DNA of 64,000 nt from Methanomassiliicoccaceae archaeon (GCA_963728405.1 CAVSJV010000005.1:64001-128000), one strand, 5' to 3'. Counted from the first letter of the stretch, positions 1 through 64,000 are shown. Notes: generated from the letters alone by a model not told the origin. Numbers and translations are program-made.

Positions 1-23
1 TATACAACAAAGATCACTGTTAT

Positions 24-787
24 TTATTGGCGACACAGGTCTTCGTACTCGCACCATTTGCACAGCGGTCCGCGATCGCAAGGAAAATCGGTAACGGACT
101 CTATCCTCTCTATCAGGGAGGAGGTCTTCTCCTGCAGGATGGTCAATTCCTCGGGGGTTCGGGAGGATGTGAACTGCTTATCATGTGCCAGATAATGCCA
201 GATCAGGCGGACCTCCCGCGCATCGGGGAAGTTCTGCCGGACACCGATCTCGTAGAGGGCCAGTTGACGGTCCTGGCGGAGTTGCTGGGCAGAAGGGCTT
301 CGCTGCCCTGTTTTATAATCGTGGATCTCGTAGACGCCGTCGGCCCGGCAGGTCAGCCGATCGATATAGCCAATGAACTCATGCTCCCGTATCCCGTGGA
401 CCTTGAACCTGAGCTCATGCTCCAGCCCAACGGTCCTTCCCTGGTTGAAGGGATGATTGCGGCGATGATAGGCCGTCAGGCCGATGCCCGCCCTCATCAG
501 ATGGTCGGAAGGGGACATATCTTTCTTGATCACGACCACTGAGCTGTCGTACTTCTCTCGCCAGAGGGAGTGCAGATGCTCTACCAGTTCTTTAGAGCTT
601 AGGACCCTCCCCTTCTCCGCTTCTTCGTGGAGGTGTTGAAGGGACAGGTGGACCAAAGTGCCAGTGAAGGCCTCGATGCCATGCTTCTCTTCGACCTCGA
701 TCTTGTCGATGTACCTGAGACGATACCGGCGGGGGCATTGCTCGAAGCAGCTCAGACGGGAGTGAGAGTAAGACGTATCGAGTCCAT
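24..787 (-). CDS. Solo Cas4-like/RecB-family PD-(D/E)XK nuclease with 4-Cys Fe-S motif (frameshift near 770)
   Basis: ORF 24..656 has GYIDRL..EIHDYKTG, QLALY and C-terminal LCKWCEYEDLC. The upstream part of that frame reads YSHSRLSCFEQCPRRYRLRYID. ATG at 787 is out of frame by one indel. Confidence 0.8.
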
Positions 788-880
788 TGTTTCCCTACTC
801 TTTATCCCCATGCCCCAATTTCCGGGATGCGGAACGAAAAAGCTTTCACATATATAGTGAAGAAGCGCGCTCGCCCACGT

Positions 881-2005
881 ATGTTGACCGCGGCAGAGGT
901 CAAGAGGCTGGGTCGTCAGGCCGGCTTCGATATCGTTCGTATCGCCACCGCTGGCCCTTTTCCTGAGCATATGGCCGCGGTAGCTGAGAGGAAGGCCAAG
1001 GGCTGGGTCCCCCTGGAGATGGAGAGGGGGTATGGGGCGATATCCGATCCGAAGCGCTCTTCCGACCCCCGCTGCCTGATGCCGGAAGCAGGCTCGATCA
1101 TCTCCCTCGGTCTGGGATACTACCTGCGAGGTGAGGCTGACCGGTCCTCGCCGGGGCAACCCTGCGGACGGCTACCAAGGAACGGGTGGCGGGACCTCTC
1201 CGGCGAGGCGGGCCGCCGCCGGGACAAATTCGTTCAATATCTGGAGGAGCATGGCGCCCGGTGTGCTCCGGCGCCGGACCTTCCGTCCAAGAAGGCAGCA
1301 GAACGGGCGGGCGTGGCCGGCTATGCCAAGAGCGGCATCGTCCACGCTGAGATATATGGGCCATGGGTCCATCTGGTGACAGTGGTCACCGATGTTGTGC
1401 TGGAGGCGGACAGCCCCATCGAGATCAATTGCGGCAGCTGCCGGAGATGCGTCGATGCCTGCCCCACCAAGGCCATCCGGGCCCCGTTCGTCCTGGACGC
1501 CAGCAGGTGCCTGGCCCATATGCTGGCTTCCCGGGATTGGTTACCCGTCGAGCTAAGGTCGGCGGTCGGCAATCGGATCTATTCCTGCGATCAATGCCTG
1601 GAAGTATGTCCTCGAGCCCTCAATCCCATGATGGTCGATGCCCCTTCCCCCGACCGACTGGGGCGGTGGACCAATTCTCCGGAGCTATTGCCGCTGCTGA
1701 AGATCGGCGACGAGGAGTTCCGTCAACGGTTCTCTTACCTGGACTGGTATTTGGCCGATCCCATACTGCTCAAGCGGAACACCATCATCGCCCTGGGCAA
1801 TTCCGGGGACCTCGTGGCCGTACCTGCCCTCATCGGCATGCTGGAGAGCGACGAACCGATTCTAAGGGGTCATGCCGCCTGGAGCCTGGGACGCCTGGGA
1901 AGTGCTGATGCCAAGGCTGCATTGGGGGCACGGTTGAAAAAGGAAGAGGATGGCCAGGTAAGGGGAGAGATCGAGCTTGCCCTCAACGATACTGGACGAC
2001 CCTAG
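881..2005 (+). CDS. Epoxyqueuosine reductase QueG-like cobalamin/2x[4Fe-4S] protein with C-terminal HEAT repeats
   Basis: CGSCRRCVDACPTKAI, RC, IYSCDQCLEVCP, LKRNTIIALGN, RGHAAWSLG. ATG 881 follows a TATA-like TATATA at about 850. Confidence 0.75.
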   Translation: MLTAAEVKRLGRQAGFDIVRIATAGPFPEHMAAVAERKAKGWVPLEMERGYGAISDPKRSSDPRCLMPEAGSIISLGLGYYLRGEADRSSPGQPCGRLPRNGWRDLSGEAGRRRDKFVQYLEEHGARCAPAPDLPSKKAAERAGVAGYAKSGIVHAEIYGPWVHLVTVVTDVVLEADSPIEINCGSCRRCVDACPTKAIRAPFVLDASRCLAHMLASRDWLPVELRSAVGNRIYSCDQCLEVCPRALNPMMVDAPSPDRLGRWTNSPELLPLLKIGDEEFRQRFSYLDWYLADPILLKRNTIIALGNSGDLVAVPALIGMLESDEPILRGHAAWSLGRLGSADAKAALGARLKKEEDGQVRGEIELALNDTGRP

Positions 2006-2778
2006 TCCCTCAGAAAGTCGTCGCAGTACAACTTCTCATTGAGGAGCACCTGCCCGGCCTTCACGATGCTCATCAGCTCCTCGTCCTCGGGATCGCAGAT
2101 GGCGGCGGAGAGCCCGGCGCCCATGAGCATCGCGAGGTAGGTGCGGTTGAGCAGGCTGCGCTGCTTGGTGCCGTTGGACACATTGCTCAGGCCGACCACT
2201 GTGCGGGGCGTGGGATCGTTCAGTCCCTGGAATAGATGAACGGCCTGCACCACCTTCCGGCCCTGGTCCTGGGCCGCGCTGGTCGGGAGCACCAGGGGAT
2301 CGAGGTATAGCCGGTCGGGCATGATATCGTATTCCATGGCCTTGGTCATCATCAGCATGGCCATCTCCGCGCGGGCGTCGGCCGAGTTGGGGATGCCCCT
2401 CTCATCCATGCATAGGCAGATGATCTCGGCATCGTGCTCCTGGCAGAGGGGGAAGAACTTTTCCATTCGCTTTTCCTCGGCGGTGGTGGAGTTCATGATG
2501 ACCCGGTTCTTGGCCACCCGGAGGCCCGCCTCCATCGTCTTCGGTCCGGAAGTATCGATGGACAGGGGAACAGACGCCACTTCCTGCACCGTGGACACCA
2601 GCCACTCCATGGCCGCCGGTCCGTCCTCTCTCCCCGGACCGACATTGACGTCCAGGGCCTGAGCCCCACACTCCAACTGCTTCACGGCGAGGTCCTGGAT
2701 GAACTTGGCGTCCCGCTGGTCGATCGCCCTTCCCACTGAGGTGAACAGGCCGTTGATCCGCTCGGAGATGACTAGCAT
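2002..2778 (-). CDS. acsE: Methyltetrahydrofolate:corrinoid iron-sulfur protein methyltransferase (pterin-binding TIM barrel)
   Basis: ISERING, LDVNVG, PLSIDT, IMNST, LYLDPLVLP, VGLSNVSNG, RSLLNRTYL motifs. Confidence 0.88.
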   Translation of the reverse strand: MLVISERINGLFTSVGRAIDQRDAKFIQDLAVKQLECGAQALDVNVGPGREDGPAAMEWLVSTVQEVASVPLSIDTSGPKTMEAGLRVAKNRVIMNSTTAEEKRMEKFFPLCQEHDAEIICLCMDERGIPNSADARAEMAMLMMTKAMEYDIMPDRLYLDPLVLPTSAAQDQGRKVVQAVHLFQGLNDPTPRTVVGLSNVSNGTKQRSLLNRTYLAMLMGAGLSAAICDPEDEELMSIVKAGQVLLNEKLYCDDFLRD

Positions 2779-2929
2779 GGTAGTTCCAAGCGTTGAGTGC
2801 GGCCACCGCATAAAAGCCTTTCCTGGCCACCCTCCTGCCGCCTATAAAATCGCAGTTCTGCTGAAGATACGCTGCAGCTGAACCCAAAGCTAATATGTCG
2901 GGGACAGGATGGAAACGTCGGAGATCTGA

Positions 2930-3256
2930 ATGGCCAAGAATCAACAGGAAGAGTCGGAAGAAGAACAGATGGTCGACCTGGAGGACGAGGAAGATATGGA
3001 GCCGGTGATGTCCGAGAACGCGGTCATCGACGTCGCCTTCGGAGCGCCGGAGGACGGTCCAGTGGAAGGCGAGCGTGTCATGGATTGGGTGGCCAGCTTC
3101 CCTCCTGGAGAGTTCCAGAGACAGGTGGCCGACCTGTTCCTATCCGATGGTGAGATATATATCATGATGGACAAGCTCACCGTGGTCGTACCTATGATGG
3201 AACTGTTCCGACTCCTGGAAATGGCAGGCACCAATAGTGCTCAGGACGAGGAGTGA
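2930..3256 (+). CDS. Acidic hypothetical protein
   Basis: 108-aa ORF with ATG start, very Glu/Asp-rich, followed by a terminator-like hairpin. Confidence 0.7.
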   Translation: MAKNQQEESEEEQMVDLEDEEDMEPVMSENAVIDVAFGAPEDGPVEGERVMDWVASFPPGEFQRQVADLFLSDGEIYIMMDKLTVVVPMMELFRLLEMAGTNSAQDEE

Positions 3257-3265
3257 GAACCGACT

Positions 3266-3294
3266 GGCCTCCCTCGGAGGCCCTTTTACTTTTT
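3266..3294 (+). terminator. Hairpin plus T-tract terminator
   Basis: GGCCTCC-ctc-GGAGGCC followed by CTTTTACTTTTT, 10 nt after the stop at 3256. Confidence 0.6.
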
Positions 3295-3377
3295 GAACAA
3301 CTTTCATTAACAGGCGTGGGATATACCATTGGCAAACTGTTATGACAGCTTGCCTCTCACGGTTTGGAGGCTATTTA

Positions 3378-4934
3378 TTGGTCAAGATCGAGCGCGCTCT
3401 GATCAGCGTATCTAACAAGGACGGTATCGTCGACTTCGCCCGCGGGCTAAGCTCCTATGGTGTGGAGATCATCTCCACCGGCGGCACCGCCACTCTGCTG
3501 GACAAGAATGGTATCAAGACCGTGAACATCTCCGATGTCACCGGTTTCCCGGAAATGCTGGATGGGCGGGTTAAGACCCTTCACCCTAACATCCACGCGG
3601 GACTGTTGGCCCGAAGGGACATGCCCGAGCACATGGCCAAGCTGGACGAGTTCGGTATCAAGAAGATCGACATGGTGGTGGTGAACCTCTATCCGTTCCG
3701 GGAGACCGTGCTCAAGCCGAACGTCTCGCTGGAAGAGGTCATCGAGAACATCGATATCGGCGGCCCGTCCATGATCCGGGCCGCTTCCAAGAACTACGAA
3801 TCCGTAGCGGTGATCACCAACCCCGTTCGGTACCTGCCGATCTTGGAGGAGATGAAGGCCAGCGACGGTGTCGTAGGGCACGAGACCCTCAAGGGCCTCA
3901 TGCTGGAGGCGTTCCAGAACACCGCCAACTACGATGCGATGATCGCGCAACATCTGGCCGGCATCTTCCCCGGACCCCAGTTCCCTGCCACCCTGACGGT
4001 AGGCATGGAAAAGGTCCAGGACCTGCGTTATGGAGAGAATCCGACCCAGCAGGCAGCTTTCTACGGCGATCCCTTCGTCACTGGAGTGGCCGTCTCCCGA
4101 ATGAAGCAGCTTCACGGCAAGGAGCTATCGTTCAACAACATCCTGGATATCGAGTCCGCCCTCTCCCTCCTCCGTGAGTTCGAGGACCGCGCCTGCGCCA
4201 CGGTCATCAAGCACACCAATCCCTGCGGCATCGCCTGCGACGACAAGATCTACGATGCGTTCATGGTCGCCTATAACGTCGATCCGCTGGCCGCTTTCGG
4301 GTGTGTCATCGGTCTGAACCGCGAGTGTGATGTCCCCACCGCCGAGGAGATCTCCAAGCACTTCGTGGAGATCGTGTTCGCCCCGTCCTTCGATCTCCAG
4401 GCGCTCGAGCTACTGCAGAAAAAGAAGAACATCCGGCTCATGACCACGCCCGGGCCGATCACCCTGGCCGACGCGCCCAAGATCAAGATGAAGTACATCA
4501 AGGGCGGCATGCTGGTACAGACGGCCGACAATGGTCAGGTGGCGTCCGAGCACCTCAAGGTAGTGACCAAACGGTCACCGACGCCTTCCGAGGTCAAGAG
4601 CATGCTCTTCGCCAACCGGGTGTGCAAGCACATCTGGTCCAACACCGTCATCCTCGCCAAGGGGGAGAGGGTGGTGGGAATAGGCGCCGGACAAATGTCA
4701 CGGGTGGATTCGTCGTTCATCGCCGCCCACAAGGCCGGGGAGAACGCCAAGGGCTCGGTGATGGCATCCGATGCCTTCTTCCCGTTCCGTGACGGGGTGG
4801 ACGAGGCCGCCAAGGCCGGCGCCACTGCTATCATCCAGCCGGGGGGGAGCATCCGGGACCAGGAGGTTATCGATGCCGCCAACGAGCATGACATGGCCAT
4901 GGTGTTCACCGGGGTCCGGGTGTTCCGGCACTGA
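3378..4934 (+). CDS. purH: Bifunctional AICAR transformylase/IMP cyclohydrolase
   Basis: RALISVS, ISTGGT, GRVKTLHP, IDIGGPSM, LRYGENP, IKHTNPCG, GAGQMSRVDS, ASDAFFPF, IQPGGSIRD. GGAGG precedes the TTG start. Confidence 0.96.
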   Translation: MVKIERALISVSNKDGIVDFARGLSSYGVEIISTGGTATLLDKNGIKTVNISDVTGFPEMLDGRVKTLHPNIHAGLLARRDMPEHMAKLDEFGIKKIDMVVVNLYPFRETVLKPNVSLEEVIENIDIGGPSMIRAASKNYESVAVITNPVRYLPILEEMKASDGVVGHETLKGLMLEAFQNTANYDAMIAQHLAGIFPGPQFPATLTVGMEKVQDLRYGENPTQQAAFYGDPFVTGVAVSRMKQLHGKELSFNNILDIESALSLLREFEDRACATVIKHTNPCGIACDDKIYDAFMVAYNVDPLAAFGCVIGLNRECDVPTAEEISKHFVEIVFAPSFDLQALELLQKKKNIRLMTTPGPITLADAPKIKMKYIKGGMLVQTADNGQVASEHLKVVTKRSPTPSEVKSMLFANRVCKHIWSNTVILAKGERVVGIGAGQMSRVDSSFIAAHKAGENAKGSVMASDAFFPFRDGVDEAAKAGATAIIQPGGSIRDQEVIDAANEHDMAMVFTGVRVFRH

Positions 4935-4951
4935 GCGAATCCCTTCCCTTC

Positions 4952-5449
4952 CTATTTTTCTAGGAGCTCGCCCGCCAGTTCCCACGGCCTCTTGACCACG
5001 ATGTCCTTCACCTGGGTGAACTTGCTTTCGTTGGAGCACACGATCGCCCCGGGGATGGCCCGCCCTATCGCGAGGACGAGGGCATCGACTATGGACAGCC
5101 CTTCGGAACGACGACCGAGCTTGTCCCCGTGCCTCATATGGAAGTAGTTGCTCTCCCTGATGAGGTCTATGGCCAGCATGGCGTGTTCCTTCTCGATGGC
5201 ATTGATGGTCATGTTCGGTAATGCCATGAGGTTCCGTAGCGTCTTCCGCGCCCGGTCCGGGTCATGGGTCACATCGAGGACGACGTAGTATACTTCTACA
5301 AGTACTGGGGTCGGCAGAACTCCGGTGAAATCGCCTTTCTCAATGCGCTTGAGGAGTTCGATGGAACCTCGGCTGCGGACATCCTTGGACCGCACGAACG
5401 CGTCGATGATAACGTTAGTGTCAATGACGACGCTCTGACGTCCGGACAT
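4952..5449 (-). CDS. PIN domain (VapC-like) ribonuclease
   Basis: VVIDTNVIID, PVLVEVY, LSIVDALVLA, CSNE acidic PIN residues. Confidence 0.85.
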   Translation of the reverse strand: MSGRQSVVIDTNVIIDAFVRSKDVRSRGSIELLKRIEKGDFTGVLPTPVLVEVYYVVLDVTHDPDRARKTLRNLMALPNMTINAIEKEHAMLAIDLIRESNYFHMRHGDKLGRRSEGLSIVDALVLAIGRAIPGAIVCSNESKFTQVKDIVVKRPWELAGELLEK

Positions 5450-5886
5450 CCTTGGCCCTCTTCCTGAGGTCATTCACATTGTCAACGCAGTCGTCCAGGC
5501 AGCCGATCAAGTCGTCCGAGCAACATGGCGATTCACCAACGATGTTTGTCTTGATGGTGTCCCTCTCTTCCAACGATCGCAGACGCTCCTCGAGGGCGTC
5601 CATTCTGGTAGCCAAGCGACTCAGGGCGTCCAGGATCTCGGCACCACCTCCGTGATTCCGCCTTGGTGATTTGCACAACGGTCGGTTCTCAGAATTCTTC
5701 GGTCCCGACATGCGTGTCCGATATGGGGGCGGCAGTTAGTAAAGTATCCGAGGACCTGCTGGTACTGCCCGGCCGAGATGGCTTCCCCGTCCAAATGTCC
5801 CATCTTGAAACCGACCGTCCATCGACCCGCTCTGCATTCAGGGCGGCCTTGATCACGTTCAAACGTTCGGCCAGTATATCGATCAT
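5421..5886 (-). CDS. Putative antitoxin/partner of the PIN protein (frameshifted, coiled-coil C-terminus)
   Basis: Overlapping partial ORFs 5689..5886, 5621..5803 and 5421..5711. The 3' end overlaps the PIN start. Contains LATRMDALEERLRSLEE coiled coil. Confidence 0.45.
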
Positions 5887-5952
5887 CCCGAAGAGGTCAA
5901 GGATGGCGATTAACGCTTTCCAGGGCCGGTACGCTCAAACCACGACTCCCCC

Positions 5953-6002
5953 AATCTTAATATTGTATAATAATCTCTAATATTGATTAATATACACTAA
6001 TA
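5953..6002. promoter_or_regulatory. AT-rich divergent promoter with five TAATA motifs at exact 10-bp spacing
   Basis: TAATA at 5958, 5968, 5978, 5988 and 5998. Confidence 0.55.
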
Positions 6003-6029
6003 CTATGGGGGTTCGAGGGGGCGAAGGTA

Positions 6030-6578
6030 ATGAGCGATCTGAAAGCACCAACAATAAGCGAGAGTGCGTTCGTGGACAGCTCCGCGACCATACTGGGGGA
6101 TGTGATGATTGGTGATGATGTCTATGTCGCGCCAAACGCCTCCATACGGGCGGACGAACCCGGTTCCAGGATGATCATCAGGGAGCGGTGTAATGTCCAG
6201 GATAACGTGGCGATCCACGCCCTTATGGACTCCACAGTCAAGATCGGGGTCGGTACGACCCTGGGGCACGGTTGCATCGTCCACGGCCCCTGCACAATAG
6301 GTGATGGCTGCTTCATCGGGTTTGGGGCGGTGGTGTTCAAATGCACAATAATGGAAGGAGCGGTCATCATGCACCGGGCATTGGTGACCCATTCGCTTGT
6401 ACCTCCGCTCCGCATGGTGGGGTCGGGGGAGATTGTCGATAGCAGGTTCAAGCCCGCAGACCTACCCGAGGTCCCTCTCGACATCTCCGACTTTGTGGAC
6501 TCGGTCCGTCAGACCAACATCGATCTTGCTAGGATGTACTCCTTGCAAAGGATGGCAAGTATGGTAGGGGTGCTTTAA
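6030..6578 (+). CDS. Gamma-class carbonic anhydrase family (left-handed beta-helix) protein
   Basis: Hexapeptide repeats, SIRAD, NVQDNVAIH, LGHGCIVHG (three His ligands). Confidence 0.88.
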   Translation: MSDLKAPTISESAFVDSSATILGDVMIGDDVYVAPNASIRADEPGSRMIIRERCNVQDNVAIHALMDSTVKIGVGTTLGHGCIVHGPCTIGDGCFIGFGAVVFKCTIMEGAVIMHRALVTHSLVPPLRMVGSGEIVDSRFKPADLPEVPLDISDFVDSVRQTNIDLARMYSLQRMASMVGVL

Positions 6579-6599
6579 AAAAAATGCAGGAAGGGTTAA

Positions 6600-6905
6600 A
6601 TGCGTCCAACCAATCACATCAGGGAGACACCTGTGGAAGACGATCTCGCCCGATGGATCCTCAGTGTTGACCGACGCGCCCTGGCGATGAGGGCGATCGA
6701 CGCCGATGGGGCGTTCAGCGCCGCCGAGATAGCTGAACGGTCCGGGCGTTCCATCCAGAACATAAGTCGGGCCATCCATGAGCTCGAGGTAAAAGGCCTG
6801 ATCGAGTGCCTCAATCCAGAGAAACATACATGGAAGAGATATCTGCTCACCGACCATGGGAAGGCTGTGGTAAGGGAGATGAAGCAGAGATTGCTTATCA
6901 AGTGA
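6600..6905 (+). CDS. Winged helix-turn-helix transcription regulator (MarR/ArsR-like)
   Basis: SAAEIAERSGRSIQNISRAIHELEVKGLIEC...YLLTDHG. Confidence 0.85.
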   Translation: MRPTNHIRETPVEDDLARWILSVDRRALAMRAIDADGAFSAAEIAERSGRSIQNISRAIHELEVKGLIECLNPEKHTWKRYLLTDHGKAVVREMKQRLLIK

Positions 6906-6956
6906 ACTAGGCAAAAACCTAAAACTCCTTCAAAGTGACATTAGGTTGATGATACC

Positions 6957-8426
6957 GTGGACCGGAAGATACCGCGCTGCATGAGCACCCAGCATCCTGA
7001 CAACGTCAACGCCCCTTTCTTCGCCGAAAGCTCGGAAATGGGCGGGGAGGACGAGATCCAGGAAGCCTACTACGTGTTCTCCCACCTGGACTGCAATGAG
7101 CAGATGTGGGACTGCGAGGGCAAGGAGGTCGACAACTTCGTGGTCAAGAAGCTGCTCTCTAAGTACGACTGGTACTTCCAGGACAAGCAGATCGGTAAGG
7201 ACGTCGTACCTCACGTTGAGGGTACCGAACCCCACTGTGGAGAAGGACGAGGCCAAGATACTGCTCGAGACCCTCGAGTCAATCCCACGCTCGTTCGACA
7301 CGGCCAAGCTATTCTACCAGAACGATATCCCCCCCATCTTTGAGGTCATACTGCCCATGACCTCCTCGGCTGTCTCCCTGGACCGGGTGTACCGCTATTA
7401 TCGCGATTTCGTTGTGGGCAAGCAGCATATATCGTTCCGCAAGGGCGATGTCACCCTGGCCGAGTGGATCGGGACCTTCGAGCCGGAGAAGATCGATGTC
7501 ATCCCGCTGTTCGAGGACCTGCGCCACATGATGGACGCCCACGAGATCACCAGGGAGTACCTGAAGGACAAGGACGGTGGAGCACCAGCGGGTGTTCCTC
7601 GCCAGGTCCGACCCGGCCATGAACTATGGGCAGGCTAGCGCCATTCTGATGAACAAGGCCGCCCTCTATAACCTCCAGTTGCTGGAGGAGGACACCGGCG
7701 TCAAGATGTGTCCGATCATCGGGGTCGGCTCGGCGCCGTTCCGAGGCAATCTCAAGCCGAACAACGTGGACCGGCTGATGGAGGAGTATCCTTCGGTGCA
7801 GACCTTCACCGTCCAATCGGCCTTCAAGTACGATTACTCGCACGACGAGGTCCGCAGCGGCATCCAGAAGATCAACGAAGGGACCAGAACCAAGGCGATG
7901 GTGGTGGATACCGCCCGCTGCGAGGCCATCATCGAGAAGTGCTCCAACTCCTACCGGGAGAAGATCATCAAGCTGGCCCCCCTGATCAACGAGGCGGCCA
8001 ACTACGTGCCCCCGCCGCCGGAAGAGGAAGTTGCACATCGGCCTGTTCGGCTACTCCCGCAGCCTGGAGGGGATCAAACTGCCTCGGGCGATCGGCTTCT
8101 GCTGCGCCTTCTACTCCCTGGGGATACCGCCAGAGATCCTTGGCCTGGACGCCCTGGATGATAGCGACCTAGATTACCTCAGGCAGGTCAGCCCGCACTT
8201 CGACGAGAGCATGAAGGACGCGCTGCAGTACATGAATCCCGAGTCCATGAAGACCCTGCCTTTGAAGGTCCGCATGTCCGTGGACAACCTGGGCCTGGAC
8301 TACGAGGTCAACGAGAAGCACCGCCAGATCACCTCCAAGATCATGGAGAACATCAAGAACTCCACTGGCAAGGGGATGGAGGAATTCGTACTGCGGGCCG
8401 CGCACCTGAGGGGCTTCCTGGGCTGA
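6957..8426 (+). CDS. ppcA: Archaeal-type phosphoenolpyruvate carboxylase (about 3 frameshifts)
   Basis: IPRCMSTQHPDN, MWDCEGK, LRVPNP, FEVILPMT, VIPLFE, RVFLARSDPAMNYG, GVGSAPFRG, QSAFKYD, HIGLFGYSR, PRAIGFC, RGFLG spread over four partial ORFs. Confidence 0.93.
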
Positions 8427-8492
8427 GGGCAAGATATCTATCAATCTACAAGGATAGTGCGCTGGAAGCAAGGATAATTAGATGGGAAGAGG

Positions 8493-10086
8493 TTGTCCCT
8501 GCCAGAGAGGGTCGAGGGCTGTCCGGTGAGCGAGGAAGATTCATGTCTTGAGGATTTCCTGCGGGAGCTTTCCCGCGCGGTCCTGGAGCAGCTGGACGTG
8601 AACTTGACGTCAGGAGCACTGTTCCATTCCTCGTACGAATCGGTGGAGCAGGGGGTGGCCAGCTATGCATATGCCATCGGCATGAGCGAGGTGCGCCTCG
8701 AGCTTCTTCCCAGGACGATCGACCAATGGATATGGAGGGACAAGGGCCACTATATCAATGCGGCCATGGCCTCCTGCCTCCAGCTGGCCGAAGGGATCGA
8801 ATCTCGTCATCCGCTGCTTGCAGGCGGATGACGTAAAGCTGGAAGAAGGCCAGGCCCTTGATGACCTGATGACCCAGAGGGCGGTGGACTACATCTCCAC
8901 CGTTCGTCCTGGTGCTCACCGACCGCCTGCTGGATGGGGGGAAGGAGCAGGAGGAAGGCATTATTGACCTCACCACCCATGAGTTCCTTCGGGACCTCCG
9001 AGGAGAGCAATCTGGCTGGGACCTCAAGGCATACGTCAAATGTTTCTGGCTGGAGGAGGGGGTCCTGCTCCCTGGGAGAAGGCATCGTGCTGCGCCGTCC
9101 CCGGCTGGACGACTATCGCGACCGTAAGTGTGTCGAAGGCATCTCTTGGGGAGGCATAAAGAACCTGGAGGTGGACATGATGGGCACATCGGTGGGTGCG
9201 ATCCTGGAGATGCGATGCCCTCCATCGACCGAAGCGGCCGCCCGAGAGGAGTTGAACACGATCATGGACGTCCTTCTGCTGTTCCGGGTGGCGTCGCTCA
9301 GCCAGGAGCACCTGGATATGCGGCCCCGTTCCGTGCTCAGGGACCAGGGGGTCAGGGAGGAGGATGACAGTAGGCCGCCATTGTTCCATGCCGTCCTGCG
9401 GGCCGGCGACCAGGAGGACCTGCGGACCGTTCATGAAGGCCCTCGCCCCGCTCATACACCATCATCCGTTCCTGCGCTCCCTGTTCGTCGGTACCGATGC
9501 TCATACCAAGAACATGCTCCGGATGCGGCAGAGGTATGCCCCCACCATCGAGCGGCTTCCCGTCCTGGAAAAGGAGATCGGCGAAAGAGGAGCGGACGCC
9601 CGCCCCCTCCCGGAGGACCTGGCGTTCCACCTATACCGCGGCGCGCTCCTGGACCCGATCTCCGTGGAGGAACGACTGGCCAAGCTGATGGCGGGCCTGG
9701 ATCACCTCTACTCGAACACCAGCACCATCGTCGACCGTAAGCGCGCAGTGGCGCTCCGGGCGTCCAGCCTGCTGGAGGGCTGGGGATTCGATGCTCTGAA
9801 GGTGGCCAGGGACATCCGGGATGGGTTCAAGCTTAAGGGAGAACAATATAACGCCGGTACCCTAGGTATGGCCTATAAGGATGAAACCCTGCAATTGTGC
9901 GAGGACCTGGCCGAATATCTAAGGGCGTCGCTGGTGATCTTCTACCAGACCTGTTCTGTGCTGCCCCGGGATGAGCTTATCGAGGCCACAGACCTTCTAG
10001 TGCAGGGGAAGGACCTGCCCGAGAATGTCGCTCGGGTGCTGGAGAGCGTGTTCGTCAACGAATCGGTGACCCAACCGTACCGCTGA
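8493..10086 (+). CDS. ApeA-like N-terminal domain plus HEPN-like C-terminal domain protein, catalytic RxxxxH motif absent (about 4 frameshifts)
   Basis: Stitched ORFs give LGEGIVLRRP..AILE..LLLFRV..LAFHLYRGALL..EERLAKLMAGLDHLY..ALRASSLL..DIRDGFKLKGEQYNAG..LAEYLRASL, an ApeA/HEPN-like pattern recognised by eye. Confidence 0.55.
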
Positions 10087-10119
10087 CCTTTAAATAACGA
10101 GAGGGGGTTTTTGACCACT

Positions 10120-11987
10120 ATGGGTCGTAAGGTGGCGTTCTTCCCGGGAAGCATCGTGGCCGAGGTCCAGGACGGCGAGACGATTCTGGACGCAGCGGTG
10201 CAGGCCGGCGTCCAGGTCAACAGCGTGTGCGGTGGGAAGGGCACCTGCGGCAAGTGTCTGGTCATCGTCGACGGGGTCGCGGACAGCGAGATCGGTCAAC
10301 TTTCTCCCGAGGAGTTCAAGCTCGGTTACCGGCTTGCCTGTCAGACCTGGGTAAGAGGGGACCTGTCGGTGTTCATACCGGAGGGTTCCCAGGTCAGCGA
10401 GCACCAGATACTGGCATCCTACCAAGGACGGGCGATAGAGGAGCTCTCGCCCCTGACCGAAAGCCGCAGGCTGGACCTGGCGGCCCCTACGATGGACGAT
10501 AATCAGGGAGACCTGGAACGGGTCACCTGCGCGCTGGACATGCCCGGACTTATGGTCCCGCTGGCCCTCCTACGCCAGCTACCAAACCTCCTCCGCGAGG
10601 GAGGCTGGCAACTAAGTGTCATGGTAGCAAGGGAGGATGGCGGTCGCCGGCTGATGATGCTGGAGAAAGGCTCCAAGAGCCTCCCCAACTACGGGATCGC
10701 GATCGACATCGGCACCACCACGGTGGTCGCCGAGCTGGTCGATCTCAGTACCGGTAGGACGCTGGCCCAAGCGTCCGATTACAATCGCCAGCTGGTGTGC
10801 GGTGAGGATGTCCTGTCGAGGATCGCCTATGCCGAGGAGAAGGGGCTGGAGCGTTTGACCGAACTGGTGACCGACACCGTCAACGGCCTCATCACCCAGC
10901 TCTGCGCGGAACGGGACAAGCGCCGGCGCTACCACTCCGGCATCTGCGGCAATGACATCGCTTCGATCGCCATCGGGGGCAATACTACCATGGTGCACAT
11001 GTTCCTGGGCCTGGACCCCAAGAACATTCGCTACGCTCCGTACATCCCAGTGACCAACGTACCGCCCGTTCTGAGGGCGTCGGAGGTCGGATTGCGAGCG
11101 CATCCTGATGCCCCGGTGTACTGCGTTCCCGGGCGGGCGTCGTGACGTGGGCGGCGACATCACCGCCGACATCCTGCTGTCCGGCCTGCACCTGCGCGAT
11201 GAGCTGTGCATGCTCATCGATGTGGGCACCAACGGCGAGGTGGTCCTGGGCAACAAGGACTGGATTATCGGCTGCTCGACCTCCGCCGGTCCGGCCTTTG
11301 AGGGCGGCGAGGTCTCGTGTGGCATGCGTGCCATGGGCGGAGCGATCGATTCGGTGAGCATTGGTGACTATGAGATCAGCATCACCACCATCGGCCAGGC
11401 CAAGCCCCGAGGGATCTGCGGTTCTGGCCTGATCGATCTCATAGCTCAGATGTTCGAACGCGGGTACCTCGACAAGAAGGGACGGATCAACGCCGCCTCG
11501 TCCGAACATGTGCGGGCATCGGGCCGGGGCATGGAGTTCATCATACACCAGGAGGCAGGGAAGAAGGACCTCACCGTCACCGATGATGACATTGCCAACA
11601 TCATTCGGACCAAGGCGGCCATCTACGCTGGGTGTTCGGTCCTGCTGCAGAGCGTGGACCAAAAATTCACTGACCTGGACCGGGTGTTCATCGCCGGAGG
11701 CTTCGGCAACTATGTCAACATAGACAACGCCCGGACCATCGGCCTGCTCCCGGACCTACCCAAGGAGAAATTCGAGTTCCTCGGGAACGCGTCGCTGGGA
11801 GGAACGAAGCTTTGCCTTCTGTCGGGGAAGATGCGCCAGGAGGCCGAGGCGGTGTACCGAGCGATGACCTATCTGGACCTCTCTTCCTCGCAGATCTTCT
11901 TCGATCAGTACTCCTCGGCACTATTCCTCCCCCACACCGACCTGGATCAATTCCCCAACAGTCAGGACGAGGATGGGCTCCAGATAA
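10120..11987 (+). CDS. Reductive activator of corrinoid proteins (RACo/AcsV; 2Fe-2S plus ASKHA ATPase, DUF4445), frameshifted
   Basis: CGGKGTCGKC..RLACQ, IDIGTTT, GEDVLSRI, GNTTM, IDVGTNGE, SAGPAFEG, GICGSG, IAGGFG, LFLPHTD. 1-nt insertion at about 11143 (TCG TGAC GTG for S-Y-V). A probable second shift near 11955 gives a stop at 11987. Confidence 0.92.
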
Positions 11988-12189
11988 GTGGGGACGAGGC
12001 CCTGGCCCAGCAGGCGGAGATCATGGGGGTGGTCGTTCCGCCTGCTGACCGATCGAGCTAACAATCGCCTGATTACTTTGACGGCTGGAGGTCCTCAAGT
12101 GATTCTAATAATAATCAGTCCAGTACAAAAATACTAATATTTACTCTAAGTTCGAACGTTTTAACCTTAACCAGTGTTTAGACCTCAGG

Positions 12190-12877
12190 GTGAATATCAT
12201 TTCCGATCACGATTTTCCTATGAACGCCATTATCGACATGGCTCGAATAATATCGACCTCTGGGCAGGTAGGCAAGAAGGAATCGAAGACCGAGGCCGAG
12301 AGCCTGGTGAACGGTCTCATCGGAACAGCGGACCACGAATTCTCCCGCCGGTTCGGGTCCAACTATTGGAACCACCTCAAGGCCCTGCTCAACGACTACG
12401 TCATGTCGAGGGGGCTGGGGGACGGGTTCGTGGTGAAGGGCTCCCCGTTCCACTGGCACAACGCCATCGGGACGAAGTGCTCAGCGGTCATCCTGAGAAA
12501 GAACTTCTTCCGAGGGGATGCGCACGTCGAACCGGAGCTTTTCCTGGACTGTGGGTCTGCTGGCCGGCGCGAACGGGACCCTGGTCCCAGGGGTCAGTTG
12601 TGGCTTCCACTATCTGTCATCTATGGAGGGGGACAGGAGCAATTTCATCCAAGGGGTTCTGAAGGACCAGGAACTAAGATCTCTGGCCTGGGCCCTCTCC
12701 AACAACGGCTTCGCCAACCCTTCCCTAAGGTCGAACGATGGTTCATCGTTCTGGAACATGGGTGCCTCATTGGTCAAGGTCTGGGGCGAGGGCGAGATAC
12801 CTAGGGACCTGAAGCAGAAGGTTCACGAGGCCTTCGATGAGCTGTTCCCCCTATATGAGAAGATAATCACACTGTGA
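12190..12877 (+). CDS. Hypothetical protein, possibly McrB-N/DUF3578-like fold (frameshift about 12545)
   Basis: Two overlapping ORFs. VVKGSPFHW and C-terminal AFDELFPLYEKI resemble that family. Confidence 0.45.
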
Positions 12878-12926
12878 TGCCAAAACCATAATTGGTAATG
12901 TGTCGATGAACGGATGAAGGGAGCAG

Positions 12927-13706
12927 ATGAGCGACGACAGGGAGAGGGCCCGGCCTGAGGATGTGTTCTCTCAACGGGCGGAGTTCTACGCCCAGAGCAA
13001 GATACACGATGACAAGGAGACGCTCTCCTGGCTGGTGGAGCTGGCCATGCCCCGGAAGGACATGATCGCCCTGGACGTGGGAACGGGAACAGGCCACACC
13101 GCCATGGCCTTGGCCCCTCACTTGAAGGAGGTGGACGCCATCGATCTTACCGAGGCGATGATGGTCGAGGGCCGGAAGCTGTGCGCCCAGAGGGGAATCG
13201 TCAACGTCCACTTCATGCTCGGTGACGCTATGCGCATCCCCTTTCCGAATGAACATTTCAACATCGTCACCTGCCGCCGGGCCGCCCACCATTTCGGGGA
13301 CATCAAAAAGGCGCTCGTCGAGATGGCCCGGGTGCTAAGACCCGGAGGTCGAATGGTCATCGACGACCGGAGCATACCAGAGGATGACGAGCTCGACACA
13401 ACGATCAACCGGCTGGATGCGCTCCATGATCCCTCACATGTCCGTGACTATCGACCGTCAGAATGGATGCAGTTCTCGAGGATCGCGGGTCTGGAGATCG
13501 AGGCGATGAGGATGTACCGCAAGCATATTCCCCTTACCCATTTCACCGACAAGGTCACGCCGGCGACGGCGAAGGAGATGAAGCAGGTGGCCGAAGAAAT
13601 GTCCGAACGAGCTAAGAAGGTCGTCAATTATGAAATGGCCGATGGTAATATCGTCATGGACAACTTCTTCAGCATCCTGGTGGCAGGGAAGAGATCGGTG
13701 AACTGA
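12927..13706 (+). CDS. Class I SAM-dependent methyltransferase (UbiE-like)
   Basis: ALDVGTGTGH, GDAMRIPF, RRAAHHF, RVLRPGG, DPSHVR. Confidence 0.9.
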   Translation: MSDDRERARPEDVFSQRAEFYAQSKIHDDKETLSWLVELAMPRKDMIALDVGTGTGHTAMALAPHLKEVDAIDLTEAMMVEGRKLCAQRGIVNVHFMLGDAMRIPFPNEHFNIVTCRRAAHHFGDIKKALVEMARVLRPGGRMVIDDRSIPEDDELDTTINRLDALHDPSHVRDYRPSEWMQFSRIAGLEIEAMRMYRKHIPLTHFTDKVTPATAKEMKQVAEEMSERAKKVVNYEMADGNIVMDNFFSILVAGKRSVN

Positions 13707-13830
13707 GCTTTCACGACCGCATATGGGCCGTTGGTAAACAACAGCTCACTAGCTCTCAGGCACTCATCCTTAACCTGCCGGGCTGCTCTCATCGCACAAT
13801 GTTTATAATATATCATAATGTTCGGCAAGT

Positions 13831-14853
13831 GTGGCCTGGAACTGCGCGCCCAGCTGCATAGGTTCGTTACCGCACACCGACCCAGCCAGGGCAGTGGACT
13901 TCGTACTAGATAAGCTCAAGATTATTCCCTTCTGGCCCCAGCTGCCCCGGACGGGGTTCCGGGAGAACATGTACATACAGTTCGCACACTATCTGCCCGG
14001 GGTGAAGGTGGATGAGGTCAAGAAGAGAGTGCATGTGGACCTCACCAACTACGATCCGGAGGACATCTACACCAAGATCCTGGCGGACGATGTCGATGCG
14101 TTCTCACTTCCCAAGGAGAACTTCTCAGGCTTTTACGAGTTCATGTCCCGGGAGATGCCATCCACCGTCCAGGCGGTCAAGGGACAGATCACTGGTCCCG
14201 TATCCCTCGGTCTCCAGATGACCGATCAGGACGACAAGCCGATTATCTATGACGAGGCCTATTCGGAGATCGTCCGTAAGAACCTCAATCTTATGGCCCG
14301 TTGGCAGGAGCGAGAGCTGCGCAAGAAATGCCCACAGACCATCATGTTCATTGACGAGCCTTACCTCTCGATCATCGGCACGCCGTTCGCCTCGGTATCC
14401 CAAGCGGACGTGATCAAGTGGATCGACGAGGTCACCTTCGGGCTGGAAGGTAAGAAGGGCATACACTGCTGTGCCAACACCGACTGGCCGTTCGTCATGA
14501 GCATGGACATCGATGTACTCTCGTTCGACGCGTATGATTACGGTTACACGATCGCCCTTTATCCCGCTGAGGTGGAAAAGTTTCTGAAGAAGGGCGGTTG
14601 CCTAGCCTGGGGGATCGTTCCCAACAATGAAGAGACGGTAAGGAAGGAGAATGCCTCCTCGATGGTCAAGCACGTCGAGAAGCTCTTCCATTCCCTGGAG
14701 GAGAAGGGCATCGAGCAGGAACTGCTGCTGAAACAATCCATCTTCACGCCCCAATGCGGCCTCAGCGGTCTGGACGAGACGGCTAGTGCCAACGCCATGG
14801 ACCTCCTATTGGGCATCTCGAAAGAACTAAGGACGCGCCACTCGCTGGTATAG
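13831..14853 (+). CDS. Folate-independent core methionine synthase (MesB-like, MetE catalytic-domain-only)
   Basis: IGSLPH, IPFWPQLP, KGQITGP, FIDEP, GIHCC (HxC Zn ligands), SFDAY, AWGIVP, TPQCGL. Adjacent to the CoFeSP genes. Confidence 0.8.
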   Translation: MAWNCAPSCIGSLPHTDPARAVDFVLDKLKIIPFWPQLPRTGFRENMYIQFAHYLPGVKVDEVKKRVHVDLTNYDPEDIYTKILADDVDAFSLPKENFSGFYEFMSREMPSTVQAVKGQITGPVSLGLQMTDQDDKPIIYDEAYSEIVRKNLNLMARWQERELRKKCPQTIMFIDEPYLSIIGTPFASVSQADVIKWIDEVTFGLEGKKGIHCCANTDWPFVMSMDIDVLSFDAYDYGYTIALYPAEVEKFLKKGGCLAWGIVPNNEETVRKENASSMVKHVEKLFHSLEEKGIEQELLLKQSIFTPQCGLSGLDETASANAMDLLLGISKELRTRHSLV

Positions 14854-14856
14854 GCC

Positions 14857-15612
14857 GTGACGTACATAGTGGCCGTGGCGGGCAAGGGCGGTGTTGGGAA
14901 GAGCACTATCTCCGCCCTGATGGTCCGCGAGCTGGCCCGTAGGTCTGGAAAGATCGTCCTGGCGGTGGATGCCGATCCCAACTCTAACCTGGGCGATAAG
15001 CTGGGCGTGAAGGTGGAGAGGACCATCGGCGACCTGCGGGAGGACCTGTTGAAACGCTCGGACGAGATCGCCGCGGGCGGCTCCAAGCACGAGGCGGTCA
15101 TCTACCAGCTTCGCCTGGCCATGGTCGAAGGGAAGGACTTCGACCTAGTGACCATGGGGCGGTCGGAGGGACGCGGCTGCTACTGTTACATCAATAATCT
15201 GCTGCGGACCTTCCTGGACGAGGTCATGGACGACTACCCATATGTGGTCATCGACAACGAGGCAGGGATGGAGCATCTGTCCAGAAGAACATGCCAGCGC
15301 ATGGACGTGCTGCTGGTGGTATCGGACGCCACGAAGGTGGGGCTGGACACCGCCGGCCGCATTCTGGCGCTGGCCAAGGAGATGGAACTCGAGGTGGGCT
15401 CCTTCGTTCTGGCGATTAATCGGACCAGGCCTATTGGCTCAGATCAATTAGGAACGATCATTCCGGACGGTTTCCACCAGGTCGTCCTATTGCCTGTTGA
15501 TGAAGAGGTCGAGAGGTTCGCCGTCCAAGGGCGTCCGCTCACACAACTGGAGACAGGGAGCGACCTGGCCCAGGCGGTGCGGGGAATGGTCCAGGGATTC
15601 GTCAGGACCTGA
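14857..15612 (+). CDS. cooC: CooC/AcsF-type nickel-insertion ATPase
   Basis: GKGGVGKS, VDADPNSNL, MGRSEGRGCYC, IDNEAGMEHLSR. Confidence 0.9.
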   Translation: MTYIVAVAGKGGVGKSTISALMVRELARRSGKIVLAVDADPNSNLGDKLGVKVERTIGDLREDLLKRSDEIAAGGSKHEAVIYQLRLAMVEGKDFDLVTMGRSEGRGCYCYINNLLRTFLDEVMDDYPYVVIDNEAGMEHLSRRTCQRMDVLLVVSDATKVGLDTAGRILALAKEMELEVGSFVLAINRTRPIGSDQLGTIIPDGFHQVVLLPVDEEVERFAVQGRPLTQLETGSDLAQAVRGMVQGFVRT

Positions 15613-15651
15613 CCCACCGTGATCACCGGGGAACGGCTGGCGGATCTCGGC

Positions 15652-16974
15652 TCACAGCGTCTTGAGCAGCTTCGGTATGCCCGACGATTCCCTGGGGCCC
15701 ACGACGACCTTCAGGCCGGTCAGCTCTTGGAGCTTGCCGGACATGCGAGAGAGCATCCCCGGGATGATCACGATACCGCGTTTGCTCTTCTCCAGCGCCC
15801 CGCTGGAGCGTAGCGCCTCCGCGACGCTGTCGGCGGTCATCTTACCGGCGGCGAACGCGGTCATGACCGATAGCCCCTCGGTATCGACAACCAGTAGCCA
15901 GGCGGGGACCTTCGACTTCTCGATGTCCGCGGCCACGGTGAAATAGGTCAGCGAGAAGTTGGTGGTGAACAGCACCGGAGCGTCCGCCCCAGGGTTATTG
16001 ATGGGGTACAGGCCCGACTTCACCTGGATAGGTACCTGCGGATCGGTGTAGATGTTCTGGCGGAGCACGAACAGCGGTATGGCCTGGGCCGGGTCCAGAT
16101 CATCCAACAGCACGATGCTGCCGTACTTCATGGTCGACACCAGCGCGGTGAGCATCACTTGCGCGTTCCCGCAGGTGTTGGTGATTATCGGGTACCCTAA
16201 TCCGCGGAAGGTCTTCTTGACCGCGTTCTTGCGGACGATGGTGTTCCTTTCCACCGTCTGCTGCAGGCCGGAGGGCATGAGGTCCAATACAATGTCCTCG
16301 ACGCCGGCGGCCTTCACTTTCTCCACCAGGTCGGCGAGGCCGTTGAGATCGTCATGCCTCACCGCCAGCGGGTATCTCAACTCCTTGGCCGCCGCGGCCA
16401 TTTGCTCGATATTTGAAGCGGTGGCGGCGTAGATGAGCGGCCGGTTAAGGCTGCCCCCGGATGCAGCGGCCCTGATCGTCGCTGCGTTATCGGTCATAAG
16501 CACCAGAGGCAGACGGGAAGCGTGCGATACCTTCGCCACCATCGACGCGAACTTCGCCGGGTCCTTTGAATCGTTGCGCACCCCCAGCAGGTCCAGCGCT
16601 AGGGTCTGGCCGACCCGCTCGAACCGAAGCTCTTCGGCCTTCCGGAGCTTGGAGGCGACCTCCTGCTCATTGGCGGTATCGGAGATGACCAGGGCGTACC
16701 GGGTCGGATGGAAGAACTTCTTCTCATGGCGGTACAGCTCGGTCTCGTCCCCCAGCTCTATCTTGGCCTCGCCGCTGCCGATGGTGACCAGCCTTATGGG
16801 CGGGGCGGAGGAAGCCTCCAGCTTAGCCTTGGCCTCGTCCGTCACGTACGGGCAGTCGGCCAGCTTGGCCTTCTGATTGGCGAGCTGCATGGCGAAGGCC
16901 AGGCAGGTGGGGAAGTTGCACTTCCCGCAGTTCTTCTTCGGAAGGAACTTGAAGATCTCGATGGCCGTCGGCAT
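15652..16974 (-). CDS. acsC: Corrinoid iron-sulfur protein large (gamma) subunit
   Basis: LPKKNCGKCNFPTCLAFA..CP, YRHEKKF, RQNIYTDPQVP, TTNFSLTYF, GLSVMTAFAAGK, VGPRESS. Confidence 0.95.
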   Translation of the reverse strand: MPTAIEIFKFLPKKNCGKCNFPTCLAFAMQLANQKAKLADCPYVTDEAKAKLEASSAPPIRLVTIGSGEAKIELGDETELYRHEKKFFHPTRYALVISDTANEQEVASKLRKAEELRFERVGQTLALDLLGVRNDSKDPAKFASMVAKVSHASRLPLVLMTDNAATIRAAASGGSLNRPLIYAATASNIEQMAAAAKELRYPLAVRHDDLNGLADLVEKVKAAGVEDIVLDLMPSGLQQTVERNTIVRKNAVKKTFRGLGYPIITNTCGNAQVMLTALVSTMKYGSIVLLDDLDPAQAIPLFVLRQNIYTDPQVPIQVKSGLYPINNPGADAPVLFTTNFSLTYFTVAADIEKSKVPAWLLVVDTEGLSVMTAFAAGKMTADSVAEALRSSGALEKSKRGIVIIPGMLSRMSGKLQELTGLKVVVGPRESSGIPKLLKTL

Positions 16975-17925
16975 TTACTTACCTCCGCGCAGTTCGGTGA
17001 TGGCGCCCTGAAGTATCGCTGCCGAACGCGGGCTGCGGACGATGAGGATGTCTGCGCCGGACATCAACGCGGCCAGTCCGGTCGTCGCTTCCCACCAGGT
17101 TCCCCGGTCCTCGACCTCTCCCCAATGGGAATTCTCTTCAGTAGCCTCGCGCGCCTCCCAGGACAGAGTGACATCGCATAGCATCGGCGCCTGGAGCATG
17201 CGGTCGCCCATCAGGGCGGCGATACGGATCCTCTCGTTCACCGAGTAGGAGTACTCGAGGCCCATGCCCAGCCCGGCCATCAAAGGGTCCATGAGCACAT
17301 TGTCGAGCTTCACGCCGAAATCGGCCAGCAAGATGTTCATTTGCTTGGCTAGATTGATGTCCAGGTTGGAGAACGCGATGAGAGCGTGACGGTTCGACAT
17401 CGTCGCGGCGGAGATGGTCTTGTAGGCCTGTTCCTCGGCCTGTCCGAGCAGAACGCGCTCCTTGGCGCAGGCGTTGCTCACGGCCTCCATGGTCCTAGCA
17501 TCCTTCTCCTCGTGTCCGCAACCGTAGACGATCACCGGGACCTTGACCGTGGCCAATAGCTTCAGCACGGTCTGGGCCGCTTCCTCTGCAGGGGCATCCT
17601 TGCCCTCGGGATTAGTGGACTGGAGCTTCAGGCAAACGAGGTCCGCCTTGAAATCCACGACCCACCGCCGAGCCCACTCGGCCGGATCCTTTACGGAATC
17701 GCCGAAGGAACGGACCGCCAGCTCGGTCAGATTGTCCGTGACATCGATAACCTCGCCGGCCAGGAGCTGGCGGTTTCCCAGTCCCTCGTACGACAGGAAG
17801 GGCATGCCCGCCTCTCCGCCGACCAGGACCGGGGAGCGACTCCCGCCCTCAGCCGGGGACGCGCCTAGCGTCACGGTGCCAATCTTTCCTGACCACTTCT
17901 CCTTGGGGACCGGTACTTCGACCAT
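16975..17925 (-). CDS. acsD: Corrinoid iron-sulfur protein small (delta) subunit
   Basis: GGEAGMPF, DPAEWA, DINLAKQMN, MDP..LGMGLEYSYS..ERIRIAALMGD, GADILIVR. Confidence 0.93.
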   Translation of the reverse strand: MVEVPVPKEKWSGKIGTVTLGASPAEGGSRSPVLVGGEAGMPFLSYEGLGNRQLLAGEVIDVTDNLTELAVRSFGDSVKDPAEWARRWVVDFKADLVCLKLQSTNPEGKDAPAEEAAQTVLKLLATVKVPVIVYGCGHEEKDARTMEAVSNACAKERVLLGQAEEQAYKTISAATMSNRHALIAFSNLDINLAKQMNILLADFGVKLDNVLMDPLMAGLGMGLEYSYSVNERIRIAALMGDRMLQAPMLCDVTLSWEAREATEENSHWGEVEDRGTWWEATTGLAALMSGADILIVRSPRSAAILQGAITELRGGK

Positions 17926-17930
17926 AGGGA

Positions 17931-20115
17931 TCACTCTACGACAGCAGAGGCGGCATCTTCATGAGCGGGGTGATCGACCTTTACCATCCACTCCACGAGG
18001 CCATCGGCCTCGGTGGTGACGGTCTCGTCGGCGATCTTGTCCACGAAGTTCGGCTCTCCGAGCTCCTCGGCCCTCCGCTGCAATGAGGAGCGCATCGCTT
18101 CCTTTAGCTCTTTGGGCATCCACGCTATGCGCAGGAACCCGCCATCAGCGGGGATGAACTTCCGACTGGTAATATACTTTCTTCCCACACCGATGAACCC
18201 GGGGGTCTGCTTGCCGCCGCCCACCGAGCCGGCCAGGGTGGAGAACTTCATGCCGATGGGGGTCATGCCCGGATACTCCCGGTTCACAATGATGACGGCC
18301 TGCATGTCGGCGGTCATTCCGACGATAACCTCGAAGCACCCGCAGGAGGTCATGGGGTCCTCCATCATGGTGTAGGCGTTGAACCGCTCGAGCTTGTGGT
18401 GAGTACCTTCGAAAACGGCCTCGTTGACGCCCTGCCATTGGCCCTTGACCTCATCGATGCACTTCCCCTTGATAATGCTCTGGTTAGGTCCATGGGGGTC
18501 GATTTCGTACGAGGCCCGGGCATCTAACCAGTTCACTGCTCCGCACAGTCCCAGGCGCTCGGGGGTTATTACGCAGATGTGATCTGGTGCAAAAGACTGA
18601 CAGAGTAAACAACTATACGCCGTGTCCACACTCTCGTCCGTCAGACCGGCCAGGCGGGCATCGCGCTGCGTATAGATGTCCAACGCTTCCGGTAACCGTT
18701 TTCTGATCTCCTCCTCGTCGGTTATGATGGTGACCTGGACGCGGGAGACGATGTTGCCGAACTCCTCCTTGAGCTTGGTGATGATGATGTCCCCTAAGTG
18801 CTTGAACCGGAGACCAGCATGAACGGACGCTTTGCTCAACCGGATCCACAGGATGTTCCTCTGGCCGGTATGCCACGCTCCCTCGGCGTAGTTGACGAAG
18901 AGGTGGATCCTTCGCTCCAGCACTCCTTCGAAGTCCTCCTGCATCTTCTTGCCGTAGACGTCCACCAGGATTGCGAGGGAGGTCTTCCCTCCTTCCGGGA
19001 GCGAGTCCACGTCCTTGCCGATAACGGTGATGAGGCCGTCCTTGACCTCGTCCTCGGGCCGAAGCCTTAGTAGCTCGAAAGTGGTGGTCTTGGCCGCGCC
19101 ACCCGCCTCGACATAGGTGTCCGGACGGCGGATGACCTCGCCTTCGAAAGCGGGGCCATAGGCCACCGGTATGTCGACCGGAGCGAGGCGGACCTTGATA
19201 CCCCGGGCCTCCAGGCCGATCTGGACCATCTTTTCCGGTTCCTTGACGTAGATGAGCTTCTCCGGTACGCCCTCTACCGGCTGGTCGGTAATGATCGATG
19301 CACCGTTGAGGATCGCGGCCAGCGCCGCGCCCGCCAGAACCGGATCGATCGGTCCGAACGCCAGGACGAGCACCTTGGGCCTCTTGGCCAGGTAGGCGGC
19401 GATGCCTTCGCGATCGCCCCTCTGCACGCCGCCGAACGATAGCGCTGCGCGAATGGCAAAGTTCAACGCATGAACGATCTGGGTAGACATTCCGACCGGG
19501 TACAGGCGGAACCTTTCCCCCATCTGCACGCCCTTGGAACGCAACTGCTCGATGACCTCGCCGGAGGCGATGATCAGCAGCCCCTTCGCTTGCAGGTCCC
19601 GGACGATCTTGACCAGCGCCTCCGGATCGTTGCTCTTTCCGGCAAGAACGGCCGCCCCAGGGATGGTATCGTCGACAAACGCGACGCCCAGCTCACGGAT
19701 CACCTTGTCGGGCACGAAGCCCATGAAGTCCGTCCCCTCATAGGGGCGCTGGTTCTCCACGTACTTCAACGCCTCGATGACCTCGGCTGGCGATCATGGT
19801 CGCCTCGCCGGCGATCAACGCGTTCCCTATGGTCGGCTCGCTACCCAGCTTCTCACGCTGGGTGCGCAATATCGGGCCGAGCTGTCCGAGGCTCCTGGCC
19901 TCCCGGCCGTCCCAGGCAAAGATCGCCGGCAGCTCGTAGCAAGTCTCCGGGTACTCCACCGCTCGGTCGGCTCCGAGTCGGGACAGCGCATCCTGTAATG
20001 CCTCATCGGCCAGGTCCAGGGCGATATTGGCGCCTTGTATGGCCAGTGCGAACACATCTTGGTTGGAGATGGTATGGTCGGAACTCAAATGGAACGCCTC
20101 CCGGGCACGGGTCAA
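17931..20115 (-). CDS. acsB: Bacterial-type acetyl-CoA synthase with N-terminal domain (frameshifts about 19780 and near the 3' end)
   Basis: YPETCYELP, GEATMIA/EALKY, PVAYGPAFEGE, LERRIH, HTGQR, YSCLLCQSFAP..C..PERLGLCG, PMTSCGCFE (A-cluster), GGGKQTPGF. Confidence 0.95.
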
Positions 20116-20262
20116 AGGGATATAACCTCATCACTTTAGAGATTATTAACCCAATGTGCTTCTTGCTAGCTGGGGGCCATGAATATTGCCACTAGCCTGA
20201 TTTCCAGTGCTTGGCGGTACTTCAAAGCTTCGCCTGAGCCGTCGGTCCTGCCAATGCAGGGC

Positions 20263-21222
20263 CTAGAGCGCGATCGTCTGCAGGTCGTCAACGAAATACT
20301 TGCCCTTCTGCAGCGCCAGCACATCTTCTAACGACGACCGCAGCTTCTCGGTGTCCAGGTCGCACTTGCTGACGTCGGCGATGATGTCCAGGGTCATGGA
20401 CTCATAGAACACCAGGACCTCGCTCTGTAGCGAGACGATGTTCACATCGTGCTTGGCCAGTATGTCGGCGACGCGGCTTATGGCTCCGGGCTTGTCGGGG
20501 ATGACCAGCGATGCGCGCACCAGTTTGGCCTTCGCGTCCATGAGGGTGATGGACAGCACATAGGAATCCATGTCACCGACCATCATCAGTGGCTGCCCGT
20601 CTTTGACCTCCTTCAGCTCGGCCAGGAACTCTTCCGGTACCTCGAACTCACCGTTGCTGATGAGCGTCGGGACCTTGTGCTTGCGCTTGATGAGCTTGGT
20701 CTTGACGGTCCGGGAATCGGCGGCCGCGCCCTTGTTGTAGCGGTCGGCGATATGGGAGATCTGGATGTCCATGATATCCACCATATCGACCAGCGAGGAC
20801 CTCGACTTCTTCAGCGCATCGAACTCGGCCTTCAGCTCGGCTGGCTCACCGTAGTAGGAGAGATCCGCTAGCATCTTCCAGGTCATGGAGACCCCCGATA
20901 TGGTGCTCAGCGAGACGGAGTTCAGGATGTCGACGTTCCGCTCAGCTAGGAACTTCGAGGCCTGAGCGCACGCCCCGGGCTTGTCGATCATGTGGATGGT
21001 GAGCTGGCACAGCTGCCGGTAGTTTTCCGGTCCGAAGGTAGAGAGCACGAGCTCGTACGAGGACATGTCATTGTAATCGTACCGGAACATGGTGCTGAAG
21101 ACCTGGCTTCCATTGACCAGTCCCAGAGCCTGCCCTAGCTCCTCATTGATCTCGATCTTATTCCCGCGCAACCTTCCAAACTGCCAGAGCCTCATTTCAT
21201 GACCCCGAACGCCAAACATCAT
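20263..21222 (-). CDS. Tandem (AbrB-like plus ACT) x2 putative ligand-responsive regulator
   Basis: Two ACT motifs, DKPGACAQASKFLAERNVDI and DKPGAISRVADILAKHDVNI. Each is preceded by an AbrB-like segment (GNKIEINEELGQALGLVNG; GEFEVPEEFLAELKEVKDG). Confidence 0.7.
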   Translation of the reverse strand: MMFGVRGHEMRLWQFGRLRGNKIEINEELGQALGLVNGSQVFSTMFRYDYNDMSSYELVLSTFGPENYRQLCQLTIHMIDKPGACAQASKFLAERNVDILNSVSLSTISGVSMTWKMLADLSYYGEPAELKAEFDALKKSRSSLVDMVDIMDIQISHIADRYNKGAAADSRTVKTKLIKRKHKVPTLISNGEFEVPEEFLAELKEVKDGQPLMMVGDMDSYVLSITLMDAKAKLVRASLVIPDKPGAISRVADILAKHDVNIVSLQSEVLVFYESMTLDIIADVSKCDLDTEKLRSSLEDVLALQKGKYFVDDLQTIAL

Positions 21223-21345
21223 TAACCCTGATAAAGATTGGCAATGGCCGAAGGGCTCTGAACAGGACTCATGAATAGATTGGTGATAAATTCACAAATA
21301 TCGAAGCTAAATACAAATTTTCATTACATTTCGTGGGCAAGAAAG

Positions 21346-21363
21346 CCACAATCTCGATTGTGG
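21346..21363. promoter_or_regulatory. Inverted repeat in divergent intergenic region
   Basis: CCACAATC-tc-GATTGTGG perfect 8-bp arms. Confidence 0.35.
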
Positions 21364-21513
21364 GATGTAATCGCGACAATAGTAGTTTCAGAGACCCATC
21401 GGTAACACGTTTATAATCTCGAATCGTCAGAGTTCTGCTGCTTCTGACCTTCAGGATCAAGCACGGCCGAGATTACATGCCGAACTAGCGAAGGAGGGGT
21501 CGCCGAGTTCGCC

Positions 21514-21835
21514 TTGCAGACAGCAGCCTTACCTCTAGGATGTGAAGGCCATTGGCCTGCCGCGGTGATCGCGGCGGTGATCGGAATAGTGACCCTGGCC
21601 CTAGGCTATGGTGCCTTGCAAGGGTGGGGATGGGTATGGACCCTGACCATGGTGGTCATGGTCATTTTGGTCATCATAGGGGCGCTGAACCTACTGGGGG
21701 TCGCTTTTGGAGCATCAGGGGGGGGTGGCGGGCATCGGCGGGATACTGATCCCCCTGATCATCTTGCTCTACATGAACACTAGGGGGGTGCGCACCTGGT
21801 TCGGCAAGGTCAAGGCTCTCCCCCGCCGGGCCTAA
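21514..21835 (+). CDS. Small membrane protein (frameshifted, possibly 5'-truncated)
   Basis: Hydrophobic helices IGIVTLALGYGALQGWGWVWTL; ILIPLIILLYMNTRGVRTWFG in a shifted frame. Confidence 0.55.
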
Positions 21836-21937
21836 ATCTTTTCCATACTATCATCCACTGCTCAGTAAAGCATTTTCACGGTTTGCTTCCGAGTAAGGAT
21901 CTCCATATTTTGGCGGATTTGATCATTTTATGAGAAA

Positions 21938-21957
21938 TTATATAGTAGCTAGCTACT
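21938..21957 (+). promoter_or_regulatory. TATA box abutting a perfect 14-bp palindrome (probable PadR operator)
   Basis: TTATATA then AGTAGCTAGCTACT (21944-21957) upstream of padR. Confidence 0.55.
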
Positions 21958-22011
21958 TAGGTAGGCCGGAACCTAGTAGCTCCCTTCCTAGGGAGTTGCC
22001 TGGAGAAGGAA

Positions 22012-22545
22012 ATGTTCGGAAAAGGTCATGAGTATAAGGGCTGCCGGGTCAGCCCCATGCAGCTAACGATCCTGATCCTCCTGCGGGACCGGCCGATGTA
22101 CGGATACGAGGTCCTAAAGGAGCTGAGGGACCACTTCGAAGGCGTTTGGAACCCTCAGACCGGATCGATATATCCTGCTCTCAAGAGATTGGAGGAACAC
22201 GGGCTGGTCATCTCAGAAAAGCGGGAGGGGACCGATTATTATCGCATCTCCGATGAAGGGAGGGCCTGGGTAGTAGAGAGGCTGACCCACTCGCCCAAGG
22301 ACATCCGCCTTTTGACCCGCTACCTGGAGATGCTCGACAAGGCTGCCGCCGACCTTCATATCATTGGCGAAGGGGGACCGCAGCCAGGTCATTTCTCCGA
22401 GATGTTCGAGGAGGATAGCTGCGATCGATCCAGAAGGGCGAAGAAGCTAAGGGAGGCGCGGGAGCGCATAGCCCATCATCTCGCCAACATTGACCTGGAG
22501 CTCAGCGAGATCGACAGGGACAACAAGGGAGGGAATCGAACATGA
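22012..22545 (+). CDS. PadR family transcriptional regulator
   Basis: RPMYGYEV, GSIYPALKRLEEHGLV, YYRISDEG. Confidence 0.92.
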   Translation: MFGKGHEYKGCRVSPMQLTILILLRDRPMYGYEVLKELRDHFEGVWNPQTGSIYPALKRLEEHGLVISEKREGTDYYRISDEGRAWVVERLTHSPKDIRLLTRYLEMLDKAAADLHIIGEGGPQPGHFSEMFEEDSCDRSRRAKKLREARERIAHHLANIDLELSEIDRDNKGGNRT

Positions 22546-23541
22546 CTGCGATTGTGGAAGTGGAGAACCTGACCAAGCGGTTCAGCGAGGAGCGTGCTGG
22601 CCGTGGACGGGATATCCTTCACGGTTAACGAAGGCGAGATCTTTGGGTTCCTGGGCCCCAACGGGGCGGGAAAGTCGACGACCATCAATATGTTGACCAC
22701 GCTGCTCCGGCCGACCGGGGGGAAGGCGCTGGTGGCCGGTCTGAACATAGCGACCCAGCAGGATGATGTGCGCAAGGTCATCGGTCTGGTCCCTCAGGAC
22801 CTCACCGTGGACGATGAGCTGTCTGGCTGGGAGAACATGTACCTGCAGGCCGACCTGTACAACGTACCGAAGGACGAGGCCAAGCGGGACATCGAGGACC
22901 TTATTCATGTCGTGAACCTGGAGGACGCCGCTGACCGCCGCGTTAAGACCTATTCTGGCGGAATGAGGAAGAGGCTGGAACTGGCCGAAGGACTGATCCA
23001 CCATCCCCGCATCCTGTTCCTGGACGAGCCGACCCTGGGTCTCGACATCCAGACCAGGGCGGCCATCTGGGAGTACATCAAGGACCTCAAGGCCAAGCAC
23101 AACATCACCGTGTTCCTGACGACCCACTATCTGGAGGAAGCTGACGGCCTATGCGATCGCATCGGCATCATCGACCATGGCAAGATCGTCGCGCTCGATA
23201 CCCCGGCCACGCTCAAGCGGTCGGTGGGCGGGGACGTCATCGAGCTGAAGGTGGAGAGCGCCATGGACCTCACCGATCCTATCAAGAACGTCGAGGGCAT
23301 CCTGGACGTCAAGAAGGAGAACGACACCTATCGCATCAAGGCCTTAAAAGGCGAGGCGGCGATCCCGAAGGTGCTGCTGGCGGTCACCAATAACGGTGGC
23401 ACGGTGTCCAATGTATCACTGCACCGGCCCAGCCTGGACCAGGCCTTCCTGGAGTACACCGGACGGTCATTACGGGATGCTGAATCGAGCGGCGGGTTCG
23501 ATCGCATGGCCGCTTCCCGCGCCTCAAGAAGGAGGCGGTAA
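22542..23541 (+). CDS. ABC-2 type exporter ATP-binding protein (DrrA-like; 5' frameshift)
   Basis: GPNGAGKST, YSGGMRKR, LFLDEPT, LTTHY. ATG at 22542 overlaps the padR stop. Confidence 0.92.
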
Positions 23542-23545
23542 GGTG

Positions 23546-24376
23546 ATGCACGAGACGTGGGCCTTGACCGTGAGAGAGCTGAAACACTGGTATAGGGTCA
23601 AGATCCAGATCTTCATGACCCTCATCCAGCCGATCGTCTGGCTGGGGCTGTTCGGTCAAGCGTTCAACCTCGGCGCGGTGTTCGCCGGCCCAGGCGTACC
23701 GGCGGGAGCGTTCCAACAGGCGTTCGCCGGTGCACCGGACTACTTCTCGTTCATGTCGGTCGGCATGCTCGCGGTGATAACGCTGTTCGCTTGCATGTTC
23801 TCCGGCATGAGCATCGTGTGGGACCGGCGGTTCGGATTCCTGAACAAGCTCAAGGTGGCGCCCATACCGAGGGGCGTGGTGCCGGTATCGAGGATACTTG
23901 CTACGGTCGTCCGGGCCATGATACAGGTGGCCATCGTGCTGATCATCGCTGCAGCGTTCGTCTATGTCCCCGGCCTCACCGGCCTTAGCGTGAAGGCGAG
24001 CTTCAGCCTGTTCGACCTGGGCGGGATGTTCCTCATCCTGTTCCTGCTGTCCCTGGGCTTCGCATCGCTGTTCACCGCGATCGCGCTGGCCGTGGAGAAC
24101 CAGGAGACCCTGTTCGGCGTGATCAACCTGCTGAACCTGCCCCTGATGTTCGCCTCCGCGGCGCTGTTCCCGTTGTTCTTAATGCCTGGTTGGCTCCAAA
24201 GCATCGCCAAGTACAACCCCCTCACCTGGGCTGCGGACGGCCTGCGGCAGTTCGCGTTCGTGGACACCAGCGCCGTTTACAGCGTGGAGTGGGACATAAT
24301 CGGGCTGGCGATCTTCTCCCTGGCCCTGGTAGGGATCAGCATCGTTGTATCGAGGAAGCTGCTGAGCAACAAGTGA
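23546..24376 (+). CDS. ABC-2 type exporter permease
   Basis: QPIVWLGLFG, DRRFGFL, PLMFAS, YNPLTWAADGLR; about six TM segments. Confidence 0.9.
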   Translation: MHETWALTVRELKHWYRVKIQIFMTLIQPIVWLGLFGQAFNLGAVFAGPGVPAGAFQQAFAGAPDYFSFMSVGMLAVITLFACMFSGMSIVWDRRFGFLNKLKVAPIPRGVVPVSRILATVVRAMIQVAIVLIIAAAFVYVPGLTGLSVKASFSLFDLGGMFLILFLLSLGFASLFTAIALAVENQETLFGVINLLNLPLMFASAALFPLFLMPGWLQSIAKYNPLTWAADGLRQFAFVDTSAVYSVEWDIIGLAIFSLALVGISIVVSRKLLSNK

Positions 24377-24553
24377 GCACCAAACCCTTTCCATCCCTTT
24401 TTCTAAATAATTTCGATACCTATTTGCGCCCGCTTGCAGATAGTTCGTTCCTATCTGTCCTTAACCAGCAGCTCTCCGACCCGTAGATGGGGATACATCG
24501 CCGCGGAGCACGATGCTTTGATGTAATGGACGTTTTAGCGTTGGAACGGCCGC

Positions 24554-24748
24554 TCAATCCATCTTCTTGAAAACTATCCCGTGGCTAAGGAGGTTCGCTT
24601 CCTTGAGCACGACATTGTCGAGCACGACCTGCTCCCCGACGATATTGGTGCAGATGGCCTGGGGGCCGCGCATGACGATCCTGGTCGCATCCTTCAGGAC
24701 CTCTTTCATCGCGCCGTTCTCTTCCAAGAACACCGTCGACTCACACAT
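24554..24748 (-). CDS. cooT: CooT family nickel-binding protein
   Basis: N-terminal MCES, 64 aa, C-terminal NLLSHGI; near cooC/acsB. Confidence 0.75.
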   Translation of the reverse strand: MCESTVFLEENGAMKEVLKDATRIVMRGPQAICTNIVGEQVVLDNVVLKEANLLSHGIVFKKMD

Positions 24749-24799
24749 GCCCGGAACATCGGTCTGGCGAGTATAAAACGCTTTTTTATCCGTTCCAGC

Positions 24800-25237
24800 T
24801 CAGAGCGTGCTCTGGGTGTGCTTGCTCTCCGAGCGCCTCGGCTTCGGCTGCGCGTCATGGAAGGTGTACTTGGTCGGAATCTTCTTGGTCGTCCCCCTGC
24901 TGTAGGGGCAGGACGTGCATCGATAACCTAGAATGACCGAACCACCGTAGATGGTCTCGTTCCTAACCTTGCGCATGCGGGAGCCACAAACAGGACATCG
25001 CCCCATCTTGGTCTTGACCCCGCTGTCCCGCGATTCCACATCCACCTTCACCAGGCCGGATTGGATGGCGACCTTGCGTACCCGCTCCTCTGTGACGGCA
25101 TACTCATTGTCCAAGTGCTTGAGCTTCTCCCGAACGAATTCCGCGAACAATCGCTGGGAGGAGATAGCTCCATGCTCCCTCAGAACGTCGGAGATGGCCA
25201 CCGCTAAAACCTCGATGGTTGGGACGCGGTAGCTCAT
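24800..25237 (-). CDS. Basic hypothetical protein with zinc ribbon
   Basis: CPVCGS...CTSCPY; helical N-terminus. Confidence 0.75.
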   Translation of the reverse strand: MSYRVPTIEVLAVAISDVLREHGAISSQRLFAEFVREKLKHLDNEYAVTEERVRKVAIQSGLVKVDVESRDSGVKTKMGRCPVCGSRMRKVRNETIYGGSVILGYRCTSCPYSRGTTKKIPTKYTFHDAQPKPRRSESKHTQSTL

Positions 25238-25386
25238 GATGGGGAATGGTCCAGACTCTTAATGATGTTTTTGTTGCTACGATAGCTCAGGCTAGAAGTT
25301 ATAGTGCGCTTGCACAGACAAACTGCTCAGGAAGCACTATGCAGGTCCTTGCCTTCTTAACTGACTAGCGGCCGCTCGAACCAGGC

Positions 25387-25780
25387 TCACTTTATGTTGC
25401 TCAGGAACTCACGGGTGTAGGCATTCGCTATGTCTTGCGCATCGGGGGCCAGCGGACCCCACATCCCGGTGACCGCAAGGTGAAACATCTTCGAGCGGAC
25501 GGTCATGCCCCGGCCAGCGCATGCATCCGATGATCCGGCAGGCAGCGTTCTTGTTGCCGGCATCACCCCGATTAGCTTTGCGCTTCTCCGCGTCCAAAGA
25601 TAATGGCTCTACGGGGTTGAAGGCGTACATGGGCGATCTTCAGTAGCTATCCAGCCGCTCGAAGAATGGCCGGAACCTTGGTCATGCGTCCGCCCTGGTC
25701 GGGAGTTCAATGAACAGATCGTCCCCGCCGGCGGTCACGGTCCACCGTCCGACGGATATCAGCGAGATCTCGAGGCCCTA
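25387..25780 (-). pseudogene. Decayed flavodoxin-like gene
   Basis: Fragments EISLISV, DLFIELPTR, PFFERLD, FHLAVTGMWGPLAPDA..FL with stops and shifts. Confidence 0.4.
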
Positions 25781-25789
25781 GGGTTGATC

Positions 25790-25960
25790 TCCTCGGCGTG
25801 GCCTCGGCACCTGTTCGGCTCGCCGGGGCGCCTCGGCAAGCCTATGGCGGCATGGCGCCGTTTCCTGAAGAAGGTGAACCTTCCGCGGGGCGTCCGAATA
25901 TGCCATCTTGACCACTCAGGGGGCACCGCAACCGTCCAGGAAGAGCAGTGCCCGCCGTGG
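25790..25960 (+). pseudogene. Second decayed flavodoxin-like fragment
   Basis: LFGSPGRLGKP..RRFLKKVNLP then shifted YAILTTQGAPQP. Confidence 0.4.
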
Positions 25961-26132
25961 AGATGACCGAGCCCCCGGCGGCCAGGATAACTCGGCCCCG
26001 GTATTATCGTAGAAAGGCCGATGATATCAGCCCGGCCAGAGAAAACCGATGTAACCGAGGAGCACCAGACGGTATGAGGCGATCTGCATCTGAAAGACCA
26101 GGGAGGGATGTAGAATCTGTCCGCACCTTTTC

Positions 26133-26959
26133 CTAGACGGCCATCCGGGAGTAGGTCTTCTCCGTTACCCTCTTGGCCACGAAAAAGAATGGATGGTCGT
26201 CTAGCGGCCTACGACCTCTAGCTCGTCCTCCAACGCATCGATGTGCATCTCCATGGTCTCCAGCTCGATCGTACCGAGGTCGGTGGTCCGGGAACGTTCG
26301 ATCCCGCCATTCCCGCCATCTAGGGTGGGCAGATACTGGACGATGTCCATCCGGTAGACTCTCCCCGACCTCAAAAGGAACTGGCCATCCTTCATGGTCA
26401 GGGCCGCCCCGCACCTGGTCCTCCACCAGCCCATGGAAGCGCAGGAAGACCGATTCGCTGAAGATCTTGCTGCGAACGACCTCCCTGATCATATTGGCCC
26501 AATTATGGTCGTCGTCGACCGCTTTGGTCGAGAACCCTACATCGATGTTCCGAGCGGGAACACCAGATGGCCGACATGGCCTATGGTCACGTTCCCCGCT
26601 TTCATCGTATTACGGAGCTGGAGATCGAACCGGGTGGAGAAGTCATGAGATGAAGTGGTCAGGTCCACGAACCGCCCTAGGCGGTACCGGATCACCACAA
26701 AGGGACCATGGTCGCTGACCTCGGTGACGGTCGCCTCCCTCAGCGGCAGATAATACTCTTCCCCCTGCGATGTTCCAAGAAAGATCAGAAGGACCGATTG
26801 CCCCTTCAGCCCTCGGGGTCCACTTTCTCGTTCACCCACTTCCACTGATAGCGTGAACTGTAGTCGTAGCCCTCCGGTGCGAACAAGCAGATCCACCGTG
26901 TCCATCCAATAAGGTGGGGTATCTGAGTTAACGAGAGCGACGGATATGGGGCCGTCCAT
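26133..26959 (-). CDS. Hypothetical protein of about 275 aa (several frameshifts)
   Basis: ORFs 26537..26959, 26133..26492 and 26201..26434 join into one continuous protein-like sequence. Confidence 0.55.
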
Positions 26960-27145
26960 GTCCTTGTACCGTTCATATCACGGACCGCGGGGCGTTATTA
27001 GAACCTTCTCAGCTCTGCCGGACGGTCATCAGGGTCCCGAGCTGGTGCGGAAGGTGTCGACCTGCCGTTCGGACCACGAATGCACCGATCCACCTTCAGC
27101 ATCCTAGATTTAGGGCGGGCGCCGATTCAATATTAAGGTGAGAAC

Positions 27146-28486
27146 ATGAGGACGGCGAAGGTGATCATCATGGGCGCGGCGGGAAGGGACTTTCACAACT
27201 TCAACACCTACTTCCGGGACAACCAGGAGTATGATGTGATCGCGTTCACCGCGGCGCAGATACCCAATATCGATGATAGGTGCTACCCGGCCAAGCTGGC
27301 CGGTAAACTCTATCCTAAGGGTATCCCCATCCTGCCGGAGGACGAGGTGCCGGAGCTGATCAGGAAGCACCGCGTCGAGCAGGTCGTGCTCGCCTACTCC
27401 GACCTGCCATACGATGAGGTCATGCACAAGGCGTCCATGGTGCTGGCGGCCGGAGCGGACTTCCGGCTCATGGGCAACGAGCGCATCGTCCTCCGCTCGG
27501 TGGTGCCGGTGGTCAGCGTCTGCGCGGTGAGGACCGGTTCAGGGAAATCACCCACCACCCGCCGGGTCTGCAAATTGCTGCGGGAAAAGGGTCTGAAGGT
27601 CGTTGCGGTCCGTCACCCCATGCCCTACGGTGACCTGTGCAAGCAGATATCGCAGCGCTACGCGACCTACGAGGACCTGGACAGATACAAGACGACCATC
27701 GAGGAGCGGGAGGAGTACGAACCCCTGATCGATAATGGCATCATCGTCTACGCTGGCGTGGACTACGAGGTCATCCTCCGGGAGGCGGAGAAGGAGGCGG
27801 ACGTCATCGTGTGGGACGGCGGTAACAACGACTTCCCGTTCTATCGTTCCGACCTGCAGCTGGTCATCGCCGACCCCCACCGCCCGGGGCACGAGATGTC
27901 CTATTATCCGGGCGAGGCGAACGTGCGTATGGCCGACGTGATCATCATCAACAAGGTGCAGACCGCCGACCGCCAGAACATCCTCCGGGTGAAGGAGAAC
28001 TGCAAGCGGTTGAACCCGAGCGCGACGATCATCGAGGCGGCGTCCCCCATTAGCGTCGACAGGCCGGAGGATGTGCATGGCAAGCGCGCCCTGGTCGTGG
28101 AGGACGGCCCGACCGTCACCCACGGCGGCATGGCCTTCGGGGCCGGCCTCATCGCCGCCGAGGACAACGGTGCGGTCATCGTCGATCCCCGGCCGCGCGC
28201 GGTCGGCTCCATCGCCGGAGACCTTCTCCAGTTCCCCCACCTGACCAAGGTGCTGCCGGCCATGGGCTACTCGCCCGAACAGGTCAGGGAGCTCGAGGAG
28301 TCGATAAACGACACCGACTGTGATGTGGTGATCACGGGTACGCCCATCGACCTTCGCCGGGTGCTCAAGGTGAACAAGCCCATCGTTCGCGCCCGGTACG
28401 AGACGGTCGAGATCGGACATCCCTCGCTGGACGAGATCCTGACCGCTTGGCTGGATAAGATGGAGAAGGGGCGCAGCCCGTACTAG
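27146..28486 (+). CDS. Arginine synthetase ArcE-like / cyclic 2,3-diphosphoglycerate synthetase-like P-loop protein
   Basis: IMGAAGRDFHNFN, AVRTGSGKS, RHPMPYGDL, TIEEREEYE, VWDGGNND, VEDGPTVTHGGM, LPAMGY. Confidence 0.8.
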   Translation: MRTAKVIIMGAAGRDFHNFNTYFRDNQEYDVIAFTAAQIPNIDDRCYPAKLAGKLYPKGIPILPEDEVPELIRKHRVEQVVLAYSDLPYDEVMHKASMVLAAGADFRLMGNERIVLRSVVPVVSVCAVRTGSGKSPTTRRVCKLLREKGLKVVAVRHPMPYGDLCKQISQRYATYEDLDRYKTTIEEREEYEPLIDNGIIVYAGVDYEVILREAEKEADVIVWDGGNNDFPFYRSDLQLVIADPHRPGHEMSYYPGEANVRMADVIIINKVQTADRQNILRVKENCKRLNPSATIIEAASPISVDRPEDVHGKRALVVEDGPTVTHGGMAFGAGLIAAEDNGAVIVDPRPRAVGSIAGDLLQFPHLTKVLPAMGYSPEQVRELEESINDTDCDVVITGTPIDLRRVLKVNKPIVRARYETVEIGHPSLDEILTAWLDKMEKGRSPY

Positions 28487-28654
28487 GACGTTAGCGGACC
28501 TATCCTGGGAGGGGGCGTCCTTCCAACGAGGGAAGGGTCATGGGCACAGGATGCCAAGAAATCAATATTGGTGGCGATATGAAAATCATTAAGTGCTCCT
28601 CTGGTCCGTCCAGGGGTAATCCTAGGAGCCACGTTCATACTGCTGTCCCCCCTC

Positions 28655-30702
28655 GTGCTGTCGGCCATCTCCGCCACCATCTCCCTCGTGCTGATATGGT
28701 ATGCTCAGCGGTACAAGGGGAAGACCAACACACGGTACTTCCAGGCGCTCATGCTGGTGGCCGCCTCGTGGGCCTTACTGTACGGGCTTGAGATGAGTTT
28801 TTCAGGCTGGGACGAGAAACTCCTGTTCTTCCACCTACGTTGGGTCCCCCAGGCTCTCATCGGGGTCACCATATTCTGCCTGGCCATCAGCTACGCGGGC
28901 AAGGATCAGTGGCTCACCCGCCGCAACCTTCTACTCCTAACGATCATCCCGGCGGTCACCATCGTCCTGGCCTTGGCCTCTCCATGGTCTCAGCTTTTCA
29001 AGTACGACTTCTCCTTGAGCACTAATGGGCCCTTCGTCATACTATCTTCCACCAGCGGCCCCTGGTTCCTGATCTACATAGTCTACAGCTACATCCTCAT
29101 CGCCGTCTCCCTGATCGCCATCGCCATGTCCGTCCGTGGAGGCAAGCACCTGTACCGGTCCCAGGCCGTGGTGTTCATCACGGGGCTGTCCATTGGTTTC
29201 TTGGTCGACGCCTTGTTCCAAGCGGGAGCTTTACCGACCAACGGCTTCAATCCTTCTTCATCGGCCATTTCCATCGGTGGGATATTTCTGCTCTGGGGAT
29301 TGTTCCAGTTCCGGCTACTGGACCTCCGGCCCATGGCCCGACAGATGGTGGTGGAGGAACTGCCCGACATGGTCCAGGTCTATGACGGCCAGCATCGTCT
29401 GGTAGACTTCAACAGGGTGACGGGAGAGGCCTTCGGGCTGCACGGCAAGGCGTCCCTGGGTCTCCCGGTTGAGGTGGTGATGGCCGGCCAATCCGAATTC
29501 GTCCACCGACTAAAGCAGGAGGAGGAGTTCCGGGCCGAGCTTGACCTCGTGAACATGGGCGCAGAGCACAGTTACGAGGCGTCGGTACGCTCGCTGGCGA
29601 TGGGCGAAGATGGCAAGGGCAGGGTAGTACTGCTCCGTGATATCACCGACCGCCGGAGGGTCGAGGACAAACTGCGGGCAAGCGAGGGGCGCTATCGCGA
29701 CCTCGTCGAGCTGGCACCGTTCCCCATCGTCATCACTGACAGGGACAGTGGAAAAATGGTGCTCGTGAACAAGGCCTGCATTGACCTGTTCGATATTAAT
29801 CCTGAGGATGTCAAGGCTCGCACTGCCAGGGAGTTCTACCTCCATCAAGAGGACCGAAATGATCTCTTGAACAGCTTGAGGGTAGGAGGGCCGGTGATCG
29901 ATCACGAACTTCAGATGAGGACGTCGAAGGGAGGGGTGTTCTGGGCCCACGTTCGGCCTCCATCATCGAACTCGATGGTGGCCATCATATCTTCCTGGCG
30001 TTCAATGATATCAATGAGCGCAAACGGGCAACAGAGGCGCTTCAGGTGGCCAACTCCAAGCTCAACCTGATGTCGAGCATCACCCGTCATGATCTCATTA
30101 ACAATCTCACCGCCATGCAGGGGTACGTTCAGCTATGCCGGTTGGACCGGTCCCCGGAGAAGATCGCGCCCTATCTGGACAGCATGGAGCGGCTCACCGC
30201 AGCGGCCGGGGCATTGTTGGCATTCACCAAGGATTATCAGGACCTTGGAATGGCCCCGCCCACTTGGCAGAGCATAAATGGCGTGATGTCCAAGGTCATG
30301 GCCCAGCTTGACATCCAGGCGGTCCGGTTCACCAGCAGCGCCCTGGGGGTCAAAGTGCTGGCCGACCCGATGCTGGAGAAGGTGTTCTACAACATCATGG
30401 AAAACTCCCTCCGGCACGGCGGAGGGGTCACCATGATCGAGGTCTCCTGCGTCCGCCTGGACAAGGCCCTTCTCCTCGTGTTCGTTGATGACGGGACAGG
30501 AGTCCCGAACGGGAACAAGGAGAGGATCTTCGAGCGCGGTTTCGGTAAGAACTCAGGCCTCGGTCTGTTCTTGAGCCGGGAGATACTCGCGATCACCGGA
30601 ATGAGCATCAGTGAACGCGGGAAGGAAGGCCAGGGCGTTCGGTTCGAAATAGAGGTGCCTGATAGCGGATACCGCATCGACGATGGCGTAGCGGCCCAAT
30701 GA
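28655..30702 (+). CDS. HisKA_7TM-PAS-PAS histidine kinase (frameshift about 29950)
   Basis: 7 TM N-terminus, RDITDRR PAS ends, SITRHDL H-box, DPMLEKVFYN, DDGTG, FERGFG, GLGL. Confidence 0.9.
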
Positions 30703-30938
30703 TGTCAAAAAGGTCGAGCCTGGCTTTTCGTGTATCCTATCGGGTCGCTCATCGCTCTGTAGGTTTGTCGATCATACTGGTCCTTTCCCAGGTGCCAGAT
30801 ACCAGTATCGTGTCCCCTTGCAATGCGCATCCTGCAAAACATCCGGGACTAGCATGGACCCCGTAGGTGTGATGCACCATTTGTCGTAACATGGGCTAGG
30901 CGCCGTTCGATGTGCTCATCGGTAGAACGGCCTCCAGC

Positions 30939-32597
30939 TCACTGGCGCTCGTAGCGATAAGCGCCCCTAGGCACGGTCATCTCGAAGCGAACTTCCTTTC
31001 CCATCTCCCCGGTCTCAGTGATGCCGATCCCGGTGATGGCCAAGACCTCCTTGGTGAGGAACAGCCCTAGCCCGGTGTTCTTACCAAATCCCCGCTCGAA
31101 GATGCGGGTCTTGTCCCTGTCGAGTATGCCCACACCGTTGTCCTGGTAGGTGAGCACAAGGCAATCCTCGCGCTCTTGACAAGTAAGGGAGATGTTGGTG
31201 GCCTCCTTCCCATGGCGGACCGAATTGTCCAGAAGATTGTAGAACACCTTCTCCATCATGGCATCTGCGTAGATGCTCAACCCTTCGGTCGAGGCGGATA
31301 CCTTGATTTGGTCGAGCGTCAGCTGCCCAACGGCCCGGGCGAAGAGCTCGTCGACCGTGTACCATGACGGGGCCTTGATGCCGACCCCCTCGTAGTCCTT
31401 GGTAAATGTGATGAGCGCTCGGGCCGCGTCCGAGGCCAGTCCTAGCTTGGCCAGGAACGACTTGGCCCTCTCGAGATCGCTCTCTTGTCGGGCGAGGGCA
31501 ACATAGCCGTCGATCACCGTCAACTTGTTAAGTAGGTCATGTCGGGTCATGCTCGTCAGAAGTCCCAGTCTTGCATTGGCAGCGTGCAGCGCCTCTTCCA
31601 TGCGCTTACGCTCGGTGATGTCCCTTAGCAGGACCATGCGGGCACGCAACTCCCCTCTAACTTCGACCGGCATGATGGACGCCTCGAAGATGCGCCGGTC
31701 GGCACCCTCGCCGAGCGTGACCTCGGCCCGGTCCATCTTCTCATCGAGCGTTGTTTCCAGGTCCTTACCGAACAGGAATACGCTCGCGATCGGTGCGCCC
31801 ATGGCGCTCTTCGAAGGGCAGTTGAACAGGGCTGCAGTAGCCCGGTTGAAATCAATCAATCGTCCCTCAAGATCGATGACCAGTAGAGCATCGGTCATGT
31901 TCTCCACCACCTCGCTGCGGGCGATCGGACGGACATCAAGGATCCTGTAGCGGTACAGCCCCCAGGCGACGATCGTACCGCTGATGGCGAAGGCGGCGAA
32001 GGCCAGGTCCAGTCCCTGGATGGGCAAGAGCCCGTAATTGTCCATGATATCGAAGATAGCTGGTGGCAGGAACGCGCACAGGAGGACCAGCGCCTGTCTC
32101 TTGTACAACGAGTTGGCCCCCCTGGCCGAATCGATGAGGAGCATTATGGCGGCGAGCATGACCGCATAAGCGTAGGCAAGGTAGATCCAATACCACGGTC
32201 CGGCCGCGCTTTGTAGGATCGACGGGCCGCCCTCCGCCACGCTGAAGTCGTATAGGAACAGATCGTGGAACGGGGCGGTGAACGCCATTAGCACGGTTAT
32301 GAGCGGGACGACCGAGACGATGATACCGTTCAGCCTGGTAAGCCACGACCCCCGCCCACTGTGTTCGGTGAGCAGGGCGAATACCACAACACAAATGAAC
32401 GGTGCAACTGTGAATTTAAGTTGCATCATGAGGACCTTTTCATCGAGGCCAGTGAGGAGGATATCGATGGCCTGAAAAAGGGACCACGCGGCGGTTAGCG
32501 CGGTCAACGCTTGAAAATACTTGGTCTCCGGTAGTCCGGAAAACCGTCGGCTATAGAGGTATAGCGCAATGGCCATTGTTACGGCACTTAGCGGCAA
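30939..32597 (-). CDS. HisKA_7TM-PAS histidine kinase
   Basis: 7TM, RDITERK, SMTRHDL, VFYNLLDNS, QDNGVG, FERGFGKNTGLGL. Confidence 0.92.
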   Translation of the reverse strand: MPLSAVTMAIALYLYSRRFSGLPETKYFQALTALTAAWSLFQAIDILLTGLDEKVLMMQLKFTVAPFICVVVFALLTEHSGRGSWLTRLNGIIVSVVPLITVLMAFTAPFHDLFLYDFSVAEGGPSILQSAAGPWYWIYLAYAYAVMLAAIMLLIDSARGANSLYKRQALVLLCAFLPPAIFDIMDNYGLLPIQGLDLAFAAFAISGTIVAWGLYRYRILDVRPIARSEVVENMTDALLVIDLEGRLIDFNRATAALFNCPSKSAMGAPIASVFLFGKDLETTLDEKMDRAEVTLGEGADRRIFEASIMPVEVRGELRARMVLLRDITERKRMEEALHAANARLGLLTSMTRHDLLNKLTVIDGYVALARQESDLERAKSFLAKLGLASDAARALITFTKDYEGVGIKAPSWYTVDELFARAVGQLTLDQIKVSASTEGLSIYADAMMEKVFYNLLDNSVRHGKEATNISLTCQEREDCLVLTYQDNGVGILDRDKTRIFERGFGKNTGLGLFLTKEVLAITGIGITETGEMGKEVRFEMTVPRGAYRYERQ

Positions 32598-32879
32598 CCA
32601 GACGATGGGGGTGTAAGTAAACGTCAGCGAACACCTGGCTGTGGTCTCATCGGGCCCTTATAATAATAGATTTATGTTCATAAAATCAAAAATGGTCCCT
32701 CTTGACCCCCAATCACGCTGGTCACTGGTCCGAAAAAGATGATATGCCGACCTTGCCATCGTCCGAGCAACGCGGGGGATCACTCTTCTATCCAGCAGTT
32801 AAAAAATATATGTTTTCGACATAGATCTTCGGTGACCTCTCCATAAAACGTTTAAATGTTCTTGGCGTTGAATAATTAG

Positions 32880-34018
32880 ATGATACTAACCGCTTTGTTG
32901 AAGCTGCTACCTACACAGGAGCAGTATGCTCTCCTTCTCGAGACCATGGAGCGCTTCAATCAAGCGTGTAACAAAATATCTTCAATCGCTTTCCACGAGA
33001 ACAATATCAACCGCATCTCACTACAAAACAATGTTATTACGGTGTGAGGGAAGACTTCGGCCTATCTGCTCAAATGACCATTCTGGCCACGAGAAAGGTA
33101 GCCGACACTTATCGAACAGATATCGAGAGCATCCGCATACGTAACAAGTCTCGGCCTAAAGGCACAACGGAAGAACAACTGAAACGGCATAAGTTCAAAA
33201 AACACGGAGGAGTACAGTACGACATACGATGCCTCTCATGGAAAGGTGAGGATCGAATATCGATTCTGACCCTCAGGGGGCGGATCGAAATACCCTTGGT
33301 GTTCAGCGGCTATGATAAAAATTCCATCTTGATCAATATCCGGGGTGAGTGCGACTTGTTGTATCGAAAGAACAAGTTCTACCTTGCGGTTTGTTATGAG
33401 GCTCCAGAAGAATGTCATTATGTTCCAACTGGCTTCATGGGAGTTGATCTGGGTCGAAAGAACATTGCTTCCATGAGCGATGGAAATCTGTTCTGTGGCG
33501 AAGCTTGCGAGAGAACCAGGAAGCACTATGTGGAGCTAAGGGCCCTATATCGGTCAGTGGGTACAAAATCGGCCAGGAAGCATCTTGCCAGACTAGCTAG
33601 GAAAGAGTGCAGTTTCAAATCGAACGAGAATCATTCGATCAGCAAGAATTTAGTATCCCAAGCCAAAGGCACGGAGCGAGGTATTGCATTGGAAGAGCTA
33701 ACTTACATACCTCGTCAGAAGACGGCTAAAGGGGCTCGGGATGCTTCTTCAAAGTGGGCATTCAGGCAGCTATGCACGTTCATAGAATACAAGGCGAAGT
33801 TAGCTGGTGTGCCAATCGTCCTCGTTGATCCTGCATACACATCGCAATGTTGCAGCGTGTGCGGCTTCGTACACAAGGGCAATCGTAAGAGTCAATCAGA
33901 GTTTGTATGTTTAGAATGCGGTCACGAAGAGAACGCAGACGTGAACGCCGCGAAGAACATACAAGCAAGGGCTGCTGTCAATCAGCCTATAGTCGTCCGT
34001 CATGCCGCCGAGGCATGA
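32880..34018 (+). mobile_element. tnpB: IS200/IS605-family RNA-guided endonuclease TnpB without TnpA (frameshift about 33030 in an A-run)
   Basis: MILTALLKLLPT..FNQACN, FGLSAQM, RuvC GVDLG / IALEEL / NADVNAAKNI, zinc finger CSVCG..CLECG; visibly lower GC than the flanks. Confidence 0.92.
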
Positions 34019-34080
34019 AGTTGGAACGGCAAGCGTCCTCCACTGATGGACGCTGTTGATGCCTGGCCAACGGTATATCC
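33960..34080 (+). ncRNA. Putative omega/reRNA 3' part and transposon right end
   Basis: AGCGTCC(34032-38)...GGACGCT(34048-54) hairpin then GTTGA, as expected at IS200/605 right ends. CATGCC-gccga-GGCATG hairpin overlaps the tnpB 3' end. Boundaries approximate. Confidence 0.5.
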
Positions 34081-34193
34081 CATCGTAGGCGCTCAGTCGG
34101 AATATTTGAACAAATTATTTGGTTTAATCCGCACACTTCGAGCTTCGATAGCTAAAAAGGATGATATACTAACTTTTGTATGGTCAGCTACAC

Positions 34194-34279
34194 GCGGGGG
34201 TAGTCAAGTTCGGCCAACGGCGCGGGACTTAAGATTCCGTCCTTAGTGGTTCGTGGGTTCAAATCCCTCCCCCGCACCA
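34194..34279 (+). tRNA. tRNA-Leu (anticodon TAA)
   Basis: GCGGGGG..CCCCCGC acceptor plus ACCA, anticodon arm CGGGA-CTTAAGA-TTCCG, long variable arm, GGTTCAAATCC T-loop. Confidence 0.92.
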
Positions 34280-34676
34280 TATGTAGAACAGGTCTATTCA
34301 TGGAAAGATGTCACCCATCGATACGGTCGAATCGTCGGGGTCATCTATTGGGGATTTCCGGATGCGTCCGAGTCCGGCACTCTCGGCCCATAAATTGACG
34401 CAACCAGACCCCTTCGGGGCCGATCGCCATCCTTGTGTTTGCCGATGCAGGCGGTTCCGAGGGCCAGACATGGAAGAATAGTTCAAATAGGCGGCCCATG
34501 CCTAATTAACCAAGGGTCTGCCCTGCGACCATACCCTCTGACCATAATCTCTTGGGGGGCTTCGAGGGAAAGGTCATCGCCTTTCGGCAGGCAAGACTCT
34601 TAATGCCCATCGGAAAGATCAGAGGACCAAGCATCGCTAGCTCCCTGGCGCGGGCACTGGGTCACATGGACGGAAA

Positions 34677-35333
34677 ATGACTGGCAATGGGGCCGAAAAA
34701 AAGAAAAGGACCGAAAGAAGACTAGAGGTATTTGCGGCAGTGCTTTTGGCCCTAGCTACGATATCCTCGGCATGGTGCGTTTATCAGGCGAACCGGTGGT
34801 CGGGGACTCAGACCGTGGATTTCAGCAATGCTGCTGGACTCCGGCAGGAATCAATCCGGGCCGAGAACATCGCCAACACCCAGACCCAGATCGATGTGCA
34901 GGTTTTCCTTGAGTGGGTAAACGCTCGAGCCACTAACAATACCGTCTTGGCCGACTTCATCCAGGCGCGGTTCCGTCCAGAGTTCCTCCCGGCGTTCGAT
35001 GCCTGGATCTCAATGATCAACACGACCCCGGGCACATCCATACCGCCGGGAACGCCCTTCAGCCTCCCCGAGTATAAATTAGAGAACCGGACCAAGAGCG
35101 AGGAGTTAAGCAATTCCTCCCAGGCCTACTTCGCGCAGGCCAAGATAGCGAACCAGATAGGTGATGATTTCATCCTGACCACTGTGCTGTTCGCATCCGT
35201 TCTGTTCCTTTCCAGCATTCAGTCCCGATTTGATTCCCCCCAGCTGCGATCGATCCTTCTCCTCGTGGCCCTTGGCATATTCAGCATGGCCTTTGTGATA
35301 TTGCTGATCCTGCCGGTGAACGTGGGATTCTGA
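34677..35333 (+). CDS. Membrane protein (DUF4337-like)
   Basis: AAVLLALATISSAWCVYQANRW, FRPEF, TVLFASVLF; three TM segments. Confidence 0.75.
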   Translation: MTGNGAEKKKRTERRLEVFAAVLLALATISSAWCVYQANRWSGTQTVDFSNAAGLRQESIRAENIANTQTQIDVQVFLEWVNARATNNTVLADFIQARFRPEFLPAFDAWISMINTTPGTSIPPGTPFSLPEYKLENRTKSEELSNSSQAYFAQAKIANQIGDDFILTTVLFASVLFLSSIQSRFDSPQLRSILLLVALGIFSMAFVILLILPVNVGF

Positions 35334-35546
35334 ACGATGGGCGCCCTAAGGGAGAGTATGGCGGAGTGGGCCGCTGACACGACGTAGACGTATAGCAGAA
35401 TGATAAGGAGATTGAGGCGAGCATCTTTACCGTAGCTTGAGCATTATTTGCCTTATCTCGATCTATCCCAGAGCTCTTTGGTATGGCATCCAGGTGATCT
35501 TCCGTTGATCCGACAAAGATCAGGCTTTGAGCCTTTCTTCTTCCTC

Positions 35547-35757
35547 CTACAGAACATATGTTGCCTTGAATTCCCGTATCGTTAGTGGCTCGGCATACTC
35601 ATAGGCGTCATCAATGCTTTTTGTCAGATCAGAGATCCTGAACGCATCCGGGTTCTCCTTTGAGTCAAAAACATAAATGCCGCCGAAGTGCCCCGTGTCC
35701 TCATCATGAACATAATACTTCTGTAACGGGCCCTCGACCTCACGATACTTATCGCCA
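35547..35757 (-). pseudogene. 5'-truncated YdhR-like monooxygenase
   Basis: DKYREVEGPLQKYYVHDEDTGHFGGIYVFDSKE, no start codon. Confidence 0.55.
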
Positions 35758-35904
35758 CTTCCCCCGATCGGATGAGTATGTAACTCCTGATGGATGCGCC
35801 GTAATCCGCAACCCGATGGAAGCGAAACCCTGGGGGTCCGTTAAATAGCTCCGAGAATACTCTTAATTCCACAACGTCTGCACACCAGTGAGGAAGAATG
35901 GAAA

Positions 35905-36723
35905 ATGGCCGCCTTGGAGTTCTTGGAACGCCCGGAGGGGAGACTATCCTTTGAAGATGCAGGAGGGACCGGACCATTGGTCCTATGCGTTCCGGGCATG
36001 GGAGACCTCCGTTCCGTCTATCGTTTCGTCCTGCCCACTCTTACTCAAAGGGGCTATCGGGCCGTGGCCATGGATGTTCGGGGAATGGGCGATACCACTG
36101 TGAAATGGTCAGATTACTCTGAGGCGGCCATCGGCTCCGATATCATCGCCCTGATCGATCATCTCGATTCTGGCCCGGCCACGATCGTGGCCAACTCGAT
36201 CTCGGCCGGTGCTGCGGTCTGGGCTGCGGCCGAGGCTCCCCAGAGCGTCTCGAGTCTCGTGCTCATCGGGCCGTTCGTTCGGAACGTGCCGATATCGGCG
36301 TGGAAGAAGTGGTCCTTTATCCTAGCCCTCGCTCGCCCTTGGGGAGCCACCGTATGGGTGGGGTATCAGGCCAAGGCGCTCTACCCCTCGACCCCTCCCG
36401 GCGATATGGCCGATCACAGCAGGTCCTTGAAGGCGAACCTTAAGGAGCCCGGACGAATGAAGGCGTTCCAGCGGATGGCGGCGACCTCCCATTCTGCGGC
36501 CGAGGCCCGGCTCGATCGCGTGAGAGCACCAGTGATGGTCGTGATGGGCACGGCAGATCCGGACTTTACCAACCCCGTCGAAGAAGCGAATTATATTGCC
36601 AAGCGCCTCAAAGGTTCGGTCGTGCTCATCGATGGCGCTGGTCATTATCCCCAGGCTGAGGTGCCGGGCCCGTTCTCCGCCGCGCTCCTCGATTTTCTGT
36701 CCTCACAGGCATCTCGCCCATAG
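35905..36723 (+). CDS. Alpha/beta fold hydrolase
   Basis: DVRGMG, nucleophile elbow ANSISA, GTADP, GAGHYP. Confidence 0.88.
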   Translation: MAALEFLERPEGRLSFEDAGGTGPLVLCVPGMGDLRSVYRFVLPTLTQRGYRAVAMDVRGMGDTTVKWSDYSEAAIGSDIIALIDHLDSGPATIVANSISAGAAVWAAAEAPQSVSSLVLIGPFVRNVPISAWKKWSFILALARPWGATVWVGYQAKALYPSTPPGDMADHSRSLKANLKEPGRMKAFQRMAATSHSAAEARLDRVRAPVMVVMGTADPDFTNPVEEANYIAKRLKGSVVLIDGAGHYPQAEVPGPFSAALLDFLSSQASRP

Positions 36724-37042
36724 CGCCGGTCTCGCAGACTGGGTGAGTAATTTTAGAAGACCGAACGACCGCGGATACGTGATATGGGACCACTGTGATC
36801 AGAATGGAATTATACGGGCCTCCATGAAATATTGATCAGAATGCCTTCAAATCATTCGCATCGAAACGGCCTTTGTGCAACATGGGGTGGCTATCTGTCC
36901 TGAAACGTGAAGCCGCCTGTTATGATCTTTATATCTGGCTCTACGATCCTATTTACAACTATTTAATTTATAATCATAAATATTATTTAGCCATTCAGAA
37001 TCCATTTTATACTCATCTCTGATGTTAAACCGGTAATAGAAA

Positions 37043-37330
37043 ATGGTCGCAGGAATGAGATTGGACGGAATGAACGTGATCACCGCGGACGCCTATATCT
37101 TGGGTGAGATCGAGGGGACCGAGATCGACACCGTGGCCTGGAAAGTGACCCATCTGAGGGTCGCGCTTACCGAGGAAACGGTACAGGAGTTCGGATTGAA
37201 GAAGCCGTTCCTGAGCTCCATCAGGATCTGCTTACCCACATCCTATGTGAACAAGTTTGGTAATGTGGTGACCCTGAACCAGAACCTCCAGGACTTAAAA
37301 GGCATCCCGGAGTGCAAGGCTCAGGCCTGA
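37043..37330 (+). CDS. PRC-barrel domain protein
   Basis: LDGMNVITADAYILGEIEG..IDTVAWKVTHL. Confidence 0.75.
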   Translation: MVAGMRLDGMNVITADAYILGEIEGTEIDTVAWKVTHLRVALTEETVQEFGLKKPFLSSIRICLPTSYVNKFGNVVTLNQNLQDLKGIPECKAQA

Positions 37331-38250
37331 GCCTGTGAGGTCCGATCGGACGGAAGCGTACCCCGGATCGAACAAAAGGCCGACAATAGGGTCGCGAGAG
37401 GGGGGAGCAAAGCTTGAGATCGTCGTCACCGATGATGCGAGCATCTCGATGGAAGTGATCTCGGGCCGTGCACTGAACGTGATCTCCATCCTACACCATG
37501 ATATGTGAACTGGTCAGTGTAGTCAAGACGGCCCACGACGGGGGACCTAATGCTCCGTCCTTGGTCGTTCGTGGGCCAGAATCCTTTCCCGATCCTAGGT
37601 GCCAGGTGCCTGGCCATTCGAACTTATTACCAGGGAGTTTGCATCAGGATCACATATTCCCGCGTTACATGCCGTCCTGTCATGCCGTATCGCTGCATCT
37701 TGCCGATCGAGACTTTTCAATAAAGATCAGTCTCCCGCCCATCTATTGAATAGGTTTCTAAGCGGGTTACCTCTTGATGGGGGCCTGGGTTTTGACAGTA
37801 CTGTCTGATCGATCAGCTCATCTTTCGAAAGATCCGTGCGAAGGCCATGAGCACCGCAGATCCTTCGGATGCTTTCTTTCGGGACACAGGTCAACAAACC
37901 TTTCCACGCCAGGACCTTTAGTTTAAGCTCAGCCGTTGTGCCAGAGGATCTCTCATTGTTGCATCGGAGTTAGCCTGTAGGTCCTCCCTCGATAATGATT
38001 CTATGAGATCCCCCTAGTGCCCATCGGGTCTCCCGCGAACAGTATGGTAGTTTCCTGCGAGAAGATAATTGTTTATTGAGGTCCAGGTGATCGTCATCTT
38101 TCATGTTCATCAGATCAAGGACTTAACATCCCGCCCTAGTGGTCCGTTGATCAAAAGTCCTCACACAAGAATTCTCAGTTCTACATAGTTTTCTTTATGG
38201 TTTCGTGGCAGCCGAATGGCTCATATGTGCACATCATCAAAGATGTATTG

Positions 38251-38550
38251 TTATGATGAAGCGACGATCTCACCATCGTAGGTCTGAAGAACTATCTTTT
38301 CGGCGATCCCGCTTTCTCTAAGCCAATCCCGGTAAGCTTGCGCACCTGGCTTACCAAGTAACTCGGATTCCCACTCTGCCACTGCTATCGTGGTATGTTG
38401 GTCTGAACGCATGAGTCGGTATCTAACAAAACCAGGTTGAGCTCGGAAGACTCTGACCCCATCTTCATCTATCCGTTGGAATAATTCAAAGGCCTCTGGC
38501 GAATATAGATCGATGTTCCATTTGGCAATCGTCACTCGGAGATATGTCAT
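38251..38550 (-). CDS. ABM-like dimeric alpha/beta-barrel protein
   Basis: FRAQPGFVRY, AVAEWES; 99 aa. Confidence 0.75.
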   Translation of the reverse strand: MTYLRVTIAKWNIDLYSPEAFELFQRIDEDGVRVFRAQPGFVRYRLMRSDQHTTIAVAEWESELLGKPGAQAYRDWLRESGIAEKIVLQTYDGEIVASS

Positions 38551-38977
38551 CGTTAACCCTCTCTGAATTGGGTTCGTTTAATCTTTCAAATTTTCGGCCC
38601 ATGGTCCGGAGCAAAGGATGTTGGTCAACGGCCTGGTAGCATCAAGAGGGTGGCCGTGTAGATTAACCCCGACCAGACTCCAACGAGCTGGTCAGGAGGA
38701 TCATATCAAAACGCTTTACTGTGCCCCCATCCTGGCCAGGGCAGTTATCGAAGCATGTCTATGGGCAACATGGGGTCGATCGGTGACCTTTGCGTAATCT
38801 TCGAAGAGCGGTTCGGGGTCTGAACATTTATCAATATTATTAAAAGCGTTCTCATCGGCTTCCTCCTTAACTACAGGCCTACGATGCTCAGGGCGATACA
38901 ATCTGGCCAAACGAGTAACAAGTATTATCTATCATGATTATGGTGGCTATAGAACTCTATCATAGGGTGAATGATAA

Positions 38978-39448
38978 ATGAAGATATTATTGGTTGAGGA
39001 TAGTGCCACTTGGGCCGAGCTGATAAATGAGTTGTTGAATGAAAATGGATCAGGTGTTGAGATCATTCACGCTGAGGATGGGCAAGAGGCTTTGAAAATG
39101 CTTTCCACTGGCTATTTGCCAGACATCATCATCTCCGATATGAGAATGCCTCGAATGGATGGACATGATCTTTTGATGGAAGTAAAATCGAACGCTTGTC
39201 TTCGTGCCATCCCCTTTATCATGCTCTCTTCTGCATCTTGCAGTAAGGAAATGATCGAGGATCATGGTTGCAAGGCGACATGCCATATCTCCAAATCATT
39301 TTTTATCGACCATAATCGGTCGCTCATGAGGTGTTTCAAGGAACTGATCATTATGACCGAACAGGAGCAATTTTTATCTGAGTTCACCTCACGGAGGGGA
39401 GAGAGAAGACGAGATGAATTGGACTTGTCCGATTCTGCCCAGAACTGA
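38978..39448 (+). CDS. Response regulator receiver protein
   Basis: ILLVEDS, DGQEAL, PDIIISDMRMPRMDG, IPFIMLS. Confidence 0.88.
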   Translation: MKILLVEDSATWAELINELLNENGSGVEIIHAEDGQEALKMLSTGYLPDIIISDMRMPRMDGHDLLMEVKSNACLRAIPFIMLSSASCSKEMIEDHGCKATCHISKSFFIDHNRSLMRCFKELIIMTEQEQFLSEFTSRRGERRRDELDLSDSAQN

Positions 39449-40477
39449 CTCGCCTCCAAATCAAGTAATGCGTCATGGCTCAACTCCAATCGATCCTCTC
39501 CAATATGGTGCGGAAATTCTGATTTTTTACAGAAATTTCTACCCTAAAAGAAATATTCACTGTTTTGATCGGCTATCGCCGCCGTTAACGTGTTATGAAA
39601 CCTAAGGCCGGATCAGCACCGGCAGACCGTTGGGACCGGCGGCCCTGGTGAACGTTAGGTCGCAGTTCGGATCACTCACAGAGGGTCTCTTGGTGCGACC
39701 AACGATCCACAGCGCGGGCAGGGAGCTTAGTGGCATTAATCTTCATGTTACCCTTGTTGATCAAGGCGATGACGGCGTCAAATATGCTTCCCTCCCTCAG
39801 CCCCATCGCGATATGGAGGCCGCGCAAATGATCGTCGGCATGTTCGTGATAGCAATCGATGCACGTCTCCATGTTACCCGTCTGTCCTGATCGACCTGCC
39901 CCATTGAGAAATGGGAACGAAAGCATGTAAGGATGCGTTGCCGGGCGTCCGAGGAGATTATACGGAAGGAACAATGCGGCCCGGATATTGGAGCAATTGG
40001 TATGAAGATCCATTTGTGCCCGCCAGGTCTCGGGCAATTATTATTTGAGCTGCTCATATACTAGGCTTTGGTAGGCCGGTCGATGGCGTACCGGTGGCCC
40101 CCCGTCCTGTGACAAGCTCCCCCTGTGGCGGTCGAGGGAACCGGGCACGGATGGGCCATTAGTGTGAACATAACTGAACTGGGAGCGGCTCGATATTTTG
40201 AAGAATCATAGTTCATGAATGAACGGGCTACGGAGGGAGCGGTGGGTTGGCGAGCAATAATCTGACGGATCACCACCGGCCCTATGCAAGGGCTGGCTAG
40301 GAGGTAGCCCCGCCCCCTAGAACAACTATTGAGAACGCATTGGGCTTATGGTTTGTACGCTTTTTAAGCGGATTTTTGGGTCGAAAACAAGCAATTATGG
40401 GCTTTTGGATGTGGTTCGCTGGGGTTATTGCCGTAGGGGGTCCTCATCCGAGATATCAATGATGGGGTCAGTAGCGC

Positions 40478-40771
40478 TCATCCAGCTGTGCGGGGATGTT
40501 TCATTTTCATTTTATTGAACTTAATTTGATGACACTTTAAAGACCCGCAGGGCGGACCGGAATCGCATCTCGATCGGTAGATGGTCTTCTCTTGCTCAGG
40601 GAGAAGGACGAGGATCATTTTCTCCAATCGGTCAATAGTCGAATATTGCGGGGCAGGAGAATTGGACCATGCTATACTTGTCGCCTCACTGAACACTTCC
40701 CTGTTCTCCTTGCCCAACGCCCCACCATGCTTGTTCCAACTATTCTCCTTTTTGATGTTGTCATTTCCCAT
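40478..40771 (-). pseudogene. Degenerate small helical archaeal hypothetical protein
   Basis: SWNKHGGALGKENREVF..IDRLEKMILVLLPEQEK resembles small archaeal proteins; appears decayed. Confidence 0.3.
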
Positions 40772-40817
40772 GAGTCCTCACCTCTCAGAGGTCCTCTGGA
40801 TGGGGCGTCCGAGGAGC

Positions 40818-41103
40818 CTAGTGGCTGAACCTTGCTCCTTCGTCCAGGAAGTGAATGTCCGGCTTCCCTATCACTCCGGCCTCCTCCATCGTCATCTTCA
40901 GCTGGTCCGATCTGACGAACTTCTGGACCTTTTCCAGGTCTTCCATTTCCATCAGGATGAATATATCATTGGGATCGTTCTTCGAGCGGAAGATGTGCCC
41001 CCCCGTCGATCCTGCCGACTTGCGATTGCCGGCATCATCGTCGAAGCCCTTCCTCCATACCTCGTAATCCTTCACCTCATGTCTGAATCAGCACATGGAT
41101 CAT
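40818..41103 (-). CDS. Cyclase/ABM-like small protein (5' frameshift)
   Basis: MIHVLI/RHEVKDYEVWRKGFD..DPNDIFIL..EAGVIGKP. Confidence 0.7.
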
Positions 41104-41230
41104 CGTATCGATCTCCTTCCCTTCCCGTGAGGCAAGCGGTTAGCCCTGATTGATGGGGCCCTAGATGCCACACTGTAAGCTAGGCATTGATTTTGAAATG
41201 CGGGATATTTGAATATTGGCATTGGTGAAC

Positions 41231-41380
41231 TTAGTTGACTGGATCCTGTGCGAACACCAGCCGGTTGTACGTGATGAACTTGTGCTGCGCCTCGCGCAGC
41301 ATCAAGTCGCTGCGCCGTGAGCGCAGCGCTTCGCCCAGCATTCGTTTCACGGCCGAGAACACGATCTCGAGCGATCAGGC
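41231..41380 (-). mobile_element. IS5-family transposase C-terminal remnant
   Basis: LEIVFSAVKRMLGEALRSRRSDLMLREAQHKFITYNRL (DDE E-helix region); rest missing. Confidence 0.65.
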
Positions 41381-41507
41381 CAGCGAAGATCATGCCGGAC
41401 CGGCCTGATCTAATTTTCCGGGAAGGAACGTATCCGGGTCCTCTCTCTTTTCTCCAAGGTTAGATTTAATAGCGGCTTTCGCTTCAATGATTTCAGAGGA
41501 TGGTGCT

Positions 41508-42749
41508 ATGGTCGAGGGTTTCATGAAGGCTCCCAAGGTCCTCCTGTTCGGGTACAACGGAGCGAACAACACCGGGGCGGAGGCTAAACTTCTGGCGACC
41601 ATAGCGGACATGCGCTCGCTGCTCGGCCCCTCCGCTCTCTTGACCGTACCGAGCCTGGATGTGACCAAGCTCCGCCGCTACATCAAGGAGGACGAGAATC
41701 TTAGGATCGTCAGGATCCCTACCATGTACAGGCGGACGGTCCGCCGGCTGGTGCGCGAGCACGACCTGACCGTTCTGGTCGAGGGCAGCTGCTATATCGA
41801 GACCTTCACCAAGGCCCTCCTGGACGCGTATCTGTCGGCCACCCGGTACGCCGCCGAGTTCGGAAAACCTTGCATCGCCTACGCGGTCGACTCGGGGCTG
41901 GTCTCGTCAGCCAGTCAGGAAAAGATCAGGGTCGACGCCAGCAAGACCGATCTCATCATCATGCGCACGTACGCCGGGGCGGAGCGCATGAGGAAATGGG
42001 GCGTCACCGCCCCCATCGAGGTGGCGGCCGACACCGCCTTCCTGTTCAAGCCAGACCCGTCCGACGCGGGCCTCCTCAAGCAGGAGCTGCCGTCGGCAGG
42101 GGTGGTGGGCATCGCTGCAGTGGACTTCCATCTCTTTCCCGTGGTCCCTCGTCTGTGGGGGCGCCGGGCCAGGTGCTACAAGTGGCCCTTCTACTTCTCC
42201 TGGACAAAGGAGAGGAGGGAGGCCGCGGCCCGACTGGCCCAGGACTTCGCCGAGCTTGGGGACTGGGCCGTGGAGAAGCACGGCAAGGCCGTCGCCCTCC
42301 TGTGCATGGAATCGGTGGACGACGCCCTGGCCCGTGACATCCTCGCCCGGATGAGGCATCGGGACAGGGCGCGCATCTTCTCCGCCAGCAAGTACAACGC
42401 CTCCCAGATGGCCTCGGTGCTTCGGGGATTGGACCTGCTCATCACCTCCCGCTACCACGCTGGGGTACTGTCCCTGGAAGGTCATGTACCTCAGGTCGCC
42501 ATCGCCCACGACGTCCGGCTGGCCGACCTCTATGACGAGATAGGGATGAAGGAGGAGTTCTTCTTCGAGCGTGATGCCACGTCCCTGTTCCCGATGGTAA
42601 GGGAGAGGGCGGAGAGGCTCCTCAATGACCCCGGTGAGGTCAGGGAAAGGCTGGCCACTGCGCATCGCGAGCAGGTGGCACGGGCCCTCCGGTCCCGCCA
42701 GCTGGTCGGCGAGTTCCTAAGGTCCAAAGGGTGGGATGTACGGATATGA
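41508..42749 (+). CDS. Polysaccharide pyruvyl transferase family (WcaK/CsaB-like) protein
   Basis: GYNGANNTGAEA, IIMRT, AADTAF, ITSRYHA, AIAHDVRL. Confidence 0.8.
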   Translation: MVEGFMKAPKVLLFGYNGANNTGAEAKLLATIADMRSLLGPSALLTVPSLDVTKLRRYIKEDENLRIVRIPTMYRRTVRRLVREHDLTVLVEGSCYIETFTKALLDAYLSATRYAAEFGKPCIAYAVDSGLVSSASQEKIRVDASKTDLIIMRTYAGAERMRKWGVTAPIEVAADTAFLFKPDPSDAGLLKQELPSAGVVGIAAVDFHLFPVVPRLWGRRARCYKWPFYFSWTKERREAAARLAQDFAELGDWAVEKHGKAVALLCMESVDDALARDILARMRHRDRARIFSASKYNASQMASVLRGLDLLITSRYHAGVLSLEGHVPQVAIAHDVRLADLYDEIGMKEEFFFERDATSLFPMVRERAERLLNDPGEVRERLATAHREQVARALRSRQLVGEFLRSKGWDVRI

Positions 42750-45481
42750 CCTCGGTCCTTCTCACCGGAGGGGCGGGTTTCATCGGCACCTACGTCGCCC
42801 GTTGGCTGATCGGCAACACCGACCGCTCCATCATAGCACTGGTCCGGGCCCAGGACGACGAGGCCGCGAAGCGCCGTCTGGCGAGAGCGTGGTGGGACTG
42901 GTCCGAGCTCACGGGCGCGATGGGAACCAGGATCGAGGTTTTGACTGGAAACGTCGAACGGGAGCATTTCGGCCTCGATGATCGAAGGTACGATGAGCTG
43001 GTGAGGAAGGTCGGCGACATCGTCCACGTTGCCGCCGACATCAGGCTCAATGCGCCCCTGGACGAACTGCGGAGGACCAACGTGGACGGTGTGAGGAACG
43101 TCCTCAAGCTCGCCAATGACGTGCATCGCGATCACGGTCTCGGCCGCCTCTCTCACGTCTCCACGGCCTACGTGGCCGGTCGACGCCAAGGTCCGGTCTC
43201 GGAGGAGGACCTGACCGACCGATATGGTTTCCTCAGCAACTACGAGCGAAGCAAGTTCGAGGGTGAGATGCTGGTCCGGGAAGCGAAACATCTCCCGACC
43301 TCGGTATTCCGCCCGGGGATGGTGGTGGGCAGCTCCGAGGATGGTCATGTCCGCACCTTCAACACCCTGTACTATCCTCTCCGCCTATATCTCACTGGTA
43401 AGCTGAGGGTCGTTCCCCTTTCACCGTCACAGAAGGTTAACCTGGTCCCGGTCGACCACGTTGCCGCGGCAATCGGTCGCCTGACCTTGGACCCCCGGGC
43501 AGAGGGGCGCACCTTCCATCTGGTCGGAGCGCCCGACGCGCTCCCCACCGTGAAGGAGGTGGTCGACCTCACCAGATCATGGGCCAGGGAGGAACTGGGC
43601 GTCGATCTCCCCCGGCCGATCTATTTTCCCGCGGCCATGGGCCTCATGGGACGAGGCTCCTCGGAGGACCTCAGCGTGCTCGCCCCCTACCTGCGGGAGC
43701 GCCGCGAGTTCCGAAGGGACAATGGGGACGAGTTGCTCGGCCCCTATATGGTGGACTGGCACGAGCTCCTTCCCCGTCTGCTGGAGTTCGGGACGTACAG
43801 CGGCTTCCTGCACCGGAGCGACCGGACGGTGCACGAACAGGTGCTGTTCCGACTTAAGAGCAGGCGGAGGCCGGTCCGCTTGCATGACATCGTGGGTGGC
43901 TCGGTGATCGCCCGCCCGGCCGAGGAGGTCCGGATGGAGATGCTCAAGGCAACCGCCGCACTCCGGTCGCGGGGGATAGGGCAAGGCGACCGGGTGGCCA
44001 TCGTCGGAACGAACAGTACCCGCTACCTCGTCCTGGACGTGGCCATCGGCCTGGTCGGCGCGGTGAGCGTGCCACTGTACTATACCAGCCCGCCCCGGGA
44101 ACTGGACGAGCTCATCGAGGCCAGTGGGGCTAAGCTGGTGCTGATCGGCTCCGAGGCGGTGCTTAAGATGGTCGGTGCGATGAGGTCGTCCGCGCCCGTT
44201 GTCTCCTTCTGCCGCTCCGTGCCCGAGGAAGCAGGAAAGCAGGTGATTCCCTGGGAGGAGTTCCTAGGGCGGGGTGGTGAGGGGTGCGATGGCTCCCCGG
44301 CGGGGTTCGGGGACGCGGCCACGCTGCGGTACACCTCCAGCACCACTGGGAAGGCCAAGGGGGTGTTGTTCAAGCACGAGCACCTGCGTTACATGGCCGA
44401 GTCCACGGCGTCCCTGCCACCATGGAAGACCCGCAACTCTGAGGTCTTCTACCTTTCCTTCCTGCCCATGAACCACGTGGTGGAGGGCATCCTCGCCACC
44501 TACTCTCCCTTCTACGCCCCGGCCGCGGTGAACCTCTACTTCCTGGAGGACTTCCGGGGATTACAGGACGCCCTGGTCAAGGTGAGGCCCACTGTGTTCT
44601 TCTCGGTCCCCCGGTTCTACGAGAAGATGAGGGACGGCCTGATGGCGAACGGCCTGGCAAGGAGATACCTGGAGAGGCCCGGTGGGATCAGACAGTGGGT
44701 GCTCGCACCCCTGATCAGGAGGCGGACACTGCGGGCCGCGGGCCTGGACCGTTGCGCCTACCTGATCTCCGGCTCCGGCCCCCTGAGCCCTGAGATACAG
44801 GCTTCCTTTCACCAACTGGGCATCGAGGTGCACAACGCCTACGGACTAACTGAAGCTCCCCTGGTCACCATCAACTACCCCGGCCGCAACCGGATCGGTA
44901 CGGTGGGTGAACCGCTTCCTTTGACCGAAGTGGCCATCGCCGAGGACGGCGAGGTGTTGGTCAAGGGACCGCAGGTGACCTGTGGTTACTTTGGCGACGG
45001 GGAGCAGCCGTTCCGCGATGGTTTTCTTCGCACCGGCGACATCGGCCGTCTCACCGCCGAGGGCAGTCTGGTCCTGGATGGTCGTAAGAAAGAGCTCATC
45101 AAGACCGCCTACGGGAAGTTCGTGAACCCCTTGAAGGTGGAGACGATGCTGCGCGACCTGCCCGGGGTGTTTGAGGCCATGATCGTGGGAGAGGGTCGCC
45201 CTTACTGTACCGCGCTGGTCTGGTCGGAGAAAGGAGCGTCCCCTGGCATCGACCGCCTTGTCGAGCAGCTGAACGCGCACCTGTCGCATCCCGAGCAGAT
45301 CAAGGCATGGGCGGTGCTCCCGAACACCCTATCGGTCGATGGCGGCGAACTCACCGCCAACATGAAGCTCCGGAGGCCGCGGGTGCTGGAGCGCTATGCC
45401 TCGGTGATCGAGGCCATTTACTCGGGGTCTGCGCCCCCTCACGAGGTGCTGCACCTGGGCAGGGCGGGGAGGAAAGTATGA
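42746..45481 (+). CDS. Fusion: extended SDR/fatty-acyl reductase-like domain plus long-chain acyl-CoA ligase (AMP-binding) domain
   Basis: LTGGAGFIG, HVAA, NVDG, HVSTAYV, YERSK, RPGMVVG, then YTSSTTGKAKG, FLPMNH, YGLTE, RTGDIG, GRKKELIK, GELTANMKLRR. Confidence 0.88.
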   Translation: MTSVLLTGGAGFIGTYVARWLIGNTDRSIIALVRAQDDEAAKRRLARAWWDWSELTGAMGTRIEVLTGNVEREHFGLDDRRYDELVRKVGDIVHVAADIRLNAPLDELRRTNVDGVRNVLKLANDVHRDHGLGRLSHVSTAYVAGRRQGPVSEEDLTDRYGFLSNYERSKFEGEMLVREAKHLPTSVFRPGMVVGSSEDGHVRTFNTLYYPLRLYLTGKLRVVPLSPSQKVNLVPVDHVAAAIGRLTLDPRAEGRTFHLVGAPDALPTVKEVVDLTRSWAREELGVDLPRPIYFPAAMGLMGRGSSEDLSVLAPYLRERREFRRDNGDELLGPYMVDWHELLPRLLEFGTYSGFLHRSDRTVHEQVLFRLKSRRRPVRLHDIVGGSVIARPAEEVRMEMLKATAALRSRGIGQGDRVAIVGTNSTRYLVLDVAIGLVGAVSVPLYYTSPPRELDELIEASGAKLVLIGSEAVLKMVGAMRSSAPVVSFCRSVPEEAGKQVIPWEEFLGRGGEGCDGSPAGFGDAATLRYTSSTTGKAKGVLFKHEHLRYMAESTASLPPWKTRNSEVFYLSFLPMNHVVEGILATYSPFYAPAAVNLYFLEDFRGLQDALVKVRPTVFFSVPRFYEKMRDGLMANGLARRYLERPGGIRQWVLAPLIRRRTLRAAGLDRCAYLISGSGPLSPEIQASFHQLGIEVHNAYGLTEAPLVTINYPGRNRIGTVGEPLPLTEVAIAEDGEVLVKGPQVTCGYFGDGEQPFRDGFLRTGDIGRLTAEGSLVLDGRKKELIKTAYGKFVNPLKVETMLRDLPGVFEAMIVGEGRPYCTALVWSEKGASPGIDRLVEQLNAHLSHPEQIKAWAVLPNTLSVDGGELTANMKLRRPRVLERYASVIEAIYSGSAPPHEVLHLGRAGRKV

Positions 45482-46077
45482 GCGCGCGACTGCGGCTGGC
45501 ATCGCTCTGGATGCCTCGCTTTATGATGGTCCGGGAGATCGAGAGGATCCGGTCAAGCACCGATGCGGCGCTGGACGACCTGCTGGCCGAGCACGCCCCG
45601 GGGTCACTGAAGGAAGAGCGAGAGGGGCCGTGCCGCCGGCTGGAGGAGCGGAGAGCGGCCATGGCCCGGGGCCACGAGAGGAAGGTCAGGGCATTGATCG
45701 AGGGGGTGGGCCGGGAACGGGCCATCACACTGGGGAGAGAGGCCCTGTTCCGCACCGGCCTGGCATTAGGAGAGGAGGCCAAGGGCCGTCTGGGGGTGAA
45801 GGATACGAAGAGCGACCTGCTACGGGCGGCGGGGGTGCTATACCGAATACTGGGCATCGAGTTCAATATGGTCGGCGGTCCCGAGGGTGACGGGATGGAG
45901 GTGTCCCGCTGCGCGCTGTCCCAGCACTACTCGCAAGAGGCCTGCATGATCCTGAGCGCGGTGGACGAGGGGACGGTCAGTGGCCTCAGTCCGCGGGCGG
46001 GCATGCTGTTCGAGGAGCGTATCACCGACGGATCCCCTAGGTGCGTGGCCAGGATCACTTTCCAGGAGGACAGATGA
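45478..46077 (+). CDS. V4R/ATC-hydrolase-like small-ligand-binding protein
   Basis: [39 protein letters not shown]. Confidence 0.65.
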
Positions 46078-47355
46078 GAGCGATCGTGGTCGGCTCGGGA
46101 GCTGGCGGGGCAACCGCCGCGCGAGATATGGTCATGAGAGGGATGGAGGTCGTAGTCTTGGAGGCGGGCGCGAAGTTCAAGCCGTTCACCCGTCGAGTGG
46201 GGTGGACCGAGCCCCTCCGCCGGGCCGGGCTGCTGGGAGGGGAACGAGAACGTTCCTAGGTTCCTCAGTGCCTACCGTACCGCGCGGTCGAGCGAGGAGC
46301 TGTTGCTCGTGCGGTCCGTGGCTGTGGGCGGGTGCACAGTGGTCTCCTGCGGGAACATGGTCCGGGCGGAGGGTGGCCTAAGGGAGATCGGGCTTGACCT
46401 CACCAAGGAGTACGAGGAACTGGAGAGCTGTATCAAGGTGAGAACGGTCCCCCAGGAGAGGTGGCGCCCTCTCACCATGGAGATGTTCAAGGTAGCACAG
46501 GAGATGGGGCTCGAGCCCATGGCGACGCCGAAGGCCGTGAACATGGACCGGTGCACCTCCTGCGGGCTGTGCGAGGTCGGATGCTCTACGGGGGCGAGAT
46601 GGGACTCCCGGCGGTTCCTGGGTGAGGCCGTGAGGGAGGGTTGCAGGGTGCACCCTGAGGCTAAAGTGAACAGGGTCGTCTTCGATGGGGGTAAGGCTGT
46701 CGGAGTGCAGGTGGAGCTGGCGGGGCGCTTAGAAACGGTCAGAGGGGATGCGGTGGTCCTGGCCGCGGGGGGCATCGGCACGGCCCAGATCCTGAGGGCA
46801 TCCGGTATAGCTCCCAGCGACACGCTGTGGGCCGATCTCGTCCTCACCATCGGTGGAATGGTCAAGGGAGCGAGGCAGCTGGAGGAGCCGCCCATGGTGT
46901 GGTTCGCCCAGCGGGACGGATATATCATCTCTCCATACTTGGACGTGCTCTCCCACTGGTTCCACCGCCCCTGGAGGGACGTGGGGCTCCGCGACCGGGC
47001 CGGAGTGATGATCAAGCTGGCCGAGGCGGCCAACGGTAAGGTGCGAGAGGACGGGTCGGTAGAGAAGCCGATCGACGAGGAGGATCGGGAGCGGCTGCAG
47101 AAGGCCGGTGACGAGGTCAGGGGGATGATGGAGAGGGCGGGGGTCCGGGCCCCCTATGTCGATGGCCTGCTCCACGGTGGCCACCTGGGAGGCACCGTGC
47201 CTCTCCGGAAAGAGGACGTCGACAGCATGCACCCGTCCATCCTGCCTGAAGGCTTGTGGGTGGCCGACCTCTCCTTACTTCCCCGCTCTCAGGGCCTTCC
47301 CACCATGTTGACCGCGGCGGCTCTGGCTCTGAGAGTATCGCGTCGGATCGCCTAG
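46074..47355 (+). CDS. GMC family FAD oxidoreductase with CxxCxxCxxxC motif (frameshift about 46260)
   Basis: [67 protein letters not shown]. Confidence 0.88.
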
Positions 47356-47761
47356 ATATGGAGATCCTCCTGGCATTCTATCAACAAGAAGTGGAGAGCC
47401 CCATCCACCCCTCCAGCTCCTCGTCCAGCCTAAGGAAGCTTTGGTCCCCTAACGATATGAAGGGGTCGAAGCAATTGAACTCCAGTTTGCCGTAGTGGAA
47501 CTAGCCCACTATGTTCACCTCGTGTTCTTCGCCCTCAGGACCGGGGCCTGTGAAGGGTTTACCAAGCCGTGAGGTGCTGCAACCATGACCCGTCGATATT
47601 GTGAACAAAACAGTTCCCCTCGGTCAGGTGCTCCACTATTCCCAGATGCACTAGAACAAAAACGATTATCGCTCCGTTATGGTTGCATTAAGGGCACCGG
47701 TTCGGGGCCAGGGACCCCTTCGCCACCGTAGCCCATATAGGATTATTAGATACGAAAAGGA

Positions 47762-47788
47762 ATATATATTATCTCCAATAATATATAT
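47762..47788. repeat. AT-rich perfect inverted repeat
   Basis: ATATATATTAT-ctcca-ATAATATATAT. Confidence 0.45.
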
Positions 47789-48045
47789 GGTCCGCTTTGT
47801 TAGTGGCTCCAAATCCATCATTATTGACAGCTCCTGACGGAGGATCTTGATGAAAAAATGCTGTGAGGGCCATTTCGTTCTAAATGAAGAGGCTCTGGCC
47901 CACTTCATCTACTAATGAACGTTTGATCGACCGATGGTGTATCCCATCATCGATTGGTCAATATGGGTAGCATGCCCTCGACCATCCCATTAGATAGTTT
48001 CACCGGGAAATCTCCCATGCCCTTTCATTCAGTCCCTTTCCATCT

Positions 48046-48393
48046 TCAAGTCAATTGCTTTAGGTTATCGGCACAGCGTCTGGCACTGTTGGCACAGGTG
48101 CTGAAATAATTGTCCCTCGGGACGGTGTCGCACATCGTCGCACATGCCTCGCATATCTCTATCACCGAAGGAGCCAATCGCCTGAAATACGGGGACCCTC
48201 GAAGCATCATCTTCTCGCTCAGCTTGCTGGCTCCAGCACAGTCCATGAGCACGCCGAGCACGTCCATCTGAGCGAGCTCCCCGCCCCTATTGATCGCATA
48301 GAATATGGTCTCCTCGCAGATATCACGGCAGTCTCTGCAGCTCTCGATCGTCTTCTCCACATAGCTGATCTGCGTCTTGGTCATAGTAGCCAT
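48046..48393 (-). CDS. Four-helix bundle copper storage protein-like (Csp/DUF326)
   Basis: CRDCRDIC, LMDCA, MLRGSP, ICEACATMC, CANSARRC. Confidence 0.75.
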   Translation of the reverse strand: MATMTKTQISYVEKTIESCRDCRDICEETIFYAINRGGELAQMDVLGVLMDCAGASKLSEKMMLRGSPYFRRLAPSVIEICEACATMCDTVPRDNYFSTCANSARRCADNLKQLT

Positions 48394-49354
48394 AGTTGCA
48401 TCTCTCCTGACAATGCCGATTCGCCCAGGTTTGAAGGGAGCTGAGGTTACAGGGCTAGATGTTCTGCTCTCCCTCATCAATGGTTATGATGCATCGGTGG
48501 ACGGGTCCAGCATTGGCCCACTGTCTTTACGGTTCATTTTTGACATGAACGCCTGCAAACTCTAGGGTAATTTTCCGAACCCGCGAGTATTTCTTATTTG
48601 TTATACTGTAAGCTCGAGAAGTCGGTCGATCGGTAATATTATCACGGGGCGAGGAGGAGCCAGACCTCCATTCGTCCTCCTGAGGGTTCCGGAGGTCCTG
48701 AACCCTTCTCCGGACTATGGTCAAGGGCCGTCGCCCATCGACCGCCCGCTCTTCTTCCTTGCCCTCTAGTCGATTCGTTCTTGATCCGGCCCGGTACAAT
48801 CGGGCCAGCTCCAGGTGTGGTAGCTATTGTAGGAAGCGTATCTGTTCTCGACCTGAGCTTCCGGCCCATTGCAGAGCGGTGACTCCCGGCCATCCTTTTC
48901 TGAGATCGTTCTACACAACGATGTATCCGAGTTTAGCTCGATACTCATTTGGCTCGTCATAATGCTGTTTGGTCGATCCCTCTTGCCTCAGAGACCTGTG
49001 GGCTTCCTTGAGATGGTGCTCCAGGATGATCATGGTAATGAGAGGTCGTTCAGTATGGTGAAGAGAAAAGTCAATATCTAAATCTGGTAAGGGGTGGGTT
49101 ACTATCTTGTCTGAGGTACCCCGCACAGGTAGGTAGATGGCATCAGCCTTGGAATGGGAGATGCAGTATTTCATCGATCTGGTGCTCATTGGATGTTGGT
49201 CCTTGAAAGGATCGCACGGAATCGAGAAGCGGGCGGGTCAGGCCAATGCTCCTCACCGGGCGATCTGGTCGCCGCGATGTAGGTCTTAGGCCTTCTCGCG
49301 AGCAAATCGATCCTCGGACACGGCCCGTTATATTTAGCCCGAGCGTGATGCTTA

Positions 49355-50575
49355 ATGGCGATGTCCACACCGAAGAAGGTCCTGTTTGTAAGCGGGTCCG
49401 TGGGGCTTGGGCACGTGGGGAGGGACGTGGCAGTGGCCAACCACCTCCGCGATCTCAGGCCGGGGACGGTGATACATTGGATGGCCGGTGATCCCGCTCG
49501 CCTCCATCTAAAGTGTCGGGGAGAGATGCTCGCCCCTGGCTCGAAGGACTTTGATCAGGGGACGGAGGTCCTGGAGAAAAGCGCTAAGGGGTATACCGCC
49601 GACCTCCTTGAGTTCACCACCGAGCTAATGATCTCATTCGACCGGAACGGCAAGCGGGTATGGGACACCATCGAGGATGGCGGCTACGATCTAGTAATTT
49701 ATGACGAGGCCTATGAGGTGGCGATCTACGCTGACCGGAACCAGGACAAGATCGACCGGGTGCCGATCGTCGGCCTGGTGGACTTCTTCGGCACCTATTC
49801 CGATCCCAAGGACCTGAGGGAGCACTGGGTCCGCTGGAAGAGGAATAGATACTGGATCCGTTACATCAAGAGGTCCATGCCGATACCTGACCTCTACCTG
49901 TTCTTCGGCGAGCTGGAGGACGTCCCGGACCAGAACCTCGGACTGTTCCTGCCCAATGCCAGGAGGCTCGCGTCCCGAGGGAAGATGCAGTTCGTTGGAT
50001 ATCCGCTGCAGTTCGATCCCCAGGAGATCGACCGGAGCGCCCTGAGGAAGAAATTCGGATATGGGGATGAGAAGGTGGTCCTGTGCACCGTAGGCGGTAC
50101 CGCGGTCGGGAGGCCATTGGTGGGGCTGTGCATAGATGCCTATCCTATCATTAAGGAATGCGTACCCGATCTGAAGGTGATACTGGCCCTGGGGCCCCAT
50201 CTCGAGAAGGAGGGGTTAGCGCTCCCTCCCGGCATCGAGGCGCTGGGATATGAGCCGTTGCTGTACGAACGGATGGCCGCGGCCGATCTGATCGTCTGCT
50301 CGGGAGGCGGCACCACTACCTTGGAGGCGACCGCTCTAGGCAGGCCGTTCCTTTACTTCCCCCTTCTGAACCACTTCGAGCAGCAGAAGATAGTCGCACC
50401 GAGGTGCGAGAGGTTCGCTGCAGGCGTAAGGATGGATTTCGCCCGAACCAACTCACGGTCGCTGGCAGAAGAGGTTACTCGGTGGATCGGCAGGGAGATG
50501 GAGCACAGGCCGATGCGATTGGACGGGGCAAGTCGGGCGGCCGAGATGATCCAGAAGCTCCTAGATCATTATTGA
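49355..50575 (+). CDS. GT-B glycosyltransferase (GT28/UDP-glycosyltransferase-like)
   Basis: GLGHVGRD, TVGGT, AADLIVCSGGGTTTLEA, HFEQ. Confidence 0.85.
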   Translation: MAMSTPKKVLFVSGSVGLGHVGRDVAVANHLRDLRPGTVIHWMAGDPARLHLKCRGEMLAPGSKDFDQGTEVLEKSAKGYTADLLEFTTELMISFDRNGKRVWDTIEDGGYDLVIYDEAYEVAIYADRNQDKIDRVPIVGLVDFFGTYSDPKDLREHWVRWKRNRYWIRYIKRSMPIPDLYLFFGELEDVPDQNLGLFLPNARRLASRGKMQFVGYPLQFDPQEIDRSALRKKFGYGDEKVVLCTVGGTAVGRPLVGLCIDAYPIIKECVPDLKVILALGPHLEKEGLALPPGIEALGYEPLLYERMAAADLIVCSGGGTTTLEATALGRPFLYFPLLNHFEQQKIVAPRCERFAAGVRMDFARTNSRSLAEEVTRWIGREMEHRPMRLDGASRAAEMIQKLLDHY

Positions 50576-50699
50576 GGATGCGAATATCAACACGGGGTGA
50601 ATTCACCGGATGAATGGTCGCTAGCCCTGGGCCCATTACTTTGCAAGTATGGTCGGGGCAGGCTGTCGGAGGGCAGGGTTGATATCCACGCTCATTTGC

Positions 50700-50960
50700 C
50701 ATGAAGGCCGGCCAGATCGTCGAAGGGCCCAAAGAGCATCACTGAGATGCTCGCGGTTCTGGTGAACGCAGAACGGTGTACCGTGCAAAGCTACACCGAG
50801 ATGTGCAACATGACCACAGGTAGGGCCACTGCTCCCACCATCTGTCGCTCGCTATCCTTAATGATAGGTGGGGCGCGAGTAGTGGTTCTCCGAGTTCCTA
50901 AGAGGAGACCTTCAGGGTATTTCCTGAGAGGGGTGCCCCCTTTGCATCCAATTTCCTACG
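50700..50960 (+). pseudogene. Decayed DPS-like (DPSL) ferritin-family gene, C-terminal part
   Basis: LVNAERCTVQSYTEMCNMTTG, LSLAILND, WFSEFL, PSGYFLR across shifted frames. Confidence 0.65.
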
Positions 50961-51135
50961 TAGGGAAGGTCTCCCCTTCAGCAGGTAACCCAACTATCGT
51001 AACTAGGATGTCCTTGGGCAAGTCCAGTACCGAATATATGCACTAACTGGCGGTGCCAAGGTTAGAACAATATGGTCTGCCCTTTCACCGCGGGGCACCC
51101 CATCCCGCAGACCCTTACCACCAGATATGAAGGCA

Positions 51136-51564
51136 TCATTTCCCATCTTCCACTATCAGGTGTTTGATGACATCCCCTCTTGAAACGATGCCTACCAGGG
51201 TCTCGCCCTCCATAACTGGAATGCTTCTCAGTTTGAACTCGACCATGTAGTCGACCACCGTTCCGAGATCATCCTCGGGGCCGACCGTTACGGTCGCGGT
51301 GTGCATTATCTCGGAGGCCTTCTCTGAGAAGGCCTGAAAATACCCGCTTATCCTGAACTCCGTTCCAGTACTGAATATCTTCATCAGGTCGAGTTTGGTG
51401 ATGATGCCCTTCATTGCCCCCTCGTGTACCACGGGGATCGCATTGTAGTCATACTTGACAAAGAGATCATGAACCTCTTCGATACTGGCATCAGTATCAA
51501 TGGTCACCACATTCTGGGTCATAATTGATCCGACCTTGATCTTCTCAATCCGCTTTTCGGTCAT
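51136..51564 (-). CDS. Tandem CBS domain protein
   Basis: VGSIMTQNVVT, IPVV..GIITKLD, IPVM..VGIVSRGD. Confidence 0.9.
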   Translation of the reverse strand: MTEKRIEKIKVGSIMTQNVVTIDTDASIEEVHDLFVKYDYNAIPVVHEGAMKGIITKLDLMKIFSTGTEFRISGYFQAFSEKASEIMHTATVTVGPEDDLGTVVDYMVEFKLRSIPVMEGETLVGIVSRGDVIKHLIVEDGK

Positions 51565-51853
51565 CGTGACATTTCATTACTATCATCTGGATTTTTAACT
51601 TAATGCCAGATAATTAGTGATCGGACGAAATTGTGGCACCCGACTCGCTAGGCAGTAACGGCTGTGCTAAGAACAATGGGCAGATGATCCCCCCAGGAAG
51701 CGCCCGCGGCGGCGTGGGAACATGCAGGATGATGGCCCCCCTGGTAAGTATGGGCATTCTGCAGGTATGGTCAAATCTTCAATGGCGGCGCGCGGCGACA
51801 GAGCATGGTGGAGGGGTGGAAACGGCCAATGCCGATGATCCCACTCCTCCTCT

Positions 51854-51906
51854 GGGACTTGAGATCCCGTCCTTGGTAGTTCGTTGGTTCAGATCCACCC
51901 GCACCA
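51854..51906 (+). repeat. Degenerate direct repeat of the tRNA-Leu 3' half (att-like)
   Basis: gggacttgagatcccgtccttggtagttcgttggttcagatccacccgcacca vs tRNA gggacttaagattccgtccttagtggttcgtgggttcaaatccctcccccgcacca. Confidence 0.8.
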
Positions 51907-52046
51907 TCGGTGCAATGATGGGATCATCATGCACTTGAATGAAGCTCGATGGCCGTGTGCCAATGGGATAAAATAGAAAATGAGCCGAGGTTCCGGACGA
52001 TCGGCCCATTTGTTGGCCATATATTACGTGGCGGTCAAGAAAGATA

Positions 52047-52355
52047 TCATCGCCAAGTTATCCTCCTCTTCTCATCTCTTTTTTCGGCCTTTTTGATGCA
52101 ATCGGGGCACAGGGTGTTCCTTCTCTTCTCACCCTGGGCGAGGGCATAGAAAACAACGATGAATAGGCCGGTGAAGACCACCCCATAGAGGGAGAGAAGC
52201 GTTGGGGTCGTGGCCACCGTCCCAGTTGACAATCCCATCACTAACACCAGAGCGAATATAACGAACGCTGCAGCGGTCACCAACATCATGTATCGATACC
52301 GGTAGCTAACGCTCCTCGCGAAGCTATTTCCGCATTCGCTGCATTTTATTTCCAT
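52047..52355 (-). CDS. Small membrane protein with split zinc ribbon
   Basis: MEIKCSECG, two TM helices, LCPDC. Confidence 0.65.
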   Translation of the reverse strand: MEIKCSECGNSFARSVSYRYRYMMLVTAAAFVIFALVLVMGLSTGTVATTPTLLSLYGVVFTGLFIVVFYALAQGEKRRNTLCPDCIKKAEKRDEKRRITWR

Positions 52356-52641
52356 GGATGGGAATTGTCTCGCCGATATTAGAGAATGTTCCAAACCAAG
52401 GTGGGATGATCTCTCCCCCATACTAATGATACGGCCATTACTATGGACGATCTGGATACGGACGCCCAAGAACTCGTAAGCTCCCATTCCCAGGTCGCCC
52501 CGATCCCCAGCTTCCGTGGATCTTCTTTGCCGGGACGCTCGTACCCGCCGCCCCGGCCGCCGCCAAGAGGGGCATGTAATGTTCAGGGTCGAAAGTGCGG
52601 CTCGTTCCCTCTTCCATTGCGCTCGACGCATCCTTGGGCGT

Positions 52642-53407
52642 TCACCCGTTCATCCGGGAGAAGATCTGGTCGAAGTTCTCCCTCGAGCCCTGCCTTAGTC
52701 CATGGGCCCTGCCCACAGCGATCTCGTCCTCGTCCTTCTCCAGGCCGACCAGCGTCGCTTTGGCCACCTCCTCGGGCGGGATACCCCGATCGGTCTGTCC
52801 CCTTCTTTTTCTTGCCCCCTTGTCCAGGTTGGTGTCGACCGTGGGCGGGATGACCTCGAAGACCCGGATGGAGGTGTCCTTCAGTTGGTGCCGCAGGGAA
52901 ATGCTGAAGGAATGAATGGCCGCTTTGGTGGCGCAGTAGATGGGCATGGAGGCGATGGGGACGAAGCCAAGGCCGGAGCTCACAGTTCACGATGGCCGCT
53001 TTATCTCTCTTGAGCAGGTCGGGAATGAAATGGGCGGCCAGGTAAACATAGGCCTTGAAATTGATGTCGATCTCGTCCTCCTCGTCGGCCTGCTGATTCC
53101 TCAAGAGGTCCTCGGTCCCCTTCCTCAGGTCGATCATCCGCTGGATCCCGGCGTTGTTGACCAGCACATTCATACGAGGAAAGTTGGAACGCACCCAGTC
53201 GTGAAGTCGCACTCTCTCATCCTCTCTGGACAAGTCGCTCCTTATAATGTTCAGTCCCGGCAGTTCTTCCTTAGCCCGTCTCAGGTTCACTTCCGACCGA
53301 GCACATACGATGACCTCGTTGTCGCGTTCCAGGAACGTCCTGGCCAACGCGAACCCGATCCCGGTCGAACCACCGGTTATCAAAATGGTGTTGCCGCTAG
53401 TTTCCAT
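52642..53407 (-). CDS. Short-chain dehydrogenase (DltE-like), frameshift about 52985
   Basis: ILITGGSTGIG, VNNAG, SSGL, YCATKAA, VIPPTVDT. Confidence 0.88.
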
Positions 53408-53529
53408 AGGGCCCTCCTTGATGATCGGCCGTGCGAGATATGGCCTCAATAGATACGCCCCCTCTTTGAAGAAAGGGAGCGAAGCCCTGATCCTCTTTTA
53501 TTTGTCTGGGCATGATATCGATCCCCCCA

Positions 53530-54249
53530 TCATTCCAGCCCCCTATTTCCATATAGATTGCGGTGGGTGAGATCCACCAGGTCCCGGCGTACCCGGAGCC
53601 CCTTTGCCGGTGAGGACGCTGGATAGCCCAGGCGCAGGCCGTAAACGATCCGCAGGTGGTCAGGGATGCCGAGGGTCCTTTTTACCTCATCCTGCACCGA
53701 AACATCACCGAGGTCGCTCATGATGCGGACGCTGATCCCAAGGGACGTCGCCATAAGCCACATGTTCTCCATGAGGCAGCCCAGACTTACCAGGCCCAGC
53801 AGGTCACCCTCAGAATCGGGGGCTCTCCTTACAGGATCATAGATCACGATCAGAACGAGCGGGCTGCCAGCTATGGTCTGTTCCAGTCTATTGGCATGGC
53901 TCTTCTCCGCGACCTCACCGAACTTGGAGGGGTCGGCCCAGGACGGTGGGAGATCGGCGGCCAGAATGCCAACCTTCTTTCGCCGCAGTTCCTCTTCCGA
54001 GAAGGAAAGCTGCTCATAGTTCTCCCGGAGGAAGGTCTCCGAGACCGGGGATCTTATGCTTCCCAGCGTCTCCAGGACCTTCCGGTCATCGACCATCAGG
54101 ATCTCGAAGTTCTGCATGTTGTGGGCAGTGGGGGCCCACCGGCCCGATTCCAGGATATTTCTAAGGTCATCGAGGCCTATGGTGCGGTAAGGGTCGAAGG
54201 GGGTCCGGACCGATCGGCGGTCCCGAATGAGCCTGAGAACATCGTTCAT
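53530..54249 (-). CDS. Nitroreductase family protein
   Basis: IRDRRSVR, WAPTAHNMQ, ENMWLMATSLGI, LRLGYP. Confidence 0.9.
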   Translation of the reverse strand: MNDVLRLIRDRRSVRTPFDPYRTIGLDDLRNILESGRWAPTAHNMQNFEILMVDDRKVLETLGSIRSPVSETFLRENYEQLSFSEEELRRKKVGILAADLPPSWADPSKFGEVAEKSHANRLEQTIAGSPLVLIVIYDPVRRAPDSEGDLLGLVSLGCLMENMWLMATSLGISVRIMSDLGDVSVQDEVKRTLGIPDHLRIVYGLRLGYPASSPAKGLRVRRDLVDLTHRNLYGNRGLE

Positions 54250-54457
54250 GGCGGTCGTATAATCATCGGAGCTCCTTAGGATAAAAAGAAGCGATGGGCC
54301 AGTGACCCACCTCCCCCTTTCTTCCGAACTTCGGCCATTTATTGGACTAACAGCCATTCCACGGGGGTAACTTTTTATGGTCCGAAATATTGAAGTTGTT
54401 GGTCCGACGATAGGTCGATGTCATATCTATCAATGGATATCTTTGAGGGAAGAAGAG

Positions 54458-54742
54458 ATGACGTTACCCGTGGAGGACCTCAGGGGCCTCGAAACGATCA
54501 GGACGCACAAAAGGCATGAGCGGATCGGCCAATTCATTGAGCAGCTCCTGTCGAAATATGGCAGGATGACCGCCCGGCAGATCCTTACTGCCTACATCGA
54601 TGAGAAATGGCCGTTCAAGACGGCCAAACCCCGCGTCGATGCGAACCAGATCAGCAAGCTGGTCAAGCAATATCCCAACATCGTCGCCGAGCCGAAGGAC
54701 CGGCGGCTGGCCTATCGGCTCAAAGAAAAGCCCGCCCCCTAG
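54458..54742 (+). CDS. Small basic hypothetical protein (possible wHTH)
   Basis: LLSKYGRMTARQIL..NQISKLV..AYRL; T-rich tract after the stop. Confidence 0.6.
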   Translation: MTLPVEDLRGLETIRTHKRHERIGQFIEQLLSKYGRMTARQILTAYIDEKWPFKTAKPRVDANQISKLVKQYPNIVAEPKDRRLAYRLKEKPAP

Positions 54743-55286
54743 CTTTATTTTATAACGGTCCAACGGCAGCGCAGCAATGATGGGTCCCTTCTCAGCGTAG
54801 AGATGGGAACCTTTGGCCTAGTCGATTTCTGAAAGAGGCATAGTTCGGGGATCCCTTTCGGCATGGAGGGATGTCCGTCCCCCTCCGAAAACGCGATCGG
54901 AAGACTTGCCCCGAGCCAAGGTCACGCTCTTTCTAAGGCTTCGTGGGCACCGCCCCTTCGCCGCTATGCTTTCTATTCATCCGGGCCCAGACCTGGTCTG
55001 GACCGATGTAGATGGATCGTATTTATTAGCTAATTCTCCGGCCATGTATAGGAACTGTATTTTGAAAGAGGCCTTTCCTTGGTATTTGCCAGATCGATGC
55101 CTGGCGCCCGAACGAGCGTCACGACGGGGCGCTGCAGGGAGGGGACAGTTGGCCGAGTTGAACAGCTCCATCGGCACCCCTGATCTACGAAATGGAGCAA
55201 GGAACCGTGATGGAGCACCGATATCTGGCATAAGAGGGCGATATGGCCTGGGCCACTGAAAGGGGATAGAGGTACGCGGAGGAGTA

Positions 55287-56497
55287 TCAGGTACGGGTCT
55301 CGTTGGCCACCCGGTCGTGCGCCATCTCCAGCGCCCTCACTGCCGGAAGCTCTCTCCCTGCTAGCATATCCAGGAACGCCCCCCCACCTGTGGAAACGTA
55401 GGAGATGCGATCTCTCAGCCCGTATCGGTCAATGGCCGATCCGGTGTCCCCGCCTCCCACCAGGGAAAAGGCCGGTGAGCGGGCGATGGCCTCGGCGACT
55501 GCGCGGGTCCCCTTGCTGAAGGGTTCCATCTCGAACACTCCCAGGGGTCCGTTCCACACGATGGTGCCGGCACCTTCTAGCTTAGAAACGAACAGGTCGA
55601 TCGTCTCGGGGCCAATATCCAAGGCCAGGCGGTCCGCTTCGATCCCACTTGACGGTACGGTCTCGATCACCGCCCCCTCGGCTTTCTGGTCCGCCGTCAC
55701 GAGGTCCACGGGAAGGAATAGTCGCCCCCCCACTCCCTCGTCCCCTTTGAGGATGCCCCGAGCTTTCTCGACCGCATCCGAGGGGACATCTGCCTTGCCC
55801 ACCTTCAGGCCCCTGGCCTTTAGGAAGGGTAGGGCCATCGCGCCCCCTATCAGCAGAGCATCCACTCTTCTAGCCAGGTGGGCGAGCACCTCGATCTTGG
55901 ATGTGACCTTCCCTCCCCCCATTACCGCCACCAGCGGTCGGCGGGGGGCATCCAGCGCCTTCTCAAGTGTTTCGAGCTCCCTCTTCATCAAGAGGCCGCC
56001 GCCCTTCTCCCCCACATATTTGGTCACCCCGACAGTTGGAGGCATGCTGGCGGTGGGCATTGGCGAAGGCATCGTCGATATAGACCTCGGCTAGGGAGGC
56101 TAGGCTTCGCGACAGCGTATCATCGTTCTCCTCTTCGCCGGGGTCGAACCTAAGGTTCTCGAGCATGACCACCGCGCCAGGGTGCATTTGCATCGCCGCA
56201 TCCCTCGCTCGGGGGCCGGCCACCTCATCAATGAAGGCAACCTCGGTTCCCAGCATCTCGGTGAGCCGCTCGGCCACGGGGGCCAGGCTCAGTTGGGGGA
56301 CCACCTTTCCTTTGGGCCTATCCAGATGAGAGATGATGATGACCTTGCTCCCCTTCTCTAGAGCTAATCGAATGGTGGGTAGGGCCGCCCGCATTCGGGA
56401 GTCATCCATAACCTCGACCCCCCTCCAGCGGCACGTTGAAATCTACACGCAGCAGCAGTCTTCTTCCCGCTATGTCCATCCGGTCCACGAATCTCAT
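55287..56497 (-). CDS. pgk: Phosphoglycerate kinase, bacterial-like (two frameshifts)
   Basis: RVDFNVP, SHLDRPKG, LENLRF, DAFANAHR, GGGKV, DIGPET, WNGPLGVFE, GGGDT, STGGGAFL. Confidence 0.92.
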
Positions 56498-56593
56498 AGG
56501 CACACATAGGTCCTTTTGTGGGGAAGAGGAATAAAACAGTATGGAGGGGGCGTTCCCTCCCCCTCGCCAGGGAACGACCGTTGCGGGGGCCGA

Positions 56594-59500
56594 TCAATCG
56601 TTCGGGGGGCTCAAATCGAACTCCAACTGGTCACCTGGCGCTAAAGTGCGGACCTCTGCCCGGAAGCCGATCGAGATCGGGGCGATATCTTGTGACCGAC
56701 TGGACAATCTCAGTTTCTCGTGGTCGATCTCCACCTTTAACCGGTGGCGACGGTACATGATATCGAACTGTAATCGGTTAAGCTCCTTGGGGAGGGTGGG
56801 ATTGAACCGCAGGACCTCACCCCGGGCCTCCAGTCCGGAATAGCACCTCTGGATCATGTCCACTGTGCCGGCCATGGCCCCCAGGTGGATCCCCTCGTGG
56901 GTGGTTCCGCCCTGGGTGTCCGATATGTCGCTCTGAAGGGCCTCCCGGAAAAGATTCCACGATTCCTCCCGGTTGGATCTGGACAGCACCCAGGCGTGGA
57001 CCACCCGACTGAGCGTGGAACCATGAGAGGTTCGCGCCAAATAGTAATCGATGGTCTTGGAGATCATATCCTCCCCCAACCTATAGCCCAGGCGGTCGAA
57101 CAGTTCCCGCAGCTCGTCCTCGGAAAGCAAGTAGAACAGCATCAACACGTCCGCTTGCTTCGAGAGCTTGTACCGGTTGGGGGAATCACCATCCGCCTCA
57201 AGGATCCGATCTAGGCGCTGTATATTGCCATACTTGTTGCGATACTTCTCCCATTCCAGCTCTTTGAGCTTCTCGTAGCCCTGGAACTGGCTGATTATCC
57301 CGTCCCCGTGGAAGGGGACGAACATCTTACGGCTGATCTGTCTCCAGTGGTTCAGCTCCTCCTTGGTCAGCGAGAGGTCCGCCCACACGGCCTTGCATTG
57401 CTCCATGGGTAGCAGGTGAAGGGTATCCAGGGTCCGACACATCAGCCACATGACCATCACATTGGTGTAGGCGTTGTTATCGATGCCCGGCTCGGTCGCA
57501 TCCGGATACCTTTCGTGGTATTCGTCCGGACCCATCACCTTGCAGATCTCATAGCGGTCGATCGACTCATTGTACTTGGCCATGCTCGCCCAGAACCGGG
57601 CTATCTCGATCAGCATCTCCGCTCCGTAGAACGACAGGAAATCCAGGTCCCCGGTGACCTGGTAGTATTGCCAAATGTTGTATGCCACGGCCAGGTTGAT
57701 GTGCCGTTCCAGCTGCGAATTGTCCGTTATCCAACGCCCCGACAGGGGGTTCAAGTGCAGCACCTGCCCCTCCTCCCGGCCATCGCTGCCGCTCTGCCAT
57801 GGGAACATGGCACCGGCAAGTCCCACCTGTTTGGCCGCCCAGCGGGCCATGGGCAGTCGTCGGTAACGGTACAGGAGGAGGGAGCGAGGAATATCCGGGA
57901 TGCGAAGGTTCAGGAACGGGAAAATGAAGATCTCGTCCCACATGATGAGGCCCCGGTATGCTTCTCCATGCAGGCCTCGGGGGGAACCCCCACGTCCAGA
58001 TCGATGGAATGGATCGACACGGTCTGAAGCAGATGGAAGACGTGAAGGTTCAAGATTTGAGCCAGCTTTCCATGGTCGGCCTCCACGTTTATTTGGCACC
58101 GGCTCCACAGATTCTCCCACTCCTTCTCATGGCTTTGGCGTAGATTCTCAAAGCTCTCCGCGCGGTTCACCTCGTCGACGGCCTCCAGTAGGCTCTCCGA
58201 AATGGCCCTGTCCTTGGACGAGAAGACCGAAGCGATCTTCTCGATGCGTGTCGATCTCCCCGCCTTCAACGGTATTTTCAAATCCTGGCCGATGTAACCG
58301 AGCTCCTCGATGGTCCCCCGTTCCAGGTCGATGGGCCGGTTATCCTGGAAGACCCTGGTTCGGGCCGCCACGGCGATCTTGATGTGGGATTGTTTGGTCT
58401 CTCCTTGGATCCAGATCACCTCTCGACCGGAGGATCCGGCGATGACCTGCCCAAAATGGTGGTTGTTCAGCTGGCGATAGCGTTTAACAAGGGTATTATC
58501 CACCCTTCCATCCACAGCCGAGCGCAGCATGAGGGCCCCCGACCAGTTCTCCGGGGTGAGCGTAGTCTCCAGCCCGGCCAGGTGGGGCGAGTCCATGCTA
58601 ATGAAACGCCGCTGTTTGAGAAAGGTCCGGTGGCCGTGCTCATCGGTGAACCTCATGGTTCTGCTCAGCACGCCTTTTCGCATGTCCAGCTCCTGATGAT
58701 AATCTTCCAGCTCGACCCGGCTGACATCGAACCACTGGTCTTCTCCAAGGCGGAAGGAGAGGGACAGCCAGTTAGGGATGTTCACCATGCTCTCGTTCTC
58801 TATGGTGTGGTCGAAGATCTCGCTATCCAGTCGATTATAGACTCCTGCCAGGTACGTTCCAGGGTAGTGGGATTTTCCCGCCACCGATTCGGGCGCGGCC
58901 CCTCTGGTCGCAAAATAGCCATTGCCGACCGTACATAGGGACTCCCGCAACTTCTCCTTTTCAGGCACGAATCCCTCGTAGTCCAGGGTCCAGATCCCGT
59001 GGGTCGTCTCCCTATTAAAGAGCCCTACCAGGTCCTTCAGGAAAGTGTACACCTCCCCGACGTCGCTCAGGACGTGGCTTGCCCTGGTGGTCTGGCCCGC
59101 ATCCCCAACGAGTATGGTGATGCCCCGATCCCCGATGGCCCGGAAGGCATCCTCATCGGTCACATCATCCCCGATGTACAGGGGCACCACCCGGGAGCCG
59201 TTCATATGGAGCTTGTCCAAGAGGTACAGGACCACCTTGCCCTTATCCCAGTCCACGTTCGGGCGGAGTTCGAACACCTTCTTACCCCCCATCTTCTTCA
59301 GTTCGGGGTGTCGGTGGGCCACTTCATTGAACAAGGCTTCCAACCGGGGGACATCCCCATCATCGACCGAACGATAGTGTACGGCCATGGCGAACTTCTT
59401 CCGCTCTACCCAGGCCCCCTTTACCACCTCGACCGCCGTTTTGAGCTCCCTTTCCGTCCTATCGAGCGCGGGCAGATATTCCAGGCCCCGCTCCTGGTCG

Positions 59501-60592
59501 GGAGTGACCTCGCCTGGCCCCAATACCTCGAAACCATGGCTTCCTACGTAAGCCAGGTCGGGCAAGCCAACCATCTTCCGGACATCCTCGAGATCGCGTC
59601 CGCTCACCACCGATACACGGCAATGATGGGCCAGTTCTCGGAGGGCATCACGCATATTTTCCGACAGGATGGCCAGGGAAGGTTCGCTCACTATGGGCGT
59701 GAGAGTACCATCGTAGTCGAGGAATATCGCTGGCACTCCCTCCTGCAGTTGCCTGAACAGGCTCTCCTCCTCGACCAATGCAGAAGGCAATCCCCTCCTC
59801 AGCGCCATCGCCAATCGGGATCTCGGATAGGTCCTTGACCACCACATCGGCCCCGTGGTCCCTCAGGGCGCTCTCTTGGCCCACCCGGTCGACCCCGATC
59901 ACCACCGCGAAGCCACCAGCCTTCCCAGCTTCCACCCCGGCGAGAGCGTCCTCGATGATCGCTGACATTTCGGGGCTGACCTTGAGCCTCCTCGCCGCTT
60001 CTAGAAAGATGTCTGGGGCCGGTTTCCCCTTGAGCCCGAGCGCCTTTGCATCGATGCCGTCCACCACCGCGTCGAACAGGCCCGTCAGGCCTGCTTTCTC
60101 CAGCACCTTCTTGGCGTTGCGGCTGGCCGATATAAGGGCAACTCGAGTCCCCCTCGCTCTCAGCCTCCGGATAAATCTCAGGCTTTCTGGGTATGGTTCC
60201 ACCCCTTGGATCTCCAGCTGTTCAAGGAATAGGGCGTTCTTCCGGTTGCCTATCCCGTAGACCGTCTCTTGTTCCGGGGGGTCTCGGGGAGTCCCATCAG
60301 GTATCGAGATGTGCCGGGATTCCAGGAAGCTCCTGACCCCATCGTAACGGGGCTTCCCATCCACATAGCGAAGGTAATCGATATTTGTCTCAAAAGGGAC
60401 GAAAACCTCTCCGGACCGGGCCGCGCGCTCCCGCAGATAGCTGTCGAGCGTCTGCTTCCATGCGGCGGCATGGATGCTGGCGGTGTCGGTGACCACCCCA
60501 TCCATATCCAGGATGAACGCATCAAGGTCCTCCAGATCAATGGCGCCTCCTCCTTTCGCAATACACCTTCCTAATGTGGCCGTTCTTCCCAT
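56594..60592 (-). CDS. Fusion: beta-PGM-like HAD + trehalose-6-phosphate phosphatase + GH65 phosphorylase (two frameshifts)
   Basis: DMDGVVTDT, KPAPD, EDALAG; DYDGTL, SGR, GSHG, WDKG, GDDVTDED; GNGYFATRG, RGLHGEAYRG, WDE, GPDEYH, KQAD, HGSTLS, GIHLGAMAG. Confidence 0.9.
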
Positions 60593-61182
60593 GTTCTGTC
60601 CGTCCGGCTCTATGTTTGAAGCTGACCGTCCTTATTTTTTTCCTAACAAAGCTCGTCGGGAGGGGTCTTGCCCATCGATGATCTGAAAAGCATGTTGACG
60701 AAGGGGGCCTCGGGAGCGTTGAGACACGCCTTCGCCCGGTTCCTCATCATCTTCAGCACAGTGATAACGTAAATGAGCGTCGGGAAGGCCGTCTGCGGGA
60801 CCAGATGATATCATTCATCTGGCCATCGTGGATCTGCCATATCTCCTTACTCTTAGCCAGGGAGATCATGGTCATGGATCTGGGAGACTCTCGATCATGG
60901 AACTGCGACCGGGGAAAAAGGACTGGGTCCATTTCCTTGGGGCGGTCGAAGCATGTTCCCCCCGATCGCTTTAAGCGATCGGCGATGCGGAGAATTATAA
61001 AGGATAGATAAGGCAACATTGGGCCGTTCGGTGCACTCCGGATGGAGAAAGATAATAACGGTCTTGCGCAGGACCGTCCCCTGCGACGTCCATCCATGCC
61101 GAGTAATGCCGTTCCGAAATGTTCTGAGCATGGAATGTTGTTCCATCGGATCTCACCCTATCGTGCTCCTATTGGAGAGTGC

Positions 61183-61314
61183 TCACTTGCGCTTTTCCTT
61201 TACCAGCTTCTTTTTGGCCCTCTTGTTCCCCGATGCGGCCAGCGTTTCAAGGCCGGCAAGCTTCTCCCCTTTCTCGTCCTTGCGCTTTTTCAGGTCGTTC
61301 TTCGAGATGCTCAT
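61183..61314 (-). CDS. 43-aa lysine-rich small protein
   Basis: MSISKNDLKKRKDEKGEKLAGLETLAASGNKRAKKKLVKEKRK-stop; below the ORF-track cutoff. Confidence 0.6.
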   Translation of the reverse strand: MSISKNDLKKRKDEKGEKLAGLETLAASGNKRAKKKLVKEKRK

Positions 61315-61570
61315 GAGTGGGAACTCAGTTATCCGCTACATAAGGGGGACTGTACTATTATCTGGGCTCTCCAGGGGTCGAACGGATCGACCCATCTCCT
61401 TCTTCCAAAATTATGGGCGATCGCCGGCGCTCAAGGCATTCTAGGATATCATTCGTCGGCCAGATGAATTAACTACTGGGACCGACGTTCCAATCTCCGT
61501 TGGTCCATCTTATCCGCGATGCTCAGGGGAGAGCGCATCGAGGCCAAGATCGAGCGTGGGGATGGGGATT

Positions 61571-64000
61571 ATGTCAGCGCCGAAGCAGCAAGTAGTGGTC
61601 ACCGATATCGGAGAGTACATCAACCAGCATTGCTGCGAAAGGAGCTTCAAACTGCGTCTGAACAAGGCCGAGGTCGCTCGGCGCTTCCCGTTCTACGCTA
61701 CCGTGCGCAGTCCCTTGAACCCGATCCTGGCGACCATGGGCCGTATGAGGGAGAACGACCTCGAGTCGGGCATGAGGGCGAGCATGCTGCTCCTCAACCC
61801 TCACGGCGAGAACGAGGAAGCGATCCGGATCAGCTGGGAGCAGTACCTGGACGCGCTGAACCGCACTCCCGCGGGACAGGACTGCTTTGCTCGCGAGGTC
61901 GAGATCGAGCGGCCCATCGGGCAGTTCGTCATCTCCGGTCGTATGGATTTCGTCACCCTCCGGTGGGACGGGGAAGTGCCGCACGTACGGATCGTGGAGT
62001 GCAAGGCCAGCCGGAAGGACAAGACCTATCACCGCGTCCAGCTCGCTGCCTACCGCGCCATGGTCTCGGAGATGATCGAGCAGGATGGCCTGGACATCGG
62101 CGGGAAGCATTTCGATGACGTTGTCCTAGAATCAGTGGTGGCGCGGATCGACGAGGCGACCAATGAAGTTCAGGACGCCCTCGCGCTCCCGTCCCTGGAT
62201 CTCGAGGAGGAGATCGGCGACCTGCGCAATCTCCTCTCCGCCCGGGGGCCGCTGTCCCGCATCTCGCGGACCGAGCTGGACGATCTTGGATACTGCCTCG
62301 AGTCGAAGTGTGATTCGTGCGTTCATTGCCCCATCTGCCTGCCGGAGAGCGCCCGGCAGCGCCGCCTGGAGCTATTGGGCCTGGAGCCTTCTACGGTCCG
62401 TCTGCTGACCGGAGCTGCGGTCCGGACGGTCGATGACCTGGCCGACCTGGACCCTAAGGGCTCGAGGGCCCTGGCCCTCCGAAGCACGGTCGGCTTCACC
62501 GCAGACCTGGACGACCTCGTGATCAGAGCGAGGGCGCGGCGCTCCACCCTCGCCGACAAGCGGAGCGGGGACTGGGGAGTCATGGCCAAGAGGCACTCCG
62601 GCCCCGGGCTGCTGCCGTCCCACGATGACGAGTGCGGCAACCGCCTCGTCCGGGTGTTCCTGAATATCGAGTACGATTACATCGAGGACCGGTTGGTTGG
62701 CATGGCCGCCCACGTCACCGACAGCGGCATGTCCCTTTACACCCGCATGCCCCGTTACGGTGAACCGGGAGAGTCGGACCCCGTGCCGAGGGAATGCGTT
62801 CCCAAGAGCGCCGTTGAAGGGCCTATGCGCGCGGTCGAGGTCGTCCGCATCATGGAACGGCCGTGGTCCGGAAATGCGAACGAGGACGACCAGGCCGAGG
62901 GCGCCATGCTCCGATCGTTCTTCGAACAGCTGGTCGACGCCATCGTCCGCATCGGCGGTACTGGTCTCCGGCCCCTGCACTTCTACACTTGGTCGAAAGG
63001 AGAGATGGACCATCTGATCGATTCGTGCTCCCGTGCCGGTGGCCCCCTCCTGCACAATCTGACCGAGCTGCTGGGCTGCCGCGCGGAGTGCCGAGCGGAC
63101 CTCGAGCAGATGATCTTCACCCCGCTGCGGGACGAGATCGAGGCAAAGGTCATGCTCGGTTACACCGGTCTCAGCCCGGTCATCGCCACGTCCCTTTCGT
63201 GGTTCGGGTTTCCCCGCTTCCACTGGGTCCGCGCTGTGAACGGTGTGCCGGTCGACCTGTCCTCGGCCTTCCGCCGGGACATCTTTGACTTTCGGACCTC
63301 CCTATACTTGGATGAGAAGGGCGAGTGGAGCGACCGCGATGATCCCTCGGCCACCAAGCAGTTCTTTGAGGTCCGCACCCACTTCAGCTCCGACGTCAAC
63401 GCTCCCTACTGGTACGCCATGTGGGGAATACTTCCTCAGGAGCGGACCAAGGACCACATGCTCCCGCGGGCCCTGGAGGACTACCGTCGCGGCGGAAGCG
63501 CTGAATTGATCTCCTCGTTCCTCGTCGCCAAGTGCCAGGCGCTGCGGTGGCTGGAAGAGAGATTGTACCAGAACTCCAAGATATCCAAGCCCCCGGTGCC
63601 GCTGGGCGACCTGACAAGCATTGAGACGCGGTTCGAAGGCCGCTACGACTGTCGTGGCGGCGTCGCTAGACTTCCTGCGGCTCGATCACCATGTCAAGAA
63701 GACCGAGTGGCTGATCGATAGCCTGCGCTCGCCCTCCGCTCGAGTTGCCCAAGGCTCCTGTCTCCCCCTCAAGGACATGTTCTTCTTCGAGGACGAGGGC
63801 AAGAGCTTTGCATGTGGGTCCCTCGATCTGGTACGGTTCTCCACCGACCCGAAGGTGTTCTTCTCGTCGTGCACCGTTGAGGAGGGGAGCTTCGTTCGCA
63901 TCGCACCATACTCCGGGGACGTGGACTCCGGCCAGACTGTCCGAGACCTGGTCTCTCTCGGGGTGACGGCCCACATCGAATTGCTCGACCCGGTCACCGG
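61571..64000 (+). CDS. Large Cas4/Dna2-like PD-(D/E)XK nuclease (probable nuclease-helicase fusion); runs off the window, frameshift about 63660
   Basis: HCCER, GRMDF, VECKAS, HRVQLAAY, KCDSCVHCPIC, HhH-like LLGL..TVDDLA, RNase H-like RVFLNIEYD..HFY. Confidence 0.75.

Follow-up and report, generated by a model that had tools for sequence, protein, structure and literature searches.

The acsB-acsD-acsC cluster analysed here is best explained as a one-carbon hub centred on the corrinoid iron-sulfur protein (CoFeSP). Its host is a Methanomassiliicoccus-like methanogen, in which mcrA is present. Taken as a whole, that is, the hub, a stand-alone CooS, a likely cleavage of acetyl-CoA and frameshifts due to assembly errors, we give this explanation a probability of about 70%. 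AcsC and AcsD would form the CoFeSP at the hub, RACo would re-reduce its corrinoid, and the CooC-family ATPase and CooT would mature the nickel sites. A bacterial-type AcsB would interconvert acetyl-CoA and CH3-CoFeSP plus CO, AcsE would carry out the methyl exchange of CoFeSP with methyl-H4F, and MesB is predicted to methylate homocysteine with CH3-CoFeSP as donor. CooS, encoded about 50 kb away, would make or remove CO.

Organization of the cluster and type of AcsB

In the 64-kb window, by which we mean the whole stretch of DNA analysed (64,000 nucleotides), RACo, mesB and the gene of a CooC-like ATPase converge on acsC-acsD-acsB, with cooT downstream (Table 1). All the genes listed in the original prediction, acsE included, were found in the arrangement it described. 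Genes for gamma-carbonic anhydrase and PEP carboxylase adjoin the ACS cluster.

Table 1. Features of the ACS/CoFeSP cluster and its surroundings, with positions in the window
Feature	Position	Strand	Evidence
acsE, methyl-H4F:CoFeSP methyltransferase	2002..2811	-	NF005719 294.3 bits, cut-off 259; Pterin_bind 75 bits
RACo/AcsV, N-terminal part (2Fe-2S, linker, middle)	10111..11145	+	Pfam Fer2, RACo_linker, Raco_middle; NF040756 positions 1-354
RACo/AcsV, C-terminal ASKHA ATPase part	11108..12061	+	PF14574 319 bits; NF040756 positions 356-632
Conserved ORF between RACo and mesB, no family assigned	12190..12804	+	tblastn, same place in G069 (79%) and G057 (50%)
SAM-dependent methyltransferase (class I)	12927..13706	+	Methyltransf_25/11
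MesB-type core (folate-independent) methionine synthase, predicted	13831..14853	+	Residues, fold, homologs
CooC-family Ni-insertion ATPase, AcsF-like by context	14857..15612	+	AAA_31/CbiA
acsC, CoFeSP large subunit	15652..16974	-	NF003195 551.9 bits, cut-off 306; PF04060 and PF03599
acsD, CoFeSP small subunit	16975..17934	-	NF003376 328.4 bits, cut-off 280
acsB, main part (rest of N-terminal domain, middle, A-cluster domain)	17931..19769	-	NF040764 852.6 bits, cut-off 800, positions 92-700 of 705
acsB, N-terminal piece (CODH-contacting helical domain)	19738..20115	-	NF040764 positions 1-86; PF18537 CODH_A_N 61.7 bits
ACT-domain protein	20263..21222	-	PF01842; syntenic, beside acsB in G069 (95%) and G057 (78%)
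PadR regulator and ABC-2 transporter (ATPase, permease)	22012..24376	+	Pfam; syntenic, kept in G069 and G057
cooT-like nickel chaperone	24572..24748	-	PF10133 36.7 bits, cut-off 27

Both CoFeSP subunits scored above their family cut-offs, and the large one carries the Fe-S domain. The CooC-family ATPase gave 67 bits against CooC1 (3kje), is 36% identical to the cooC adjacent to cooS and retains the CxC motif. A copy of cooT with 68% identity lies at the same place in the CODH-less genome G057. The ORF that follows RACo had no match in Pfam or NCBIfam; it shows an isolated one-base gap, and near 12549 a disturbance of the frame is possible. The neighbouring methyltransferase, which is present in G069 and absent from G057, matched the CpaM corrinoid-protein-associated family weakly (NF043040, 50 bits, cut-off 180).

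AcsB scored 695 bits against bacterial ACS structures and 344 bits against Methanosarcina CdhC, and its N-terminal piece contains a domain that is absent from archaeal CdhC. Its A-cluster motif, CxxC...C...C plus CGC, aligns with the solved bacterial ACS 7zkj_B, under what we take to be the numbering of the ligand residues. The bacterial type, the bacterial N-terminal domain and the retained A-cluster cysteines are thus confirmed. The horizontal transfer proposed for the ACS is not recent, since AcsB of the present type occurs in 61 of the 81 genomes of the order.

CODH and the direction of carbon flow

AcsB is neither adjacent to nor fused with its cognate CODH (AcsA) here. A genome-wide search with PF03063 gave one strong match outside the window, one match of 21.5 bits on another contig and none inside the window, in agreement with the original prediction. 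Extended to the genome, the claim that CODH is missing fails: 5.8 kb beyond the window end, the same contig carries a cooT-cooC-cooS operon for a CooS-type CODH (TIGR01702 649 bits, cut-off 478). There, cooS is preceded by cooT and cooC and followed by nikR and a metal ABC transporter. The original prediction had named a catalytic CODH elsewhere partnering AcsB as contrary evidence; the CODH is there, as a possible partner of AcsB.

Sixteen sister genomes encode CODH and AcsB as a single fusion protein of about 1365 aa. The CODH tree separates this fused clade (16 rows) from a stand-alone clade (21 rows, including the present CooS) at support 100, both forms coexist in four sister genomes, and the present CooS shares 36% identity with the fused form from G065. 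By its sequence, it is the stand-alone paralog of the CODH fused to AcsB in those 16 genomes, and for this reason we infer that CO probably diffuses instead of being channelled through a dedicated complex. CooS gave 592 bits with the C. autoethanogenum CODH, which forms a CODH/ACS complex, and 462 with Moorella AcsA, and it could dock on AcsB. Fifteen of the 61 AcsB-bearing genomes, including 3/9 congeners and all four members of genus g2, gave no Ni-CODH match, be it above the cut-off or partial but strong. The AcsB of CODH-less relatives still has a recognisable CODH-contacting domain (81-92 bits), and the closed, CODH-less genome G057 carries the same cluster in synteny.

Fhs (in three pieces), FolD, MetF (as a MetV-MetF fusion), AcsE, CoFeSP, ACS and CODH of the folate-type Wood-Ljungdahl pathway are all present; fhs, folD, hdrA-mvhD-metVF and acsE share the contig of the cluster and would complete the methyl branch. 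The one formate dehydrogenase model searched, TIGR01591, had no match in this 93.75%-complete genome, and a complete CO2-to-acetyl-CoA route would therefore be missing. We think that the likeliest net direction is cleavage of part of the acetyl-CoA to supply methionine and the folate one-carbon pool, with CooS oxidising the CO, because about 84% of cell carbon in cultured M. luminyensis is derived from acetate according to passages of PMC5688252, a figure that applies to that named species.

From the gene content, ACS may also possibly run towards synthesis. Methyl groups from methanol or methylamines would pass through methyl-CoM, MtrAH, methyl-H4F and AcsE to CoFeSP, and AcsB would join them to CO made from CO2 by CooS, with MesB as a side branch. 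All the parts exist (mtrA-mtrH, a pair that stands alone, acsE, CoFeSP, AcsB and CooS), the carbonic anhydrase and PEP carboxylase next to the cluster fit such anabolism, and, for a related genome, Speth and Orphan 2018 put forward a role of MtrAH as methyl-H4F:CoM methyltransferase, as stated in sections of PMC6147122. However, the acetate-derived carbon of M. luminyensis, the 15 genomes that keep the cluster without CODH and a CooS that is not of the AcsB-fused type all speak against it, and the direction of MtrAH is speculative. We regard this anabolic route as possible but unlikely.

Taken literally, the original prediction has the cluster do nothing but tap acetyl-CoA for the methyl group of methionine, with CO emitted as in Dehalococcoides. 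The window and cluster without CODH, a lone candidate methionine synthase and the CODH-less relatives, G057 among them, would fit this idea, which is plausible in spirit. Nevertheless, the intact cooS operon on the same contig makes CO emission not obligatory. As acsE, metF, folD and fhs are present, genes missing from Dehalococcoides according to parts of PMC7005905, acetyl-CoA is not the only possible methyl source, and the Dehalococcoides-like reading is not supported. We consider a tap of this kind and nothing more improbable.

The methionine synthase and the integrity of the genes

The claim that the gene upstream of the CooC-like ATPase encodes a MesB-type core methionine synthase is borne out by its residues and fold, the activity being predicted. 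The assignment further draws on the statement, in passages of Price, Deutschbauer and Arkin 2021 (PMC7857596), that Methanomassiliicoccales "have MesB only", together with the Wood-Ljungdahl pathway. Of the four zinc ligands, H212, C214 and D233 do not vary among 60 diverse homologs, and C309 is at least 90% conserved, as are S12 and D175, which bind homocysteine. All six lie 2-3 positions off those given for D. mccartyi MesB in the same passages (zinc 214/216/235/311; homocysteine 15, 177). The protein has 340 aa and is modelled as a single barrel of the MetE catalytic type without the folate-binding N-terminal half (AF2 pLDDT 96.3); the best Foldseek matches were MetE C-terminal catalytic barrels and the core synthase 3rpd (E about 1e-9). 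Homologs with 52-92% identity belong to named Methanomassiliicoccales. MesB was the sole methionine synthase candidate found in the 93.75%-complete genome, where the MetE/MetH domains PF01717 and PF02574 had no match, and we infer that it is the only methionine synthase of the cell.

Both acsC and acsD lie 1-3 kb from mesB, and in 47 of the 57 genomes having both genes mesB is less than 10 kb from acsB, as read off coordinates. In all four genomes of genus g10 that have MesB without AcsB or CODH, mesB still abuts acsC-acsD, acsE is present, and the CooC-family ATPase is no longer between mesB and acsC. The retention of mesB-acsCD-acsE without AcsB in four genomes indicates that the conserved core is CoFeSP plus MesB. 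Methylotrophic methanogens contain many methyl-corrinoid proteins, and some MesB/MesC paralogs may use corrinoid proteins other than CoFeSP (Price 2021, in part). A methanogenic corrinoid protein of the MtaC, MtmC or MtrA type could thus be the donor, the adjacency being historical, but an adjacency that outlives AcsB and CODH in g10 and recurs in those 47 genomes makes us strongly doubt it.

Relative to congeners G069 and G057, one extra base interrupts the frame of acsB near 19788 and another that of RACo near 11142. These breaks do not appear in the original prediction. Across its two frames RACo keeps four Pfam domains in order (NF040756 223.7 plus 331.8 bits, cut-off 800), the two AcsB parts are 93% and 84% identical to G069, and AcsB is intact in all nine congeners. 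Isolated one-base insertions, all on the side of the present genome, also occur in fhs (twice, giving three pieces), in PEP carboxylase (three), in an acs-like gene (two pieces) and in a pterin-binding gene. Judging from these patterns, assembly errors are the most likely cause. The frameshifts could be real mutations, and a cluster decaying in this strain, with inactive ACS, would agree with their absence from G069 and G057; a CheckM-type completeness of 93.75%, compared with 96-99% in congeners, points the same way. Yet the like insertions in unrelated genes, all on one side, and the high conservation of both halves of each gene leave such decay with little probability.

Comparison with known systems

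The archaeal AcsB resembles the monomeric ACS of Carboxydothermus hydrogenoformans (1ru3) and 7zkj (695 bits over residues 9-602), and it shares domain order and A-cluster motif with bacterial CODH/ACS (Moorella 1oao, C. hydrogenoformans 7zkj). The adjacent acsA of these systems is missing at the archaeal locus, whereas sister archaeal families fuse CODH to AcsB.

Dehalococcoides mccartyi has an incomplete Wood-Ljungdahl pathway with AcsB, AcsCD and core-MetE, releases CO and is without CODH, AcsE and MetF, according to passages of Deobald 2020 (PMC7005905; Zhuang 2014 cited there). Bacterial-type AcsB, CoFeSP, a MesB-type synthase and the lack of CODH beside ACS are common to both, and acetate is a main carbon source in a cultured congener of the archaeon too (PMC5688252, in part). 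In contrast, the archaeal genome has the Ni-CODH CooS, AcsE, MetF, FolD and Fhs. The Methanomassiliicoccales genome MALP belongs to the same order and has the same set of genes, namely ACS, CODH, the folate (C1-THF) pathway and mtrA-mtrH alone. The consulted sections of Speth and Orphan 2018 (PMC6147122) propose a possible aceticlastic or methanol-disproportionating energy metabolism for MALP, whereas in our reading the present cluster serves anabolism, with MesB and CoFeSP at its centre.

Also close is the MesB-CoFeSP system of Price 2021 (PMC7857596), whose passages predict, as opposed to demonstrate, that CoFeSP is the methyl donor of MesB in Methanomassiliicoccales. The HxC...D...C zinc ligands, the presence of acsC and acsD and their clustering with mesB are the same. 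The CODH fusion, the CODH-less genomes and the AcsB-less mesB-acsCD genomes find no mention in the main-text passages of that paper. We found no essential difference from the system described in these passages: the pairing of MesB with ACS/CoFeSP had been predicted in the literature before, and the locus exemplifies that predicted link and is nothing out of the ordinary among loci of this known type.

The acs cluster and its predicted methionine synthase

Family searches located in the window every feature that the original prediction had claimed for the acs cluster, so that this observation is confirmed (see the table). The AcsB is of the bacterial type, as claimed, and keeps both its N-terminal domain (NF040764, PF18537) and its A-cluster cysteine motifs, which align with those of 7zkj_B, a solved bacterial ACS. 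It scores 695 bits against bacterial ACS structures versus 344 bits against Methanosarcina CdhC. The host genome (G000; 2.73 Mb, 18 contigs, 93.75% complete), in which the window spans C5:64001-128000, contains mcrA and a PEP carboxylase of archaeal type. The closest database proteins come from Methanomassiliicoccus sp. for AcsC (80-81% identity) and from Methanomassiliicoccaceae or Methanomassiliicoccales for MesB (52-69% identity). The cluster had been presumed horizontally acquired; a recent transfer is rejected here because, judging by gene content, it occurs across the whole order Methanomassiliicoccales.

Genes of the acs-mesB cluster and its surroundings, with positions in the window
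Feature	Position	Strand	Evidence or remark
acsE	2002-2811	-	294 bits vs cut-off 259
RACo (corrinoid reactivator)	10111-12061	+	upstream of mesB
ORF of no family	12190-12804		between RACo and mesB; same place in G069 and G057, congeners of G000
MesB-like gene, 340 aa	13831-14853	+	acsC-acsD-acsB converge on it and the CooC-family ATPase
CooC-family ATPase	14857-15612	+	
acsC	15652-16974	-	above family cut-off
acsD	16975-17934	-	above family cut-off
acsB, main piece	17931-19769	-	NF040764 852.6 bits (cut-off 800), positions 92-700 of 705
acsB, N-terminal piece	19738-20115	-	NF040764 positions 1-86; PF18537
cooT	24572-24748	-	

Both acsB and RACo are broken into two frames in G000. Compared with the closest relative, G069, each break is a single base added in G000, near 19788 (acsB) and 11142 (RACo), and the RACo insertion is the same against G057. 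Over 15,920 bases aligned to G069, isolated one-base insertions in conserved coding sequence were found at 7208, 7577, 8019, 11142, 12549 and 19788, in every case on the G000 side; those one-base gaps that lie on the G069 side are either intergenic or compensated within a few bases. Other genes of this assembly are similarly affected: PEP carboxylase has three one-base insertions (window 7096-8426), fhs is in three pieces (C5:52342-54017), and an acs-like gene (C17:118787-120455) and a pterin-binding gene (C17:48055-48785) are in two each. In 9/9 congeners AcsB is one full-length match whose open frame measures 722-757 aa. Given these insertions elsewhere and the intact AcsB of all congeners, the acsB and RACo frameshifts are very probably assembly errors. 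With isolated one-base insertions so widespread in the assembly, gene calls on this genome are expected to be fragmented.

Elsewhere in the window, purH, for folate-dependent purine synthesis, and a gamma-carbonic anhydrase gene are neighbours of acsE (3342-4934 and 6030-6578), in surroundings with many C1 and CO2 functions. A TnpB/Cas12f1-like ORF (PF07282, 33044-34018) sits in a low-GC stretch (about 32000-41000; 47-54% GC versus about 59% elsewhere), which is probably an inserted mobile element. At 42731-45481, an N-terminal NAD_binding_4 reductase domain is fused with an AMP-binding adenylation domain in a protein of 916 aa, encoded in a GC-rich (65%) stretch beside a polysaccharide pyruvyl transferase.

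The product of the MesB-like gene has no Pfam match, and its sole NCBIfam match is a methionine synthase model (29.7 bits). Among 1.84 billion representatives searched, 1,932 were related at E up to 0.001. Aligned with 59 diverse relatives (31-52% identity), the protein shares H212, C214 and D233 with all of them, and C309, S12 and D175 reach at least 90% conservation. For MesB of D. mccartyi, passages of Price et al. 2021 (PMC7857596) give zinc ligands 214/216/235/311, homocysteine-binding residues 15/177, and an Asp in place of the Glu of MetE. In a fold search the AF2 model (pLDDT 96.3) hit the catalytic barrels of MetE and the core synthase 3rpd; a PDB sequence search gave spurious PPR-repeat matches only. 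PF01717 and PF02574 have no match in the G000 genome. A predicted complex of MesB with the AcsC B12 domain (residues 305-440) scored 0.00 against a mark of 0.32, which is evidence neither way. On its sequence and model, the protein is filed as MesB, a predicted folate-independent methionine synthase.

CO dehydrogenase in the genome and the order

PF03063 finds no CODH in the window, as had been noticed. Extended to the genome, this reading fails: one strong PF03063 match lies on the same contig (C5:133844-135505), about 50 kb from acsB and 5.8 kb beyond the window end. TIGR01702 (649 bits; cut-off 478) identifies it as a catalytic CODH of the CooS type, with an intact reading frame of 648 aa, preceded by cooT and a CooC gene (160 bits to CooC1) and followed by nikR and a ZnuA-type metal ABC transporter. 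An archaeal CdhA-type CODH elsewhere in the genome is rejected, as the same PF03063 search found none. Two ORFs (C17:108783-109130 and C6:718-1059) resemble the CdhD family in its C-terminal corrinoid-binding part alone and may encode corrinoid proteins, HgcA-like or other.

Upstream of the window, contig C5 carries folD, fhs, DUF3786, hdrA-like genes, mvhD and a metV-metF fusion. At C17:14841-16494, mtrA and mtrH form a pair with no further mtr genes, and a second mtrA-like gene lies at C7:139996; a passage in PMC6147122 describes the same mtrA-mtrH arrangement, without other mtr genes, in the MALP genome of the order. Formate dehydrogenase was not found with TIGR01591 in this 93.75%-complete genome. 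With CooS, the folate genes and mtrA-mtrH at hand and no formate dehydrogenase, G000 is, by gene content, a folate-type Wood-Ljungdahl set minus FDH and not a Dehalococcoides-type remnant. The original interpretation is thus partly supported: the bacterial-type ACS beside a MesB-type synthase stands, and a CODH-less, Dehalococcoides-like reading of the genome does not.

In 16 genomes of other families of the order, the CODH and AcsB matches share one open frame, the CODH part immediately upstream (13 frames complete, 1362-1387 aa). The closed genome G065 (L075:4655-8758) has a 1368-aa frame made of Prismane, CODH_A_N, CdhC and ACS_C, then acsD and acsC, converging on cooC, mesB and RACo, which is the architecture of the G000 cluster plus CODH. 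We built a CODH tree from 41 of the 53 above-cut-off matches; the 12 left out were seven further copies of genus g7, those of G063 and G066, one with in-frame stops and two partials. A branch with support 100 sets the 16 fused copies on one side, and the G000 CooS belongs to a clade of 21 stand-alone copies. Four genomes (G043, G056, G059, G065) have one CODH of each type, and the fused CODH of G065 shares 36% identity with the G000 CooS. These separate clades, the genomes with both types and the low identity identify the G000 CooS, on sequence grounds, as a paralog and not the cluster's own CODH. The open-access literature searched held nothing on a CODH-ACS fusion or a CODH-less ACS in the order, which the supplements of PMC10804542 and PMC7857596 may hold.

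AcsB itself differs between fused and unfused lineages. Identities were compared over the N-terminal 95 residues, the next 190 and the core in 11 non-independent genomes. They are 81-83%, 84-85% and 83% where both proteins are fused, 57-60%, 76-78% and 85-87% between unfused lineages (G000 or G069 versus G057), and 54%, 58% and 82% for G000 versus the fused G010. The low N-terminal identity where AcsB is unfused suggests that, without the fusion, constraint on the CODH-contacting domain has been relaxed or changed. PF18537 is still recognised in unfused AcsB, at 81-92 bits (CODH-less G057 and G023 included) versus 95-104 bits in fused proteins, and this would count against a strong reading of relaxed constraint. 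A different arrangement was seen in G008 (L076:9338-12418) and 10 more g7 genomes, where AcsB lies within an open frame of about 980-1030 aa; its first 340 aa or so show no Pfam match and no similarity to CooS, and could represent a remnant, or else an N-terminal extension that is new.

A CoFeSP-MesB core across Methanomassiliicoccales

We compared 81 genomes of the order, G000 included. AcsB (NF040764) was present at E up to 0.001 in 61, above cut-off in 47, and a MesB-like protein at E up to 1e-20 also in 61. Both occur together in 57 genomes; coordinates place them less than 10 kb apart on one contig in 47 of these and on different contigs in the other 10, with G069 having both at contig ends. 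Among the 61 AcsB genomes, 44 have a CODH match above cut-off, two have a strong partial match (G060, G071), and 15 have only matches of 25-33 bits or none at all. The weak matches (frames of about 430-560 aa) are taken as putative hybrid-cluster-like proteins. Genomes lacking CODH comprise three of nine congeners (G021, G054, G057), all four of genus g2 (G006, G011, G016, G025), and G051, G023, G068, G017, G042, G052, G058 and G064, the last three with divergent AcsB matches below cut-off. Of these 15 assemblies, five consist of 1-2 contigs and 11 have a completeness rating of 99%.

The genus g10 goes further, with AcsB in 0/5, CODH above cut-off in 0/5 and MesB in 4/5 genomes. In all four MesB-bearing genomes (G005, C20:264706-268535; G020; G032; G044) mesB adjoins acsC-acsD and acsE is above cut-off, with one in-frame TGA near its end. 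This looks like a stand-alone methionine synthase module of MesB and CoFeSP, the AcsC/AcsD corrinoid iron-sulfur protein. The mesB-acsC gap here, about 30-630 nt, leaves no room for the cooC-like gene that G000 has at this place, in keeping with an AcsF-like role of the G000 ATPase. Order-wide, then, the gene content indicates that CoFeSP and MesB never separate, that ACS is mostly present, and that CODH is fused, separate or absent. That CoFeSP and MesB are kept together in this way supports, on comparative grounds, a role of CoFeSP as methyl donor to MesB.

Such a donor had been proposed before. Passages of Price et al. 2021 (PMC7857596) report that in some methanogens mesB apparently shares operons with acsC and acsD, and state that "The Methanomassiliicoccales have MesB only", consistent with the prediction of CoFeSP as methyl donor. 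The locus itself is therefore one case of what had already been predicted in print. ACS/CODH, the C1-THF pathway and mtrAH are described for a genome of the order in part of Speth and Orphan 2018 (PMC6147122), and an H4F branch for 243 genomes in part of Xie et al. 2024; nothing on acetyl-CoA, CODH, folate or methionine synthase turned up in Borrel 2014 (PMC4153887). The more interesting lead is a CoFeSP-MesB core that stays constant across the order with CODH fused, separate or absent. This natural strain series (fused CODH, separate CooS, no CODH, no ACS) bears on the origin of the methionine methyl group, the direction of ACS and the release of CO. Methanomassiliicoccales include gut methanogens, so their handling of carbon and CO is of practical interest.

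A possible uncoupling of ACS from CODH and the direction of the pathway

The gene identities are observed, as are their conserved linkage and the occurrence and type of CODH. In the mechanism that we propose, MesB would take the methyl group from CH3-CoFeSP, AcsB and AcsE would load or unload it, and CooS would handle CO without a dedicated complex. As for direction, M. luminyensis draws about 84% of its cell carbon from acetate, according to a passage of Kröninger et al. 2017 (PMC5688252). This share, together with the CODH-less relatives, favours net cleavage of acetyl-CoA as the probable supply of C1 units and methionine. The anabolic direction, in which ACS joins a substrate methyl to CO made by CooS, could draw on the intact cooS of G000; in view of the same acetate share and relatives we consider it less likely, though a serious rival.

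It is tempting to propose that in the family of the window ACS has been uncoupled from its cognate CODH, fused in sister families, and that the cluster persists with only a dispensable stand-alone CooS or with no Ni-CODH. We hold this reading tentatively, at a probability of about 0.35. A state without any Ni-CODH occurs in 15/61 AcsB genomes, closed ones included. If the uncoupling is real, a Dehalococcoides-like methyl tap that cleaves acetyl-CoA and frees CO works in methanogenic archaea, and G000 would represent an intermediate state with CooS scavenging CO. By analogy with MetH, its folate, cobalamin, homocysteine and reactivation modules would be paralleled by AcsE, CoFeSP, MesB and RACo.
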